Origin: a bacterium
GTDB taxonomy: Bacteria; SAR324; NAC60-12
Reading direction: 5' to 3'
Assembly: GCA_965233585.1 (NCBI GenBank)
Contig: CBDDTI010000530.1
Coordinates: 1-45,301 of the forward strand
DNA length: 45,301 bases
This document shows, piece after piece, positions 1 to 45,301 of the stretch. Made by a program: the position numbers and the translations under genes. Numbering within the stretch: the first letter of the stretch is position 1; each line of letters begins with the position of its first letter. The notes below the pieces were generated by a model that saw nothing but the letters and a program-made list of their open reading frames with translations, made no database searches and was not told the origin of the DNA.

Positions 1-2478
1 CACTTCCGCCACATTTTTTCCTATGTCTTTCATGTTGATAATACTTTACTTCGTAGTTAAAATTTAGAAATAAATTCAGTCTTATGCAAGCATTAAAGGA
101 TCAAGGTCTTCGTCCTTATGTTAAGATTATAACTCCTCGACCTTTCATTAGCAAATGTTTTGCTCAAAAGGAAAGCCCCACTACCAAAAATTGTTTTACT
201 TTATGCATCCATATGTTCATCCCAGGACACCCCTTATTTAGCGATGTAGTACATCAAGTTAGAACTTTTAAATGTGCAAGGCCTGGAACTTGAACTTTAC
301 CAAAAAACGTTTGGCACAAGGTCCAAACTTTGGCCATGCATGTGGTTAGCTCTTAGTAATCTAGAAAAACACCTGGGGAAGCCTTTGAATTTATTAAGGG
401 CTATCCTCCCGGTTAAAAGAAGTGGATGGCGAGTGGATAACCACCTTCAACAATCTTGGAACCTGAGCGGGATGTGTAATGCTCTAAAACGAAATGTAAT
501 GGGGATGGATGCATATTTTTTGCTTCCAGCACTTTTTACAAAATAAAAAAAGTTTTTAAAATTGAATGGAAAGGTTTGAATGCTAAAAAATATATTTATT
601 TGCATCTTTATATATTAGAAAATTCAAGAAAAATTACCATGGGGGGGGGGGGTGTTAACTACATACAGAGAAAAAAAAGAAGAAAAGGAAGGAAGATAAA
701 TTCGCTCCATCAGGAAGATAAAATCGCTATTTTTGCCATGTTTGTGTTAGGAAGTATTACGCTTTTTTGAAATTCTGGTTGGTCACATGATGAAGAAGAA
801 AAAAAAGTTAAAAACAAAATCCATTTTTATCTTTTTTATGACAAAAATTGAAGTTTAAAAGAACCTATTAAGGTCTGTGCACCGCCTGTGTAGCCTGAGC
901 TATTACGCATCCTAGCACAGAAAACTGCATGGGCCCATGCAGTTAACGAGGAGGATAGAATCAATTTGATTACAGTTTAACTAGATTGGTGAAGTAGTTC
1001 TGTGATGTTGTTTTCCAATGTAGAGGATGATAAATTACTTTTGAATTTCAGACAAGCAAACAGCATGTGACTGTTTGCGGTTAATTTAGCAAAGGCTTGT
1101 ACAGCAACTCTCAACTTCACCCTGTTTTGCAAAACCTTTAATGCATAAATCATAAAAATAATGGCAATAATGACAATTTTTGCATCAAACCTAGCTTTTT
1201 ACCTTTTTAATTAACCCTGTTGAAAACATTTTAACTCAGTAAATAAGTAGAAGTATAATTTCTTTACGGCATCAACAAAGGATGACAATAATTAAAACAG
1301 ATTTAAGATAGTTTTATTAAATCAAAAATATTAATAACAGCATTTCAAGATTGATATGTAATGGTACTCCAATTTTCGCTGAAAATGTCTTTCTTTGACC
1401 TCCAAAATGGCTGTTTGTAGCACTTGACACTAGGGTGCGCTAGCCTTGCACTGTTTCCAGAAATTGGAGTCCGCCCCTTCATACAATTTACAGCAAACCC
1501 AATTACTCAAAAATTTGTTGCCATAAACCTTTTCAAAATACACCAAGAGGGTATTTTCCATCAGAAATTTTCCAACAGAGAAACAAGATTTTCCAACAGA
1601 AATCCCACATTATAGCCAAATGTTCTTTCGGCTTTTTAAATTCATCTTTCCCCAAACAGCACCAATAGTTCGTGACTTTTCTACAAGAAGGAGTTGCAAT
1701 CAACCAGGTCAATCAATTTTTTGAGCTCTTGTTTGTAAAATACATAATTTTTGGCAATTATTTAACAATCTAAATAAAATGGTGAACCGGCATAGTCAGA
1801 TTGAAAAATATAAAAACACCCCTGAAATGATTTTGAAAAACAGCACAGTCGGTGACAAAGGACCTTGCATGCCTATGAAGCCAGTGGAAGGGGCTAATAA
1901 GCCATTGGTTGAATAACTCTATATTTGAGCAAGGTATTTTTTGGGTGGAAAAGGGTCAGTTATTAAAATCATAATGGAGTGGGGTCTAAAAATGTTCTTC
2001 TAAAAATGTGTAGGGAAGACAACAAACGGTTGATGTTGCCATTGCAACTGAAGTGGGGATCCCCTAGGGATGTACTGAAACAACTGTCTCTTGTCCTTTT
2101 GGGACATTAGAGGTCTTGAAACATTGTTCCCACTAGACCAATGACTATCACCTCACCCTTGGTCAGAGCAGGTTGTGTTCTGGTAGTGAAGGGTCCAGTG
2201 CACTCATGCAACCCTGTCAATACAATCAACCCATACAATCAATTTGATTTTTATGAAATCAACATGCAACTTTTGAGGACTTTCAGCAAATCCTACATGG
2301 CCAAATAAGGTTTTTGCCAAACCAAGGCTTGGTCCTTTTTATCCATTGGAGTCACAAGGAGTGTGGGACAGAGGATAAGCTAGTCTCACAAAACATAACA
2401 TTAAGAAAATCATGATCTCATAAAGCTCTTAACCCATTTTTGCCGAAAATTCAAATAATGGTCAGATTTTCATGAAAC

Positions 2479-2639
2479 TGAAGGGATATCCGAAACCTGT
2501 GAATCGAGAGAGATAACTGAAATCTATATTTCCGAACAGCGTGAAGGAAAATCAACAAACAGCTGACGGATCCACCAGATCGGCTAAATCCTACGCGAAC
2601 GCGCCTGCAGACGCGTAACTCCCGAGGGAGACTGCTACA
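2479..2639 (-). repeat. 3' LTR of Gypsy copy 1
   Basis: Direct repeat of 6239-6399 with 5 substitutions; adjacent PPT. Confidence 0.95.
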
Positions 2640-2699
2640 GAACTCCCTCCCAGCGTCTGCCTAGTCTGTTGTTGCCGTGGCCATGTACCTTTCCGGAGG

Positions 2700-5600
2700 A
2701 CGAACAACTCTCCCACGCCTTGTTACCTGCGCGTACGTAGGTGGTTGTTGTTCCAGTTCCGTCTCTGTCCTCGTCTGCGGGCAACTCTTCGTCGGCTGCT
2801 GGCACCGTCTCTGCTGGCTCGTCGGCTGCTGGTCGACCATCTCTTGGTTTTGGCGGCCTTCCTCTCCTCGGCGGTACCGCGGGTTGGATGCGTTGGTCGG
2901 TTGTGGCGATCGCGGGGTTCAGCCTGTCGATGCTTACGTTTTCCTCTCTCTCTCTCCGACAAGAATTTTAAAGAACTTTTCGTGCCTCTGCAAAACTCTG
3001 TAAGGCCCTGTGTAAGGTTTTTGCAGTGGCCCGTGCGAAGCATCCCTTCTAACGAAAACGTATTCCGCCTCTTGTAAGCCTTTGGCACTCGCCGCTGCCG
3101 CTTTGCCATGCCAGGCGTCTGGTGCCGGGACTAGTCATCCAGCTACGTCCCGCATGCGCTGGAGATGATCTGCGGTGTCCGGGTCGCTACTAGGCCCGAC
3201 AAATGTCCCCAGGACCGTAAGAGGTGATCCAAATACCATGTCGGCCACCGATGTGCCCAGGTCCTGCTTCGGCATGGTCCTCAACCCGAGTAGTACCCAT
3301 GGTAGATCGTCCATCCATGCCGGCGTCGTTAACTGGGCGCGTAATGCCGCCTTCAGAGACCTGTGGAATCGTTCTACCAGACCGTTTGACTGGGGATGAA
3401 AGGCAGTCGTATGATGGATTTTGGCTCCCAGCGATTCAGAGAGGGCTCGCCAGATATCCGAGGTAAACTGCGGCCCTCTGTCTGACGTGATATCCATTGG
3501 CACGCCAAATCTTGCAACCCAGTGCAGTGCAAATGCTCTGCCGACCGTGCCCGCGTCCGTCTGCGCTATGGGAATAGCCTCTGGCCACCTCGTGAACCGG
3601 TCGATCATAGTCAGAAGATGTGTGCATCCTCTGGATGCTGGCAAAGGTCCAACTAAGTCGACGTGGACGTGAGCGAACCGCGCGGTTGCCGTCTGAAATT
3701 TATGCAGCGGAGCGTTATTGTGACAATGCACTTTTGCTGTCTGGCATGCGACGCAGCCGCGGGCCCATGCCCGCACCTCCTTCGCTATGCCATGCCACAC
3801 GAATTTGCTGGTCATTATCTTCACCGTAGCGCTCGTCCCCGGATGTGAAAGCCCGTGAACGATGTCGAAGACTTCTCTTCTCATTCTGGCAGGCACCAGC
3901 GGCCTTGGAATTCCCGTGGACGTATCGCACACAAGCTTGTATGGTCCCTGATCCACGTCGATTTCTTCCCATACCAGTGTGGTTACCACTGTCCTGTACG
4001 CCGAAGTCTCCGGATCCAGCTGCTGCATTTCAGCCATTTTGCTGAAATCGATGCCCAGCCGGATCTCCTCGATGGCCGCCCTCGATAATGCGTCTGCTAC
4101 TGCATTCTCTGCTCCCGCAACGTGGCGTATGTCTGTGGAATATTGAGAGATATATTCCAAATGTCGTGCTTGCCGATGCGACCATGGCTTGGCACTCTTG
4201 GCCATGGCGAAAGTAAGCGGACGATGATCCGTGAAGATCGGGAAATCTCGTCCCTCTAGATAATGTCGAAAGTGCCGGATGCCTAAATACACCGCCAGCA
4301 GCTCGCGGTCGAACGCACTGTATTATCTCTCTGGCGGTCGCAACTTCTTACTGAAGTAAGCCAACGGCTCCCAGGCGCCGCCTTCTCTTGCTCGCTGCTG
4401 CAGTACGGCTCCTACCGCTTCATCGGATGCGTCCGCGGTCATTGCGATTTCGGCCCCAGGTCGAGGATGCCGAAGCATTGTTGTCGCCGCCAGAGCCTTC
4501 TTTGCTTCTGTGAAAGACCTGCTCATCTCATCGCTCCACTGCAGCCGCGTCTTCGCCTTCATCGTTGCCTTGTATAATGGCTTCATAATCTCTGCGGCTT
4601 TCGGAATGAATTGGTTATAAAAATTGATCATGCCCAGGAATCTTCTCATTTCTTCAGGCGTGGATGGCTTTGGGAACTGTTCTATCGCTGCCACTTTTTC
4701 GGGTAACGGCTCTACGCCGTCCTTTGTCACTGTATGGCCCAAAAATTCGATTTTCTTCTGGCCGAATTGGCACTTGGCCGGGCTCACCACCAGTTCGTGT
4801 GCGGCAAGCCTCTGAAACAGCTGTCGAAAGTGTTCGTAGTGTTCTTCCAGCGTTCGGCTGGCAATTAGCACATCATCCATGTATACGAACAAGAATTCCA
4901 GGTCGCATAGAATCTCGTCCATCATCCTTTGAAACGTTTGCCCAGCGTTCTTAAGCCCGAATGGCATTCTCAGAAATTCGTATGTTCCAAACGGCATCAT
5001 AATCGCAGTCTTTGCTATGTCTTCCTCCGCTACCAGGATTTGGTGGTAACCTTTGATGAGGTCAACCTTTCCGAAGATCCTCCTGCCGTATAGTCGGGCG
5101 GTGAGATCGGCGATCAGTGGTATGGAATATCGGTCTGGCGTCGTAACGGTATTGAGTCGTCTGTAGTCTCCGCACATGCCAAAAGTTCCATCTTTCTTTG
5201 TGACGACGTGCAATGGCGACGACCACGGTCCATTCGATCGGCGGACGATTCCGGACGTGGCCATCTCAGCGAACGTAGCTTTAGCTGCGGCAAGCTTCTG
5301 GGGTGGCAGTGGCCTTGCCTTCGCTCGGATTGGCTGGCCTCTTGTTTCGATAGTGTGCCGAACTCCGTGCTGGGGCATGTCGACTTTGAAGTTCGGCACC
5401 GTGACTGACAGGAATTCCGCAAACAACTTCGCCAACAGTGACGGGTTGGCGGCCGCGGCAAACGCAAGTCCGGTGATGCGGGATCTGTGTTTCGTTCGTT
5501 GCAAGCTCGTCGCCTGCATCTCCTTCAGATGAAGCAGCTGTTTATTCCGCAAGTCGACTAGGAGAGAACTGTGGATCAAGAAATCCGCACCGATGAGTGG

Positions 5601-5875
5601 CCTACGTATGTCTGCCACCAGGAATTTCCATTCATAAATCCGGCCTCCTATATGCATCTGCAATTTCCTTTCGCCATAGCATTTGATTCGGGAACCATTT
5701 GCGGCGATGAGTTCTTTTTTGAAGCGGCGTGCCTTGCCTCTCTTGCTCCGATGCTGGCACGACGCTGACCTCGGCTCCGGTATCGATCAGGAAAGCCCTG
5801 TTCGTTTTTGCGTCGTGTAGGGTGAGCGAGCCGGCCGCTACGGACGCTACTGGCGACCGGCTATCCCGTTTTCCA
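2700..5875 (-). pseudogene. pol: Gypsy pol pseudogene (PR-RT-RNaseH-IN)
   Basis: FLIDTGAEVS protease (5632-5892 ORF), YMDD RT and TADAS RNase H (4323-5663), HHCC + DDE integrase (3135-4292). Frameshift near 5715-5735, stops at 4323 and 3135. The GPY/F module continues past 3135. Left bound approximate. Confidence 0.9.
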
Positions 5876-6238
5876 ACCACGGTAAGACGCACGGTTCACG
5901 GCACTGGGTGGCGGACTTTCGGAAGTATGCGTGAAATACTCAAGGTCCATCTGGTCGCTGAATGTACGAAGCAGCAAAATCATGGAAAGTGATGGTCGGT
6001 TGAATGTGAACGATCCGGTTCGGCACCGTCCTCACGGCTTTCGCCTCCTCTTCTCCGTTGTCCATCTTTCTTTCCTACCCGGGAAAATAATGGCAGCGAG
6101 AATGTTCGGATTAAACCAGTATCGCAATCGCGGGAACTGACCTTTTCGGTGTCCGTATCTCCTAGACACCGGTCCGATGTTTCGAAGGTTGTCATGTTCG
6201 TCGTCCCCAGATCGTAGGATCCAGGGCGCGGTCACCAT

Positions 6239-6399
6239 TGAAGGGATATCCGAAACCTGCGAATCGAGAGAGATAACTGAAATCTATATTTCCGAACAGT
6301 GTGAAGGAAAATCAACAAACAGCTGACGGATCCACCGGATCGGCTAAATCCTACGCGAACGCGCCTGCAGATGCGTAACTCCCGAGGGAGACCGCTACA
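6239..6399 (-). repeat. 5' LTR of Gypsy copy 1
   Basis: Direct repeat of 2479-2639; adjacent PBS. Confidence 0.95.
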
Positions 6400-6609
6400 A
6401 AACTTCATATACATTGCCTAAGGGAGGGGGGAAGATCATACATGAAAATTTTTTTTTTGGATCCAGAGTAGTTTCTGAGATATCGTGCATGTTCATATGA
6501 ACAATGCCGGCAAATACGGGTACAAAACTGGCTAAAATAAGGCTAAAATAAGGCTAAAAATAAATACATTTAGAGAATGAATTTGGTTTCCCCAAGGGGA
6601 ACTACTTCA

Positions 6610-7320
6610 CTGAGCAACTGGTAGGTATCTTATGAACTGAATTCAAGTTGTTTATTTCATTTTGAAAGAGATTTGACCTCTATTTTCCCCTCCTAAAGCC
6701 AAAAAACCAAGCTCGTTTTTACTTCCCTTCCGCCAAAACATGAAAGTATGAAAGCAAATCTCACTCAAAAGGCCATGAAGTTAGGTCCAAATGATAACTG
6801 AGGAACTGGTAGGTATCTTATGAATTGAATTCAAGTAGTTTATTTCAAACTGAAAGAGATTTGACCTCTATTTTCCACTGCCAAAGCCAAAATACTGAGC
6901 TCGTTTTTACTTCTCTTGATGAAAGTATGAAACCAAATGTCAGCCAAAAGGCCATGAAGTTAGGTCCAAATGATAACTGAGGAACTGATAGGTATCTCAT
7001 GAATTGAATTCAAGTTGTTCATTTCAAACTGAAAGAGGTTTGACCCTGCTAAAGCCAAAAAAATCGAGCTTGTTTTTTACTTCCCTTCCGCCATAATATG
7101 AAAGTATGAAACCAAATGTCAGCCAAAAGGCCAATAAATTAGGTCCCAATGATAACTGCTTCACTGAGAAACTGTTATGAATTGAATTCAAGTTGGTTAT
7201 TTCAAACTGAAAGAGATTTGACCCTGCTAAAGCCAAAAAAATCGAGCTCGTTTTTTACTTCCCTTCCACCAAAGCATGAAAATATGAAAGTATAAAACCA
7301 AATCTCAGTCAAAAGGCCTT
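6610..7320. repeat. Tandem repeat, about four diverged ~170-180 bp units
   Basis: Recurring GAATT(G)AATTCAAGT..TTTCAAACTGAAAGAGATTTGACC..AAAGCCAAAA..GAAAGTATGAAA..AAAAGGCC blocks. Confidence 0.8.
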
Positions 7321-7356
7321 GAAGCTAGCTTCCAATCATATATATATCATATATAT

Positions 7357-7396
<40 letters not shown>

Positions 7397-8745
7397 TATA
7401 TCAAAGTTATAAACAATTTTGAAAAAAAAATTTCTTTTTGTTATAAATGTGTCAGTTTTGTACCCTCTAGTGCCGGCATTGTTCATATGAACATGCAAAG
7501 TTTAGCATAACTTTTCGATACCTAAATATTTATATATTAAGTCAAAAATTCCCACAAACCTTCCTATGCAGGTCAAAAAAATACTGTAAAGTTTCAAGTC
7601 ATTTGGGGAACAAGGAAAAAAAATATTGAGCAACAAATTTCTGCCGGTGGCCATTTCGCCATCGGCGAAAAATGGCATGATTTTGACTGCCTCTTACTCG
7701 GAGGTCTCTTCAGCAATGATTAATCTTTTTTTTTCAGAGTTACTTCAATATATGGAGAACATATTCAAAAAGAGTTTGAGTGTATATGATGATTGATTTG
7801 GGTTTTATGGCGATTTTAAAAAAGGCACTTTGCATGTTCACATGAACAATGCCGGCGCAAATGGGTTAATCATGAGCCAAAAATAAAATACCTAAATTTA
7901 GTATAACTTTTTTCAAAAGCAACTGCAATGTGTTTTCCATTAATATTGTCTGGAAAACCCTGACAATCTTTTCGACCTCTGGCCAAATAGTTGTTTTTGA
8001 AAACTAATAACGTTTTGTTCACACTAGCACCCCCAAAAAAGTGACTGTTTTAATCACTTTTACGGGTCTTTTATTATTTTCAGCTCAAAAAAATTTGGAA
8101 GCCATGAGGAAACCCCCTTAGCAGCCATATTAAAATTGAACCTCACCCATTAAAAATTCCCATGTCCATGTATGACTACAACTGTAGATAGATATTCCTT
8201 TAACACATACCCTTTAGAAGCACTGGTGATTATTTTGAGGAAAAGGCATCAAACAATTTCAAGATGCAAAGAACATATATAATGAGGCCTCCCATGTCTC
8301 TCTCAAAAAAAGAGTAAAGAGCATGATGGCTTTTATTGTGACTCTTCGAGCAGGCCTAATTTTTTCAAGCCATGGACACGCCCCCTACTGGAGAATCCAA
8401 TAAAACATCACAGTTGGTAGGACATTGTCCATCTGAAATGCTCTAATGCTGCTCATTAAGTATTTGGTGTTCATGGGCATGGGATTCTATCAAAGATGTC
8501 AAAGCGATTTTGCCACCCGACATATGCTTCCAGACACCTGCCACCGATCCTAGATGGCACCACCACATCCGCTTGCAAAGACTTCTGCCACCCAAATCAA
8601 ATGCCAGAGTTCATAATGCCTGCTTACCATTTGTCACCAATACCAAGTGTCACCCTAACTAAATGCCAACCAAGACATTTGCCATCCTAGATGTTTGCTG
8701 TCCGAGACATTTGCTATCTAAGACATTTTCCAATCAAGATATTGT

Positions 8746-8982
8746 ACCTAAACATCTGACGGCACAAATTTGAAGAAAATCATAAATTTGTGGAAGTGTG
8801 GAAAATTGTGACTGTGATGTCACAAATTTGTGACTCGACTGCCACAAAATTGTGGAGATATCCTAAAAAGGTCCACAATTTTGGGCCAGTAGAGTCACAA
8901 ATTTGTGGCATCAAAGTCACAATTTTCCACACTTCCACAAATTTATGATTTTCCACAAATTTGTGCCGTCAGATGTTTAGGT
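8746..8982. mobile_element. Palindromic MITE (foldback)
   Basis: ACCTAAACATCTGACGGCACAAATTTG... mirrored by ...CAAATTTGTGCCGTCAGATGTTTAGGT; ~110 bp imperfect arms. Confidence 0.8.
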
Positions 8983-10379
8983 GCATTGGCCACTGGAGAC
9001 ATTTACCATCCAAGACATTAGTCACTTAAGACATTTGCCACCCAAGACATTACTTTTGGTTTTGCGATGATGTCTATTACAGTCATTTAGTGTACAGTAT
9101 ACAAAGGCTATTACAGTTGAGTAAAGTGCAAATCATGCAACAATTCCCCCTGGGGGGGAGCCATGTAGCAGTACCAGGTCAAAGAGGTTTGTCAACCCTG
9201 AAGATGAAGTTCCGCCTCCCTTCCTTTTCCTATTCAGTCGTTTCCGGCTCATGCTCATGGCGGTAGAGAAAAGTGATCTATTTAGTATTGTATCGTGGAC
9301 CGAGAATATTGAGAATTCCAGGCAACTACAAAATATGTCTTTTTAATTGTAATCCTTATTTTTAATATCTTTAAAATCTTTTTTTACTAATAATTCAGGA
9401 ATCAATGAGGGTAAAACGTAGCTGATTCAAACGCGTTTTCAAAGCTTCTTTTCAAAACCAGTTGTTAATTCAAGTTTAGCCTCCAGGTGCACCAGTTTTC
9501 AAACCATTTTCAAAACTTTTTCACCTAAAAGCTAAATTAGTTTTTGAGGTTTCATCACCTCTCCCTTGAAAGATTCTTAATTGAGTTACTGATCACAAAA
9601 CATTAGAATTCTGAAAAAAGTTAAGACTTAAAATGGGATGTTTAACATGTGTGGATGAGTTCCCAGCAACAGGAAAAAACTATTTCTGAACCATCTTAAA
9701 AACCCTCTTGATGGCCAAATTGTGAAAATAATTTTAAGAAATTCAAAAATTCTATGATTTTTAAAGCATTTAAAGCAGGTTTGTGATGTACAATATGTTG
9801 AAACCCCTCCTTCTTCCAGTAACATTAAGTTTCATGATTTAAGGCCAAGATAAACATGATATAAATATGTAAAAGGGTATTTTTTCATAAAAATATCAAA
9901 AAGTCAATGAGAAAAGAAAACACTTTTAGAATTATAATAAACATACTTAAATATGTAACCAGGGGGTTATATAATGTATACAATTCAATTGATTGAATGA
10001 TTAATACACTCAAGTTTAGATAAAGCATTACAATACCAATACTGAATCATGATCTATAAGATTGGTTTGTAACCTCTTGGGCATGAAGGAACTGTTTCTT
10101 CAACAGTAGGGGTTTTGTAGGCTTGTAGCGAGTTCCCAAGAGAGTTGCGCGTCTGCGTTATCAGATCACAGTTTACTTATGAGCCGGTCGAGCCGGCAGC
10201 TGTTGTTTACTTCACACGCTTCGCTCAGAAATAAAATCAGTTCATTTCTCTCGCTTCAACTTCTCGCTTCAGTGGTGACACCGACTTCTTTGACGTCTTC
10301 AAAGAAGAGCTTCGACAAAGTAAGTTTACAACACGCAACCTTCGAAGAAAGAAAGAAGAAAAAGAAAAAAGAGTAAGTC

Positions 10380-10740
10380 TTGAGCGATCGTTTAAGTTTA
10401 AGCTAAAAGACTTTTGGCTCGTATCGAGTTGCCGAATCGGCGTAAAAGAGAGAAGTTTTTTTTGGCTTTAAACGATCGTTTGAGTTTACTTCGAAGAGTA
10501 AGTTTCCGAAGCGCCGTTTAAGTTTAAAAAGACTTTTGGCTCGTATCGAGTTGCCGCATCGGCGTAAAAGAGAAGAGTTTTTTTCGGCTTTAAACGATCG
10601 TTTGAGTTTACTTCGAAGAGTAAGTTTCCGAAGCGCCGTAAAAACTTTTGTCTCGTATCAGAACGATCGAGTTGCCGCGTCGGCGTAAAAGAAAAAAAAA
10701 GTTTTTTTGGCTTTAAACGATCGTTTAAGTTTACTTAAAA
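10380..10740 (+). repeat. Tandem ~115-120 bp repeats in the retrotransposon 5' leader
   Basis: About three copies of GACTTTTGGCTCGTATCGAGTTGCCG..CGGCGTAAAAGA..GGCTTTAAACGATCGTTT. The same unit recurs at 45050-45301. Confidence 0.85.
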
Positions 10741-10836
10741 ATAGGCGTAACTTTAGTTCCGAACTTTGCCGATAGGGGGCGTTTTAAAAAGAGGCGTTTT
10801 TTATTTCCGGTTTGCCTGAGTCAATAGCTGCAAACG

Positions 10837-11598
10837 ATGGCCAAGGTAGAGGAAGAAGCCACAGTAGGCATGCTGTCGGTCAAATTGCCAACATTCTGGC
10901 CAGACATGCCGGAAGTATGGTTCGCCCAGGCCGAAGCGAACTTCCGGGCAAGAAGGATCACCAGCCAGAAGTCCAAATTTAACCTGGTTGTGGTGGCGTT
11001 GGACGCGGACACGTTGAAGGGCGTACTAGACCTGATCGAACGGGAACCCGATGAGGAGTCATACAACCGGCTGAAGGCAAGGCTGGTGCAGGCCTACAAG
11101 TTGTCGACGGTCGACAAGGTCAAGCAGTGCATGGAACTGCCGCTGTTGGCAGAGGAGAACCCGATCAAATTAGCGGACCAGATGATCGCGTTGACCAGGG
11201 ATGCTACCGCAGAGGATATCGTCAAGACGATGTTCCTGCTTAAGCTACCAGATTCGGTCCGCAAGGCCATGTGGGCGGAGCCGCTAAAGGACTGGGCCGA
11301 GATGAAGGCCAGGGCAAAAGGGCTATGGCATGCAGAGAAGACCAAACGCCAGGCTGCCACGTACGAAGTAGCAGGCGCCCGCACCATCAGCCAAGACGAC
11401 GAAGTAGAGACGAACGCTGTCCGGTTTAAGCCTAAAGGTAAAAATAACCAAAATTCTAAAAAGTTTAAAGACTTCGCAGGTACGTTCTACCAACGACCAA
11501 ATGGCCCGTGCGTGTTCCACGAGTTCTACGGACAATCTGCAACCAGGTGCCGTTCACCATGCAGTCAGGCGGGAAACGGGAAAGCCGGGCGTCAGTAG
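10837..11598 (+). CDS. gag: Gypsy Gag (253 aa)
   Basis: VKLPTFWPDMPEVWFAQAEANF N-terminus typical of short-Gag Gypsy lineages; C-terminal CVFHEFYGQSATRCRSPC Cys/His motif. Confidence 0.9.
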   Translation: MAKVEEEATVGMLSVKLPTFWPDMPEVWFAQAEANFRARRITSQKSKFNLVVVALDADTLKGVLDLIEREPDEESYNRLKARLVQAYKLSTVDKVKQCMELPLLAEENPIKLADQMIALTRDATAEDIVKTMFLLKLPDSVRKAMWAEPLKDWAEMKARAKGLWHAEKTKRQAATYEVAGARTISQDDEVETNAVRFKPKGKNNQNSKKFKDFAGTFYQRPNGPCVFHEFYGQSATRCRSPCSQAGNGKAGRQ

Positions 11599-14500
11599 CG
11601 TCAATCGCGGCCGGCTCACTAACCCTACACGACGCTAGTTCCAACAAAACGTTCCTCATCGACACGGGAGCAGAAGTCAGCGTCGTGCCCGCAACCGAGC
11701 AGGAACGGAGAAAGGCACCAATGGAAAAGGAACTGGTCGCAGCTAACGGGTCACGGATCAGGTGCTACGGGGAGAAAAAGGTCAGGTTTCACGTTGGCTC
11801 CAGGACGTACGAATGGAAATTTCTGGTGGCAGACGTGAAGAGGTCTCTCATCGGTGCGGATTTCCTGACCCACAGCTCTCTGCTGGTGGATCTGCGCAAT
11901 AAGCAAATGGTTCATCCCGATGACTTGAACGCAACGCCTCTACAGCAGACGAAGCATAGGTCCCGGATAAGCGGGCTGACGTTCGCAGCAAGTGCAAGGC
12001 CGTCCCCGTTGTCCAAGTTGTTCGCCGAGTTCCCGACGGTCACAGTGCCAAACTTCAAGATCGAGCATCCGAAGCACGCGGTTAGGCATACGATCGAAAC
12101 GCGTGGACAGCCAATCAGGGCCAAAGCAAGGCCATTGCCGCCGCAGAAGCTGGCAGCAGCGAAGGCGAACTTCGCCGAGATGGCGGCCTCAGGCATAGTT
12201 AGACGATCAAACGGACCATGGTCGTCGCCGTTGCACGTGGTTACAAAGAAGGACGGTACTTTCAGAATGTGCGGAGACTATCGCAGGCTTAATACCGTCA
12301 CGACGCCAGACCGGTATTCCATACCGCTCATTGCCGACTTAACCTCACGACTGCAGGGTAAGAAATTTTTTGGCAAAGTCGATCTGGTAAAAGGTTATCA
12401 TCAGATTCCCGTAGCCGAGCAGGATATCGCTAAAACGGCGATAACGACGCCGTTTGGGACGTACGAGTTCCTTCGAATGCCGTTCGGGCTAAAGAACGCA
12501 GGTCAAACATTCCAAAGAATGATGGATGAAATCCTGAGCGACCTCGATTACCTGTTCGTCTATATGGACGACGTGTTGGTAGCCAGCCGTTCCATGGAAG
12601 AACATTTGGAACATTTTCGCGAACTATTTCGAAGGCTGACCGCCCACGATTTAGTAGTAAGCCCGGCCAAGTGCCAATTCGGCAAAAAGCAGATCGAATT
12701 TCTAGGCCATACTGTCACGAAAGACGGCATACAGCCTCTGCCCGAAAAAGTAGCTGCGATAAACGCGTACCCAGTACCGTCCTCGATGGACGAACTGCGA
12801 AGGTTCCTCGGCATGGTTAACTTCTATAACAGATTTATACCAAACGCCGCCAAGATTATGAAGCCATTATATGAGGCCACGACGGCTGAGAACTGCAGAA
12901 AGCAGAAAAATGGCAAGGAAAGGGCATGCACAGAGCTCAAAACGAGCAAAAAGCTAATCGAATGGAACGACGAGATGCGGAAAGCGTTTCTAGAGGCCAA
13001 AACGGCCCTGGCAAAAGCCACGATCCTCCGCCATCCCAGACCGGGAGCGGAAATCGCGCTGAGCACGGACGCGTCAGGCGAAGCCATAGGCGCTGTATTG
13101 CAACAGCGGCCAAAAGAAGGTGGCGATTGGGAGCCATTGGCCTACTTCAGCAAAAAGCTGAACCCGCCCGAAAGAAAATACAGCGCATTCGACCGAGAAT
13201 TGCTAGCAGTTTATCTGGGAGTTCGCCATTTCCGGCATTATCTCGAAGGACGCGACTTCCCGATTTTTACCGACCATCGACCTCTCACGTTTGCGATGGC
13301 AAAGGCTGCCGAACCATGGTCACACAGGCAGGCCAGGCACCTGGAATACATTTCGCAGTATTCGACGGACATCAGGTATGTTGCAGGTGCAGACAATGCC
13401 GTCGCAGACGCATTATCAAGGGCTGCCATTGAAGAAATCCGGCTAGGCATTGACTTTAGCAAAATGGCAGAACTGCAGAGACAGGATCCTGAGACGAGGG
13501 CCTACAAGACGTCGGTCACGGCGTTGAGATGGGAGGAAATCGAGGTGTCCAATGGCCAGCAAAAGCTGCTATGCGACGTTGCTACGGGTGTTCCAAGGCC
13601 ACTTGTGCCAGCGGCGATGCGGCGCGAGGTTTTCGATTTGGTGCATGGCCTATCGCATCCAGGAACAACGGCCACGGTAAAGATCATGAAGAACAAGTTC
13701 GTGTGGCATGGCATCGCAAAAGACGTCTGGGCTTGGGCAAGAGCCTGCATTGGATGCCAGACGGCGAAGATCCATCGTCATAACCGGGCGCCATTGACCA
13801 AGTTCGAGAGAGCGACCGCACGGTTCGCGCACGTTCACGTCGATCTGGTTGGTCCATTGCCAGCGTCAAAGGGACATACGCATCTCTTAACGGTAATCGA
13901 TAGGTTCACCAGATGGCCGGAAGCGATCCCGCTCGCCCAGACAGATACCGCATCGATAGGCAGAGCCTTCGCACTGCATTGGGTAGCTAGATTCGGCGTA
14001 CCTTCAGATATCACATCAGACCGAGGAGCTCAGTTCACGTCAGACATGTGGAAAGCTCTCGCAGAATCGCTGGGATCCAAAATCCACCATACCACAGCCT
14101 ACCATCCACAGTCGAACGGCCTGGTCGAAAGATTCCACAGGTCGTTAAAAGCAGCATTGAGAGCCAGGTTAACGACGCCATCATGGTTGGACGAGCTACC
14201 CTGGGTCATGCTGGGACTGAGGACCATGCCGAAGGAGGATTTGGGCACGTCGGTTGCAGAGATGGTCTATGGATCAACGTTGACGGTACCCGGAACCTTT
14301 GTGGGGCCTAGCAGCAATTCGGACGCAGCCGAGCATCTGCAGAATATGAGGAACATGGCCGGACGACTTGTGCCAGCACCGGATGCATGGCATGGAACGA
14401 AGGCCATAGCCATTACAAAAGGTTTAGACGAAGCAGAGTACGTTTTTGTGAGACGAGATGCTTCGCACAGTCCGCTGCAAACGCCGTACACGGGTCCATA

Positions 14501-14711
14501 TAAAGTCCTACAGAAACAGGGTAAGTACTTCGTCATACAGTGCGGAGAGAGAGAAGAGAGCGTTAGCGTTGACAGATTGAAGCCTATTATACAGCGTATT
14601 ATACACGGGCGCACATTATACAAGGGTAAATACGGTAATTGGATTGTGATGTCATTTAGCTATTTAGCAAAATTACAGTCCATATTATGTAAATATTTAC
14701 ATAAAAAATAA
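11508..14711 (+). CDS. pol: Gypsy Pol polyprotein (PR, RT, RNase H, IN); last ~40 codons are read-through into non-element DNA
   Basis: DTGA protease, YMDD, STDAS, H..H..C..C zinc motif, VDLVG/SDRG/NGLVERFH integrase, PYTGPY module. Confidence 0.93.
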   Translation: MRVPRVLRTICNQVPFTMQSGGKRESRASVASIAAGSLTLHDASSNKTFLIDTGAEVSVVPATEQERRKAPMEKELVAANGSRIRCYGEKKVRFHVGSRTYEWKFLVADVKRSLIGADFLTHSSLLVDLRNKQMVHPDDLNATPLQQTKHRSRISGLTFAASARPSPLSKLFAEFPTVTVPNFKIEHPKHAVRHTIETRGQPIRAKARPLPPQKLAAAKANFAEMAASGIVRRSNGPWSSPLHVVTKKDGTFRMCGDYRRLNTVTTPDRYSIPLIADLTSRLQGKKFFGKVDLVKGYHQIPVAEQDIAKTAITTPFGTYEFLRMPFGLKNAGQTFQRMMDEILSDLDYLFVYMDDVLVASRSMEEHLEHFRELFRRLTAHDLVVSPAKCQFGKKQIEFLGHTVTKDGIQPLPEKVAAINAYPVPSSMDELRRFLGMVNFYNRFIPNAAKIMKPLYEATTAENCRKQKNGKERACTELKTSKKLIEWNDEMRKAFLEAKTALAKATILRHPRPGAEIALSTDASGEAIGAVLQQRPKEGGDWEPLAYFSKKLNPPERKYSAFDRELLAVYLGVRHFRHYLEGRDFPIFTDHRPLTFAMAKAAEPWSHRQARHLEYISQYSTDIRYVAGADNAVADALSRAAIEEIRLGIDFSKMAELQRQDPETRAYKTSVTALRWEEIEVSNGQQKLLCDVATGVPRPLVPAAMRREVFDLVHGLSHPGTTATVKIMKNKFVWHGIAKDVWAWARACIGCQTAKIHRHNRAPLTKFERATARFAHVHVDLVGPLPASKGHTHLLTVIDRFTRWPEAIPLAQTDTASIGRAFALHWVARFGVPSDITSDRGAQFTSDMWKALAESLGSKIHHTTAYHPQSNGLVERFHRSLKAALRARLTTPSWLDELPWVMLGLRTMPKEDLGTSVAEMVYGSTLTVPGTFVGPSSNSDAAEHLQNMRNMAGRLVPAPDAWHGTKAIAITKGLDEAEYVFVRRDASHSPLQTPYTGPYKVLQKQGKYFVIQCGEREESVSVDRLKPIIQRIIHGRTLYKGKYGNWIVMSFSYLAKLQSILCKYLHKK
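11571..11620 (+). other. -1 ribosomal frameshift signal (gag to pol)
   Basis: Slippery heptamer G GGA AAC (11571-11577) in the gag frame; pol is in the -1 frame; downstream GCCGG..CCGGC stem. Confidence 0.8.
14585..14637. mobile_element. End of a pogo/Tc1-like MITE family
   Basis: TTATACAAGGGTAAATACGGTA terminus, also at ~16280-16301 and, inverted, at ~43397-43470. Confidence 0.6.
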
Positions 14712-14869
14712 TTCTGTACTCCCCACAACTTCCAATGTAGCATTTATACCATTCCCCACAACGATTTTATACATCTACTTAGTTTATAACATCTTAGGAC
14801 ATACCGAATACATATCCTTGGCTAGGTCAAATAAAAAGAACATTGTCTTTAGAGAAGAAATGTTTCAAC

Positions 14870-15152
14870 CGCTCTTGTGCTCAAAGGGGGAAGATAGACT
14901 TGAGAAAATCTGGCAGATGGAGCTGCAGTTGCCTGAGCTGAGTAATATAGTCATTATTTCCTTTCTTCTTTTTTGTATGGGATATGAAAAATGGCTTACT
15001 GACATAAAATTTTGCCTAATAAGCTTAAAAAAACTTTTTTGCTAGAAGCTATATCATTTCTAATCCTTTACAGGTTTTTTAAATAAGTTTTCTCTGAAAA
15101 ATTGATAACAGAAAAAATCATTGTAGTAGGTAGGACAGACTTATGAAGTAAA
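14870..15152 (+). repeat. Dispersed ~280 bp direct repeat (second copy ~16600-16880)
   Basis: Shared CTTGTGCTCAAAG..CAGATGGAGCTGCAGTTGCCTGAGCTGAGT..GGACAGA.TTATGAAGTAAA. Confidence 0.8.
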
Positions 15153-15376
15153 TTGTCCTACCTCAACTATGAGGCGCTATCTATTACATTATCTGCTCAT
15201 TAAAAAGGGCGGTTTTGCTTAAGAGCTATTCAAAATTTTGTACCATGTTGTTTTATGTATGGGCTACTCAAAGAGATTATAATAGTAACATATAGAAATA
15301 TGCTATAGCGTACAGCTGTGGTATAAAAGTTAAGTGGAGCTTCAATGCATGGTAGTTTTCTGCCTGAGTACCCTAA

Positions 15377-15572
15377 GGGCTTGTCTAGACCGAAACGTGT
15401 GTGTTTGAAACGAGTGTCATGCTTCACTACAATGTATGTAGTAAAATGATGGAGAAGGGAAGAAACATTTGGCATCCCACATGTTTCTTCCCTTCTCCAT
15501 CATTTTATTACATACATTGTAGTGAAGCATGACACTTGTTTCAAACACACACGTTTCGGTCTAGACAAGCCC
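15377..15572. mobile_element. PIF/Harbinger-type palindromic MITE
   Basis: GGGCTTGTCTAGACCG..CGGTCTAGACAAGCCC, near-perfect hairpin, TAA TSD on both sides (15374-15376, 15573-15575). Confidence 0.85.
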
Positions 15573-15774
15573 TAAGACCGCAGTCAACCTTTTCCTCCAT
15601 TCCCACACTTCCCACCAAATTGATATTTCCGTACCCTTGCATAATGCGCACTTTTTTTCCCCAAAATGAACACGTAAATACGAGATGCGTATTATACACG
15701 GAGTCCTTTATTTAGTAAAACAAAGAAAATTTTGGTCTGAAATTTGGGGGTGGGTATTATACACGACGGCGCAT

Positions 15775-16278
15775 AGGTGTGTTAGATTTGCCGTTTTTAT
15801 TTTCCACTGGGCTGTCGTGATATGATTCAGCTACTATGCTTTTAGGCAAAACCCACCTCTGTAAATGTTTCCTTTATTGCCCTGTAAGTTCTCTAATATC
15901 TCTGATTATTAGTTATATCATGTCTCAATAATTGAATGCTTAAGTTTTATTAGCAAGAAAAAAAATTATAAAAAAATGTTGAGAAAAAGGCCTCTTTTGA
16001 TGGCCCAAAAACTCTACTTATTGCCCTATAATATTTAGAGTTTTTGGGCCATCAAAAGAGGCCTTTTTCTCAACATTTTTTTATAAATTTTTTTTCTTGC
16101 TAATAAAACTTAAGCATTCAATTATTGAGACATGATATAACTAATAATCAGAGATATTAGAGAACTTATAGGGCAATAAAGGAAACATTTACAGAGGTGG
16201 GTTTTGCTTAAAAGCATAGTAGCTGAATCATATCACGACAGCCCAGTGGAAAATAAAAACGGCAAATCTAACACACCT
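15775..16278. mobile_element. ~500 bp foldback element nested in the pogo-like MITE
   Basis: ~242 bp near-perfect inverted arms (15775-16016, 16036-16278) with a 19 nt spacer. Partial arms recur at ~18010-18149 and ~20684-20889. Confidence 0.85.
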
Positions 16279-16891
16279 ATTATACAAGGGTAAATACGGT
16301 AAGTTGCCTGCTGAGTGAAAGAAGAGATGTTATTTTTGACAGCTTGGGAGATTGAGCTGATTCTTGGCATCTTGGGTTGTCAAAAAATTGTATCACATGC
16401 TGACCATAATTGGATTTGTGACATCAATTTTATGTAACAAAATTACGCTTCATTTGAAGCACATTTCAACTTAAAAATATAATTATGGTCCATTTAACTT
16501 TTTGTTTGACACTACCACTCTCACTTAACTTTTAAAGGGGATTTGGGGCAACTGTACTTTTCACGAAAACACTTCAGTAACTTTTAAGGAGACCTAATAG
16601 TTCTTGTGCTCAAAGTGGGGAAAAGAGATTTGAGAAAAACCACCAGATGGAGCTGCAGTTGCCTGAGCTGAGTTATGTAGTTGTTCCGTCCTTTCTTCTT
16701 TTCTGTATATGATATGATAAATGGCTTACTTACACAAAATTTTGACTAACAAGGTAAAAATAATTTTTGCTAGAGGATGTATCATTTCCAATCCTTAACA
16801 GGCTTTATTAATAAGTTTTCTCTGAAAAACTGATAACAGAAAAGTCATTGTAGTAGTTAGGACAGATTTATGAAGTAAAGTTTCTGCTGAC

Positions 16892-17923
16892 CAAAGACAT
16901 TATATACACATAGACCTCTACCTAAGAAGCCTGGGAGTCCAGGCCCTATGAAAATTACACCGGGTCGAGTTTGATATACTAATCAACATTTTATCCTTCT
17001 TTTGTTTTTGATTTTTGCTGTGTAAGGGGACAGAAAGGGGAGAGAAAAAAAGTGCTGCGTGCTTTGCAACCACCACAACGCAAACTTCAGCTTCACGCAG
17101 CTTCAAAAAAAAAAGTGCAGTGTACGGTGCACTTCACTAGGGTGAGTCAAAATTTTCAACCCCTCTTACCATGCAAATATATAATGTGAAATGCTATTTT
17201 CTACTAGAAACCCAGGTTTCATCTTATTTCTTGTTGAAATGAGGGTGTGACCAGGCTTTAAAAAATTTTATAAAAAGAGGCAAAATTGAATTTTTTTCAG
17301 TAATGCGTGATTTCCCGCAAAATTTCAGGGAAAATTCTTCCTACCAATGCCTGCCAAAAAATGCCTTATTAAGTTAGTAAGTTCCCTTATTAAGTTATTA
17401 AGACAAATGTAATGTAGTAAAAAACTACTAATGACTAATATATTTAAAAAATGACTAAGCTATTATTTTTCCGTAAAAAGGAAGCTCAACTTTGAAAAAA
17501 TTAGCTAGAGAAACTTTTTTTCAGAATTCATTCAAACTCGTGGCGCACCCCCAATACAGCAAAAAATGAGCTGAAACTTGGAACTCTGGTAGAAAATAGC
17601 AATTCACATCATATATTTGCGTTGTGGGAAGAGTTGAAAAATTTGACCAACCCTAGCGCTTCACGCAGCTAAATCTAGAAGAAAAACGGGAGAGAAAGGG
17701 GATTCCCAGAGATCAACTTAATTAAGCTGCGTGCGTTGCAACGGAACTCATGCAGCTTCAAAATAAATTTCAAATTTAGAAGAAAAAGGGGATGAACGAA
17801 GAACCCCCACTACATTCTAACTTAGCAAGTAACTAGATTTTTTGGAAGCGGCCCGTTGAGCTTAATATTAGGTGGGGACCCTTTGGCTAACCCTTAACTA
17901 GACATGTGTATATAATGTCTTGG
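16892..17923. mobile_element. Non-autonomous P/hAT-like element containing a second TIR element (~17138-17656)
   Basis: 20 bp TIR C(A/C)AAGACATTATATACACAT; 8 bp TSD CTGCTGAC (16884-16891, 17924-17931). Inner CTAGGGT..TCAAA.TTTTCAAC inverted pair. Confidence 0.8.
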
Positions 17924-18342
17924 CTGCTGACATTGTGCACCTTATGCATTATAATTTGGCCTTGATTGGTCCTGTAGTTTGTTTGTGACTGATCAAAAAC
18001 TAACTGCCATAGGTGTGTTAGAAGTGCCGTTTTTATTTTCCACTGGGCTGTAGTGATATGATTCAGCTACTATGCTTTTAAGCAAAACCCACCTCTGTAA
18101 ATGTTTCCTTTATTGCCCTATAAGTTCTCCAATATCTCTGATTATTAGTCCATTTGCCCAAATTTTACAATAAATTCTCTCAAGTAAAGAGAAGGAAGGA
18201 GCATAGATAATTATAGCTAGAGGTGAGTTAAAGAAGCCAAAGCAGGCAGAATCAGAGCAGGCAGAAGGTAGCTTGGGCTGAAATCTGGCAGAAAAAGCAC
18301 TTTTTACCCTATCTATGCTTTTGCCTTTTACCTATCTATGCC

Positions 18343-18560
18343 CATCGAAATGCATAGGTAAAGAAGGTGCACCAGCTGTTACCTCGACTGTAATTTCTTT
18401 ATGCAGTAAAAAAATCTACACACCAAGCAGGCGCGTAGCTGAGAACCCCTTTGGAAAACCTCAGCTACGCGCCTGCTTGGTGTGTAGATTTTTTTACTGC
18501 ATAAAGAAATTACAGTCGAGGTAACAGCTGGTGCACCTTCTTTACCTATGCATTTCGATG
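18343..18560. mobile_element. Perfect palindromic MITE, P- or hAT-like
   Basis: 101 bp identical inverted arms, 16 nt spacer, CAT..ATG termini, 8 bp TSD TCTATGCC (18335-18342, 18561-18568). Confidence 0.9.
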
Positions 18561-18936
18561 TCTATGCCTTTTACTTTCTACCTTTTAAAGAAGGTGAAGC
18601 ACACAGAGTACTATTATGTACAGTATAATATATCTATGGCAAAGCAGGCAGGCAGAATAACAGCAGGCAGAAGCTAGCTTGGGCTGAAATTCGGCAGAAA
18701 TCCTCGCCGGAAATCCGGAAACTCAACGCGGTTGAAAGTATGGCCAACGTGAACGCGAACGGGATCGGAAACTACTACTTACAGCTTTAGATCGTTAAGT
18801 ATGGCCTACGTTAACGTGAACGGGCGTTGGTCGCTAGGTAAATGCGCCAAAGATTCGGATTCGATCAACGAATATAAAAGCTTCTCTTTTTTAGCGAATC
18901 TTATCTGGAAAAGATCCAACTTTTTTACGTGAACCA

Positions 18937-19171
18937 CGTCAACTACTACGTCAACTACTACGTCAACTACTACGTCAACTACTACGTCAACTACTACGTC
19001 AACTACTACGTCAACTACTACGTCAACTACTACGTCAACTACTACGTCAACTACTACGTCAACTACTACGTCAACTACTACGTCAACTACTACGTCAACT
19101 ACTACGTCAACTACTACGTCAACTACTACGTCAACTACTACGTCAACTACTACGTCAACTACTACGTCAAC
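18937..19171. repeat. Perfect 12 bp minisatellite (CGTCAACTACTA) x ~19
   Basis: Read directly from the sequence. Confidence 0.97.
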
Positions 19172-19534
19172 AAACTACGGCAATTGGTCGCTAGGTAAAT
19201 GTGCCAAAGATTCGGATTTGATCAACGAACTACTACTAAAAGCTTCTCTTTTACGTTTTTTTAGCGAATCTTACCTGGAAAACGATCCAACTTTTTTACG
19301 TGAACTAAGCCAAACAGAACAACAACTACTACGAGACTTTGATGACGATGAAATTACCGAAATTCGGACTGTCCATTCTCATTTTTGAAAGCCAAACAGA
19401 AGAGACCTTTTAGACTGGTATCCTTCATTTCCTACCTGTTTATTGTCTAAAAATATATTTGAACCAAGTAAACTCTAAAACAAGTTTTCTCCGAATCGGC
19501 GTGAAAACGTCTTTTTCTTGTCCATTTTTTAAAC

Positions 19535-20291
19535 TCTTGAAATGAACTCAGCTTAGGTAGCCTTTTTAGACTTCTATGGCCTACGTTGTTCAACCCAGGC
19601 CTTATCTTGAAATGAACTCTGCGTGAAGGCCAGCGTTTTTAGACTTCGTAAGCTGCCTTATCTTGAAATGAACTCAGCTTAGGTAGCTTTTTTAGACTTT
19701 CGTAAGGCCCACGTTGTTGAACCCAGGCCTTATCTTGAAATGAACTCCGCTTAGGTAGCTTTTTTAGACTTCGTAAGGCCTTATCTTGAAATGAACTCAG
19801 CTTAGTTAGTCTTTTTTAACTTCGTAAGGCCTTATCTTGAAATGAACTCGGCTTAGGTAGCTTTTTTAGACTTCGTAAGGCCACGTTGTTGAACCCAGGC
19901 CTTATCTTGAAATGAACTCCGCTTAGGTAGCTTTTTTAGACTTCGTAAGGCCTTATCTTGAAATAAACTCAGCTTAGGTAGCTTTTTTAGACTTCGTAAG
20001 GCCTTATCTTGAAATGAACTCAGCTTAGGTAGCTTTTTTAGACTTCGTAAGGCCACGTTGTTGAACCCAGGCCTTATCTTGAAATGAACTCAGCTTAGGT
20101 AGCTTTTTTAGACTTCGTAAGGCCTTATCTTGAAATGAACTCAGCTTAGGTGGCTTTTTTAGACTTCGTAAGGCCACGTTGTTGAACCCAGGCCTTATCT
20201 TGAAATGAACTCAGCTCAGGTAGACTTTTTAGACTTTAAAACGTTGTTGAATCCTGGCCTTATCTTGAAATGAACTCAGCTCAGGTAGCTT
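19535..20291. repeat. Tandem array of ~49 and ~69 bp units
   Basis: AGGCCTTATCTTGAAATGAACTCAGCTTAGGTAGCTTTTTTAGACTTCGTA, with or without AGGCCACGTTGTTGAACCC. Confidence 0.93.
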
Positions 20292-20958
20292 AAAAGGATA
20301 TCTCCCGATCTCCGGACTCTCACTCTTCTCTGAAACTCGTCGTCATTGCCTTTGAACCTTGGGCCAAAAGTGACGAATGCATTCACCTCGGGGAGAGAAA
20401 GTCTCCAGGTCCCAAACTTTCAAAGATCGCCTTAAAACTGTACGTAGTTCACGTCCACGTTCGCGTTGGCCTCACTTTCAACGATCGATCAACTTGCCGT
20501 ACGTAGTTTACTTGAATTCAACGATCGTTAAAAACTTAAAAACCCGAATCTCCGCCATCTTTTTCAGTTGAGTAGGCTCTAGTCCAGGCTAGTAGAGAGA
20601 GAAATAGTGAGGGAGAGGGGTTTTTGAGTAATGTGTAATGTTTTGCCCGATCCCAAATATTGAGACTCAGAAAAAATGGAAATTTAGAGTTTTTGGGCCA
20701 TCAAAAGAGGTCTTTTTCTCAAAATTTTTGTTATAAATTTTTTTTTGTAATAAAACTTAAGCATTCAATTATTGAGACATGATATAACTAATAATCAGAG
20801 ATATTAGACAACTTATAGGGCAATAAAGGAAACATTTACAGAGGTGGGTTTTGCTTAAAAGCATAGTAGCTGAATCATATCACGACAGACCCAAGGTTGC
20901 CAAAAAAAGGCACCAGATGTTGTTTCTAACATACCCATTGGCATAACTCCCTTCAATT

Positions 20959-21062
20959 CAGGGGTGTCCAAAGTTTTTGCCAGGAGGGCCACATGTGGTG
21001 AGATGAGCATCTGGGGGGCCGCCCCACAGATGTTCATTGTAGTCATCTGGCCGCGGGCCATA
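20959..21062 (+). mobile_element. Left end of a hAT/Charlie-like MITE, truncated beside the Maverick
   Basis: CAGGGGTGTCCAAA terminus and GGGCC/GGCCGCGGGCC subterminal motifs; no partner end found. Confidence 0.55.
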
Positions 21063-21085
21063 TTCCATTCATTTTATGAATTAAG

Positions 21086-21629
21086 GTAAAAGCGGATGAC
21101 AGAAACTTGTTTTTAGATGTTTTCGGCCCGAATTCATCTAAATTCATCTAAATGCGTTCTAAATTCATCTAAATTCATCTAGATGCGTTCTCGTTGCAAG
21201 CAAAACGTCAACTGATTCAATCTAAAATCATCTAAATGCACACCGATTTCTGGTGCGTGCACCAAAAGTTTGGTGCCTGCATGGCTGTGTCTAATGCTGG
21301 CATGAAAAATTTGGTGCGTGCACGAAAAGTTTGGTGCCTGCATTGCTTCGTCTAATGCTGGCATGAAAAGTTTGGTGCGTGCATGAAAAGTTTGGTGCCT
21401 GCATTGCTCCGTCTAATGCTGGCATGAAAAGTTTGGTGCGTGCATGAAAAGTTTGGTGCCTGCATTGCTCTGTCTAATGCAGGCATGAAAAAGTTGGTGC
21501 ACGCACTAAAAATTTCATGCACGCATCAAAATTTTACTTGTCTGCATTACTTTTTCTGGTGCCGGGATCTCAATTTTGATGCTGGCGTGAAATTTTAGAT
21601 CCCGGCACCAGAATGTCAGTGGTCCATAG
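21086..21629 (+). repeat. Left terminal inverted repeat (544 bp)
   Basis: Reverse complement of 41120-41724; contains AATTCATCTA 10-mers and four 61 bp units. Confidence 0.95.
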
Positions 21630-22010
21630 TTGAGTAAATTGGAGAAAAGAAGCAGAGCTTTTTTCTTTTTTACCATAACTGGTGTTGCAATGTCACAATG
21701 TTCTTCTTCATTTTGTGTAAATTTTCTTGCTGTAATGGTATCAGTAAACGAGCGATTTTTATCAATAATTTAATGTGATTTTTATCAATAATTTAATTAA
21801 TTGTGTTTTTTGTTTTTAGCACAAAAAGGTTTTATATAAATTTGATTTCTCGAAAAAGTTGTATGGTTCCTTGGTATTTTTTACCATGCAATTTTAATTT
21901 TTTCCAAAAATCACCTTTGAACTGACCGCGATTTTTTCTGGTGTTTTCTACATAATATTTTTGCGCAAAGCAGATGTTTCCTTTTTTGTTCTTTTTATAA
22001 ATTCTTCCAA

Positions 22011-22183
22011 TTTCTAGAACATTCCTATCATTTAGAAACAATTAGGATTGGAGGTATTTTGTAAAAGAATTTTTTAATTTTTGACAAGATGCATTTTTCA
22101 ACCTGTCCGCAATTTTTTCTAGGGTTTTCTAGAAAGTTCCTTTGTAATAAGGTATATAAGCAGCCTGAACATCACATTTCATT
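22011..22183 (+). promoter_or_regulatory. Putative Pol II promoter: two heat-shock elements, TATA box and Inr
   Basis: TTCtaGAAcaTTC (22012-22024); TTCtaGGGttTTCtaGAAagTTC (22117-22139); TATATAAG (22153-22160); TCATT (22179-22183); ATG at 22221. Confidence 0.7.
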
Positions 22184-22220
22184 GCATTTCAAATCCATCA
22201 CTTGAAAAATCAACATCAAC

Positions 22221-22832
22221 ATGACTGACGAAACAGGAATTAGAGACATGTCTGGTTATAGATCCATCATTCCTCCATTCCCAGAAACGCAGATGACCGA
22301 GTCCTGGATGAAAAACGATAGTCAGATGACAATAGCAAATTCTTCACCCGTTACAAACGATGAATCGGAAAATAGTGACACGAGTGGTTATAAAACAATC
22401 ATCCCTCCATTTCCTGAAACTCAGCCGACTGATGCCTGGATTGCCGATGAAAATCAACCAAAAATAGAAACTCCGAATCCATTGTCTTACACCGTACCAA
22501 ACTGTTTTAATTGGTCACCGTTGACGCACCAAAGGTCTTACCATGTTAAAAACATTCTAGAGAATTTGATGGCAAACGTCTCTTACCTCGTTTTTGAGCT
22601 CGAAAAACTAAAGTTGAGTTTTCCCATTGATATGACTCGTGAAGATGCTCACAAAGAAGAAAAGTTATTGGAGAGATCGATTGAAAAATTTCGACAAATG
22701 GCTAGACAGGCGAGAAAATTAAAGAGGGAAATTATGGGTATGTTAGAAGATGGGGTGTATGTTAACCCGCAAAATTACAACCGCTCCAAATACTCCGCGG
22801 CCGCTTCTCTTGAATTTGAAATACAAGAATGA
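22221..22832 (+). CDS. Hypothetical protein with duplicated N-terminal motif and C-terminal coiled-coil-like region (203 aa)
   Basis: ATG ORF after a TATA promoter; SGYRSIIPPFPETQ / SGYKTIIPPFPETQ repeat. Confidence 0.75.
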   Translation: MTDETGIRDMSGYRSIIPPFPETQMTESWMKNDSQMTIANSSPVTNDESENSDTSGYKTIIPPFPETQPTDAWIADENQPKIETPNPLSYTVPNCFNWSPLTHQRSYHVKNILENLMANVSYLVFELEKLKLSFPIDMTREDAHKEEKLLERSIEKFRQMARQARKLKREIMGMLEDGVYVNPQNYNRSKYSAAASLEFEIQE

Positions 22833-23083
22833 GTTCCCCCCGCCAAGACAATTATCAAGTGGCAGACGTGACAAACGTTACCGCCGCCCCCAACATCACA
22901 ACGAACGCCATTAACAAGATTGTAATTAACACCTTGGATAAACTCCTATCGTCGTCAGATAATACAAGAACCTCAACCCCATTTATTATAATGGCATTAA
23001 TTTTTTTCTTGCTCTTTTCAACCGTAGGAGCATTCTACGCTGCTTGGTCAGAACCAGACAAATCAGAAAATGATAATGTTTAA
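22829..23083 (+). CDS. Small single-pass membrane protein (84 aa)
   Basis: ATGA overlap with the upstream ORF; hydrophobic FIIMALIFFLLFSTVGAFYAAW segment. Confidence 0.65.
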   Translation: MSSPRQDNYQVADVTNVTAAPNITTNAINKIVINTLDKLLSSSDNTRTSTPFIIMALIFFLLFSTVGAFYAAWSEPDKSENDNV

Positions 23084-23149
23084 TCGCGTTTAAACTAGAA
23101 ATACACATCAAAATTTTATTTTAATGTGCTCAAATACAGATCATGTTTT

Positions 23150-24742
23150 TTATTTAGGGTTTTGTATAGCTAGATTCATCATGATTTTTTCATTTGTTTC
23201 AAAATTAATCAATTCTCCGTCAAGTCTTTTTAACTGAAAATGCAACAAATCCAGTCGACTTGTATTACACTTTATGTATTCCAAATTTTCAAAATGCGTC
23301 GTCACATAATTGTCTTGTTCCTCGGCTCTATTAATTGGTATAACTTTTAATACAGGGTAAAACTCGTCTCCAATTACCGAGTGATTGACGAAATTGGCAT
23401 AGCAGATCATCACTCCCGGATATAGATAGTGCGGATCTAGACGTTCGTCACTTATAAATTGATTACTTTCATCCGCCAAAACAATGTCATCATCTTGACT
23501 TATTCCTAGCAATAATCTTATTTCATGCGGCACTCTTATCCTTACTACCAAGGAGCGATTGAATTGATTGCCGACCCGTTTTACTTTAAAACGGTCTTTA
23601 TGCGCGGAAATTTGAATGAGACTTTGTAAATCTTTGCTCATACCATTAGACATGGCCTCGATTAATTCATCCGTTGTTTTGATAAACCTCTTCTCAATGC
23701 AAAAGCAAAATTGCATTGTTTCAATCATTACCCCGATTTTCACAGGTGGAAATGTTTCTGTTGGGTCAGGGTTTTGCATGGGCTGTTGCGATATAAATTC
23801 TTTTTTCTCCGGTCCCATAACAATATATTCTTCTTTGATTCCCAAAATGTTTTTAAATTCGGGCGGTATCAGCACTTTTACCTCAGGTGATTTAAATTCG
23901 GCATCGTACGTCGACGGTCCGGTGTAAATTACTCGAAAAAAGATATCGACCGATTCTTTTGTTTTCTCCGTTTGCCCAAATTCAACAAAATTACGTACTA
24001 CGCTGTCTCTTCCGTCGTTTAAGCAATTTAATAAATAAGCAAATGTTTTCTGCTGATCAAGTTTGACCTCGATTTCTTGCTTGAACGGGTCTGTACTTAC
24101 TTTAATTTTCTTATCAAAAACGCTTGACGGAACGCTGTTAACACGATTTGGAAAGGAGATGTCGGCTAAGGCTATTTTAGCTCCTTCGTTCAAATAAATG
24201 GGATGGCTCAAATGTACCTCGAAATTGTTGTTTTTCTGCGCAGGTTTTATGTTGTCGCCCATTTTTGAGTCGACGCGAATGTGCTTTGTCAAATATGACA
24301 TCGCTCGTTTTGTTTTTCGCAAATGAAGTAAAACTAGACTCGGCTGACCCGATTTTAGTTTTAGAAGTTTGTCGGACGCGTCTAGAAACTCAATGCCCAC
24401 TGATTTTATTGAAGTGTTTTGAATAGGATAATATCGTATGTTGCTTAAAGTATGGTAGAAATATTTCCGTTTTTTGCTTGAAGGCAAGTCGGCCACGCAT
24501 AAGATGTGAGAATTCTCGTTTGAGCTTGTAGACACAATGTTGGATTTAACCTGCACCACGTCAAAAACAAAATCTTGTTTCACGTTTAAATGCAGACCAA
24601 AAGCTACAACCCCAACTTCCCAATCTCTTCTTTTGTTTAATTCTAAATTTTTCGGTAAAAAATTGTTAAAACGCGTTAGCGTGTTTACGTAACAATCAGT
24701 GCTGGCGTTTGAAATGCAATATATAAGATGTCCTCCTTTCAT
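23150..24742 (-). CDS. Minor capsid (penton, PX-like) protein with two tandem jelly-roll units (530 aa)
   Basis: SNAS..Y.NT...F.N.LP....L....WEVGV N-terminal motif, repeated at residue 148 (DSK..NNNFEVHLSHPIYL...KIALADISFP). C-terminal YANFVNHSVIGD...PVLKVIP...LEY motif. Confidence 0.8.
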   Translation of the reverse strand: MKGGHLIYCISNASTDCYVNTLTRFNNFLPKNLELNKRRDWEVGVVAFGLHLNVKQDFVFDVVQVKSNIVSTSSNENSHILCVADLPSSKKRKYFYHTLSNIRYYPIQNTSIKSVGIEFLDASDKLLKLKSGQPSLVLLHLRKTKRAMSYLTKHIRVDSKMGDNIKPAQKNNNFEVHLSHPIYLNEGAKIALADISFPNRVNSVPSSVFDKKIKVSTDPFKQEIEVKLDQQKTFAYLLNCLNDGRDSVVRNFVEFGQTEKTKESVDIFFRVIYTGPSTYDAEFKSPEVKVLIPPEFKNILGIKEEYIVMGPEKKEFISQQPMQNPDPTETFPPVKIGVMIETMQFCFCIEKRFIKTTDELIEAMSNGMSKDLQSLIQISAHKDRFKVKRVGNQFNRSLVVRIRVPHEIRLLLGISQDDDIVLADESNQFISDERLDPHYLYPGVMICYANFVNHSVIGDEFYPVLKVIPINRAEEQDNYVTTHFENLEYIKCNTSRLDLLHFQLKRLDGELINFETNEKIMMNLAIQNPK

Positions 24743-24747
24743 ACTTG

Positions 24748-25827
24748 TTACGCCTGATTAATAACGTTATCTTCCGCAATCCAGCTAAGGTTTTTATAGC
24801 CTTTCCACTTGACCAACACCAACTTCTGCCCGGTTCTTTTATCTTTCTTCCTTTTAACAATTTTTTCAATGTGAAATAATTCCGGCGGCTTGGCCAGAGT
24901 CAGCTCATTAGCATAAAAATTTCCCTCTACCGTCTCGTCACCGTCCAGAGTTTCCAGTTCGTATGTAGGTATGGGTAATCGCGTAAACACCCGTTTGATC
25001 TTGTAAATTTCTTCAGTAAATTGCTTATTGTAACCTCTGTCAAATTGAGCTCTGTAGTTACTTATTCTGACCGTCTGGCCTTTCTTAAATTTAGGCGGTC
25101 GCCTCTTTATTTTCGCATAAGCCTCTTCTTGTTTCATTCGGACTTTGGGCGCGTTTTTTGCTTTTTCCGCTTCAGCCGGACTCATACCGATCATTCTATG
25201 TACGCGCGAGTTATACGTCTTTACTAAAGATTGAAGCACGTGGATAAATCGATCCGTACCCCTAGATGTCATATATTTAAACATTAGACTTTTTAGAGAT
25301 CTGTTAAATCTTTCCACAAACGGCGCGTGCACAAAGTTGTCGCTGTGTAAAAGAGTAATGCCATTACGTCGACAGTAGTCTTTAAAAAATTTATTTTTGA
25401 TCTCTAACCCTCTATCAGCTAGAATTTTTCGAGGCGGCTGGCCAGCCTTATTGACAATGGTTTTGAATCCTTGTAAAAAAACCAAAGCTGTCTTGTTTTT
25501 TATGGGTTCAACAAAGGCATATCTCGAAAAAATGTCGATCGCTGTCAGCAAGTAACGATAATTGTCATTCGCGCTTGCCATTTTTCCAATTTCAACCAAG
25601 TCTATTTGGAATTGATATCTTTTGTAATAAACATAGGTTGGGTTCCTAGGTTTTGGAGCCCTAGGTTGTCGGTGCAGAGTATAGGTGTCTGACGCCTGCA
25701 GCCATTTCTTTATTTTATTTATGGGTATGGTCCCGTTAAAATGATTAAAAACGCGGTTCGGCGATGAAAAAGCAAAAGGCGAGCCGGGCGATGTGTAAGC
25801 TTTTAAAAATTCGCGTTTAGTAATCAT
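24748..25827 (-). CDS. int: Retroviral-like (rve) integrase with C-terminal chromodomain
   Basis: YTLHR, FQIDL, IDIFSR, ADRG.E, VERFNR, YN...H..IGMSP; tail IEKI...LVKWKGY..SW. First ATG at 25827 (ORF open from 25857). Confidence 0.95.
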   Translation of the reverse strand: MITKREFLKAYTSPGSPFAFSSPNRVFNHFNGTIPINKIKKWLQASDTYTLHRQPRAPKPRNPTYVYYKRYQFQIDLVEIGKMASANDNYRYLLTAIDIFSRYAFVEPIKNKTALVFLQGFKTIVNKAGQPPRKILADRGLEIKNKFFKDYCRRNGITLLHSDNFVHAPFVERFNRSLKSLMFKYMTSRGTDRFIHVLQSLVKTYNSRVHRMIGMSPAEAEKAKNAPKVRMKQEEAYAKIKRRPPKFKKGQTVRISNYRAQFDRGYNKQFTEEIYKIKRVFTRLPIPTYELETLDGDETVEGNFYANELTLAKPPELFHIEKIVKRKKDKRTGQKLVLVKWKGYKNLSWIAEDNVINQA

Positions 25828-26245
25828 CCTCGTCGTCGTCGTTGTCGTCCTCAACATAAAACAGCGGTTTTTGTTTTGTTTTTCTTCTCTTACCGCTTCC
25901 TACCGCATGCGTGCTATTTTTTCTCTTGACCGGTCTCTTGGACGCCTGTGCAGGCCTACTCGCCTTACCAGCCAGTAAGATGTTTCTAGTCGCGGATTTT
26001 AATCTCTTTTTCGCAGCGGCTCCAACTGCTTTGCCGTCCAAGGCTTCCAGTGCGGTGTCAATGGCCGCTCGTCCCGCCTCTTTTTTCAAATATCGTCCTG
26101 CGGATCTGACACCCTCGCTTCTCGCAATTTTACCGATTGTCTTTGCGGCGCCCTTCGCCACCGGAACCAACGACCGGAAAAGATTGCTAAAAATTGAACC
26201 TAATCCCGCCCCAGCTTGCACAGACGGACCGCGGTGGTATCGCAT
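25817..26245 (-). CDS. Small basic virion core / membrane-active protein (142 aa)
   Basis: QAGAGLGSIFSNLFRSLVP motif (GxG protease-type site followed by an amphipathic helix), as commonly seen in Polintons. Confidence 0.8.
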   Translation of the reverse strand: MRYHRGPSVQAGAGLGSIFSNLFRSLVPVAKGAAKTIGKIARSEGVRSAGRYLKKEAGRAAIDTALEALDGKAVGAAAKKRLKSATRNILLAGKASRPAQASKRPVKRKNSTHAVGSGKRRKTKQKPLFYVEDDNDDDEDDY

Positions 26246-26248
26246 ACT

Positions 26249-26971
26249 TTAACAATTTTCAATTTTTTTGACGCACCTGCTTAAGGCCATCGGACTAACG
26301 CCTAATTGCTCGGCTAAACGTGATAAGCTTTTCGGCTTTTCCTGATCAACCCTACTCCGTTGTTCTCTTAAAAAGACGTGCGCGCATGCCGCGATTAGTG
26401 TTTTTGGCGAAAAAACAAACTTTTTTTCGTGTTGCTTTACTTTCTCTCTAATTTCCTTCAACTCCTTGTAGCTTAGATTTAAAGAGTGAAGAAAATATTC
26501 GCACATTAAATTTGGGCTGTAGAAAGAGTCGTCGTTTTTAAGATATTGCCACACTTTGTCCTGCTTGACGCCGGTTATGGCACATAAATCTTTCATCGGT
26601 CGCGGCACCCCCGACTCTATAAGCGCGGAGTAGATGCACATTACCGCTAAACTTTCTAAACAAACACCTCTTTTCCCTCTTTTCCCGCTAGCGTCCCATT
26701 TTTTGGCGATGACGCGTTTTAAATCCGCGCATTCGATATTGCACTTATAGCATACCCTTTGCATTGTCTCATCAGTAAAATTGTTTTTGTCGCAAGTCAC
26801 ATCCTCGCTCATTTTCTCCGTTTTAATCGATTCGAGCCGATAGTCATACGAGGCATAGAGCCGATCATGCATCACGAGCCCGCAATCTGTACATACTTCA
26901 CACCCGTTTGAAAAATCATCCACAATATTGTAATGAGAACAAGTCCTGTTGAAATTATGAAAGCGAGGCAT
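26249..26971 (-). CDS. TFIIB: TFIIB-like transcription initiation factor (240 aa)
   Basis: Zinc ribbon CSH..VDDFSNG.EVCTDCGLVMHDR; two cyclin-like repeats LAVMCIY....GVPRPMKDLC and SPKTLIAAC...LAEQLGVS...LSR. Confidence 0.88.
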   Translation of the reverse strand: MPRFHNFNRTCSHYNIVDDFSNGCEVCTDCGLVMHDRLYASYDYRLESIKTEKMSEDVTCDKNNFTDETMQRVCYKCNIECADLKRVIAKKWDASGKRGKRGVCLESLAVMCIYSALIESGVPRPMKDLCAITGVKQDKVWQYLKNDDSFYSPNLMCEYFLHSLNLSYKELKEIREKVKQHEKKFVFSPKTLIAACAHVFLREQRSRVDQEKPKSLSRLAEQLGVSPMALSRCVKKIENC

Positions 26972-27014
26972 GTTTATTTCTCCGCACGCGCTGCAAAACT
27001 GAAACGCAAATCAA

Positions 27015-27575
27015 CTATCGATCGCTTTTATATTGTTTCAAAAAATCTATAATAAAGTCCAAACTATGTTTGACCGCATCTTCGGACTTGGCCCCGATGA
27101 TTACCATCTTGCCTGTGGAAAATATTAAAACCGTGTTGGCTTCAAAAGTCACAAACATGCCCGGGAAACGTTCGGGATTGAAGCGTACTTTTTTCACGTA
27201 GCTCTCCTTTCGAAGTTTATCAAAAACGTCCGGCAGCGGTATCTCAAAGCCCGCACGAAAGGAACAAGTTAAATTGTTTATTTCCCATGTTTGCACAAAG
27301 AAACGATTGCTGATAATGTCCGTCAGCAGACTTAACGATATTTTTATATCCGCTCGCGACGGCACTTTGGTAATATTGACATGATATGATTTGTTGTTTC
27401 CGCGGGTCTTGAAAATGGTGTAGACGTATTGTTTCCTCACTACAGTAAAATTACTAAAAACTTTTTGTGACACATCTTTATTTAAGGATAACGGCCCCTC
27501 ATCCGTAAGAATAATTGTGCAGCTAAGCTTTATATTTGTCACAGTGACGTGCTCCGTGTTGTCTAAAAATGTCAT
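27015..27575 (-). CDS. TBP: TATA-box-binding-protein-like factor (186 aa)
   Basis: Two-repeat core: VTNI.LS...NF....YTIF...VNIT and INNLTCS...FNPERFPGMF...TVLIFSTGKMVIIGAKSE. Confidence 0.9.
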   Translation of the reverse strand: MTFLDNTEHVTVTNIKLSCTIILTDEGPLSLNKDVSQKVFSNFTVVRKQYVYTIFKTRGNNKSYHVNITKVPSRADIKISLSLLTDIISNRFFVQTWEINNLTCSFRAGFEIPLPDVFDKLRKESYVKKVRFNPERFPGMFVTFEANTVLIFSTGKMVIIGAKSEDAVKHSLDFIIDFLKQYKSDR

Positions 27576-28909
27576 CGTTGATTAATGGCGGTGTCGGCGG
27601 TTTAAATGTGGATTTCAATGAATTGCAGGGTGATAGTTTGAATGCGCATGCGACCCCCCTCGAAGACACGGATTTAATATCAGGTCGTACTGTGCTATAT
27701 AATAGCGTGACTCCCGTCGAAGATTTAGAAGATGTTACGTTTTCAATTCCTTCCGACCCCGAATGCGCTTTTGTTTTAAATCAGACGAGGCTAGAGGGTT
27801 ACTTTGTGGTAAAGACCGACAGCGGCGAGGGTGTAACAGACACTGACACGCCAACAATTACTAACCATTATTGCGCCGCATTATTCTCGCAAATTGAAGT
27901 CCACCTTAACGGAACTCAAATATGTGATTTGAGTGCTCCTCTTTCTTATTCGTACAAACACCACATTGACTTTCTCCTGTCCTATAACAATAATGTATTA
28001 ACAAATGTGGGACGGTCCGAAGGCTTTTGCCGAACGCACCACGACAAATGCTTTGACAATATTACCACGACCGGTAAAATGTGCCAATGCATCGCGGAGA
28101 ATCGCGCGAAAATAATAAACGACAAAAAAGTTTATTTTAGCTCAACTTTGCCCGCAGATATTTTTTACACCGACAAATATTTACCTCCGAATGTGGAAAT
28201 CACTGTTGTATTACGCAGGTTCAACCCGTGTTTCGGGCTGCTTCAAGATAATCCGAACAAAGTCTATCGCATTCGTTTAAAGGAATTAAAACTTCGCATG
28301 AGAAAAGTGTTACCGTGCGAGCGTGTGCGAAACAGGCTAAACGCCGAACTGCTAAAAGGTCGACCATTTTTTCTGCCTTTTAAAGACACGCAGATGAAGC
28401 ATTATCTGATCCCGTCTGGTTCCCTTAGTTTCTCTGCAAATCACATCAACAATAGCGAGATGTTGCCGCAACAAATTATTTTCTGCATGCTTCGAAGCGA
28501 CCTTTTTGCCAAGGGACCGAGCGATCAATTTCCCTTTAAATTTAAACACGCCGATTTAGGATCCGTCATTTTAAAAAACAATGGAAGACTTCTCATGCCT
28601 AGACCTATAGAATGCAAGATACTTACAGGCGATTATATGGAATTGTACGACCATTTTCAAAGCAACGTCGGCGGCAGAAATTGTATTTCACCCCAAGCTT
28701 TTACAGAGGGTCAGATGTTTCTCGCGTTCGACCTGACTCCGGATAAATGCCTATCCTTTCACAATCACGTCGGAGTGTCCGGAAATTTAGAACTAGACTT
28801 GACTTTTAACACCCCCACCAGAACCCCCCTAACCCTGATTTCTTACGCTATTTATAATGCCGCCATTTCCATCGACAGCAACCTTCAGGTTACCAAAATA
28901 AAATATTAA
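27569..28909 (+). CDS. Major capsid protein 1 (double jelly-roll, PY-like; 446 aa)
   Basis: LFSQIEVHLNG, ADIF..DKYLPPNV, LKLRMRKV, PF.F.H, AFDLTPD, GNL.L.L.F motifs; position next to the protease. Confidence 0.88.
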   Translation: MSSLINGGVGGLNVDFNELQGDSLNAHATPLEDTDLISGRTVLYNSVTPVEDLEDVTFSIPSDPECAFVLNQTRLEGYFVVKTDSGEGVTDTDTPTITNHYCAALFSQIEVHLNGTQICDLSAPLSYSYKHHIDFLLSYNNNVLTNVGRSEGFCRTHHDKCFDNITTTGKMCQCIAENRAKIINDKKVYFSSTLPADIFYTDKYLPPNVEITVVLRRFNPCFGLLQDNPNKVYRIRLKELKLRMRKVLPCERVRNRLNAELLKGRPFFLPFKDTQMKHYLIPSGSLSFSANHINNSEMLPQQIIFCMLRSDLFAKGPSDQFPFKFKHADLGSVILKNNGRLLMPRPIECKILTGDYMELYDHFQSNVGGRNCISPQAFTEGQMFLAFDLTPDKCLSFHNHVGVSGNLELDLTFNTPTRTPLTLISYAIYNAAISIDSNLQVTKIKY

Positions 28910-28978
28910 AATTGCACACCACCGACTCCCTCTTTTTAAGAAGAACAGAAAACTACAGACTAGCATGCATTTTCGACA

Positions 28979-30313
28979 ATGACTGAAAAGGGTGGCATCG
29001 GAGGTCTAGGGTTCGAGCAGGACGATTTGACAGAACAAGCTCTTGATCTGCACGCGCCGCTCGGGGTCGATATAAGCCTTGAAAAAGGCAATGATGTGGT
29101 CTACAACAGCGTTTCCAGCGTTTCAAACACCGGACCGATCGAATTCATCATCCCGCGAGACGAAGAGTGTTCCATCATTCTGGATCAGACTAGATTAATA
29201 GGGCATTTCGTTGTCAAGACAGCAAAGGATGAAAATGTCGGACCCGACGATCGAGTCTTTCTGGCCAATAATTTCGCGAGCAATCTATTTAGCGCGGTTG
29301 AAATCTACATTAACGGTACTCAAGTCTGCGACTTGAGCACGGCAAATTCCTACCCTTTCATAAACTTTATCCAGACCGAGTTGTCGTTTGATAGAGAGGC
29401 CAAACAGAGTCAGCTAAGAGCCGAAGGTTATTTTGAAGAAAAAGAAAACGATATTGGAGCTTGCGAGCCCGGTATAAATCAGCGTTTAATACACCGTCGA
29501 AATCTTATACTTCACGGCAAAAAAGTTTATTTCTGCTCTCGATTGGGGGCGGATATTATGTATACGGATAAGTATATGCCACCGAATGTCGACATCAAGA
29601 TTAAGCTTATTAGAAACAGTCCGACATTCGGTATTCTTCACGCCGAAGATGACAAATCTTTTAAAATCGTTTTAAAGGATTTAAAGTTGAAAATGAGAAA
29701 AGTTTTGCCGGTCGAGCAGCAGAGAAAGCAATTTAGGATGAAAATGTCTCAACAGCCCTGCTATATACCCTTTAAGCTGAGTCAGTTGAAGGTTTTTGTG
29801 ATTCCAGCCGGCGTCACATCGTACACCGTTACCAATATTGCCTCACAAATACTGCCCAAACAAGTTATTTTCACCCTAATTCACAACCAAGCCTTGACGC
29901 ACGATAGCAAATTCAACCCGTTCGACTTTCAACACTTTGATCTTAATTATTTCAATCTTATTAAAAACGGACAATGCGTCTTCCCAAAAGCTTTTCAGCC
30001 GGATTTTGATGATGATAACTACATGGACCTGTACAGACACATGTACGACAGCACGGGTTTCGGCATTTCAAATAGTTCTTGCGACATTTCGCCCGCGGTT
30101 TTTAAGAGAGGAAGATGTTTTCTAACTGCCGATTTGACCCCCGATCGCTGCAACAGTTTTCACATTCACCCCGACGAAAAAGGCAAGTTGGATTTGGAAT
30201 TAGGCTTTAAAACAGCCAAGCCTCACCCCATCTACCTGCTAGCCTACAGCATTTTTAATTCCGGAATTAAAATAGAGGAGAACGGCCAAGTTGTTAGGGC
30301 CGAAGAGCGATAA
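28979..30313 (+). CDS. Major capsid protein 2 (paralogue; 444 aa)
   Basis: GPIEF.IP, LFSAVEIYING, DKYMPPNVD, NPFDFQHFDLN, DLTPD motifs; colinear with MCP1. Confidence 0.9.
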   Translation: MTEKGGIGGLGFEQDDLTEQALDLHAPLGVDISLEKGNDVVYNSVSSVSNTGPIEFIIPRDEECSIILDQTRLIGHFVVKTAKDENVGPDDRVFLANNFASNLFSAVEIYINGTQVCDLSTANSYPFINFIQTELSFDREAKQSQLRAEGYFEEKENDIGACEPGINQRLIHRRNLILHGKKVYFCSRLGADIMYTDKYMPPNVDIKIKLIRNSPTFGILHAEDDKSFKIVLKDLKLKMRKVLPVEQQRKQFRMKMSQQPCYIPFKLSQLKVFVIPAGVTSYTVTNIASQILPKQVIFTLIHNQALTHDSKFNPFDFQHFDLNYFNLIKNGQCVFPKAFQPDFDDDNYMDLYRHMYDSTGFGISNSSCDISPAVFKRGRCFLTADLTPDRCNSFHIHPDEKGKLDLELGFKTAKPHPIYLLAYSIFNSGIKIEENGQVVRAEER

Positions 30314-30798
30314 TGGCCGGTTTGAGCAACGTATTTCTAGATCGGTTTTTATCCCCACTTTGCAAGAATTTCATCGGCACCTTTGCAGTCGACACGATAC
30401 CTTCAAACTTGTGGAACACTAGCTGTTGCGCCATCGTCAATCTTTCGGTTTCAAGCCATCCCGGCAGTCATTTCATCGCCTTTTTTATTAATAAGCAAAA
30501 CTATTTGTATTATTTCGACAGCTATGCACTACCCGTGCCCGCCTATAATCACCACCTCATCCATTTTTTGAAAAAATGGGAAAATTGCGGCAGAATAAGA
30601 CATGTCCTGGACCGATCGATTCAAGCTTTCGATTCATTGTTTTGCGGGTGGTATGCTGCCGCATTCTGCATGTTTGTCAATGCATACGCAAACGCGAATC
30701 CGCGGCACTTTTGCACTTTTTTTAATCCCGTTAATTTACGCGAAAATGAAAAACGCGTCAAACATTTAGTTAATTGTTTGCAAGTCAAGCTTTATTAG
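30313..30798 (+). CDS. Adenain/Ulp1-like cysteine maturation protease (161 aa)
   Basis: IVN......GSHF (His), YFDSY (Asp), IQ.....CG.Y (Gln, Cys); TAATG stop-start overlap with MCP2. Confidence 0.93.
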   Translation: MAGLSNVFLDRFLSPLCKNFIGTFAVDTIPSNLWNTSCCAIVNLSVSSHPGSHFIAFFINKQNYLYYFDSYALPVPAYNHHLIHFLKKWENCGRIRHVLDRSIQAFDSLFCGWYAAAFCMFVNAYANANPRHFCTFFNPVNLRENEKRVKHLVNCLQVKLY

Positions 30799-30921
30799 AA
30801 TATACAGAATTGCCTATAATGTTTTAGTTAATAAAAAGCCGCAAATCTGATTTCTGTTCTGCAGCAAAGCTGCAGTCGCCGCCGTTGCCGCGGCTGTTGC
30901 CGCGGTTGCACACACGCATCT

Positions 30922-32134
30922 TCACTTGCCGCCGAGTTTGGCATTGATGGGGAAATCCAGACCTTGACACAGCTCCACCATACCCTCGGTAAATTCATCC
31001 AACTTGTGCAGAGGAAAATTCATCCTAATTATCTTGGTGCTGTGGCTTTTGTTGTTGTCGTTATACTGCGGGAAAAAAGATTTTTTACGCATTTTTCCGC
31101 TCAATTTTTTTCTATTTACATTTTTATTTCGCCTTACCTGCTCTTTAGAGACGTAAAATACCGGCCACACGCTAAGGCCCGCAGCACGCTGGATATGCCT
31201 AACGCCGCTAACTCCAATTACCATCCTAGGGTTGGATGCAATCACTTTGCTCATGGGGGCAAAAGGCAAGCTCACCGATCGCGATGACACCTCCTTGTTT
31301 TTAAAAGCCTCAATAAACTTTTTCATGGTGGCTGGATTAGGGTAGATGTACTGTTGAGCAAAACAGTGTGAAAAGTTTTTTAATTAAAAATACGCTGAGC
31401 TGATTTCAAACTGTTTTACTCACCCCGTCGTCTCCAATAAAATATTGTTCGCGATGGCTGTGGCTTTCAAGCCACTTGGAAAAGTTTACCTCCGCGGTTT
31501 TTACGCGCTCGTTAAAATCCCATTTGCAGGGTCGAAACAACTCCTCTTGCTTTTTCCTTGTCAAATTAATCCCATCCACCTTGGACGAAACCGGCTCCGG
31601 CTCGACATAATTTTTCCTCTTTGAATCGGGTAATTTCTTTTTGCCTGAATCGGACCTTGGTCTTTTTTTCGCGCAATACGGCTTTCTTTGATCCTCCATC
31701 TCCGGTTCTTCAATATCAGTCGGAGCATCGTCATCATCTTCGTCATCATCGTCATCCTCGTTATCATCTTGGGCAGCATCAGACTCAACATCGTTATCAT
31801 CGTTATCAGAGCCGTCTTGCATGTTCTCTGAGCCGGATTCTTCAGACTCGTCATCGCTTGAATTCTCGTTGTCTCTCATGTCCTCATCCTTCTCCATGTC
31901 TGAGTCGGAATCTTCTAATTGCTTATGTCCTTTGTTCGCAGATGACGAACGGGATTTGGCAAGTTTACTACTTTTTTGCTCTTTGGTGTAAACTTTTGAC
32001 GTTTTTTCAACGTGGCTTTTTTCGAACGGTGTCTTTTTCGCGACCTTTTTATGCGCAGACTTCCCCTTTTTTTTGTACAAGATCGTCTTGCTGCCTTTGC
32101 CATTGCTTTCAGATGATGTAGCCAGTTTACCCAT
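30922..32134 (-). CDS. Predicted spliced gene (exons 32134-31424 and 31350-30922; 379 aa) with basic/acidic low-complexity N-half and globular C-half
   Basis: GTGAGT donor at 31423 and CAACAG acceptor at 31351 (73 nt, phase 0) join two ORFs in frame: FIGDDG|YIYPNPATMKKF. Confidence 0.75.
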
Positions 32135-32215
32135 GACGCGACCGATGTTTTATCTTAGGTGTGGATGTGATGCTAGTCAAAATATTATTGGTGTTTCACC
32201 AAAAGCGCCAATTGG

Positions 32216-32337
32216 CTTTTATACTATTTTGACTTGTATAATGGCAAATGCTAGAATATTCTCGATGAAATTGTGGTCAACTTTTAACCCATTTTAAGGC
32301 AAAAAAAGTTCTAGAAGAAACTAGAAAAATCTAAAAG
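32216..32337 (-). promoter_or_regulatory. Putative Pol II promoter: TATA box with upstream heat-shock elements
   Basis: Minus-strand TATAAAAG (32223-32216); CtaGAAtaTTCtcG (32251-32264); TTCtaGAAgaAACtaGAAaaATC (32309-32331). Confidence 0.62.
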
Positions 32338-33259
32338 CAATTATTTTTATAAAAGTTTTTGAAAAAAATTTAAAAATGCTCATTTCTATTTTTTTGTCGG
32401 TAAAATGACCTAAAATTAGGGCATCTTTTGTAAAATGGAGAATTTTTTCCTCCTTTTTAGATGCTGCTCCTTGGCACGTGCTTTTTTTTTCTCACTTGAG
32501 CTAATGGTTTTTCTGCCTAATGGTTTTCAACGCTAATTTTCCTTCCAGAAAATTGTCATTCTTTATTTCTTTGACCGCAAAAAAGGGTGCAAAGACCCGA
32601 TTGTTAACCTTTTAATAATTAATCTTTTTTCCTTTTGCTGATTTATTTTAATGGGTGTGCTGCTAAAAAATTGACTGTTGTTTAAAAGAAAAACAATTTT
32701 TAGCAAACACGCTGTCTCATATCTTGTCATTAATTTGCTCCAATTTCGGCGCTTTTGCTTTAAGCCTTAATGCATGTGCGGAAAAATGAACAAAAATAAA
32801 GGAAAATTGCACGGAAAACACAATCTGACGTCAGGTTGCGGGGATAAAAAGGATTTACAAGAAAGGTTAAAATTTTCTCCAAAATTAATTATCTTTTGAA
32901 AAAAACCAGGTTTAATTTTTGCGCCTTTTTCTACTATTAAAAAGTTTACATGAATGACCCTTTTTGAGATAAGGAGTCATTCCAAAATCTAAACTGAAAC
33001 CGAAAAGATCCTAGTTTTATCTTTTAGACACTTGAAAAAATCGTAAGTAGACAAAAAAGTCTTTACAATTTTTAAACATTGAAGTTTTTTTAAAAATATT
33101 TTTAAACATAAAGTTGGTTAAAGTCTAAAAATTTTTTACACAAATTGAGCTTACGCAAAAAAAATTTAACAAGTGCTCAAAGTCTTAAAATTTTTTACCC
33201 AAAATTGAGCTTACGCAAAAAATCTTAAACCTGATTTCAACCACCCTGCTTTCTAGACA

Positions 33260-34030
33260 ATGCCAAAAAATAGGGAATCAAGATTGATTGGTTTTAAGAG
33301 GTGTGGGCCTTTCCAAATAAAACTGGGAAGAAGGACACCTGTGGAACAAGTCTCGGTCGAGCTCACGTCCGCATCTTCCACCGTCGCGCTGCCTTCGAAT
33401 TCACCGCCCGCTTCCCTTTCCACTTCCTTTATACGAATTAGAACTGAGCCCCTTTTAACCTCGACACCAAACACGTCGTTCAGACCGGTGTGTTACAGCC
33501 CTCCGCCTTCCCCATCGCCCGTGGCATCACCGGTCTATTCAATGCCGGCTCCCTATCGTCCGCTTCAACCTGGTTTGTTTTTGCCGGGCCCCCCAACTCC
33601 GGCTCCACCGAGACTACCAATTATGTCTCCAACGGCTGTGCCCCTCCCGCAATCTCCAATGTTGTGTGACATGAGGGCTTTGCGGGCTCAGCTAAGGCCG
33701 ATCCGTCCGGCACCGATAACAACTCCGCTTCTAGCTGCACCGCCGCGACTCGTCATCCCCGAACCGCAAAGGGTGATAAGATTACCGCGCGCGTCGGTAA
33801 ATGGTGGGGTCATTAGTGAGGGGCTCGACTTGAGGGTAAACCGCCCCTGTCCGGATCCGCAGGTTTTTGCGGAAAAATTGAAAAAAATTTTAAGTAAGGT
33901 GTCCCCCTTGCTCGTATTTTACGAGTCGCAAGGGGAAAATTTATTTTTAAACCCTTCCATACGCGATCTGTATAAAAAAAATTTAACCGAAGTCCAAGAA
34001 TTTGTAGAAAGTGCAAATAATTTATTGTAA
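33260..34030 (+). CDS. Proline/serine-rich hypothetical protein (256 aa)
   Basis: Long ATG ORF, GC-rich relative to its flanks; GLDLR motif and helical C-terminus. Confidence 0.7.
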   Translation: MPKNRESRLIGFKRCGPFQIKLGRRTPVEQVSVELTSASSTVALPSNSPPASLSTSFIRIRTEPLLTSTPNTSFRPVCYSPPPSPSPVASPVYSMPAPYRPLQPGLFLPGPPTPAPPRLPIMSPTAVPLPQSPMLCDMRALRAQLRPIRPAPITTPLLAAPPRLVIPEPQRVIRLPRASVNGGVISEGLDLRVNRPCPDPQVFAEKLKKILSKVSPLLVFYESQGENLFLNPSIRDLYKKNLTEVQEFVESANNLL

Positions 34031-34126
34031 ATATAACAATTGTTTGTGTGTGTATATATTTAAGATTATAAGATACATCATTTTTTTCCTTTTTCAGAAA
34101 AAGTTTAAAAGCGAGAGAAAAAAAGA

Positions 34127-34762
34127 ATGACGCACAAGTGTGAAACGTGTCACATATCGTTTTCCAGAAAGAGTCGTCTTGTCAATCATTTAAAATTAAA
34201 ACACAGAAATCAAGCAAATCATAGTGGTCGCGACAAGTTAAGAAAGTGCCCGTTTTGTGAACTTAAATACAGTGATAAGAACGAGTTATCGTCACACGTA
34301 GATTCGAATCACGCGGAATCAAGGGTATTTTCTAAAAGGCAAGGAGCCATTGGCGACAAAGTTTGCATTTTCCAACAAGAACTGACTCACCTAAAAAGCT
34401 CTTTGCAAGATTTTTGCAACTCTAAGCAAACGATCGAAAATGTGTTGAATCTCGTAAAAAGTCAATTTACACATCGGGTGGTTTGTCGAATAAGTATAAC
34501 AATCACGGCAGATTACGAGATACAGGGTTTAGATGAAGAAAGTCAGGGAAAAAGCGTCGACATCGATTCTTTCACGTTACGGTCAAAAGGCGTCGCGGTC
34601 AACAAATATCAAAGCGATGAGCAGATTCGAGATAGGATAAAGTCACTTTTGGTTGGATCGGTGGAGAGGGAAGACGATTTGTTAACTAGAGGTTCAGGTT
34701 GGCGATTTGCTCAACTTCAAAGTTGCAGCGTTTTAATCTATGACTGTAGCAGTATTTTTTAA
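34127..34762 (+). CDS. Two C2H2 zinc fingers fused to the putative terminal-protein region normally at the pPolB N-terminus (211 aa)
   Basis: CETC..H..H and CPFC..H...H fingers; C-terminal RGSGW motif matching the GSGW motif of Polinton pPolB N-termini. Confidence 0.75.
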   Translation: MTHKCETCHISFSRKSRLVNHLKLKHRNQANHSGRDKLRKCPFCELKYSDKNELSSHVDSNHAESRVFSKRQGAIGDKVCIFQQELTHLKSSLQDFCNSKQTIENVLNLVKSQFTHRVVCRISITITADYEIQGLDEESQGKSVDIDSFTLRSKGVAVNKYQSDEQIRDRIKSLLVGSVEREDDLLTRGSGWRFAQLQSCSVLIYDCSSIF

Positions 34763-34764
34763 AA

Positions 34765-37700
34765 ATGAACAGCGACTCTGTAAACGTGTCCGAGTATTTA
34801 TTAAAGTGTCGAAGTGTTTTATGGAACAGAAAATACGATGAAAAGAACTTTCTATATTGTGTCATACAACATCTTTGGCCGGAAACGGCAAACATCAGAC
34901 GATGCGAAAAAATTCCCAAGGAGTATGAAAGTAAATTTAACTTGCAAGGTTTAACCTTTCCCCTGCAGTTTAGCCAGATTAGTAAGTTTGTTCGAATTAA
35001 CAAGCACCTACCGTTACGTATAAGAGTTCTTTTTGAAGGTGAACATCAACTGAGTGTTTTAGACGTTTTCTCCAATAGATCTGGCGAGAAAAATAAGAAC
35101 AAAAATACGCTAAATTTGCTAATGATTAAAAGTGATTGTCGAATTTCATCGGCCAATAAAGACAGCATTGACGTAAATGGCATTTCCAACGTAAAAGACC
35201 TTGAGCATCAGCACCATTTTTTCACTATTGCTAATTTAAATGGCTTTTTGAACAACCGAAAATCTGCTATGACCAAAGGAAGACGGCATAGAAGTCAGTT
35301 TTATTTTTGTGACAGCTGTTTAAGAGATTTTCGTTCGCACAAGAAACAAAAATTACACGAAAAAATCTGTCAAATGGATAAACAAGCGGTGATTTATCCG
35401 GAAAAGGGCAGTGTCTTGAATTTCGATAAGCAAAGAAATGCATTTAAAGCACCTGTAGTGGGATTTGCCGATTTTGAGTGTTTTATGGAAAAGTCAGAGC
35501 AAGAAGCAAAAACATGTAAAACATGCGGAAAAGCGTGGGTGACATGCGAATGTCAAGTGTCGGGATGCACTGAGCTGAGTAAACATCGAGCTTGCGGCTA
35601 TTCAATTTGTTTTGTTGATTCGGAAAACGAAGTATTTTATCAAGAAACGTACAGTGGAAAAGACGCTGTGGAAAATTTTCTATCAAAGCTGGATTATTTC
35701 GAAGAATTAGTGGAAGCGCGAAAGCAACGGTTCAAAAACACATCTCAAATTATAGCGAGCAAACATGATTGGGAAGAGTACCGCGCCGCCACGCTATGTC
35801 ATATTTGCAAAAAAGAATTTGATTCAGGCTCGCGATTATATAAAAAAGTGGTTGATCATGATCACGTCACCGGAAACATTGTTCAAGCGGCGCATTCTAT
35901 TTGCAATCTGCAACGACAGGGCCCATTTAGAACACCTATATACTTTCACAACGCCAAAGGGTAAGTACAGACTTTTTTTAATATTTATAATCCTTGACTT
36001 GAGGGAAAGTCATTTTAAATTTTTTTAATTTTTAGATATGACATAAATCTACTAGTAGAAAAATTGGACAAAGAGGCTAATTTGATGGCGAGTAACCAAG
36101 AAAAGTTTAGGACAATCACTATTGGAAAATTTCAAATTAGGGATTCTCTAGAGCACGTGCCATCCAGTCTTGATGCGCTCATGACCGATTTATGCAAGGA
36201 TGAGACGTTTACCTTTCCGATTCTCAAACAATTCGAGCCTTACAGGAGGCTGTGGACGCGACAAAAGGCGAAAGGTTTAAAATTATTGAAAAGAAAAGGA
36301 GTATATCCGTATGAATACTTTTCATCATATGAGTCAATTAAAAACAGTCAATTTCCACCAAAAGACGCTTTCTACTCGAGATTGAGCGAAGCCCACATCT
36401 CAACCGAAGATCATAAGCACGGCTATGAAGTGTACAAGTTTTTTAATTGTAAAAATATGGACGACTACATGAAGTTATATTGCGGACTGGATGTGATTTT
36501 GCTGGCTGAGATTTTTGTAAAGTATCGAGAAATGGTGATGAAGCACTTTGAGTTGGATCCCATCTACTATTTAGGTATACCTGGCTTGTCATTTGACATC
36601 ATGCTGAAAATGTTTCAAAATGAAGAAAGAAAAGACGAAGAAGAGATTAGTGCCGATTTTATGTCGAAACCACCGGGCTCATTGGACTTGTTTCACGATC
36701 CGGCAATGGAACAGTTTTTTACACGCGGCATTAGAGGAGGGCAGAGTTTTATAGCTACCAGACAAGCGACGGGTCAGGCCGATCCTAAAGCGAGCGGCGA
36801 GCATTTACTATATGTAGATGGTAATATTTTTTATTAAACGTCAAAGAAAAAAAGATTGATTAAAATTACGATACATTTTCAGCTAACAATCTTTACGGCA
36901 GCATGGAAACACGCATGCTGCCGGTGGGTGATTTTAAGTGGGTGCCAAAAAAGGTGATAAAAACATGGACGGACAAGGACATTTTGAATTTGCCTTCGCA
37001 AAGCAGGATTGGCTATGCTTTTGAAGTGGATTTGCACTATCCAAAAAAATATCATAAGGTAAAAAAATTGTTTTTTGCTAAACACCAACTGCTAGAAAAA
37101 ATTTTTTTATTTATTTTGCAGAGAGATGATCAATTTCCTTTGGCTCCTTACACTGACACAATAAACTTTGATGATCTGTCACCGTTTAACAAACAACTTT
37201 TGAAGAAGCACTGTCCGGCTGATTACAAAAACAAACGTTACAGTTCGCGAAAGCTTCTTGCCACATTCTACCCGCGACGTAAATATGTCGTCTTGTTAGA
37301 TAATCTAAAGTATTATTTGAGACGAGGGCTGAAGCTTACAAAAATCAGACGAGCGGTCAAGTTTGAGCAAAAAGACTTTTTAAAAAACTTTATCACAAAA
37401 ATTACAAAATTAAGGTCGGAGGCGAAAACTGATTTTGAATTACGTCTCTTCAAGTTGTTTGCCAATTCCACATTTGGCAAATTTATAGGTAAAAAAAAGT
37501 AATGGCTCCCTTTTTTCACAATAAAATGTTTAATTTTTTTTTCAGAGAACGCGCGAAACTACATCGAAATCGTGTTGTGCCACAATGAAAAGAAGCTGAG
37601 AAAGACTTGCATGGGTCAGCATGTTTCGAATTTGAAAGTCATAAACGAAAACCTTGTGGCTGTCATGAAAAAACCGGCCGTTATTGAAATGAAGAAACCG

Positions 37701-38333
37701 TTGGCGGTGGGGTTTGCGATTTTGGAACTATCCAAACTCTACATGTATCGATCGTACGACAAATTTAGACGTTACTTTGGAACGGAGAATCTAAAGTTGT
37801 GCTTTTCGGACACAGACTCGTTTCTGTTTCAAGTAAAATGTCAAAATTTAGTTAAAAAGTTAAAAAGAATGGAACACATGTTCGACTTCTCAAAATACGA
37901 TAAAGATCACGAGTTGTTTGACGATAGCAGAGCCAACCATTTGTTTTACTTCAAAGACGAGCTAAAAGGAAAGGCCGCAATTACTGAATTTATCGGCTTA
38001 AGGCCAAAATGTTACAGCATGACGGTCAAGGATTTGAAAACCCGAGGAGCCAGCGTAAAGAAAATTTGTAAGGGCCTTAAAAAAACTAGTATTAAAAATC
38101 ACTTGACCTTTGAGGATTACAAAAAATGTTTAAACGAATCAGCATTGGTATATAAGCCTCTTGTTAATATTAAATCAAAGAATCACAGAATGTCAACAAC
38201 CCACCAACGAAAAATTGCTCTATCTGCCATGGACACCAAACGTTATGTGCTTTCTTGCGGAAAGTGCACTTTGGCCTTAGGAAGTTGTCATGTAAAAAAA
38301 TGTTGTAAACATGAATGTAAGGAAATCAAATAA
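34765..38333 (+). CDS. polB: Protein-primed family B DNA polymerase, 5 exons (34765-35960, 36036-36820, 36883-37058, 37122-37488, 37546-38333; 1103 aa)
   Basis: ExoI ADFE, EndoVII-like CHIC..DHDH..H..CN insert, spliced FHNAKG|YD, RKGVYPYEY, spliced YVD|ANNLYG, KLFANSTFGK, SDTDS, LRPKCY. Confidence 0.95.
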
Positions 38334-38396
38334 ACGTATTGATAAAAATTGATGGTAATATCTTGTCTCTTTTTTGTGTCAAGAAAAATTAAAAAC

Positions 38397-39083
38397 ATGG
38401 ACGGATTTGATTTGCGCTTTAAGCTTCCATCTAACTTACTCGCGGTAGGTCCCACTTCTTGCGGAAAAACGTCATGGCTAAAAAAACTGGTTGAAGATAG
38501 GGCCGTAATGTGCTCGCCCGTTCCGGAATGTATGATTCTATTTTACAAAGAATTTCAACCGGCCTATGCTGATATGGAGCGAGGGATGAACGATGACGCG
38601 CGTGAGAAGAGGTTCTGCAAATTTTCATCCATGCCAGAATCGGTTGAAGAGATGAAAGATATACTGGAAACGTTCCCTAGAGCTCTTCCAAAAATTGTAG
38701 TATTTGACGATTTTCTTGATGAAGTAGGAACGGTGCTAAAGCACTTTTTCACGGTTTTAACGCATCATTATAATTGTTTGACAGTTTTTTTGTGTCAGAA
38801 CATGTTTAGCGCCAAAAGCGAACTCAGAATGCTCAGCATCAACTCGCAGTACATGATTTTATTCAACAATCCCAGAGACCGTAGCGCCGTCTCGCACCTG
38901 GCTAAACAGGTGTATCCGGGTAACGTGCATCGGCTAAACGATGCATATGCGGCAGCAACCGGTGAAAGACCTTATGGCTATTTACTGCTGGATTTTCATC
39001 AGCAGCAGAATAATTTGGTTCGATTAAGAAGTCATATTTTTCCGGACGAACAGCCTACAAGGGCGTACAACGTACGCACGTAA
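38397..39083 (+). CDS. A32/FtsK-like genome packaging ATPase
   Basis: Walker A GPTSCGKT, Walker B IVVFDD, HH......QN, NSQY..LF.NPRD, PYGYLLLD. Likely start MDGFDLRF at 38397 (ORF open from 38349). Confidence 0.93.
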   Translation: MDGFDLRFKLPSNLLAVGPTSCGKTSWLKKLVEDRAVMCSPVPECMILFYKEFQPAYADMERGMNDDAREKRFCKFSSMPESVEEMKDILETFPRALPKIVVFDDFLDEVGTVLKHFFTVLTHHYNCLTVFLCQNMFSAKSELRMLSINSQYMILFNNPRDRSAVSHLAKQVYPGNVHRLNDAYAAATGERPYGYLLLDFHQQQNNLVRLRSHIFPDEQPTRAYNVRT

Positions 39084-39113
39084 GAATGGCAAAATCGTTA
39101 AGTAGAATGGTAA

Positions 39114-39467
39114 ATGACGAAATCACTAGAAAAAGCAGTTTCTCTTTTAAACGCGGTAAAACATTTAAAAGACCGTGACTGTTCCAATTTCATTGGATGT
39201 TTAAACGAGGAAGGCATCTATACTCTGTGTCGAATAATACACTACGTTTTGAACGGAGAGCTTACTTTTAGTAAGCGCGTTCGAGCAAGGTTAAGATCGA
39301 AAGTCGGGTGTCATCTGCCTGACTTTAAAAAACTGTCAAATTACCCGCGCAATAGTCGAGATATTTGCAAAAAGAAGCGAATACTGCAAAGAGGAGGCAT
39401 AATCGGGGTTCTGACGGCTATTGCTAGCGCTGTAATACCTCTAATCACTCAACTTATTACAAAATGA
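39114..39467 (+). CDS. Small basic conserved Polinton protein, probable core protein (117 aa)
   Basis: LC......VLNG.L..S, KKKRIL-QRGG followed by a hydrophobic C-terminal helix (protease-type GG site). Confidence 0.8.
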   Translation: MTKSLEKAVSLLNAVKHLKDRDCSNFIGCLNEEGIYTLCRIIHYVLNGELTFSKRVRARLRSKVGCHLPDFKKLSNYPRNSRDICKKKRILQRGGIIGVLTAIASAVIPLITQLITK

Positions 39468-40978
39468 AAAAGAAACAGGAAGAGGACGTATCCACCATGT
39501 TTTTGGTGCCGAAACGAATTTACCTTGCCTTGAGGGAGGTCATTAGCGAAGATGACAAGCTTAATCAATTAGATCAATTGAATAAAGGTACAAATTATAT
39601 AGAAGACGCTATTCAATTTAAGCAGCAGAAATCCTACAAGACACAACCGGAAGATTTGAAGAAAACGGTTTCAACTTTGGTAAATACGTTCAATAACATT
39701 GAGCAGCCGGCACAGATGGAAATAAACACCTTGCCTGCTCGAAACAGCGAAGAACTCTCGCAAAATGGTTTTACTTCTGTCCCTCCATCAAGCGGAAGCC
39801 AGCCCGATGGTCCTAATTTCATCTTTCCACCTGTAAATCCAACGGAAGCGGAAAACGTAAAACATCAAAAGGAAATAACGCTTTCGCATCAGGAAATTGC
39901 ATCGGAAAATTTACTTAATAACGAGCCTCAGCCTCAACACTGCGAATCATCAAACATCGACTTGAAAAAGAAAAACATCGTTCCGCCAAAACTTAGATGC
40001 CCGTTTTGTAACTATGCAACCTACTCAAGGGTATATTTTCTTATGCAACATTTGCGTAATAAACACAACTACCGCGCTAGTTTGGAAGAAGAAAGATTAG
40101 CGAGAGAAACATTGGAAAAGGCCAAAATTGAGCGCAATTCAAACAAAACCAAGGAACCTTTGCCATCTTTTCGCGGCAAAAGAAAAAACATTAGTGACGA
40201 GGATGAAAGCGGCATTCCATCAAAGCGGCGAAAACGTGATTGTTTAACTAAAAATTACGATGAAAATGAACCACTTTCGAAATTAAGACGCAATGTAAAA
40301 AATAAAAAATTAAATGCAAAACCAACAAAGAAAAAGGTAAAAAAGTCAACTTTTGATGAAAACGAGCCACTTTCTAAATTAAGACATCAAGGTGTAAAAA
40401 CGAAGAAAGAAAAGAAAGAATCAAGAAAATTAACTGTTGATGAAATACCTAAACAAGATGAAAAGGTTTTTAAATTACGAAAAAACCCGTTTTACATGAA
40501 GCCTTATAAAAAATACAATACGAAGAAAGAAAAGAAAGAATTAAAAAAGTTGACTGTTGATGAAATACTTAAACAGGATGGTAAGCTTTTTAAATTACGA
40601 AAAAACCCGTTTTACAAGAAGCCTTGTGAAAATTTCGATGAAAATGAACCACTTTCAAAATTAAGACGCAATGTAAAAAATAAAAAAATAATTGCAAAAC
40701 CGACAAAGAGAAAGTTAAAAGAGTCGACTTTTGATGAAAACGAGCCACTTTCTAAATTAAGACATCGAGGTGTAAAAACGAAGAAAGAAAAGAAAGAGTT
40801 AAAAAAGTTGACTGATGATGAAATACAGCTTTTTAAATTACGAAAAAACCCATTTTACAAGAAGCCTTATAAAAATTACGATGAAAATGAACCACTTTCA
40901 AAATTAAGACGCAATAGTAAAAAAAAAAACCCGTTTTACAAGAAGCCATTTCCTAAATTGATTGTTAGAAAGTTTTAA
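39464..40978 (+). CDS. Lysine-rich repeat protein with one C2H2 zinc finger (504 aa)
   Basis: MFLVP N-terminal motif; CPFC..H...H; five DENEPLSKLR repeats and several FKLRKNPFY repeats. Confidence 0.8.
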   Translation: MKKKQEEDVSTMFLVPKRIYLALREVISEDDKLNQLDQLNKGTNYIEDAIQFKQQKSYKTQPEDLKKTVSTLVNTFNNIEQPAQMEINTLPARNSEELSQNGFTSVPPSSGSQPDGPNFIFPPVNPTEAENVKHQKEITLSHQEIASENLLNNEPQPQHCESSNIDLKKKNIVPPKLRCPFCNYATYSRVYFLMQHLRNKHNYRASLEEERLARETLEKAKIERNSNKTKEPLPSFRGKRKNISDEDESGIPSKRRKRDCLTKNYDENEPLSKLRRNVKNKKLNAKPTKKKVKKSTFDENEPLSKLRHQGVKTKKEKKESRKLTVDEIPKQDEKVFKLRKNPFYMKPYKKYNTKKEKKELKKLTVDEILKQDGKLFKLRKNPFYKKPCENFDENEPLSKLRRNVKNKKIIAKPTKRKLKESTFDENEPLSKLRHRGVKTKKEKKELKKLTDDEIQLFKLRKNPFYKKPYKNYDENEPLSKLRRNSKKKNPFYKKPFPKLIVRKF

Positions 40979-41119
40979 GAAAAAGAAGATGAAAAGATAA
41001 AAATAAAATTTTCATATTTTTTGCAATTTCCTTAACTATTTAGTAACAGCATTCCGTTGAAGTTTATTGCAAAAAAAAAGAAAAGAAAAACCCCCGAGTT
41101 ATTGAGCACGTTTCTTCGT

Positions 41120-41724
41120 CTATGGACCGCTGACATTCTGGTGCCGGGATCTAAAATTTCACGCCAGCGTCAAAATTGAGATCCCGGCACCAGAAAAAGT
41201 AATGCAGACAAGTAAAATTTTGATGCGTGCATGAAATTTTTAGTGCGTGCACCAACTTTTTCATGCCTGCATTAGACAGAGCAATGCAGGCACCAAACTT
41301 TTCATGCACGCACCAAACTTCTCATGCCAGCATTAGACAAAGCAATGCAGGCACCAGATTTTTCGTGCACGCGCCAAACTTTTCATGCCAGCATTAGACG
41401 AAGCAATGCAGGCACCAAACTTTTCATGCACGCACCAAACTTTTCATGCCGGCATTAGACGGAGCAATGCAGGCACCAAACTTTTGGTGCACGCACCAAA
41501 TTTCTCATGCCAGCATTAGACACAGCAATGCACGCACCAAACTTTTGGTGCACGCACCAGAAATCGGTGTGCATTTAGATGATTTTAGATTGAATCAGTT
41601 GACGTTTTGCTTGCAACGAGAACGCATCTAGATGAATTTAGATGAATTTAGAACGCATTTAGATGAATTTAGATGAATTCGGGCCGAAAACATCTAAAAA
41701 CAAGTTTCTGTCATCCGCTTTTAC
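41120..41724 (-). repeat. Right terminal inverted repeat (605 bp)
   Basis: Reverse complement of 21086-21629 with five rather than four 61 bp units. Confidence 0.95.
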
Positions 41725-42809
41725 TACAACACCCATAATATCGAGTGACGTTCACAGAAAAATCAAAACAAAACTACAGCTGTAGATGGATATTCCCTTA
41801 AAACAGGCCCTTTACAAGCACAAAGCATACTAAAGACCATTTTGGGGACTGGACATCTAGCAATTTCAAGATGCAAAGAACAACTATTACAATGAGGCCT
41901 CTCACATCTCTAACAAAAAAAGAGTAGATTTTATGGTCAAAATATTTGGTTTTTGCATCATTACAAAACTCAGGACTTTGATGTCACAAACCGATGGGAT
42001 GAACACATGGTTGATTCAAAGAATGGGAGGGTCAAGATTTTGCCAAAAAAATCCAGCTTTAAAAAAATATTTTGAAACTTTTGGCAAGTGTCTTTAAATA
42101 TTTTGATTAAATTGTTTTTCCATCAGAGAGAGACTCAAGGTTCCTTCCTTTCCTGTTATATAGTAACAAGTTGTGCCAATGGAAGTTAGTTTGTTGTCAA
42201 TTTTGAGTGAACTACCAGGCCAATCAATGTGATGTTAATGCAAAATTGCAGCATTTGTGTGAGGTTAAATTCAAATACTTACTGAGAGTTACTGAAGAGA
42301 GGAAAGAATAATGGACTTAGTCAACGATGTTATTTTTTGACATCTAATGGACATTTTCTACAACTTTGGTTCTGTGTGTTCCTGTCAAAAAAGGAAAGAA
42401 TGAAGTGGACAGCTATCTAAGAAATCGTTTATATGGTAATTCCCTAATTGATTTTCAGCTTTTTTTCATGGCTCACAAGGCTGTAAGATGGCGCTGATTG
42501 ATTTGATTTGCTTACATCCATCATAATTTAGAATTGTATCAACATTATATCATCAAATAAAAATCCAAGTAGCTAATTTCTTTATAGAAATAAAAGCTTT
42601 AAAATGGCAGTAAAAACAGATAAAGTCTTGAAAAAAAATAATTAAATAAATTGCATGTAAAAGATATAGGTTGTGCAACCTCTATTCTAAAAATCTTTAC
42701 AACTCAGAAGAAAGGAATTGACATTTTTTTATAAGAGCAGCTTATTTGCATTCCTAAAGCTCTTCTGTAGGGTTTTCACATAGACAAAATAATTTGTCTA
42801 TGGGACAGG

Positions 42810-43396
42810 AAAAACCTACAAATATTTCAAGCTCCTTGACATGGTCGAAGAACAACAATTTCCCCAGCTTCAAATGCTAAAAAACTACGAATATTTCGAT
42901 TGTAGCTTCCTGAAGGTCCTCAACTTGGTTGGTGAATGACAATTTCCCCAACTTCAAATGCTAAAAAACTACGAATATTTCAGGCTCCTGGACATGGTCG
43001 GAGAGCAAAATTTCCCCAACTTCAAACGCTAAAAAACTACGAACAATTTCCCCTGCTTCAAATGTGAAAAAACTACGAATATTTCGATCATAGCTTCTGG
43101 AAGGTCCTCAACGTGGTGTGGTCGGAGAACAATTTCCCCTGCTTCAAATGCGAAAAAACTACAAATATTTCGATCATAGCTTCCTGAAGGTCCTCAACAT
43201 GGTCGGGGAACAATTTCCCCCACTTCAGATGCGAAAAAACTACGAATATTTCGATCGGAGCTTCCGGAAGGTCCTCAACGTGGTCGGTGAATGACAATTT
43301 CCCCAGCTTCGAACGCGAAAAAACTACGAATATTTCGATCCTCAATGTGGTCAGTGAACAACAATTTCCCCAGCTTCAAACGTGAAAAAATATGAA
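42810..43396. repeat. Tandem array of diverged ~60-80 bp units
   Basis: CAATTTCCCC.GCTTCAAA.GC.AAAAAACTACGAATATTTCGAT..AGGTCCTCAAC.TGGTC repeated about 8-9 times. Confidence 0.88.
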
Positions 43397-43645
43397 TACC
43401 GTATTTACCCTTGTATAATGCGCGCCCATGTATAATACGCACCCCCAAATTTCAGACCAAATTTTGAGAAAAAAAGAAAAATACATAAACTCCTCAACAG
43501 GAAGGTTCAATTGTATAACATTTATTTTTATTACCATGGGAAACTAACGAAATGATGGTTACAACATCTTTCACCTCCTTAGCTGTCAATAAAGCTTATG
43601 ATGCCGTATTTACACTGTATTTACCCGTACACAGTATTATATATA

Positions 43646-43714
43646 CACCAGTGGGAATTGAACCCCAGACCTGTCTGGTGAAAAGTCAGCCCTTTACCAC
43701 TGAGCCATCCTGAC
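43646..43714 (-). other. tRNA-derived SINE head or tRNA pseudogene
   Basis: Minus strand GTCAGGATGGCTCAGTGG (A box) and GGTTCAATTCC (B box); the acceptor stem does not pair. Confidence 0.55.
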
Positions 43715-44832
43715 AACCCTAAACTTTTACTTCAGTGGGGTAATAAGGGGCTGGAGTTGATAACTTCCCTTAGACAAAGTTCCGATTTTTATAGAGGGCA
43801 GCACATGTATTAGCCTTGCAATTGCCTAGCAATTGTATTTGGCGCCACCTATTGGCTTTTTTTGAACGGTTTAAGGAAAATGGAATCAATAAGGGAATTG
43901 CTAAAAAAGAACATTTAACTAAAATGCTCATCTTTTGCATACTAAAATGGTATATTTTACTTGCATCCTTTAATCTTCTGATCTTTGAAAAAATTAATAT
44001 CACTTCCAAATTACCCTCTATAATTATATAGCAGCTTTAATTTCATTGAAAACTATGATGTTAATTGCAACAGCTCTGTCTCTCTCACTAGGAACAAGGA
44101 TTAACATCGATGGATTTCCAAGTAAAAGCACGCAGTGTAAAAATAACACCATTTACTATAATGCAACATTTGAAACAAAGGTATTTGTTACTGAGGAAGC
44201 CAAACAATAACAAACACAATTGCAGGCCAGTGGAAGGTAAACTGTGGAACCACAAATGGGTTGCCCACCCTTACTCTACCAAATTGTGCTTGCCTGGCAT
44301 CAACTACCAAATTTACAATTAATTACCTTATATAATAACGAATGAAAAAACAAAGGAAACTTTATTATCATAACTTTTTTAAAGCAATTTTCTTTACCTA
44401 CAATTATTTTTCACAGCTAGCATAGCAAAATGAAACATTGCAATTTCTTCTTTTTTACAGCATACAAAGTATTAAAAGAAAAAAATGAAGGGGGAGCATA
44501 CAGCTTATTCACAGTTCAAATGAGCTTTTGCTGTACTTTGAACATCGAAATAAGCAAAAAGTATAGAAGTTGCAACTGAAGAATTTTAAAAAGGCAAGCT
44601 TGTCCTCTTGCTAGAGATAGAAAGACCTCTTTCTATAAGTCATGTCTTTAGTAAACAATCTGTCTTCTATTTTATCAAGCTGTCTGCATTGTTTTTCTCT
44701 TCTCTGATGCTGTATTTGATTTTAATCCATCCCTTCACCAAATTGTGTTATCAAATATTGAAATACCATCATCTTCTTTGCTTGTTTCACAAGTGTTCCA
44801 TGCACATTCCCCTGTTTCCCTAAATTGATGGT

Positions 44833-45301
44833 TGTAGCGAGTTCCCAAGAGAGTTGCGCGTCTGCGTTCACGGAGTTCACAGTATACATATGATCTGGTC
44901 GATACGGCAGCTGTTTACTTTTTAGTTTACTTCACGCGTTTAGCTCGGAAATATATTCAGTTCATTTCTCTCGCTTCAACGTCTCGCTTCAGTGGTGACC
45001 ACTCCGTGCAACGAACACGCAACCTTCGAAGAAAAAGTAAGTTGTCACCGAAAGTTTTCGAAGCGCCGTAAAAAAGACTTTTGGCTCGTATCGAGTTGCC
45101 GCATCGGCGTAAAAGAGAAAAGTTTTTTTTGGCTTTAAACGATCGTTTAAGTGAGTTTCCGAAGCGCCGTAAAAAGACTTTTGGCTCGTATCATCGAGTT
45201 GCCGCATCGGCGTAAAAGAGAAAAGTTTTTTTTGGCTTTAAACGATCGTTTAAGTGAGTTTCCGAAGCGCCGTAAAAAGACTTTTGGCTCGTATCATCGA
45301 G
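44833..45301 (+). mobile_element. 5' end of Gypsy copy 3 (LTR 44833-44991, PBS, leader repeats), runs off the window
   Basis: TGTAGCGAGTTCCCAAGAGAG..TCGCTTCA similar to 10124-10271, followed by TGGTGACC and the same leader repeats. Confidence 0.9.

Follow-up and report, generated by a model that had tools for sequence, protein, structure and literature searches.

The 240 bp preceding ORF1, the first gene within the left terminal inverted repeat (TIR) of a Maverick/Polinton element, probably act as a functional, host-type Pol II promoter of the heat-shock class that responds to heat-shock factor (HSF). Two perfect three-unit heat-shock elements (HSEs) lie 115 bp apart beside a TATA box, and the arrangement suggests that cell stress switches ORF1 on. 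The element covers ~20.6 kb (21086–41724) of the window, the whole 45,301-nt stretch that was analyzed, which is animal-type DNA.

The HSEs, the TATA box and the initiator-like motif were read directly, and they lie, to the base, where the original prediction had placed them. The distal HSE (TTCTAGAACATTC, 22012–22024) and the proximal HSE (TTCTAGAAAGTTC, 22127–22139) each match at 9/9 positions. Each perfect trio is the contiguous part of a longer array, on the plus strand like the other features of this promoter. The distal array (TTCttCCAatTTCtaGAAcaTTC) extends over 22002–22024, with 4/5 units perfect and 13/15 positions matched, while the proximal array (TTCtaGGGttTTCtaGAAagTTC) extends over 22117–22139, also with 4/5 units perfect. 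In both, one of the five units is bad (TTC-N7-TTCtaGAAnnTTC), and a unit-by-unit scan of the window found no other five-unit array with at least 13/15 positions. In the proximal array, the perfect HSE is preceded by TTCtaGGGtt, starting at 22117. The TATA box TATATAAG (22153–22160) follows the proximal HSE after 13 nt (22140–22152), and an Inr-like TCATT (22179–22183) is positioned 26 nt past the TATA start, with the predicted transcription start near 22181. When numbered from TCATT, the proximal array occupies about −64 to −42 and the distal array about −179 to −157. The predicted leader of ORF1 is 40 nt long, with 17 A and 2 G, and contains no ATG. A TATA box with TCAKT 25–30 nt further on is also found before the TFIIB-like and C2H2 genes of the element, indicating that the element uses ordinary host-type core promoters. 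Upstream of the element's 17 genes, nothing convincing was seen as a shared "late" promoter word.

The placement of this promoter depends on the ends of the element. An inverted-repeat search together with end alignment gave a left TIR at 21086–21631 and a right TIR at 41118–41724. The arms are ~550–600 nt long; leaving aside a 61-nt unit that is extra in the right arm, their identity is about 98%. The internal tandem units of ~61 nt (..GCATGAAAAGTTTGGTGC..) occupy 21251–21526 on the left and 41223–41559 on the right. The TIR ends showed no clear target-site duplication. Judged by its near-identical TIRs and by a sister ORF1 protein that is 99% identical, the element is a young Maverick. From where the left TIR ends on its inner side (~21631) up to ORF1, the DNA is unique, T-rich and 28% G+C. 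With the arms at 21086–~21631 and ~41118–41724, the left TIR thus has ORF1 as the first gene on its inner side, and the promoter belongs to unique DNA rather than TIR; the TIR arms and the position of the 203-aa ORF agree with the earlier assignment of the promoter to this gene.

The promoter region was built by a tandem duplication of ~181 bp (repeat spacing 181; 21860–22010 aligned with 22045–22200). Missing from the upstream duplicate copy are the 14 nt containing the TATA box, and the positions of the two perfect HSEs are not equivalent between the duplicate units. In that upstream copy, the counterpart of the proximal HSE block (TTCtgGTGttTTCtaCATaa, 21922–21963) is decayed, a 76% copy of 22103–22144. 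A conserved block (..CTGTCCGCAATTTTT) at 22094–22116 abuts the proximal HSE on its upstream side. Written as CTG(T/A)CCGC(A/G)ATTTTT, this block is found both there and in the tandem duplicate at 21916–21936, as well as in the relative P0013. It may be the site of a second factor.

Relatives of ORF1 provide a view of how this promoter has been kept. Conservation was judged from those relatives' proteins that translate their own upstream DNA. There are 27 relatives, with 52–99% identity, and four of them begin at an upstream ATG and continue in frame across their own promoter, over 23 aa in P0009, 40 in P0011, 54 in P0013 and 78 in P0020. No longer ORF1 forms with more upstream read-through were found. 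Numbered back from the ORF1 ATG, TATATAA in the window is at −68, the proximal HSE at −94 and the distal HSE at −209. All four read-through relatives have a translation compatible with TATATAA at −65/−66. A perfect three-unit HSE is compatible at the homologous place in each of the three relatives that reach it (P0013, P0020 and P0011), where compatibility by chance is ~1e-3 per nt. In P0013 the compatible site is at −94 (FSRNF; the window translates as FSRKF). In P0020 it is at −92, in a different reading frame (FLENS against FSRKF in the window). P0011 is also compatible at −92, in the other phase, with one codon inserted in the array and one particular Leu codon required. A second perfect site is compatible at −193 (LSRKF) in P0020, the sole relative that reaches far enough.

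The shifted frame of the proximal HSE in P0020 indicates that the DNA motif, rather than the peptide, has been retained. At 56% protein identity, the residues that P0020 has in common with the window (FF, FLE, S, V, YI) coincide with the units of the HSE and with the TATA box. P0013 is a closer relative and is conserved across the whole proximal region, including the upstream block (window FFNLSAIF, P0013 FFELSAIF, 7/8), so the HSE stands out less there. Because peptides do not give codon choice, "compatible" is a weaker statement than "present". With this reading of the term, the HSE and the TATA box appear to have been kept in diverged relatives.

A second HSE-like promoter belongs to a gene for a lysine-rich, acidic protein of 242 aa (31406–32134, minus strand). 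Its TATA box TATAAAAG (32216–32223, minus) is 89 nt before the ATG, and an imperfect four-unit HSE-like site (32249–32266, minus; 10/12 positions) is located 25 nt upstream of the TATA box. Further up is a third array, TTCTAGTTTCTTCTAGAA (32309–32326, minus), with the layout TTC-N7-TTCtaGAA and oriented towards its own gene as the ORF1 arrays are. The sites at this promoter are imperfect and the design is weaker than that of ORF1. The array at 32309 (minus) and the ORF1 array at 22117 both read TTCTAG-N4-TTCTAGAA, with 14 specified bases in common. Recent copying of one promoter from the other was considered and rejected, since their likeness in alignment is confined to the HSE core. The 242-aa protein has 24 relatives; the nine examined include one with an N-terminal extension, which at 7 aa is uninformative on the promoter. 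This gene may be stress-responsive too, judging from its upstream sites. HSE-like sites with at least 8/9 positions were not found before the integrase, polymerase, capsid-like and ATPase-like genes.

Other features of this central region concern gene structure. The 242-aa ORF has a GTGAGT donor just ahead of its stop, through which several relatives read, and the protein of relative P0039 runs on into the sequence of a 134-aa ORF (30922–31326). From these sequences, the two ORFs are probably spliced together as two exons of one gene. Two direct repeats of ~60 nt (..AAAGTCTAAAAATTTTTTAC.CAAATTGAGCTTACGCAAAAAA..) are present at 33117–33225, just upstream of a 256-aa proline-rich gene at 33260.

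ORF1 (22221–22832, plus) encodes 203 aa. Most relatives begin at the counterpart of its ATG at 22221, with MTDETGIRD conserved, and an in-frame TGA is found upstream in the window. An AlphaFold model, poor overall (mean pLDDT 55), shows residues 1–100 as disordered, with a repeated IIPPFPETQ.TD.W, followed by two long helices at 103–133 and 143–177 that form a helical hairpin. Searches with ORF1 gave no Pfam or PHROG match, no PDB relative and no Atlas look-alike, and its PDB profile matches had E about 1 at best. Judged only by position and composition, we infer that ORF1 is an early or regulatory protein and not a structural one. An 84-aa ORF with a hydrophobic stretch (22829–23083, plus) overlaps the ORF1 stop; the stop of the one and the start of the other coincide as ATGA (22829–22832), an unusual layout for eukaryotic genes. 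The two ORFs are possibly on the same transcript.

These features can be assembled into a mechanism. Under heat or proteotoxic stress, a host HSF trimer would bind each of the two inverted nGAAn arrays, and the bound HSF would act on the TATA box and the Inr-like start. The predicted outcome is a rapid burst of the leftmost transcription unit, with ORF1 and perhaps the overlapping 84-aa membrane-type ORF, while the central gene at 31406–32134 (minus) would perhaps respond more weakly. From sequence we infer binding by HSF, induction by heat, the position of the start, the part played by ORF1 and any effect on the remainder of the element. In a fuller cascade, stress, through HSF, would raise expression of the adaptor-like and disordered protein ORF1 on the integrated copy, and transcription of the replication and capsid genes would next pass to the TBP-like and TFIIB-like factors that the element itself encodes. 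We consider this eukaryotic counterpart of prophage induction unlikely as a whole, and clearly less probable than the HSF-responsive promoter on its own. The proposal that the endogenous virus is wired to host proteotoxic stress is thus partly supported. The promoter anatomy is improbable by chance and apparently kept in relatives; the element-wide step would have to start from arrays at ORF1 and possibly at one central gene only.

Functional HSF sites could also serve another occasion than stress. HSF has developmental activity, and the predicted HSEs might support early expression on infection, or constitutive, germline or developmental expression, in which case induction by heat would be a by-product. 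This possibility draws on the same sequence evidence as stress induction of an integrated copy, and the sequence does not separate the two. The location of the sites, at the leftmost unit and perhaps one central gene, is what would be expected of an early gene and not of a whole-genome switch. Virus entry itself activates HSF in other systems. According to the accessible parts of the literature, HCMV depends on HSF1, and herpesviruses use HSF at their lytic-switch promoters. We give this explanation a minor share, as much as the full cascade, and the heat-shock-class promoter with stress as its signal is the reading that we carry forward.

It is less probable still that TTCTAG-N4-TTCTAGAA is the site of a different factor and resembles an HSE by coincidence. 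DNA-binding proteins are encoded by the element, and candidates for such a role are its C2H2 zinc finger, its TFIIB-like protein with a helix-turn-helix, or a host factor other than HSF. The 14 specified bases shared by the arrays at 22117 and 32309 go beyond the nGAAn rule and so exceed what HSF needs, which leaves room for another factor, and the conserved upstream block directly abuts the proximal site. However, the distal array (TTCTTC..TTCTAGAA) is without the first TTCTAG, as is the translation of the most diverged relative, P0020 (F-F-R-F-F-L-E). Both keep TTC at the unit positions, as fits unit-by-unit recognition. In addition, the 2-nt spacing between TTC and GAA is that of HSF sites and distinguishes them from STAT sites.

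The frequency of HSEs was compared with shuffled sequence at several scales. On both strands, the window holds three perfect three-unit sites (618, 22012 and 22127) against 1.0–1.2 expected, a number reached in 17/100 and 7/100 shuffles. At ~2.5e-5 per position, close to the estimate of ~1e-5 made beforehand, the bare count is not significant. Clustering gave a different result. A non-overlapping pair within 150 bp arose in 11/3000 dinucleotide shuffles of the whole window (overlaps excluded), and the local 549-bp non-coding, T-rich region has two sites against a mean of 0.011, with a P for at least two sites of 1e-4 to 1.5e-4 (20,000 shuffles). The claim that two such sites are unlikely by chance is therefore upheld by their clustering but not by the window count. 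The layout TTC-N7-TTCnnGAA has four matches in the window against 1.02 expected, with four reached in 1/100 shuffles, and three of the four are in element promoters (the two ORF1 arrays and 32309–32326). TTCTAGAA alone is found three times against 1.23 expected, which is not significant. Inside the element, all six sites with at least 8/9 positions fall in two long non-coding promoter regions that make up ~8% of its length. The HSE motif was picked post hoc among many possible motifs, so the relatives and the third array weigh more than the P values. That T-rich non-coding DNA merely spelled two HSEs, helped by the tandem duplication and without a regulatory role, is the least probable explanation and a very unlikely one: the unremarkable window total, the 28% G+C, the ~181-bp duplication and the post hoc choice of motif speak for it, but the perfect sites are non-equivalent in the duplicate units with the upstream counterpart of the proximal HSE decayed, local shuffles give P near 1e-4, and relatives down to 56% protein identity fit at the homologous place, once in a shifted frame.

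The ORF1 promoter resembles those of animal hsp70 and hsp16 genes. Like them, it has at least three contiguous inverted nGAAn units, a proximal array just upstream of TATA, another array some 115 bp beyond it and a leader that is short and A-rich; the likeness is to the typical hsp70 spacing. ORF1 differs from hsp70 and hsp16 in being a 203-aa protein without a known family on a mobile element and not a chaperone, and direct reading of 21940–22180 showed no GAGAG/CTCTC elements in its promoter. A captured host hsp70 gene was considered and rejected: ORF1, which matches nothing in Pfam, PHROG or the PDB and has no look-alike in the Atlas, is not a chaperone, and so no hsp gene has been captured here.

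Parallels also come from other mobile elements and from latent viruses. The Arabidopsis LTR retrotransposon ONSEN/ATCOPIA78 reportedly holds an HSE in its own promoter, and heat is said to activate its transcription. ONSEN is a plant element with a single promoter for its whole genome, whereas the Maverick has many promoters and HSEs on one or two of them. Caenorhabditis Helitrons, DNA transposons like the Maverick described here, carry HSEs usable by HSF-1, according to the accessible part of the report (PMC6927752). As described there, non-autonomous elements spread the Helitron HSEs, which alter the regulation of host genes close by, whereas those of the Maverick are in the promoter of its own first gene. 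Gammaherpesvirus lytic-switch promoters are regulated by heat-shock factors (PMC12047821, accessible part), and these latent DNA viruses thus have host HSF input on an early regulatory gene promoter, as proposed here. They are episomal herpesviruses of vertebrates with characterized transactivators, ORF50 and BZLF1, whereas the Maverick is integrated and its product ORF1 is of no known family. The mavirus virophage, a Maverick relative, is silent in its host genome and has a specific transcriptional trigger, with the integrated form being reactivated by giant-virus infection (10.1101/068312, accessible part). In that system the trigger is a co-infecting giant virus, in contrast to the host stress factor proposed for the Maverick. 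In a literature search with subscription journals outside its range, no paper was found that links heat-shock elements to Maverick/Polinton; the one paper in which all three terms co-occur is a plant-transposon review (PMC5056178). HSE-bearing transposons and viruses are already known, and an HSE on a Maverick promoter was not found reported.

A heat-shock-type promoter on a young copy provides a concrete and cheap hypothesis. To our knowledge, the regulation of animal Maverick/Polinton elements is essentially unknown, with no particles seen and no inducing signal known. Should the promoter work as proposed, the HSF theme of mobile elements and latent viruses (Helitrons, ONSEN, herpesviruses) would extend to a new element class, and ORF1 would become a candidate early regulator. 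Should the full cascade hold, the so far missing signal by which a "transposon" becomes a replicating virus would be heat or proteotoxic stress, and an inducer would have been named for an animal Maverick for the first time. If neither holds, these sites are one more convincing-looking but idle consensus match. The question of what switches an animal Maverick on becomes directly testable with transcript data.

The remaining genes of the element are largely those of a Maverick. The polymerase frame (pPolB, 34765–38333) is in four pieces and matches PF03175 in two of them (E 2.6e-7 and 5.3e-6). The first of its three gaps, the one checked, is a 75-nt GTAAGT..TTTTAG intron (35961–36035) that keeps the frame. 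The integrase (24748–25857, minus) has an rve domain (PF00665, E 1.9e-10) and a chromodomain just below the cut-off (24.4 against 25.1 bits). In place of one major capsid gene, capsid-like tandem paralogues of 446 and 444 aa are present (27569–30313, plus), and they are 39% identical. These proteins have no Pfam or PHROG match; their Atlas look-alike cluster scores 0.98, comprises animal taxa and has PF21738, double jelly-roll (DJR)-like, on 15% of its members. The ORF at 38352–39083 matches ATPase_2 weakly (E 0.0027, below the cut-off). The ORF at 30313–30798 has no Pfam or PHROG family match, and its position and an H..D..Q..C pattern make it a candidate maturation protease. The C2H2 zinc-finger protein is encoded at 34127–34762.

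The element also has general transcription factor genes. A TBP-like gene (27015–27575, minus) matches PF00352 with E 1e-16 and the archaeal TBP structure 1mp9 with 3e-17. Next to it is the TFIIB-like gene (26249–26971, minus), with a zinc ribbon below the Pfam cut-off and a match to human TFIIB at 2e-6; a TATAAAAG and a TCAGTT belonging to this TFIIB-like gene are found within the end of the adjacent TBP-like ORF. In the accessible part of an adintovirus paper (PMC8502044), a figure legend names a TBP-like gene. In our search, no publication dealt with a TBP/TFIIB pair in Mavericks.

The flanks of the element are rich in repeats. Rfam and tRNA scans of the window gave no hits. On the right, outside the element at 42902–43274, six near-HSE matches come from a repeated TTCC(T/G)GAAGGTCC word, which has the look of a tandem or dispersed repeat and not of a promoter. 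Two diverged LTR retrotransposon copies lie to the left, at 2723–5657 (minus) and 10837–14711 (plus). Their pol regions (2947–5874 and 11571–14554) are 72–80% identical in inverted orientation, and one of the copies has a DUF7041 gag-like ORF. Between these and the element, 15373–20891 contains near-perfect, hairpin-like inverted repeats with short loops and arms of 100–204 nt that are 92–100% identical. These look like MITE-type elements, and copies of the hairpin repeat are common to 15773–16280, 18009–18149 and 20685–20891.

Follow-up and report, generated by a model that had tools for sequence, protein, structure and literature searches.

The stretch analysed here, hereafter the window, is a single contig of 45,301 nt from assembly GCA_965233585.1, a 12-Mb bin of 747 contigs that combines a few large contigs with several hundred small, repeat-rich ones. 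Repeat analysis delimits within the window a Polinton of 20.6 kb (21086-41724), bounded by terminal inverted repeats at 21086-21671, where 61-nt tandem units are found, and at 41078-41724. Its length falls within the 15-25 kb size criterion for Polintons/Mavericks, its protein-primed family B DNA polymerase (PolB) and rve integrase are present, and a packaging ATPase and an adenain protease are recognised at the family level. In the source assembly, 13 elements carry both repeats and measure 20.3-24.0 kb; terminal repeats were found in one of 14 long metagenome loci, which were clipped by the flank limit. The target-site duplication of Polintons is 5-6 bp long. None was seen at the window element, a low-complexity match accompanies one of the 13 repeat-bounded elements, and the ends look affected by assembly. 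Moreover, eight of these 13 elements start no more than 10 nt from a contig position divisible by 500, which, together with the lack of a clear target-site duplication, is probably the signature of windowed assembly or polishing. Contigs C112 and C328, and four others, hold successive element copies in the same orientation, some of them about 18-20 kb apart, which may reflect tandem insertion, concatemers or an assembly effect.

Just left of the element lie a 12-nt tandem array (18873-19231) and an array of 51/70-nt repeats (19535-20285). Two related elements in opposite orientation (2479-6404 and 10837-14711), which we take from their reverse transcriptase and integrase motifs to be LTR-retrotransposon-like, are also present; the latter has long open gag-like and pol-like frames and the former is fragmented. 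Rfam yielded no matches in the window. Seven cadherin matches suggest that the bin contains animal DNA, and profiles for cuticle proteins and VLTF3 found no match in the assembly, which covers little of the host DNA.

The element opens with an accessory ORF of 203 aa on the forward strand (22221-22832), preceded by the canonical TATA-like word GTATATAAG. On the reverse strand follow a 530-aa ORF presumed to encode the minor capsid (penton) protein (23150-24742), an rve integrase with a C-terminal chromodomain (24748-25857; Pfam rve E 2e-10, Chromo E 3e-5), a basic 142-aa ORF that we take to be a pVII-like core protein (25817-26245), a TFIIB-like protein of 240 aa (26249-26971) and a TBP-like protein of 186 aa (27015-27575). 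The forward strand then carries two presumed major capsid genes, of 446 aa (27569-28909; its start overlaps the TBP start) and 444 aa (28979-30313; dN/dS 0.06-0.07), and an adenain-type cysteine protease (30313-30798; adenain E 7e-8 with the family profile, eight of 14 members matching PF00770). Further along are a separate ORF with two C2H2 fingers (34127-34762), PolB (34765-38333; PF03175), an A32-like packaging ATPase (38352-39083; Pox_A32 is matched by nine of 11 family members but not by the window copy) and o117, a conserved 117-aa ORF (39114-39467) that ends in a protease-site-like GG plus a hydrophobic tail and is presumed to be a virion protein. Polintons have a double jelly-roll major capsid protein and a single jelly-roll penton protein. 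The capsid and penton labels used here are presumptive, because they were assigned by size, position and conservation: the capsid-family profile had zero matches in PDB and Pfam, and the 530-aa ORF had no significant Pfam match. The two presumed capsid paralogues are 39% identical; distant families of the source assembly and nearly all metagenome loci have a single capsid gene. Among the accessory ORFs of the metagenome elements, one four-member family (L050:16371-16901) looks dUTPase-like by eye.

The PolB gene is interrupted at conserved motifs by four GT-AG introns of 57-75 nt (35961-36035, 36821-36882, 37059-37121 and 37489-37545), so at least PolB would need the nucleus and the spliceosome, and these introns point to nuclear, host-spliced transcripts. 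The C2H2-finger ORF stops just before the polymerase ATG, and this stop is kept in all families of the source assembly at variable spacing; a split polymerase gene also occurs in other families of the assembly and in several metagenome loci. We rejected a programmed frameshift as the link between the two polymerase ORFs, since the spacing differs between families. In agreement with an earlier reading made from the sequence only, no RNA polymerase family was detected by Pfam among the 21 element ORFs scanned, and the sole PF04998 match of the assembly lies on a large, separate contig.

TBP and TFIIB are two proteins that set where transcription starts. The sequence-only reading had described this pair as two intact, co-oriented ORFs 43 nt apart, placed between the capsid and the core and integrase genes. 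Both points hold: the ORFs lie on the minus strand and lack internal stops, and their position is as described, with the presumed capsid gene on the opposite strand. The identity of the TBP-like protein is backed by concordant lines of evidence. It matches PF00352 above the cut-off (E 1e-16, covering only residues 98-182), its top PDB match is an archaeal TBP (E 3e-17), and its structural model is a two-lobed saddle with both lobes folded (mean pLDDT 91.8). In Foldseek, the rows listed to rank 44 are all TBP chains, with a best E of 7e-10 and TM-scores of 0.55-0.70. A profile search of 1.84 billion proteins extended the family; among the 150 best matches listed, most are 165-190 aa long and match the whole profile in one stretch.

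We compared 112 family sequences (the window protein, five from an earlier search and 106 full-length proteins from the 150 best matches) with eight cellular-type TBPs. Both DNA-contacting Asn residues are kept (N14 in 109/112 and N101 in 108/112, aligned to the invariant cellular Asn), and the intercalating Phe residues F55 (105/112), F137 and F152 (both 112/112) align with cellular Phe. The fourth is ambiguous, being either F40, which is variable, or F43, which is Phe or Tyr in 104 of 112. Positions occupied by Val in cellular TBPs are Lys in 112/112, Asn in 112/112 and Thr in 74/112 element proteins, and a cellular Gln is replaced by Asp in 104/112. We assume from TBP structures that these substituted positions face DNA. 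This assignment agrees with the available text of 10.1101/2025.08.25.672222. Judged from the alignment, then, the DNA-facing surface of the element TBP is more polar than that of cellular TBP. In the acidic C-terminal stirrup that contacts TFIIB, the second Glu is kept in 81 of 112 sequences and the first is Asn in 97 of 112. The first repeat, previously called degenerate, is instead diverged: it folds with pLDDT above 90 and has near-invariant residues of its own, which indicates a lobe that has been remodelled rather than decayed.

The TFIIB-like protein combines a CxH..CxxC zinc ribbon, a short unconserved linker and two cyclin repeats ending at a helix-turn-helix. Taken alone, it matches Pfam weakly and below the cut-off (zinc ribbon E 1e-4, repeat E 0.06). 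A sequence search of PDB retrieves human TFIIB at E 2e-6, and all 28 Foldseek matches at E <= 0.001 are TFIIB, TFB or Brf chains (best E 7e-6), with TFIIB chains ranking higher than Brf chains in both the PDB sequence search and the fold search. Structural alignment of the core gave Z 10.6 and an rmsd of 7.0 over 168 residues, which is middling for a helical protein. Across the 49 members of the family, 37 match the ribbon profile PF08271 and 29 the repeat profile PF00382; C27, C30 and G31 are invariant, and C11 and H13 are present in at least 90%. The proposed architecture of a ribbon followed by two cyclin-like repeats is thus borne out by the family alignment and by structure and sequence searches, and so is the missing B-reader: no B-reader or B-linker was found in the 49-member alignment, where the ribbon is followed by a short segment without conservation. 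The B-reader and linker help Pol II to open DNA and to choose the start site. Because both are absent, we describe the protein as TFIIB-like and not as a canonical TFIIB. Prediction of a complex between TBP and the TFIIB core scored 0.40, against 0.34 for the control, and does not enter our reading.

Linkage of the two genes extends well beyond the window. The source assembly contains 41 TBP matches, 39 of them without stops, which fall into families at about 100, 85, 62, 44 and 39% identity and share one gene order: capsid on the opposite strand, then TBP, TFIIB, core, integrase and penton. A TFIIB ORF lies within 400 nt of 39 of 40 TBP ORFs, the exception being a split TFIIB, and the near-full matches are stop-free in 39/39 cases for TBP and 40/41 for TFIIB. 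A metagenome scan with a 15-sequence TBP subset matched 560 stretches, of which 137 were confirmed and the best 80 kept. Among these best 80 of 137, TFIIB was found downstream in all 75 loci with at least 250 nt of sequence there (non-iterated profile built without those loci, E < 1e-3), and a divergent capsid gene was found in 69 of the 72 loci with room for it. Linked pairs in other elements, which had been put forward as a check, are therefore the rule among these loci. All of them were recovered by a TBP query, and therefore they do not give the share of clade members without the pair. A viral collection contributed one true locus (L023, filed as a giant-virus MAG) and two weak loci lacking element genes; eight further loci (L104-L111) sit inside bacterial MAGs, five of them in the same one. 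In the source assembly itself, other Polinton-like lineages on four contigs have neither TBP nor TFIIB. A contig of run X1 spans the TFIIB-TBP junction and one of run X2 the TBP-capsid junction.

Both genes are under purifying selection. Comparisons with the window copy were restricted to pairs above 55% identity with more than eight differences, which left four unsaturated pairs per gene; dN/dS was 0.04-0.25 for TBP (one further pair was saturated) and 0.16-0.26 for TFIIB, next to 0.08-0.27 for the integrase and 0.12-0.35 for the protease. These values contradict decay, for which dN/dS near 1 would be expected. In trees of 31 elements, compared by well-supported splits, the 12 splits of TBP are common to TFIIB in 11 cases, to capsid in 11 and to integrase in 12, with no conflicts; four of 19 TFIIB splits conflict with the integrase. 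All element TBPs fall into a single clade (0.98), which has a long stem and leaves out the four eukaryotic TBPs in the tree. The remaining outside sequences were five archaeal-like and one unassigned; since the tree holds no giant-virus sequences and its deep support is weak, we name no donor. The earlier suggestion that the genes were not recently captured from the host agrees with the long stem and with the lack of nesting among the four eukaryotic TBPs, but its argument from missing introns is weak because the element itself has introns. The nearest look-alike clusters in a viral fold search are viral, most commonly Nucleocytoviricota. Altogether, these sequence comparisons describe what is, in our reading, a widespread Polinton clade with a putative two-protein transcription initiation module in its core gene set.

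We then asked which DNA such a pair might read. The promoter set consisted of the best 80 loci reduced to 50 by TBP similarity, with 150 nt before each gene, and a box was learned by EM on the regions upstream of penton, ATPase and o117, with a threshold score of at least 9. The resulting consensus, CASTATTTWAA, lies mostly 44-50 nt before the ATG and is present at 26/33 penton, 19/22 ATPase and 14/22 o117 genes used for training. Among held-out capsid genes, 39 of 43 carry it, against 2.4 in shuffles and 2 on the antisense strand; these counts come from related sequences that are not fully independent. The box is rare before TBP (3/45), TFIIB (0/42), core (5/40), integrase (2/37) and protease (2/31) genes, absent before the polymerase (0/21) and present before 12 of 111 unassigned ORFs. 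In Polinton-like elements without the pair it precedes one of 100 ORFs, a figure from eight regions that represent few independent lineages and perhaps other hosts. Downstream of the box, the non-coding sites showed no start-site motif. The word TCAGT occurs within 40 nt of 21 of 45 TBP starts (6.2 expected) and may be an arthropod-type initiator or a splice acceptor.

The capsid box lies inside the TBP reading frame, on the opposite strand, and at the same codon position in 44 of 45 loci. Conservation of the protein does not explain this site, because 38 of 45 capsid sites score at least 9 where synonymous recoding predicts 9.8, and because the Leu codon within the box is TTA in 44 of 45 cases, compared with 269 of 686 Leu codons in the rest of TBP (p 3e-16). 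Families of the source assembly keep C-N-N-TATTWAA at the same capsid position; in one of them Leu has changed to Phe at the site, yet a TATTAAA box remains. A relative on contig C58 has one base changed in its capsid site. A variant, CASTAATTAA, was found inside TFIIB, 170-190 nt before the core gene; the window lacks it. At this site the Ile codon is ATT in 19 of 20 cases versus 184 of 405, a post hoc comparison in which 20 of 50 loci were placed by pattern.

In the window, the signal is weaker. The candidate late promoter occurs there at the two capsid genes only, one box for each: CTTTATTTAAG (27476-27486, forward strand, score 8.4) lies inside the opposite-strand TBP gene, 93 nt upstream of the ATG of the first capsid gene, and CTCTTTTTAAG (28930-28940, forward strand, score 9.0) lies 49 nt upstream of that of the second. 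Both scores are at or under the threshold, and the loci used to learn the box belong to another branch of the clade. No box was found upstream of the penton, ATPase and o117 genes of the window.

Our preferred reading is that TBP and TFIIB form a private initiation pair directing host Pol II to the late promoters of the element, to which we assign a probability of about two in three; binding, the identity of the polymerase and timing are what we infer here. After entry or reactivation, host machinery would transcribe the early genes, including those for TBP and TFIIB. The element TBP, with its polar DNA-facing surface, would then bind the variant box C-A-S-T-A-T-T-T-W-A-A, and the element TFIIB would join it and dock host RNA polymerase II through the conserved zinc ribbon, without a B-reader. 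In this way the capsid, penton, packaging-ATPase and small virion genes might be switched on as a late class, and expression of the core protein may depend on the variant site within TFIIB. A capsid promoter within TBP and a possible core promoter within TFIIB would also explain the frozen gene order. Recruitment of host Pol II to late promoters had been anticipated by the sequence-only reading; the virion-gene-specific box favours the late class, and binding and recruitment by the pair keep the status of a proposal. Against it stand the absence of the B-reader and linker and the replacement of one of the two acidic stirrup residues.

These same features fit an alternative in which the box is a real promoter read by host TBP or TFIID, and the element proteins act as decoys or inhibitors, sequestering Pol II or host factors and lowering host transcription. 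Lacking a B-reader, the ribbon could fill the Pol II dock and still block initiation, and the TBP stirrup is partly changed. Besides, TATTTAA is near to a TATA box, being a weak TATA variant that cellular TBP may bind. We nevertheless consider this unlikely, as a protein decoy would need none of the DNA-facing Phe, Asn and new polar residues that are near invariant in 112 sequences, and as the box keeps a fixed C three bases ahead of TATT and is lacking in elements without the pair. It is quite unlikely that the pair activates other targets, such as early genes with a canonical TATA, the terminal repeats or host genes, or that one member works with host partners while a different factor reads the box. 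Canonical TATA-like words are indeed found upstream of 8 of 21 polymerase ORFs and of 29 of the 111 unassigned ones, the ATPase, penton and o117 genes of the window have no box, and the element has further candidate regulators, for example C2H2 proteins; on the other side, a protein with a TBP fold would be expected to target a TATA-like word lying at a constant distance from the ATG, and the TBP and TFIIB trees are congruent.

The polymerase recruited could also be other than Pol II, either host Pol III or, as in virophages, an RNA polymerase supplied by a giant virus that infects the same cell. Such a scheme would fit the viral, most commonly Nucleocytoviricota affinity of the nearest look-alike clusters, the Brf1/Brf2 chains among the TFIIB fold matches and the reduced reader of Pol III factors. 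We regard it as improbable, given spliceosomal introns in the polymerase gene that imply nuclear Pol II transcripts, a box that precedes protein-coding genes and TFIIB chains that rank above Brf chains; the assembly, small as its share of host DNA is, yielded neither a giant-virus RNA polymerase nor a VLTF3 gene. Finally, the mixed bin and the many element ends on multiples of 500 might raise the suspicion that the genes are passengers or an assembly artefact. This can be taken as already refuted by dN/dS of about 0.2, by linkage of the pair in 75 of 75 loci from other assemblies (best 80 of 137 kept) and by contigs of runs X1 and X2 that bridge both junctions.

If a private pair acting on late promoters is indeed what the element encodes, a broader picture can be drawn, which we offer tentatively and at somewhat less than even odds. 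The element would belong to a large and hitherto undescribed clade of Polintons with a virus-like early/late programme and the smallest private initiation system known, in which host Pol II would be redirected by nothing more than a TBP retuned to its own box and a TFIIB lacking the reader. Its TATT box and polar TBP surface would have arisen independently of herpesviruses. With the capsid and core promoters hidden inside the TBP and TFIIB genes, late transcription would run antisense over the TBP start and could therefore feed back on TBP.

The pair and its box address how Polintons express their genes and whether a virion-producing late phase exists. With an 11-nt target specified for it, a dedicated TBP-TFIIB pair lends itself to direct testing. 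It would amount to a minimal, orthogonal pre-initiation module of natural origin, would reveal what a TFIIB without a B-reader is capable of, and bears on the origin of the TBP and TFIIB genes of giant viruses. In practical terms, such contigs have been filed in bacterial MAGs (eight loci) and once as a giant-virus MAG (L023), and TFIIB serves as a giant-virus marker in the available text of 10.1101/2024.10.09.617401.

The element resembles the Polintons, Mavericks and adintoviruses covered by the accessible text of PMC8502044 in its terminal inverted repeats, protein-primed PolB, rve integrase, A32-like ATPase, adenain protease, size of about 20 kb and many integrated copies. That paper, on adintovirus-like elements, has TBP in a single place, a label in the Fig. 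5 legend (a MELD-virus figure), and in the text available names no TFIIB. What differs here is a fixed TBP-TFIIB pair across a wide clade, together with a matching promoter box. No report of a TBP-TFIIB pair or of a late box in Polintons was found in the open literature searched; subscription papers, repeat databases or bioRxiv supplements may contain an earlier description. Novelty is narrower than proposed: the pair is undescribed in Polintons as far as we found, but a TBP label already occurs in PMC8502044, and TBP plus TFIIB without an RNA polymerase has already been described in phycodnaviruses, according to the available text of PMC12085832.

Cellular TBP and TFIIB/TFB share with the element proteins the folds, the zinc ribbon, the cyclin repeats and the Asn and Phe positions. 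The element proteins differ in a structural identity of only 14-25%, in their polar substitutions, in the absence of an N-terminal TBP tail and of a B-reader, and in a TFIIB C-terminus that ends at about residue 295 of human TFIIB.

The closest functional parallel is the late system of beta- and gammaherpesviruses (ORF24/BcRF1/UL87), where a TBP mimic acts with a TATTWAA box (PMC6541308 and 10.1101/2025.08.25.672222, in the text available) and where, in the latter source, the polar DNA-facing surface of ORF24 goes with that box. As far as these partial texts allow the comparison, both systems combine a viral TBP fold, polar on its DNA-facing side, with TATT-type boxes at structural genes, and both use host Pol II, a use that is presumed here. 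The resemblance of our box to the herpesvirus late TATTWAA is seen at the level of the clade and is weak in the window. According to the same texts, herpesviruses employ six viral factors, and the large ORF24 contacts Pol II directly and, by prediction, keeps TFIIB out; the element, unlike this large vTBP with its five partners, has a bare 186-aa TBP and a TFIIB. No vPIC partner family was found among the 21 element ORFs scanned. BcRF1 appears only at rank 50 in the viral fold search with TBP, which makes convergence likelier than descent. By analogy, the element would at most work like a herpesvirus vPIC; it is not a member.

Nucleocytoviricota without an RNA polymerase offer another parallel. 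CpV-BQ1, a phycodnavirus of this kind, encodes TBP and TFIIB, which have been proposed to redirect host Pol II (PMC12085832), and Ariadnavirales have TFIIB without an RNA polymerase (10.64898/2026.08.29.747986), both according to the text available. In those sources, their genomes are much larger, the genes are not adjacent (BQ1_090, BQ1_136 and BQ1_161), and VLTF factors and capping enzymes are present, none of which was seen in the element. In the accessible text of PMC11253617, mriyaviruses have neither TBP nor TFIIB named. Poxvirus VITF-3 is also an atypical viral TBP/TFIIB pair used for a later transcription stage; unlike the pair studied here, it works with a viral RNA polymerase in the cytoplasm, and its tripartite TBP forms a ring (PMC12917281, text available in part). 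Set among these systems, the pair is conserved across its clade and varies a strategy already known from viruses; we found it undescribed in Polintons, and it comes with a testable DNA target.

What the first reader, a model, noticed from the sequence alone, without database searches (positions are those of the whole stretch)
26249..27575. Maverick/Polinton encoding its own TBP and TFIIB as an adjacent gene pair
Seen: two intact, co-oriented ORFs 43 nt apart, between the capsid and core/integrase genes. One has the TBP signature (NPERFPG..LIFSTGKMVIIGAK, with a degenerate first repeat). The other has a TFIIB zinc ribbon and two cyclin-like repeats, but no recognisable B-reader (SEWRTF-like) segment. 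No RNA polymerase gene is present. Established: TBP and TFIIB nucleate the Pol II pre-initiation complex; many Nucleocytoviricota encode both, and beta/gammaherpesviruses use a TBP mimic for late genes. They are not part of the canonical Polinton gene set as I know it. Inference: this ~20 kb element builds a private initiation complex that recruits host Pol II to viral, probably late, promoters. The strong divergence and lack of introns argue against recent capture from the host.
Basis: partly seen in the sequence, partly recalled or inferred. Interest (0 to 1): 0.95.

Follow-up and report, generated by a model that had tools for sequence, protein, structure and literature searches.

The report
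Maverick element encoding its own TBP–TFIIB pair
A 20.6-kb virus-like transposon with no RNA polymerase gene carries a conserved pair of very divergent copies of the two proteins that mark where host RNA polymerase II starts, so it may direct host transcription to its own genes.

Summary
Two intact minus-strand ORFs lie 43 nt apart inside a TIR-bounded 20.6-kb Maverick/Polinton-type element.

- **TBP-like (27015-27575):** Pfam TBP E 1e-16. The model (pLDDT 92) aligns over its full length to solved TBPs.
- **TFIIB-like (26249-26971):** zinc ribbon plus two cyclin folds, family profile to human TFIIB E 8e-9. The B-reader/B-linker is missing.
- **No RNA polymerase gene.** The element's pPolB has spliceosomal introns, so transcription is nuclear.
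- **The pair is conserved.** Eight other contigs carry both genes. The paired proteins co-diverge (r 0.92). A deletion chimera and a 507-aa TBP+TFIIB fusion keep the same order.
- **A larger family exists.** The TFIIB-like protein belongs to a clade of short proteins, 176 representative clusters at E<=1e-10, only 1 of the best 150 with a B-reader motif. A tree separates this clade from cellular TFIIB, and grouping the window's subfamily with cellular TFIIB is rejected (p-AU 0.0008).

Only a 'TBP' label in one figure legend of the adintovirus paper was found in print; no TFIIB was found.

The mechanism, a private TBP/TFIIB platform recruiting host Pol II, is inferred and untested. No element-specific promoter motif was found, and the complex prediction never ran.

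The parts
27015..27575 (-). TBP-like gene (186 aa). The C-terminal repeat is canonical. The N-terminal repeat is recognisable only by fold.
   Evidence: Pfam TBP E 9.9e-17. PDB phmmer 3.1e-17 and family profile 1.5e-23. AF2 pLDDT 91.9. Foldseek ranks 1-44 all TBP. 29 family members at 33-98% identity among 34 hits.
26249..26971 (-). TFIIB-like gene (240 aa): C-x-H...C-x2-C zinc ribbon, a short variable linker with no B-reader or B-linker, two cyclin folds and a C-terminal HTH.
   Evidence: The invariant columns of family alignment A2 include the zinc ligands C11, H13, C27 and C30. 26 close relatives. 176 representative clusters at E<=1e-10.
27025..27032 (-). Canonical TATA box (TATAAAAG) 61 nt upstream of the TFIIB-like ATG, lying inside the last codons of the TBP-like ORF.
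   Evidence: TATAWAWR lies 40-100 nt upstream of the ATG in 4 of 18 genes against 0.46 expected. The observed count was reached in 0.1% of 2000 random-position trials.
26972..27014 (-). 43-nt spacer between the two genes. It holds AATAAA and two pyrimidine-CAG strings that look like splice acceptors.
   Evidence: Read directly from the sequence. Function not tested.
21081..21671 (.). Left terminal inverted repeat, with internal 61-nt and 10-nt tandem repeats.
41078..41729 (.). Right terminal inverted repeat.
24748..25857 (-). Retrovirus-type integrase (rve core) with a C-terminal chromodomain.
   Evidence: Pfam rve 41.4 bits against a cut-off of 32.6. Chromo 24.4 bits against 25.1, just under its cut-off.
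25817..26245 (-). Basic Ala/Lys/Arg-rich 142-aa protein with an acidic tail, a core-protein-like candidate. It lies 3 nt downstream of the TFIIB-like gene.
   Evidence: Translation. No Pfam family. The role is an inference from composition.
23150..24742 (-). 530-aa protein of unknown function, the last gene of the leftward block TBP > TFIIB > core > integrase > orf530.
   Evidence: The nearest Atlas clusters are hypothetical proteins of Preplasmiviricota, which is a lead only. A TATA box lies 56 nt upstream.
27569..28909 (+). 446-aa capsid-like protein (DJR-like lead). Its ATG overlaps the divergent TBP-like ATG by 7 nt.
   Evidence: No Pfam hit.
28979..30313 (+). 444-aa paralogue of the preceding protein.
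   Evidence: BLASTP 39% identity, E 5e-98.
30313..30798 (+). 161-aa candidate adenovirus-type cysteine protease.
   Evidence: Pfam Peptidase_C5 E 0.077, sub-threshold.
34765..38333 (+). [quoted passage not shown] Introns at 35961-36035, 36821-36882 and 37489-37545, with a possible in-frame one at 37059-37121.
   Evidence: Pfam DNA_pol_B_2 30.4 and 26.0 bits against a cut-off of 25.8 in two exons. GT...AG with pyrimidine tracts, and all three junctions restore the frame of the next ORF (phases worked out by hand).
38349..39083 (+). Candidate packaging ATPase.
   Evidence: Weak P-loop ATPase matches only (ATPase_2, 18 bits).
34127..34762 (+). C2H2 zinc-finger protein, a further candidate DNA-binding regulator.
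   Evidence: Pfam zf-C2H2 27.2 bits against a cut-off of 25.2.

Best explanation
The two ORFs are real, functional and very divergent homologues of TBP and TFIIB. They are inherited as a fixed, adjacent, co-diverging module (TBP upstream of TFIIB) in a lineage of Maverick/Polinton-type elements.

Most likely mechanism (inferred):
1. The TBP-like saddle binds and bends promoter DNA of the element.
2. The TFIIB-like core (two cyclin folds plus the C-terminal HTH) docks on that TBP-DNA complex.
3. The zinc ribbon brings in host RNA polymerase II.
4. The element thereby nucleates its own pre-initiation platform in the nucleus without depending on, or competing for, host TBP/TFIID and TFIIB.

The TFIIB-like protein lacks the B-reader and B-linker, so start-site reading and promoter opening must work differently or be supplied by the host.

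What is shown: identity, fold, conservation, linkage, absence of a polymerase gene, and nuclear (spliced) expression of the element.

What is inferred: DNA binding, binding of the two proteins to each other, and recruitment of Pol II. I put the identity part at about 0.95. The stated confidence is for the mechanism.
For: **Identity and fold**
- TBP: Pfam E 1e-16, PDB profile 1.5e-23, model pLDDT 92 with Foldseek ranks 1-44 all TBP.
- TFIIB: human TFIIB is the best PDB hit by sequence (2.3e-6) and by profile (7.7e-9). All listed Foldseek ranks 1-36 are TFIIB, TFB or Brf.

**Functional residues kept across relatives of 34-88% identity**
- Zinc ligands C11, H13, C27 and C30 are invariant in alignment A2, 19 sequences.
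- In the TBP-like C-repeat, F137-P138 is invariant. G139, F152, G155 and K156 are at least 90% conserved in alignment A1, 21 sequences. They align to the FPG and (I/L)F.SGK motifs of solved TBPs.

**Linkage**
- 8 TBP-like and TFIIB-like cluster pairs share an identical longest-contig length: 38135, 13686, 9421, 9991, 1794, 11102, 3532 and 5462. On the 1794- and 3532-nt contigs the two genes can only be neighbours.
- Pairwise distances of the 9 pairs correlate at r 0.92, reached in 1 of 5000 permutations. The two proteins diverge at equal rates, 0.41 and 0.42.
- P0030 is a TBP-N/TFIIB-C deletion chimera.
- P0179 (507 aa) is TBP-like plus TFIIB-like in one protein. hhalign against A1 gives probability 97.5%, E 6e-12. 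It sits in a different deep sub-clade from the window's protein.

**Not a recent capture**
- 73 rows form one clade (SH-aLRT 99) that excludes 2 cellular eukaryotic TFIIBs.
- The constrained alternative is rejected (p-AU 0.00078).
- GC3 and codon usage lie inside the range of the other element genes.

**Which polymerase**
- No RNA polymerase gene is present.
- pPolB carries at least 3 spliceosomal introns whose removal restores the frame.
- The integrase has a chromodomain-like tail (24.4 bits against a 25.1 cut-off).
- No Rfam family or tRNA gene lies in the element.

**Promoters**
- TATA boxes are enriched 40-100 nt upstream of ATGs, 4 of 18 genes against 0.46 expected.
Against: **No binding evidence**
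- There is no binding evidence of any kind. The complex prediction never ran.

**Missing B-reader/B-linker**
- It is absent here and in 149 of the best 150 relatives.
- In canonical TFIIB this segment is needed for start-site selection and DNA opening (recalled). A protein without it could be an inhibitor rather than an initiator.

**Promoters**
- The TATA boxes found are canonical, so host TBP could serve them.
- A k-mer survey of 18 upstream regions found no element-specific motif, only A/T-rich words.

**TBP-like N-terminal repeat**
- It is unrecognisable by sequence.
- It lacks helix H1 in the model.
- Whether its invariant F43 and F55 sit at the DNA-kinking positions was not tested by superposition.

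**TFIIB-like model**
- Quality is only moderate: pLDDT 71, ribbon below 50, TM 0.31-0.40 to solved TFIIBs.

**Missing data**
- Genomic context and host of the wider family are unknown.
- No expression data and no dN/dS.
Confidence: 0.55

Rival explanations
1. Decoy or repressor. The TFIIB-like protein without a B-reader and the variant TBP form non-productive complexes with host TBP, TFIIB, Pol II or promoters. This would shut down or skew host transcription, or keep the integrated element silent.
For: - The B-reader and B-linker are missing.
- The TBP stirrup reads N-P-E-R-F, where a eukaryotic TBP fragment found here reads E-P-E-L-F.
- No private promoter motif was found.
Against: - A decoy needs only one protein. 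Here two are kept adjacent and co-diverge at equal rates, and they are fused in one relative. That fits partners working together on DNA.
- The zinc ligands, the DNA-side Phe residues and the HTH are all conserved.
- The clade is very large and old.
Confidence: 0.2
2. The pair serves another polymerase. This could be host Pol III or Pol I, in the manner of Brf or Rrn7. It could also be the polymerase of a co-infecting large DNA virus, as in a virophage-like lifestyle.
For: - Brf1 and Brf2 are among the structural hits.
- The viral structure hits are almost all giant-virus TFIIBs.
- One source names a relative, P0207, 'TFIIIB Brf1 / TFIIB'.
Against: - There is no Brf-type C-terminal extension. 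The protein ends after the second cyclin fold.
- No tRNA gene or Rfam RNA lies in the element.
- The element's pPolB is spliced and the integrase has a chromodomain-like tail, so expression is nuclear.
- Identity to giant-virus TFIIBs is at most 18%, no better than to cellular ones.
Confidence: 0.1
3. A role outside transcription. The TBP fold and the TFIIB/ORC6-like cyclin folds could bind the repeat-rich termini, to mark the origin for protein-primed replication or to assist integration or packaging.
For: - One relative, P0205, has a weak ORC6 second-cyclin-domain match, E 0.008.
- The TIRs carry arrays of 61-nt and 10-nt repeats that could be binding sites.
- The genes sit beside the integrase and a core-like protein.
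Against: - The best sequence and structure matches are TFIIB proper, including the polymerase-docking zinc ribbon, which ORC6 lacks (recalled).
- All listed Foldseek ranks 1-36 are TFIIB, TFB or Brf.
- The TBP C-repeat is close to canonical.
Confidence: 0.08
4. Passenger genes. These would be host TBP and TFIIB copies picked up by chance and now decaying, with no function for the element.
For: Mavericks do capture host genes (recalled). The first TBP repeat is degenerate.
Against: - ORFs are intact in 20 or more relatives down to 34-38% identity, with functional motifs invariant.
- Linkage and co-divergence.
- The clade is separate from cellular TFIIB and the constrained tree is rejected.
- Codon usage is like the rest of the element.
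Confidence: 0.02

Closest known systems
TFIIB and TBP homologues of giant viruses (Nucleocytoviricota), e.g. Marseillevirus and mimivirus TFIIB, the asfarvirus C315R homologue, and poxvirus VITF-3 (PMC12917281; search listing and start of abstract only)
   Same: A virus-encoded TBP/TFIIB-type promoter-recognition pair. These are the best hits of the TFIIB-like model in the viral structure library: 15 hits at E<=1e-3, best 1.8e-5.
   Different: Those viruses encode their own multi-subunit RNA polymerase, and most transcribe in cytoplasmic factories (recalled). This element has none and is spliced. Identity is at most 18%, no closer than to cellular TFIIB.
Beta- and gamma-herpesvirus late-gene pre-initiation complex with a viral TBP mimic (recalled; not looked up here)
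   Same: The logic is the same: a nuclear DNA virus without a polymerase supplies its own TATA-type binding protein to bring host Pol II to a subset of its promoters.
   Different: The herpesvirus mimic has no sequence similarity to TBP and contacts Pol II directly, and no TFIIB homologue is involved. Here both proteins are true homologues.
Cellular TFIIB family (TFIIB, archaeal TFB, Brf1, Brf2)
   Same: Zinc ribbon plus two cyclin folds. Human TFIIB is the best solved match. The ribbon is of the C-x-H...C-x2-C type.
   Different: No B-reader or B-linker: the linker is about 20 positions against about 66 residues. The protein has 240 aa against 316. It forms a separate clade.
'TBP' gene labelled in a MELD virus with an adintovirus-like PolB (Starrett et al. 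2021, PMC8502044, Fig. 5 legend; section 3.4 read in full, figure and supplements not seen)
   Same: A TBP homologue in a Polinton-related midsize dsDNA virus.
   Different: It is only a label in a legend, in a section on non-animal datasets. No TFIIB, no pairing, no discussion. Whether it is the same family could not be checked.
TFB homologue of an archaeal rod-shaped virus (Saccharolobus solfataricus rod-shaped virus 1; rank 10)
   Same: A small virus carrying a TFB/TFIIB homologue. That it has no polymerase of its own is recalled.
   Different: The host is an archaeon, no TBP partner is known to me, and the similarity is remote (16% identity).

Membership tests
TBP (Pfam PF00352) | TBP repeat recognisable by sequence | tested here: met
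   The C-terminal repeat (residues 98-182) scores 61 bits against a cut-off of 22.9. 35 of 35 PDB hits are TBP.
TBP (Pfam PF00352) | Two tandem repeats forming one saddle | tested here: met
   Met by fold only. AF2 pLDDT 91.9. About 190 columns align to whole TBPs at TM 0.53-0.71. By sequence the N-repeat is not detectable, and it lacks helix H1 in the model.
TBP (Pfam PF00352) | Two pairs of DNA-kinking phenylalanines | tested here: inconclusive
   In the C-repeat, F137 is invariant and F152 is at least 90% conserved. They align to the FPG and (I/L)F.SGK motifs of solved TBPs. In the N-repeat, F43 and F55 are invariant, but their equivalence was not tested by superposition.
TBP (Pfam PF00352) | Binds and bends TATA DNA | not testable with these tools
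   Needs EMSA, SELEX or a structure.
TFIIB (canonical general factor) | N-terminal zinc ribbon | tested here: met
   C11, H13, C27 and C30 are invariant. Pfam Zn_Ribbon_TF scores 21.9 bits, under the cut-off of 29, in the window protein, but 34.6 and 31.5 bits in relatives P0066 and P0130. It aligns to the human ribbon. Model confidence for the ribbon is low.
TFIIB (canonical general factor) | B-reader and B-linker between ribbon and core | tested here: not met
   Profile positions 40 to 60 span what is residues 48 to 114 in human TFIIB. That region is variable and has pLDDT below 50. The [ST]EWR motif is absent here and occurs in only 1 of the best 150 relatives, and that one is a cellular TFIIB.
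TFIIB (canonical general factor) | Two cyclin-fold repeats with a C-terminal HTH | tested here: met
   10 helices between residues 68 and 239. All listed Foldseek ranks 1-36 are TFIIB, TFB or Brf. The Pfam TFIIB repeat is sub-threshold here at 13.8 bits but passes in relatives, for example P0200 at 41.6 bits. HTH matches fall at residues 210-239.
TFIIB (canonical general factor) | Binds TBP-DNA and the Pol II dock | not tested
Otherwise this needs biochemistry.
Maverick/Polinton | Long terminal inverted repeats | tested here: met
   Arms of 420-440 nt at 92-94% complementarity. Ends at about 21081 and 41729.
Maverick/Polinton | [quoted passage not shown] | tested here: met
   DNA_pol_B_2 scores 30.4 and 26.0 bits against a cut-off of 25.8 in two exons.
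Maverick/Polinton | Retrovirus-type (rve) integrase | tested here: met
   rve scores 41.4 bits against a cut-off of 32.6.
Maverick/Polinton | Capsid module: double-jelly-roll major capsid protein, penton, packaging ATPase, adenovirus-type protease | tested here: inconclusive
   Only leads. A DJR-like domain occurs in 15% of members of the nearest Atlas cluster. ATPase_2 scores 18 bits. Peptidase_C5 has E 0.077. No penton was identified.
Maverick/Polinton | 5-6 bp target-site duplication | tested here: not met
   No matching flanks were found at the inferred ends. The exact ends are uncertain by a few bases.
Giant-virus TFIIB/TBP systems | Accompanied by a virus-encoded multi-subunit RNA polymerase | tested here: not met
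   No polymerase family appears among the element's ORFs.

The most novel reading that the evidence does not exclude
The pair may be one visible tip of an old and widespread module of Polinton-type and related midsize dsDNA viruses. The module would be a TBP-like protein plus a short TFIIB-like protein without a B-reader. The TFIIB-like side alone has 176 representative clusters at E<=1e-10. The two proteins would have co-evolved into an orthogonal pair that takes over host Pol II without using host TBP or TFIIB. The changed TBP stirrup (N-P-E-R-F instead of E-P-E-L-F) would be part of a private interface. Such a module would be a minimal natural solution for Pol II recruitment without a B-reader. 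It would also be a candidate relative of the giant-virus TFIIB/TBP genes.
Probability: 0.3. Interest if true: 0.9.

Novelty: new variant of a known kind. Interest (0 to 1): 0.78.

Why it matters
- **A new transcription strategy.** Small nuclear DNA viruses and virus-like transposons are thought to rely wholly on the host's general transcription factors. Only giant viruses, which have their own polymerase, are known to carry both TBP and TFIIB. A 20-kb element without a polymerase that keeps a co-evolving TBP/TFIIB pair would therefore be a third strategy, between full dependence and full autonomy.
- **A natural experiment on TFIIB.** It tests what TFIIB can do without its B-reader and B-linker.
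- **Likely mis-annotation.** The size of the short TFIIB-like clade suggests that many unannotated sequences in public data are not cellular TFIIB genes, as at least one source label (P0207) implies.
- **A possible tool.** If the pair is orthogonal to the host factors, it could become a tool for insulated gene expression.

Tried and rejected
**Complex prediction.** TBP-like (A1) with the TFIIB-like core (A2, residues 60-240). It never ran, so there is no result either way.

**Cluster look-up.** Taxa and accessions of the relatives therefore stay unknown.

**Genomic context of relatives.**
- Alignment A3 was too diverse for the search for related loci.
- A scan of genome contigs with P0207 gave one locus, L001. 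It is a chance match inside an 825-aa ATPase of a Gracilibacteria MAG.
No DNA of relatives, no direct view of neighbouring genes and no dN/dS could be obtained.

**Private promoter motif.** Shared 6- to 8-mers in 18 upstream regions were only A/T-rich words. The 1.1-kb non-coding centre showed nothing decisive.

**Internal repeat in the TBP-like family.** Not detectable by profile-profile comparison.

**RNA genes.** No Rfam family or tRNA gene lies in the element.

**Target-site duplication.** None found.

**Names from the third word-indexed search with A3.** 53 hits, of which only 2 carry names: one 'hypothetical protein' and one 'TFIIIB Brf1/TFIIB'.

**Literature.**
- Searches were. Passages were read in PMC8502044, 10.1101/697771, 10.1101/2022.05.25.493380, PMC12220804 and PMC11502894.
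- No TFIIB in a Polinton, Maverick or adintovirus was found. The other mentions are giant-virus marker genes or reference-list items.
- Supplements are closed and figures are not held. A gene map or table could name such genes without my seeing it.

**Rejected idea: archaeal origin of the TBP-like gene.** Archaeal TBPs score best. The reason is that the single good repeat of the query matches both repeats of the more symmetrical archaeal proteins. This is not evidence of origin.
Full report
**1. What is in the sequence**

The two ORFs are real and intact. Both lie on the minus strand and are separated by 43 nt. The TBP-like ORF is 27015-27575 (186 aa). The TFIIB-like ORF is 26249-26971 (240 aa).

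They lie inside an element of about 20.6 kb.
- It is bounded by terminal inverted repeats at about 21081-21671 and 41078-41729, with arms of 420-440 nt at 92-94% complementarity.
- It encodes an rve integrase with a C-terminal chromodomain-like tail, 24748-25857.
- It encodes a weak ATPase match and a weak adenovirus-type protease match.
- It encodes two paralogous 445-aa proteins, 39% identical. Their nearest Atlas clusters carry a DJR-like domain in 15% of members, which is a lead only.

It is therefore a Maverick/Polinton-type element, although no target-site duplication was found. LTR retrotransposons flank it.

None of the element's ORFs of 100 aa or more matches an RNA polymerase family.

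**2. The TBP-like protein**

- Pfam TBP matches residues 98-182 at E 9.9e-17.
- All 35 PDB sequence hits are TBPs. The family profile reaches 1.5e-23.
- The N-terminal half is not recognisable by sequence. It finds no TBP hit in PDB, and the two halves of the family profile do not match each other (E 0.21).
- An AlphaFold model was built from 21 family members only, without templates. It has pLDDT 91.9 and folds into a complete saddle.
- Foldseek ranks 1-44 in PDB are all TBPs, with about 190 aligned columns and TM 0.53-0.71.
- The N-repeat lacks helix H1 in the model.
- In the C-repeat, F137-P138 is invariant. G139, F152, G155 and K156 are at least 90% conserved. They align with the corresponding motifs of solved TBPs.
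- The stirrup reads N-P-E-R-F. A eukaryotic TBP fragment among the hits reads E-P-E-L-F in its second repeat and N-P-K-R-F in its first.

**3. The TFIIB-like protein**

- Pfam gives only sub-threshold matches: ribbon 21.9 bits, TFIIB repeat 13.8 bits, and HTH matches at the C-terminus.
- Human TFIIB is the best solved match by phmmer (2.3e-6) and by family profile (7.7e-9). Ribbon and first cyclin repeat are collinear.
- The zinc ligands C11, H13, C27 and C30 are invariant.
- The model has pLDDT 71, with the ribbon and linker below 50. It shows ten helices, that is two cyclin folds.
- All listed Foldseek ranks 1-36 in PDB are TFIIB, TFB, Brf1 or Brf2. The TM-score is only 0.31-0.40.
- The stretch between ribbon and core is about 20 profile positions, against about 66 residues in human TFIIB. 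It is variable.

**4. Conservation and linkage**

The word-indexed searches found 34 hits for the TBP-like protein. Of these, 29 are family members at 33-98% identity, one is a chimera and four are cellular-type TBPs. For the TFIIB-like protein they found 26 hits.

For the alignments I used 21 of the 34 and 19 of the 26. I dropped fragments, the chimera, the cellular TBPs and near-identical copies.

The evidence for linkage is as follows.
- Eight TBP-like and TFIIB-like cluster pairs report the same longest-contig length: 38135, 13686, 9421, 9991, 1794, 11102, 3532 and 5462. On the two shortest contigs the two genes must be neighbours.
- Treating these eight plus the window as nine pairs, the pairwise distances of the two proteins correlate at r 0.92, reached in 1 of 5000 permutations. 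The mean distances are equal, 0.41 and 0.42.
- P0030 joins the N-half of a TBP-like protein to the C-part of a TFIIB-like protein. This is a deletion product that presupposes the same gene order.
- P0179 (507 aa) carries a TBP-like half that matches the whole family profile (hhalign probability 97.5%, E 6e-12). A ribbon and a TFIIB repeat follow it. I cannot tell whether P0179 is a true fusion or a merged gene model. Either way the order TBP then TFIIB recurs in a distant relative.

**5. A much larger family**

- An exhaustive profile search found 781 representative proteins at E<=1e-3, 176 at E<=1e-10 and 16 at E<=1e-30. Each representative stands for a cluster at 50% identity.
- The best 150 have a median length of 240 aa, and 112 have the ribbon motif. 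Only one has the [ST]EWR B-reader motif, and that one is a cellular-type TFIIB.
- I scanned 22 of the 150 against Pfam. All 22 hit the TFIIB ribbon (18 of 22), the TFIIB repeat (12 of 22) or both.
- I built a quick maximum-likelihood tree of 79 rows: 73 of this family, 2 cellular eukaryotic TFIIBs and 4 archaeal TFBs as root. It puts all 73 in one clade (SH-aLRT 99, stem length 1.24).
- The window's protein is nested deep inside that clade, and P0179 lies in another deep sub-clade.
- Forcing the window's 15-row subfamily to group with the two cellular TFIIBs costs 84.9 log-likelihood units and is rejected (p-AU 0.00078).
- Caveats: the group was named after the tree was seen, only two cellular eukaryotic sequences of unknown taxon were available, and branches are long.
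- GC, GC3 and codon usage of both genes lie within the range of the other element genes.

Taken together, this is an old dedicated lineage and not a recent capture.

**6. Which polymerase**

The pPolB gene is split by three short GT...AG introns with pyrimidine tracts, at 35961-36035, 36821-36882 and 37489-37545. A possible in-frame fourth lies at 37059-37121. At each of the three junctions, the phase left by the upstream exon continues exactly into the frame of the next ORF, with no stop in between (arithmetic by hand, exons not joined).

The element is therefore expressed through the host spliceosome, which implies nuclear transcription. No Rfam RNA or tRNA gene lies in the element. With no polymerase gene of its own, host Pol II is the obvious enzyme.

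**7. Promoters**

- TATAWAWR occurs 19 times in the element. In 4 of 18 genes it starts 40-100 nt upstream of the ATG: orf203, orf530, the TFIIB-like gene and orf242.
- Random positions give 0.46 on average, and only 0.1% of 2000 trials reach 4.
- The TFIIB-like gene has TATAAAAG 61 nt upstream, inside the end of the TBP-like ORF.
- No element-specific motif emerged.
- The five leftward genes (TBP, TFIIB, core-like, integrase, orf530) are packed with gaps of 43, 3, -41 and 5 nt.
- The TBP-like start overlaps the divergent capsid-like start by 7 nt.

**8. Mechanism**

The best-supported reading has four steps.
1. The TBP-like saddle binds promoter DNA.
2. The TFIIB-like core docks on it.
3. The ribbon recruits host Pol II.
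4. The element thereby gains its own initiation platform.

Shown: homology, fold, conserved ligand and DNA-side residues, fixed linkage and co-divergence, absence of a polymerase, and nuclear expression. Inferred: every binding step.

The missing B-reader is the main difficulty and feeds the main rival, a decoy or repressor. Against the decoy stands the need to keep two co-evolving partners. The changed stirrup could mean a private TBP-TFIIB interface. That is a hypothesis only, because the complex prediction never ran.

**9. Comparison with what is known**

- In the viral structure library the best matches are giant-virus TFIIBs, plus one archaeal rod-shaped virus TFB. Identity is at most 18%. 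No Preplasmiviricota entry appears among the named hits.
- Five full-text searches and passages of five papers gave one relevant item. [quoted passage not shown] 5 of the adintovirus paper, PMC8502044. The surrounding section, which I read in full, deals with non-animal datasets.
- No TFIIB in a Polinton, Maverick or adintovirus was found. Figures and supplements could not be seen.
- By function the closest analogue is the herpesvirus late-gene TBP mimic (recalled). By homology the closest are the giant-virus pairs. The element is a member of neither system.

**10. Verdict**

The identity of both proteins is secure and their conservation as a module is well supported. The proposed function is plausible but untested.

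I rate it a new variant of a known kind, with high interest. The unexpectedly large TFIIB-like clade without a B-reader adds to that interest.

Noticed in passing
window 34765-38333 (+): The pPolB gene has at least three short (57-75 nt) canonical GT-AG introns whose removal restores one reading frame. The element's genes are therefore not all intronless, and the polymerase looks intact.
   Followed up: yes
window 27569-28909 and 28979-30313 (+): Two tandem paralogous capsid-like genes, 39% identical. Two copies of a DJR-like protein in one Maverick is unusual. No penton gene was identified.
   Followed up: partly
P0179 (507 aa) and P0030 (187 aa), protein hits: P0179 joins a TBP-like half and a TFIIB-like half in one protein, either a fusion or a merged gene model. 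P0030 is a TBP-N/TFIIB-C chimera, probably from an internal deletion in a decaying copy.
   Followed up: partly
window 27569-27575: The start codons of the divergent TBP-like and capsid-like ORFs overlap by 7 nt. Each gene's promoter must therefore lie inside the other's coding region, or the true capsid start or exon lies elsewhere.
   Followed up: no
window 32134-33260: The element's 1.1-kb non-coding, A/T-rich centre lies between divergent gene blocks. It holds TATA boxes on both strands (32223-, 32348+, 32351-), a perfect TGACGTCA palindrome (CRE-like, name recalled) at 32826-32833, and a 45-nt direct repeat at 33126-33230 just upstream of orf256.
   Followed up: partly
window 21131-21535 and 41214-41679: The TIRs contain arrays of 61-nt (4-5 copies), 20-nt and 10-nt tandem repeats. 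These are possible protein-binding sites for replication or integration.
   Followed up: no
window 34127-34762 and 39464-40978 (+): There is a C2H2 zinc-finger protein (211 aa), and a 504-aa protein with a weak single C2H2 match. The 504-aa protein also has a 120-nt tandem duplication at 40400-40632. The element may carry further DNA-binding regulators.
   Followed up: no
window 2677-5874 (-) and 10837-14711 (+): Two LTR-retrotransposon pol regions (protease, RT, RNase H, integrase) lie in inverted orientation, 72-74% alike. The second is preceded by a DUF7041 gag-like ORF. GC is 0.51-0.57 against 0.33-0.40 around them.
   Followed up: no
window 8743-8985, 15373-15576, 15773-16280, 18343-18560: Several near-perfect hairpin inverted repeats of 100-200 nt, some sharing sequence with 18009-18149 and 20725-20891. 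They look like copies of a small foldback or MITE-type repeat.
   Followed up: no
rank 10: An archaeal rod-shaped virus (Saccharolobus solfataricus rod-shaped virus 1) has an annotated TFB homologue. It is another small virus that carries an initiation factor.
   Followed up: no

Follow-up and report, generated by a model that had tools for sequence, protein, structure and literature searches.

The minus-strand segment at 32216-32327 of the window (the whole 45,301-nucleotide stretch of DNA analysed here) is best explained as a Pol II promoter in which a TATA box is combined with an imperfect HSE-like site and a gap-type HSE. With moderate confidence, we read it as a functional, lineage-specific stress promoter of the HSF type for the gene that follows (gene 2), which is carried by a Maverick/Polinton-type element. 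A stronger sister promoter stands before gene 1 of the same element, and the presence of heat-shock-like promoters before two fast-changing genes suggests that host stress may switch the element on.

The core of the gene 2 promoter is the TATA box TATAAAAG (32223-32216, minus strand), which agrees with the TATAWAWR core-promoter feature and stands before a gene with spliceosomal-type introns and an AATAAA. From its last base to the ATG at 32134 the distance is 82 nt, close to the figure of about 80 nt given in a preliminary description of this DNA. Judged from TATA spacing only, transcription would start about 30 nt past the box, in the region 32195-32186 (minus strand). Upstream of the TATA box, a proximal HSE-like site (32267-32248, minus strand) is built from four 5-bp units, ATC/GAA/TTC/GCA, which in 5-bp register read cATCg, aGAAt, aTTCt and aGCAt. 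Within this site, the minus-strand CGAGAATATTCTAG (32264-32251) corresponds to the plus-strand 14-mer CTAGAATATTCTCG, which had been placed 28 bp upstream of the TATA box; the 14-mer is read exactly at 32251-32264, and its end is indeed 28 bp from the start of the box. With two perfect units only, the proximal site is by itself not a canonical HSE.

The degenerate phased array proposed further upstream was located as a TTC/GAA array at 32327-32303 (minus strand), about 85 bp upstream. Its units, TTC/GTT/TTC/GAA/TTT, read tTTCt, aGttt, cTTCt, aGAAc and tTTTt in 5-bp register, with ATTTTTCTAGTTTCTTCTAGAAC at 32330-32308 on the same strand. The stretch 32326-32309 reads TTCTAGTTTCTTCTAGAA, that is TTC-N7-TTCNNGAA, and fits the gap-type HSE pattern exactly. 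A perfect three-unit HSE (NGAANNTTCNNGAAN) is absent from 32216-32337 in the window copy, where the best match is 8 of 9.

Behind the promoter, gene 2 consists of three exons on the minus strand: exon 1 (32134-31424, 237 codons, followed by a GTGAGT donor at 31423), exon 2 (31350-31138, 71 codons) and exon 3 (31065-30922, 47 codons and a TGA stop). The two introns, 73 and 72 nt long, are GT..AG and both in phase 0, and the joined exons give one open frame of 355 codons, which bears out the spliced acidic/basic gene of the preliminary description. An AATAAA at 30796-30791 (minus strand), about 125 nt after the stop, would be the likely poly(A) signal. This succession of TATA box, 82-nt leader region, ATG, two phase-0 introns, stop and AATAAA agrees with the anatomy of a Pol II unit. 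The encoded product runs from a basic stretch through a long acidic stretch and basic NLS-like stretches to a conserved C-terminal part of about 150 residues.

Comparison with other copies agrees with the exon structure of gene 2. In element families B and C (see below), the exon-coded parts are conserved and the intron positions hold stops or split the match, while the first exon in distant copies always has a ...REAYFF.DD-type motif at its end, shortly before exon 2. Genes 1 and 2 have neither a Pfam match nor a usable protein atlas hit; PHROGs gave one weak match (E 7e-4), between the low-complexity exon 1 of gene 2 and a family of unknown function, and the ORF of exons 2-3 has only 16 relatives. 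DNA-type contigs from four runs, examined over 30800-32500, pass unspliced through both introns and are uninformative on expression; their sole pile-up is the GAT/GAC-rich acidic repeat at 31726-31768.

The contig that makes up the window (C530) is eukaryote-type DNA within an assembly of 12 Mb and 747 contigs, 92% complete, that is filed as one prokaryote. Across the whole assembly (G000), the eukaryotic contigs hold at least ~45 Maverick copies of three families as well as genes that look like those of a host, such as the short-chain dehydrogenase ORF at 5901-6842 of C535. In the window, the region 21086-41724 is a Maverick/Polinton-type element of 20.6 kb, recognized by its inverted repeats with matching ends and by its gene content. 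The terminal inverted repeats (21086-21671 and 41078-41724) are about 590-650 bp long and 92-94% complementary; at the ends as set in the analysis, no clear target-site duplication was seen.

Among the genes of the element, an ORF at 24748-25857 matches the rve integrase (E 1.9e-10), with a chromodomain match just below the Pfam cut-off. A TBP-like and a TFIIB-like gene adjoin each other at 26249-27575 (minus strand) and are core genes of all three families (35 contigs). That the element encodes its own TBP and TFIIB, as previously proposed, is upheld by matches of the former to PF00352 (E 1e-16) and PDB TBP (3e-17) and of the latter to human TFIIB (E 2.3e-6). Where the TBP gene ends, it contains a further copy of TATAAAAG (27032-27025), 54 nt ahead of the start of TFIIB. 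The two capsid genes (27569-30313, plus strand) are tandem paralogs of about 445 residues, 40% identical to each other. For the second capsid protein (28979-30313), the AF2 model (pLDDT 77) is a double jelly roll that matches PBCV-1 Vp54 (E 1.8e-15), the mavirus MCP (~1e-12) and the Sputnik capsid, and in the viral library a Cotesia bracovirus protein (22% identity, E 3.9e-24), adomavirus LO7 and an adintovirus protein. A separate penton gene was not identified in the element; a 530-residue ORF at 23150-24742 (minus strand) is without a match.

The remaining genes are a small protease-like ORF (30313-30798), to which two protease chains matched only at E ~0.1, an ATPase ORF (38352-39083) with the Walker A motif GPTSCGKTS, a weak Pfam match and no PDB match, a C2H2 zinc-finger protein (34127-34762), and a protein-primed DNA polymerase split into four consecutive ORFs (34765-38333, plus strand). 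Two of these polymerase ORFs (36085-37502) match PF03175 (E 2.6e-7 and 5.3e-6), and the gaps between the four measure 120, 66 and 108 nt. Such gaps (66-120 nt) look like introns rather than damage, since the capsid genes of all near-identical copies are intact and gene 2 itself has introns of 72-73 nt.

At least three element families, A, B and C, are present in the assembly. Family A comprises the window, nine copies that are 95-98% identical in the promoter, C213 (81%) and C58 (72%); capsid identity is 72-74% for family B and 53% for family C, which has about two dozen copies. Common to the three families are the conserved part of gene 2, TBP, TFIIB and both capsid genes, and gene 1 and p256 are present in family A only. 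The fastest-changing genes within family A are genes 1, 2, p256 and p504 (53-78% identity in C58); capsid, polymerase and ATPase are 81-96% identical in the same copy. As for more distant relatives, none of the MCP was found in viral_contigs or genome_contigs, and a 23-base pattern from the start of gene 2 likewise had no match in these two collections. The MCP alignment against metagenome_contigs had three short contigs at 27-28% identity as its sole matches, and the protein collection holds 79 MCP relatives, all of them metagenome proteins, some of which reach 76-89% identity.

Motif conservation across copies, to which the preliminary description had pointed, is observed in the gene 2 promoter: the core triplets are invariant even in the copies diverged to 81% and 72%. 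The alignment covers 12 copies, 10 of which are 95-100% identical and hence little informative. TATAAAA is invariant in 12/12 copies, the eighth TATA base being altered in one, and so is AGAATATTCTAGCATT of the proximal site, the two diverged copies included; in the same site, one copy has ATCc for ATCg. In the distal array, TTC and GAA cores are also kept in 12/12 copies, with changes falling on the spacer, where TTCtaGAA becomes TTCcaGAA in C213 and TTCttGAA in C58. In C58, moreover, the last unit of the distal site is TTC, which turns it into a perfect three-unit HSE (cTTCttGAActTTCt). Comparing the window with C213 and C58, the core is unchanged at 24/24 positions, the spacers at 12/16 and other upstream sequence at 139/215 (65%). 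The difference between core and rest (one-sided Fisher p = 5.7e-5) applies to two diverged lineages only and to blocks picked after inspection.

The sister promoter (promoter 1) lies at 21935-22160 on the plus strand, before gene 1 (22221-22832), and combines three HSE modules with a TATA box. The modules occupy 21935-21954, 22001-22025 and 22116-22140 (plus strand), the last two each holding the perfect three-unit HSE TTCtaGAAnnTTC; the TATA box TATATAAG is at 22153-22160 (plus strand), with perfect HSEs 13 bp away. The earlier statement that both genes with an intergenic TATA box also have HSE-like sites is correct, the sites of gene 1, with two perfect three-unit HSEs, being the stronger. 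The non-coding DNA of the element totals 3.9 kb, and of the TATA-like words in it only those of promoter 1 and of the gene 2 promoter (promoter 2) are correctly oriented with a start codon 60-90 nt downstream. Promoter 1 is conserved in 10 aligned copies, C213, C58 and C640 among them. Here too changes fall on spacers (GAAagTTC to GAAatTTC; TTCtaG to TTCtgG or TTCcgG), and the core is unchanged at 34/42 positions vs 133/228 elsewhere (p = 0.0036). Between the HSE modules there is also a palindrome, TTGCGCAA (21961-21968), kept in 9/10 aligned copies.

Both promoters contain the same oriented module, TTCTAG-N4-TTCTAGAA. It is found 19 times in the 12-Mb assembly, 9 times in copies of promoter 1 and 10 times in copies of promoter 2, with all 19 pointing toward the TATA box and the gene and none elsewhere in the 12 Mb. 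In the window, the TTCTAGAA octamers are all within promoters 1 and 2 (3/3). On the small contigs, the combination of a perfect HSE, a TATA box and an ORF was encountered in 31 cases, 22 of them being gene 1 and one being gene 2 of C58.

The degenerate units GTT, ATC and GCA of promoter 2 are as invariant as the perfect units, so the constraint could belong to a different, longer site. The conserved TTCTAG blocks would then be real regulatory sites read by a factor other than HSF (another host factor, or a DNA-binding protein encoded by the element, either the TBP/TFIIB-like pair or the C2H2 zinc-finger protein of 34127-34762), with an HSE likeness that is partly coincidence. We consider this unlikely, although the conserved blocks extend beyond the HSE cores, the module of promoter 1 lies within a larger repeated unit (CTGACCGCGATTTTTTCTGGTGTTTTCTAGA), other intergenic palindromes (CACGTG and TGACGTCA) are conserved as well, and the element has DNA-binding proteins of its own. 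HSF binding predicts what is seen here, namely units phased by 5 bp, TTC alternating with GAA and substitutions confined to the two spacer bases, and the two perfect three-unit HSEs of promoter 1 argue in the same direction. In addition, a two-finger protein would read about 6 bp rather than a phased array of 20-25 bp.

It could also be that the TATA box alone is functional and that the HSE matches arose by chance in AT-rich, T-run-rich DNA, looking conserved since the copies are young. The preliminary description had proposed to set HSE-like matches against shuffled sequence, and this comparison splits according to the pattern. Simple HSE dimers are equally frequent in both: CNNGAANNTTCNNG has 1 match in the window vs 1.09 expected (at least one in 70/100 shuffles), TTCNNGAA has 21 vs 23.75 and GAANNTTC has 14 vs 22.93. 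With two-unit counts at or below expectation, the exact dimer is not rarer than chance. The gap-type pattern TTC-N7-TTCNNGAA, on the other hand, is found 4 times vs 1.02 expected, a number reached by 1/100 shuffles, and three of these four matches fall within the two TATA promoters of the element.

Longer arrays were counted with a four-unit score (at least 10/12 bases and all four key G/C), whose threshold was set after seeing the site. It gives 8 hits at 5 loci in the window vs 1.95 and 1.82, respectively, in 200 block shuffles, the hit count being reached in 0/200 and the locus count in 3/200. Separate four-unit sites paired within 120 bp number 23 in the 9.2 Mb of small contigs; 12 of the 23 are copies of the gene 2 promoter, and elsewhere such pairs amount to only about one per Mb. 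Perfect three-unit HSEs occur three times in the window, at 618, 22012 and 22127, and their density on the small contigs (0.022 per kb) is no higher than on bacterial contigs. The TTAAAGAAA motif has 0 matches in the window.

We regard a chance origin of the HSE matches as improbable. It would accommodate the dimer counts, the near-identity of 10 of the 12 copies and hence their little information, families B and C, which do without such sites, and the scoring thresholds, which are post hoc. It does not sit well, however, with a core kept at 24/24 positions against a 65% background in two diverged copies, with an oriented 14-base module that two unrelated element promoters share and that is seen nowhere else in the 12 Mb, or with the enrichment of the gap-type pattern and the rarity of paired four-unit sites elsewhere.

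That the distal array serves instead a second, rightward promoter is very improbable. The array would then be paired with the plus-strand TATAAAAG (32348-32355), which lies 20 bp from it, and would drive a leader for the replication genes; a conserved GTAAGT (33043) with an acceptor (33256) suggests a spliced leader for rightward genes. But this TATA box is not conserved, CATAAAGG standing in its place in several near-identical copies and in C213, on which ground a divergent-promoter role was rejected as the main reading. The module points leftward, toward gene 2, being gene-directed as in promoter 1, and a better candidate box for a rightward promoter, TATTAAAAAG, is found near 32935, downstream of the conserved TGACGTCA.

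The intergenic region to the right of the promoter (32338-33259, 0.9 kb) is itself well conserved among the window, C213 and C58. It contains the invariant palindromes CACGTG (32475-32480) and TGACGTCA (32826-32833), TATTAAAAAG near 32935, an invariant GTAAGT (33043-33048) and a tttctag acceptor (33250-33256) just before an ATG at 33260. Here the replication genes may have a rightward promoter of their own, with a spliced leader.

The HSF-type promoter of gene 2 is restricted in its distribution. Among seven representative loci of families B and C, none has an HSE upstream of the TATA-like box; the orthologous gene is preceded, at a comparable distance, by a box reading TATAAAAAG or TTTAAAAAG, and one locus (C93) has a single 8-of-9 site, downstream of its TATA-like box. 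The absence of HSEs from these orthologous promoters makes the feature specific to family A.

Mechanistically, host stress would cause trimeric HSF to bind the TTC/GAA arrays of the gene 2 promoter and, together with host TBP at the TATA box, to start transcription of gene 2. Gene 1 would be switched on likewise from the stronger sister promoter (21935-22160), and the first expression step of the element would thereby be coupled to host stress. HSF binding, heat inducibility and an early role of both gene products are predicted here from the DNA sequence. The proposed cascade, with host HSF acting first and viral TBP/TFIIB later, would be compatible with this anatomy. More tentatively, and with considerable doubt, one might suppose that a single Maverick/Polinton lineage wired two fast-evolving early genes to host HSF as a stress-triggered switch, its own TBP and TFIIB then redirecting Pol II to the TATA-less packed genes. 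A search for HSF domains returned none, with prokaryotes as the control genomes, so that it proves nothing; as to heat-shock genes for comparison, those that turned up in the assembly were HSP70 genes on bacterial contigs only.

In mavirus and endogenous mavirus-like elements, the promoters match the late promoter of the giant helper virus. The element described here would resemble mavirus as an integrated polinton-class element with a reactivation signal written into its promoters. The trigger would differ: for mavirus it is the transcription machinery of the co-infecting giant virus, whereas here a host stress factor is suggested, and the element has TBP/TFIIB of its own. To our knowledge, the helper giant virus of mavirus is the only well-known trigger for integrated Mavericks/Polintons in animals and other eukaryotes, and a search of the literature outside subscription journals on Mavericks/Polintons together with heat shock, HSE, TBP or TFIIB turned up no description of such a promoter. 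A conserved HSF-type promoter on two accessory genes leads to the concrete and cheaply testable hypothesis that host stress is the trigger, and yields defined pieces of DNA that can be used in reporter and binding assays. If true, this would be a eukaryotic integrated DNA virus with stress-triggered induction, a logic comparable to the SOS induction of prophages; if the HSF reading is wrong, the segment would simply be one more mobile-element TATA promoter.

In cellular heat-shock promoters, such as those of hsp70 and the small-hsp genes, HSE arrays lie close to the TATA box. The promoters of the element share with them nGAAn/nTTCn units that alternate in phase, lie tens of bp upstream of the TATA box, take either orientation and form several sites. 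Unlike them, they precede genes of a mobile virus-like element instead of chaperones, and the window copy of the gene 2 promoter holds imperfect or gap-type arrays only. In the excerpted text of PMC4552642, the gap-type HSE is given as nTTCnnGAAn(5 bp)nGAAn and quoted as functional, with moderate induction only; the same excerpt names the guanines as the most conserved HSE bases and reports that block substitutions are tolerated. The distal array, nTTCn(5 bp)nTTCnnGAAn, is the reverse complement of the gap-type HSE as stated there, a similarity by sequence alone.

Other mobile elements with HSEs are on record. According to excerpts of PMC13602373 and PMC8376061, ONSEN, a Ty1/copia retrotransposon of Arabidopsis, is activated by heat and carries HSEs in its LTR. 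Like ONSEN as portrayed in those excerpts, the present element is a mobile element with HSF sites in its own promoter, the sites here being predicted, through which host heat stress would switch it on. ONSEN differs in being a plant LTR retrotransposon with a single LTR promoter; the present element is a DNA virus-like Maverick of 20 kb whose accessory genes have two separate HSE promoters. An excerpt of PMC6927752 describes Caenorhabditis Helitrons that carry HSEs, searched for with NGAANNTTCNNGAAN as the canonical three-unit pattern. The likeness to these, as far as that excerpt goes, is that of a DNA transposon with HSEs. The Helitron HSEs are described there as rewiring neighbouring host genes, whereas the Maverick HSEs precede TATA boxes and genes of the element itself.

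HSE-like arrays were also observed at other loci. Paired arrays are present at C63:1766-1831, C150:7417-7472, C535:4804-4892, C332:3622-3760 and C728:6866-7005, and include TTCCAGAACTTTCCAGGAC-type repeats and, in inverted copies, two perfect TTCTAGAACTTTC sites separated by about 100 bp. Beside the paired HSE-like arrays on C63, C150, C332, C535, C591 and C728, no heat-shock gene was found. The window also holds two LTR-retrotransposon pol/gag regions, at 2683-5657 (minus strand) and 10837-14711 (plus strand), with RVT_1, RNase H, rve and DUF7041; both have 51-57% G+C in surroundings of 33-40% G+C. Outside the Maverick element, at 43041-43400, lies an 81-bp tandem repeat with TTCCGGAAGGTCC in each unit, which matches the three-unit HSE at 8 of 9.
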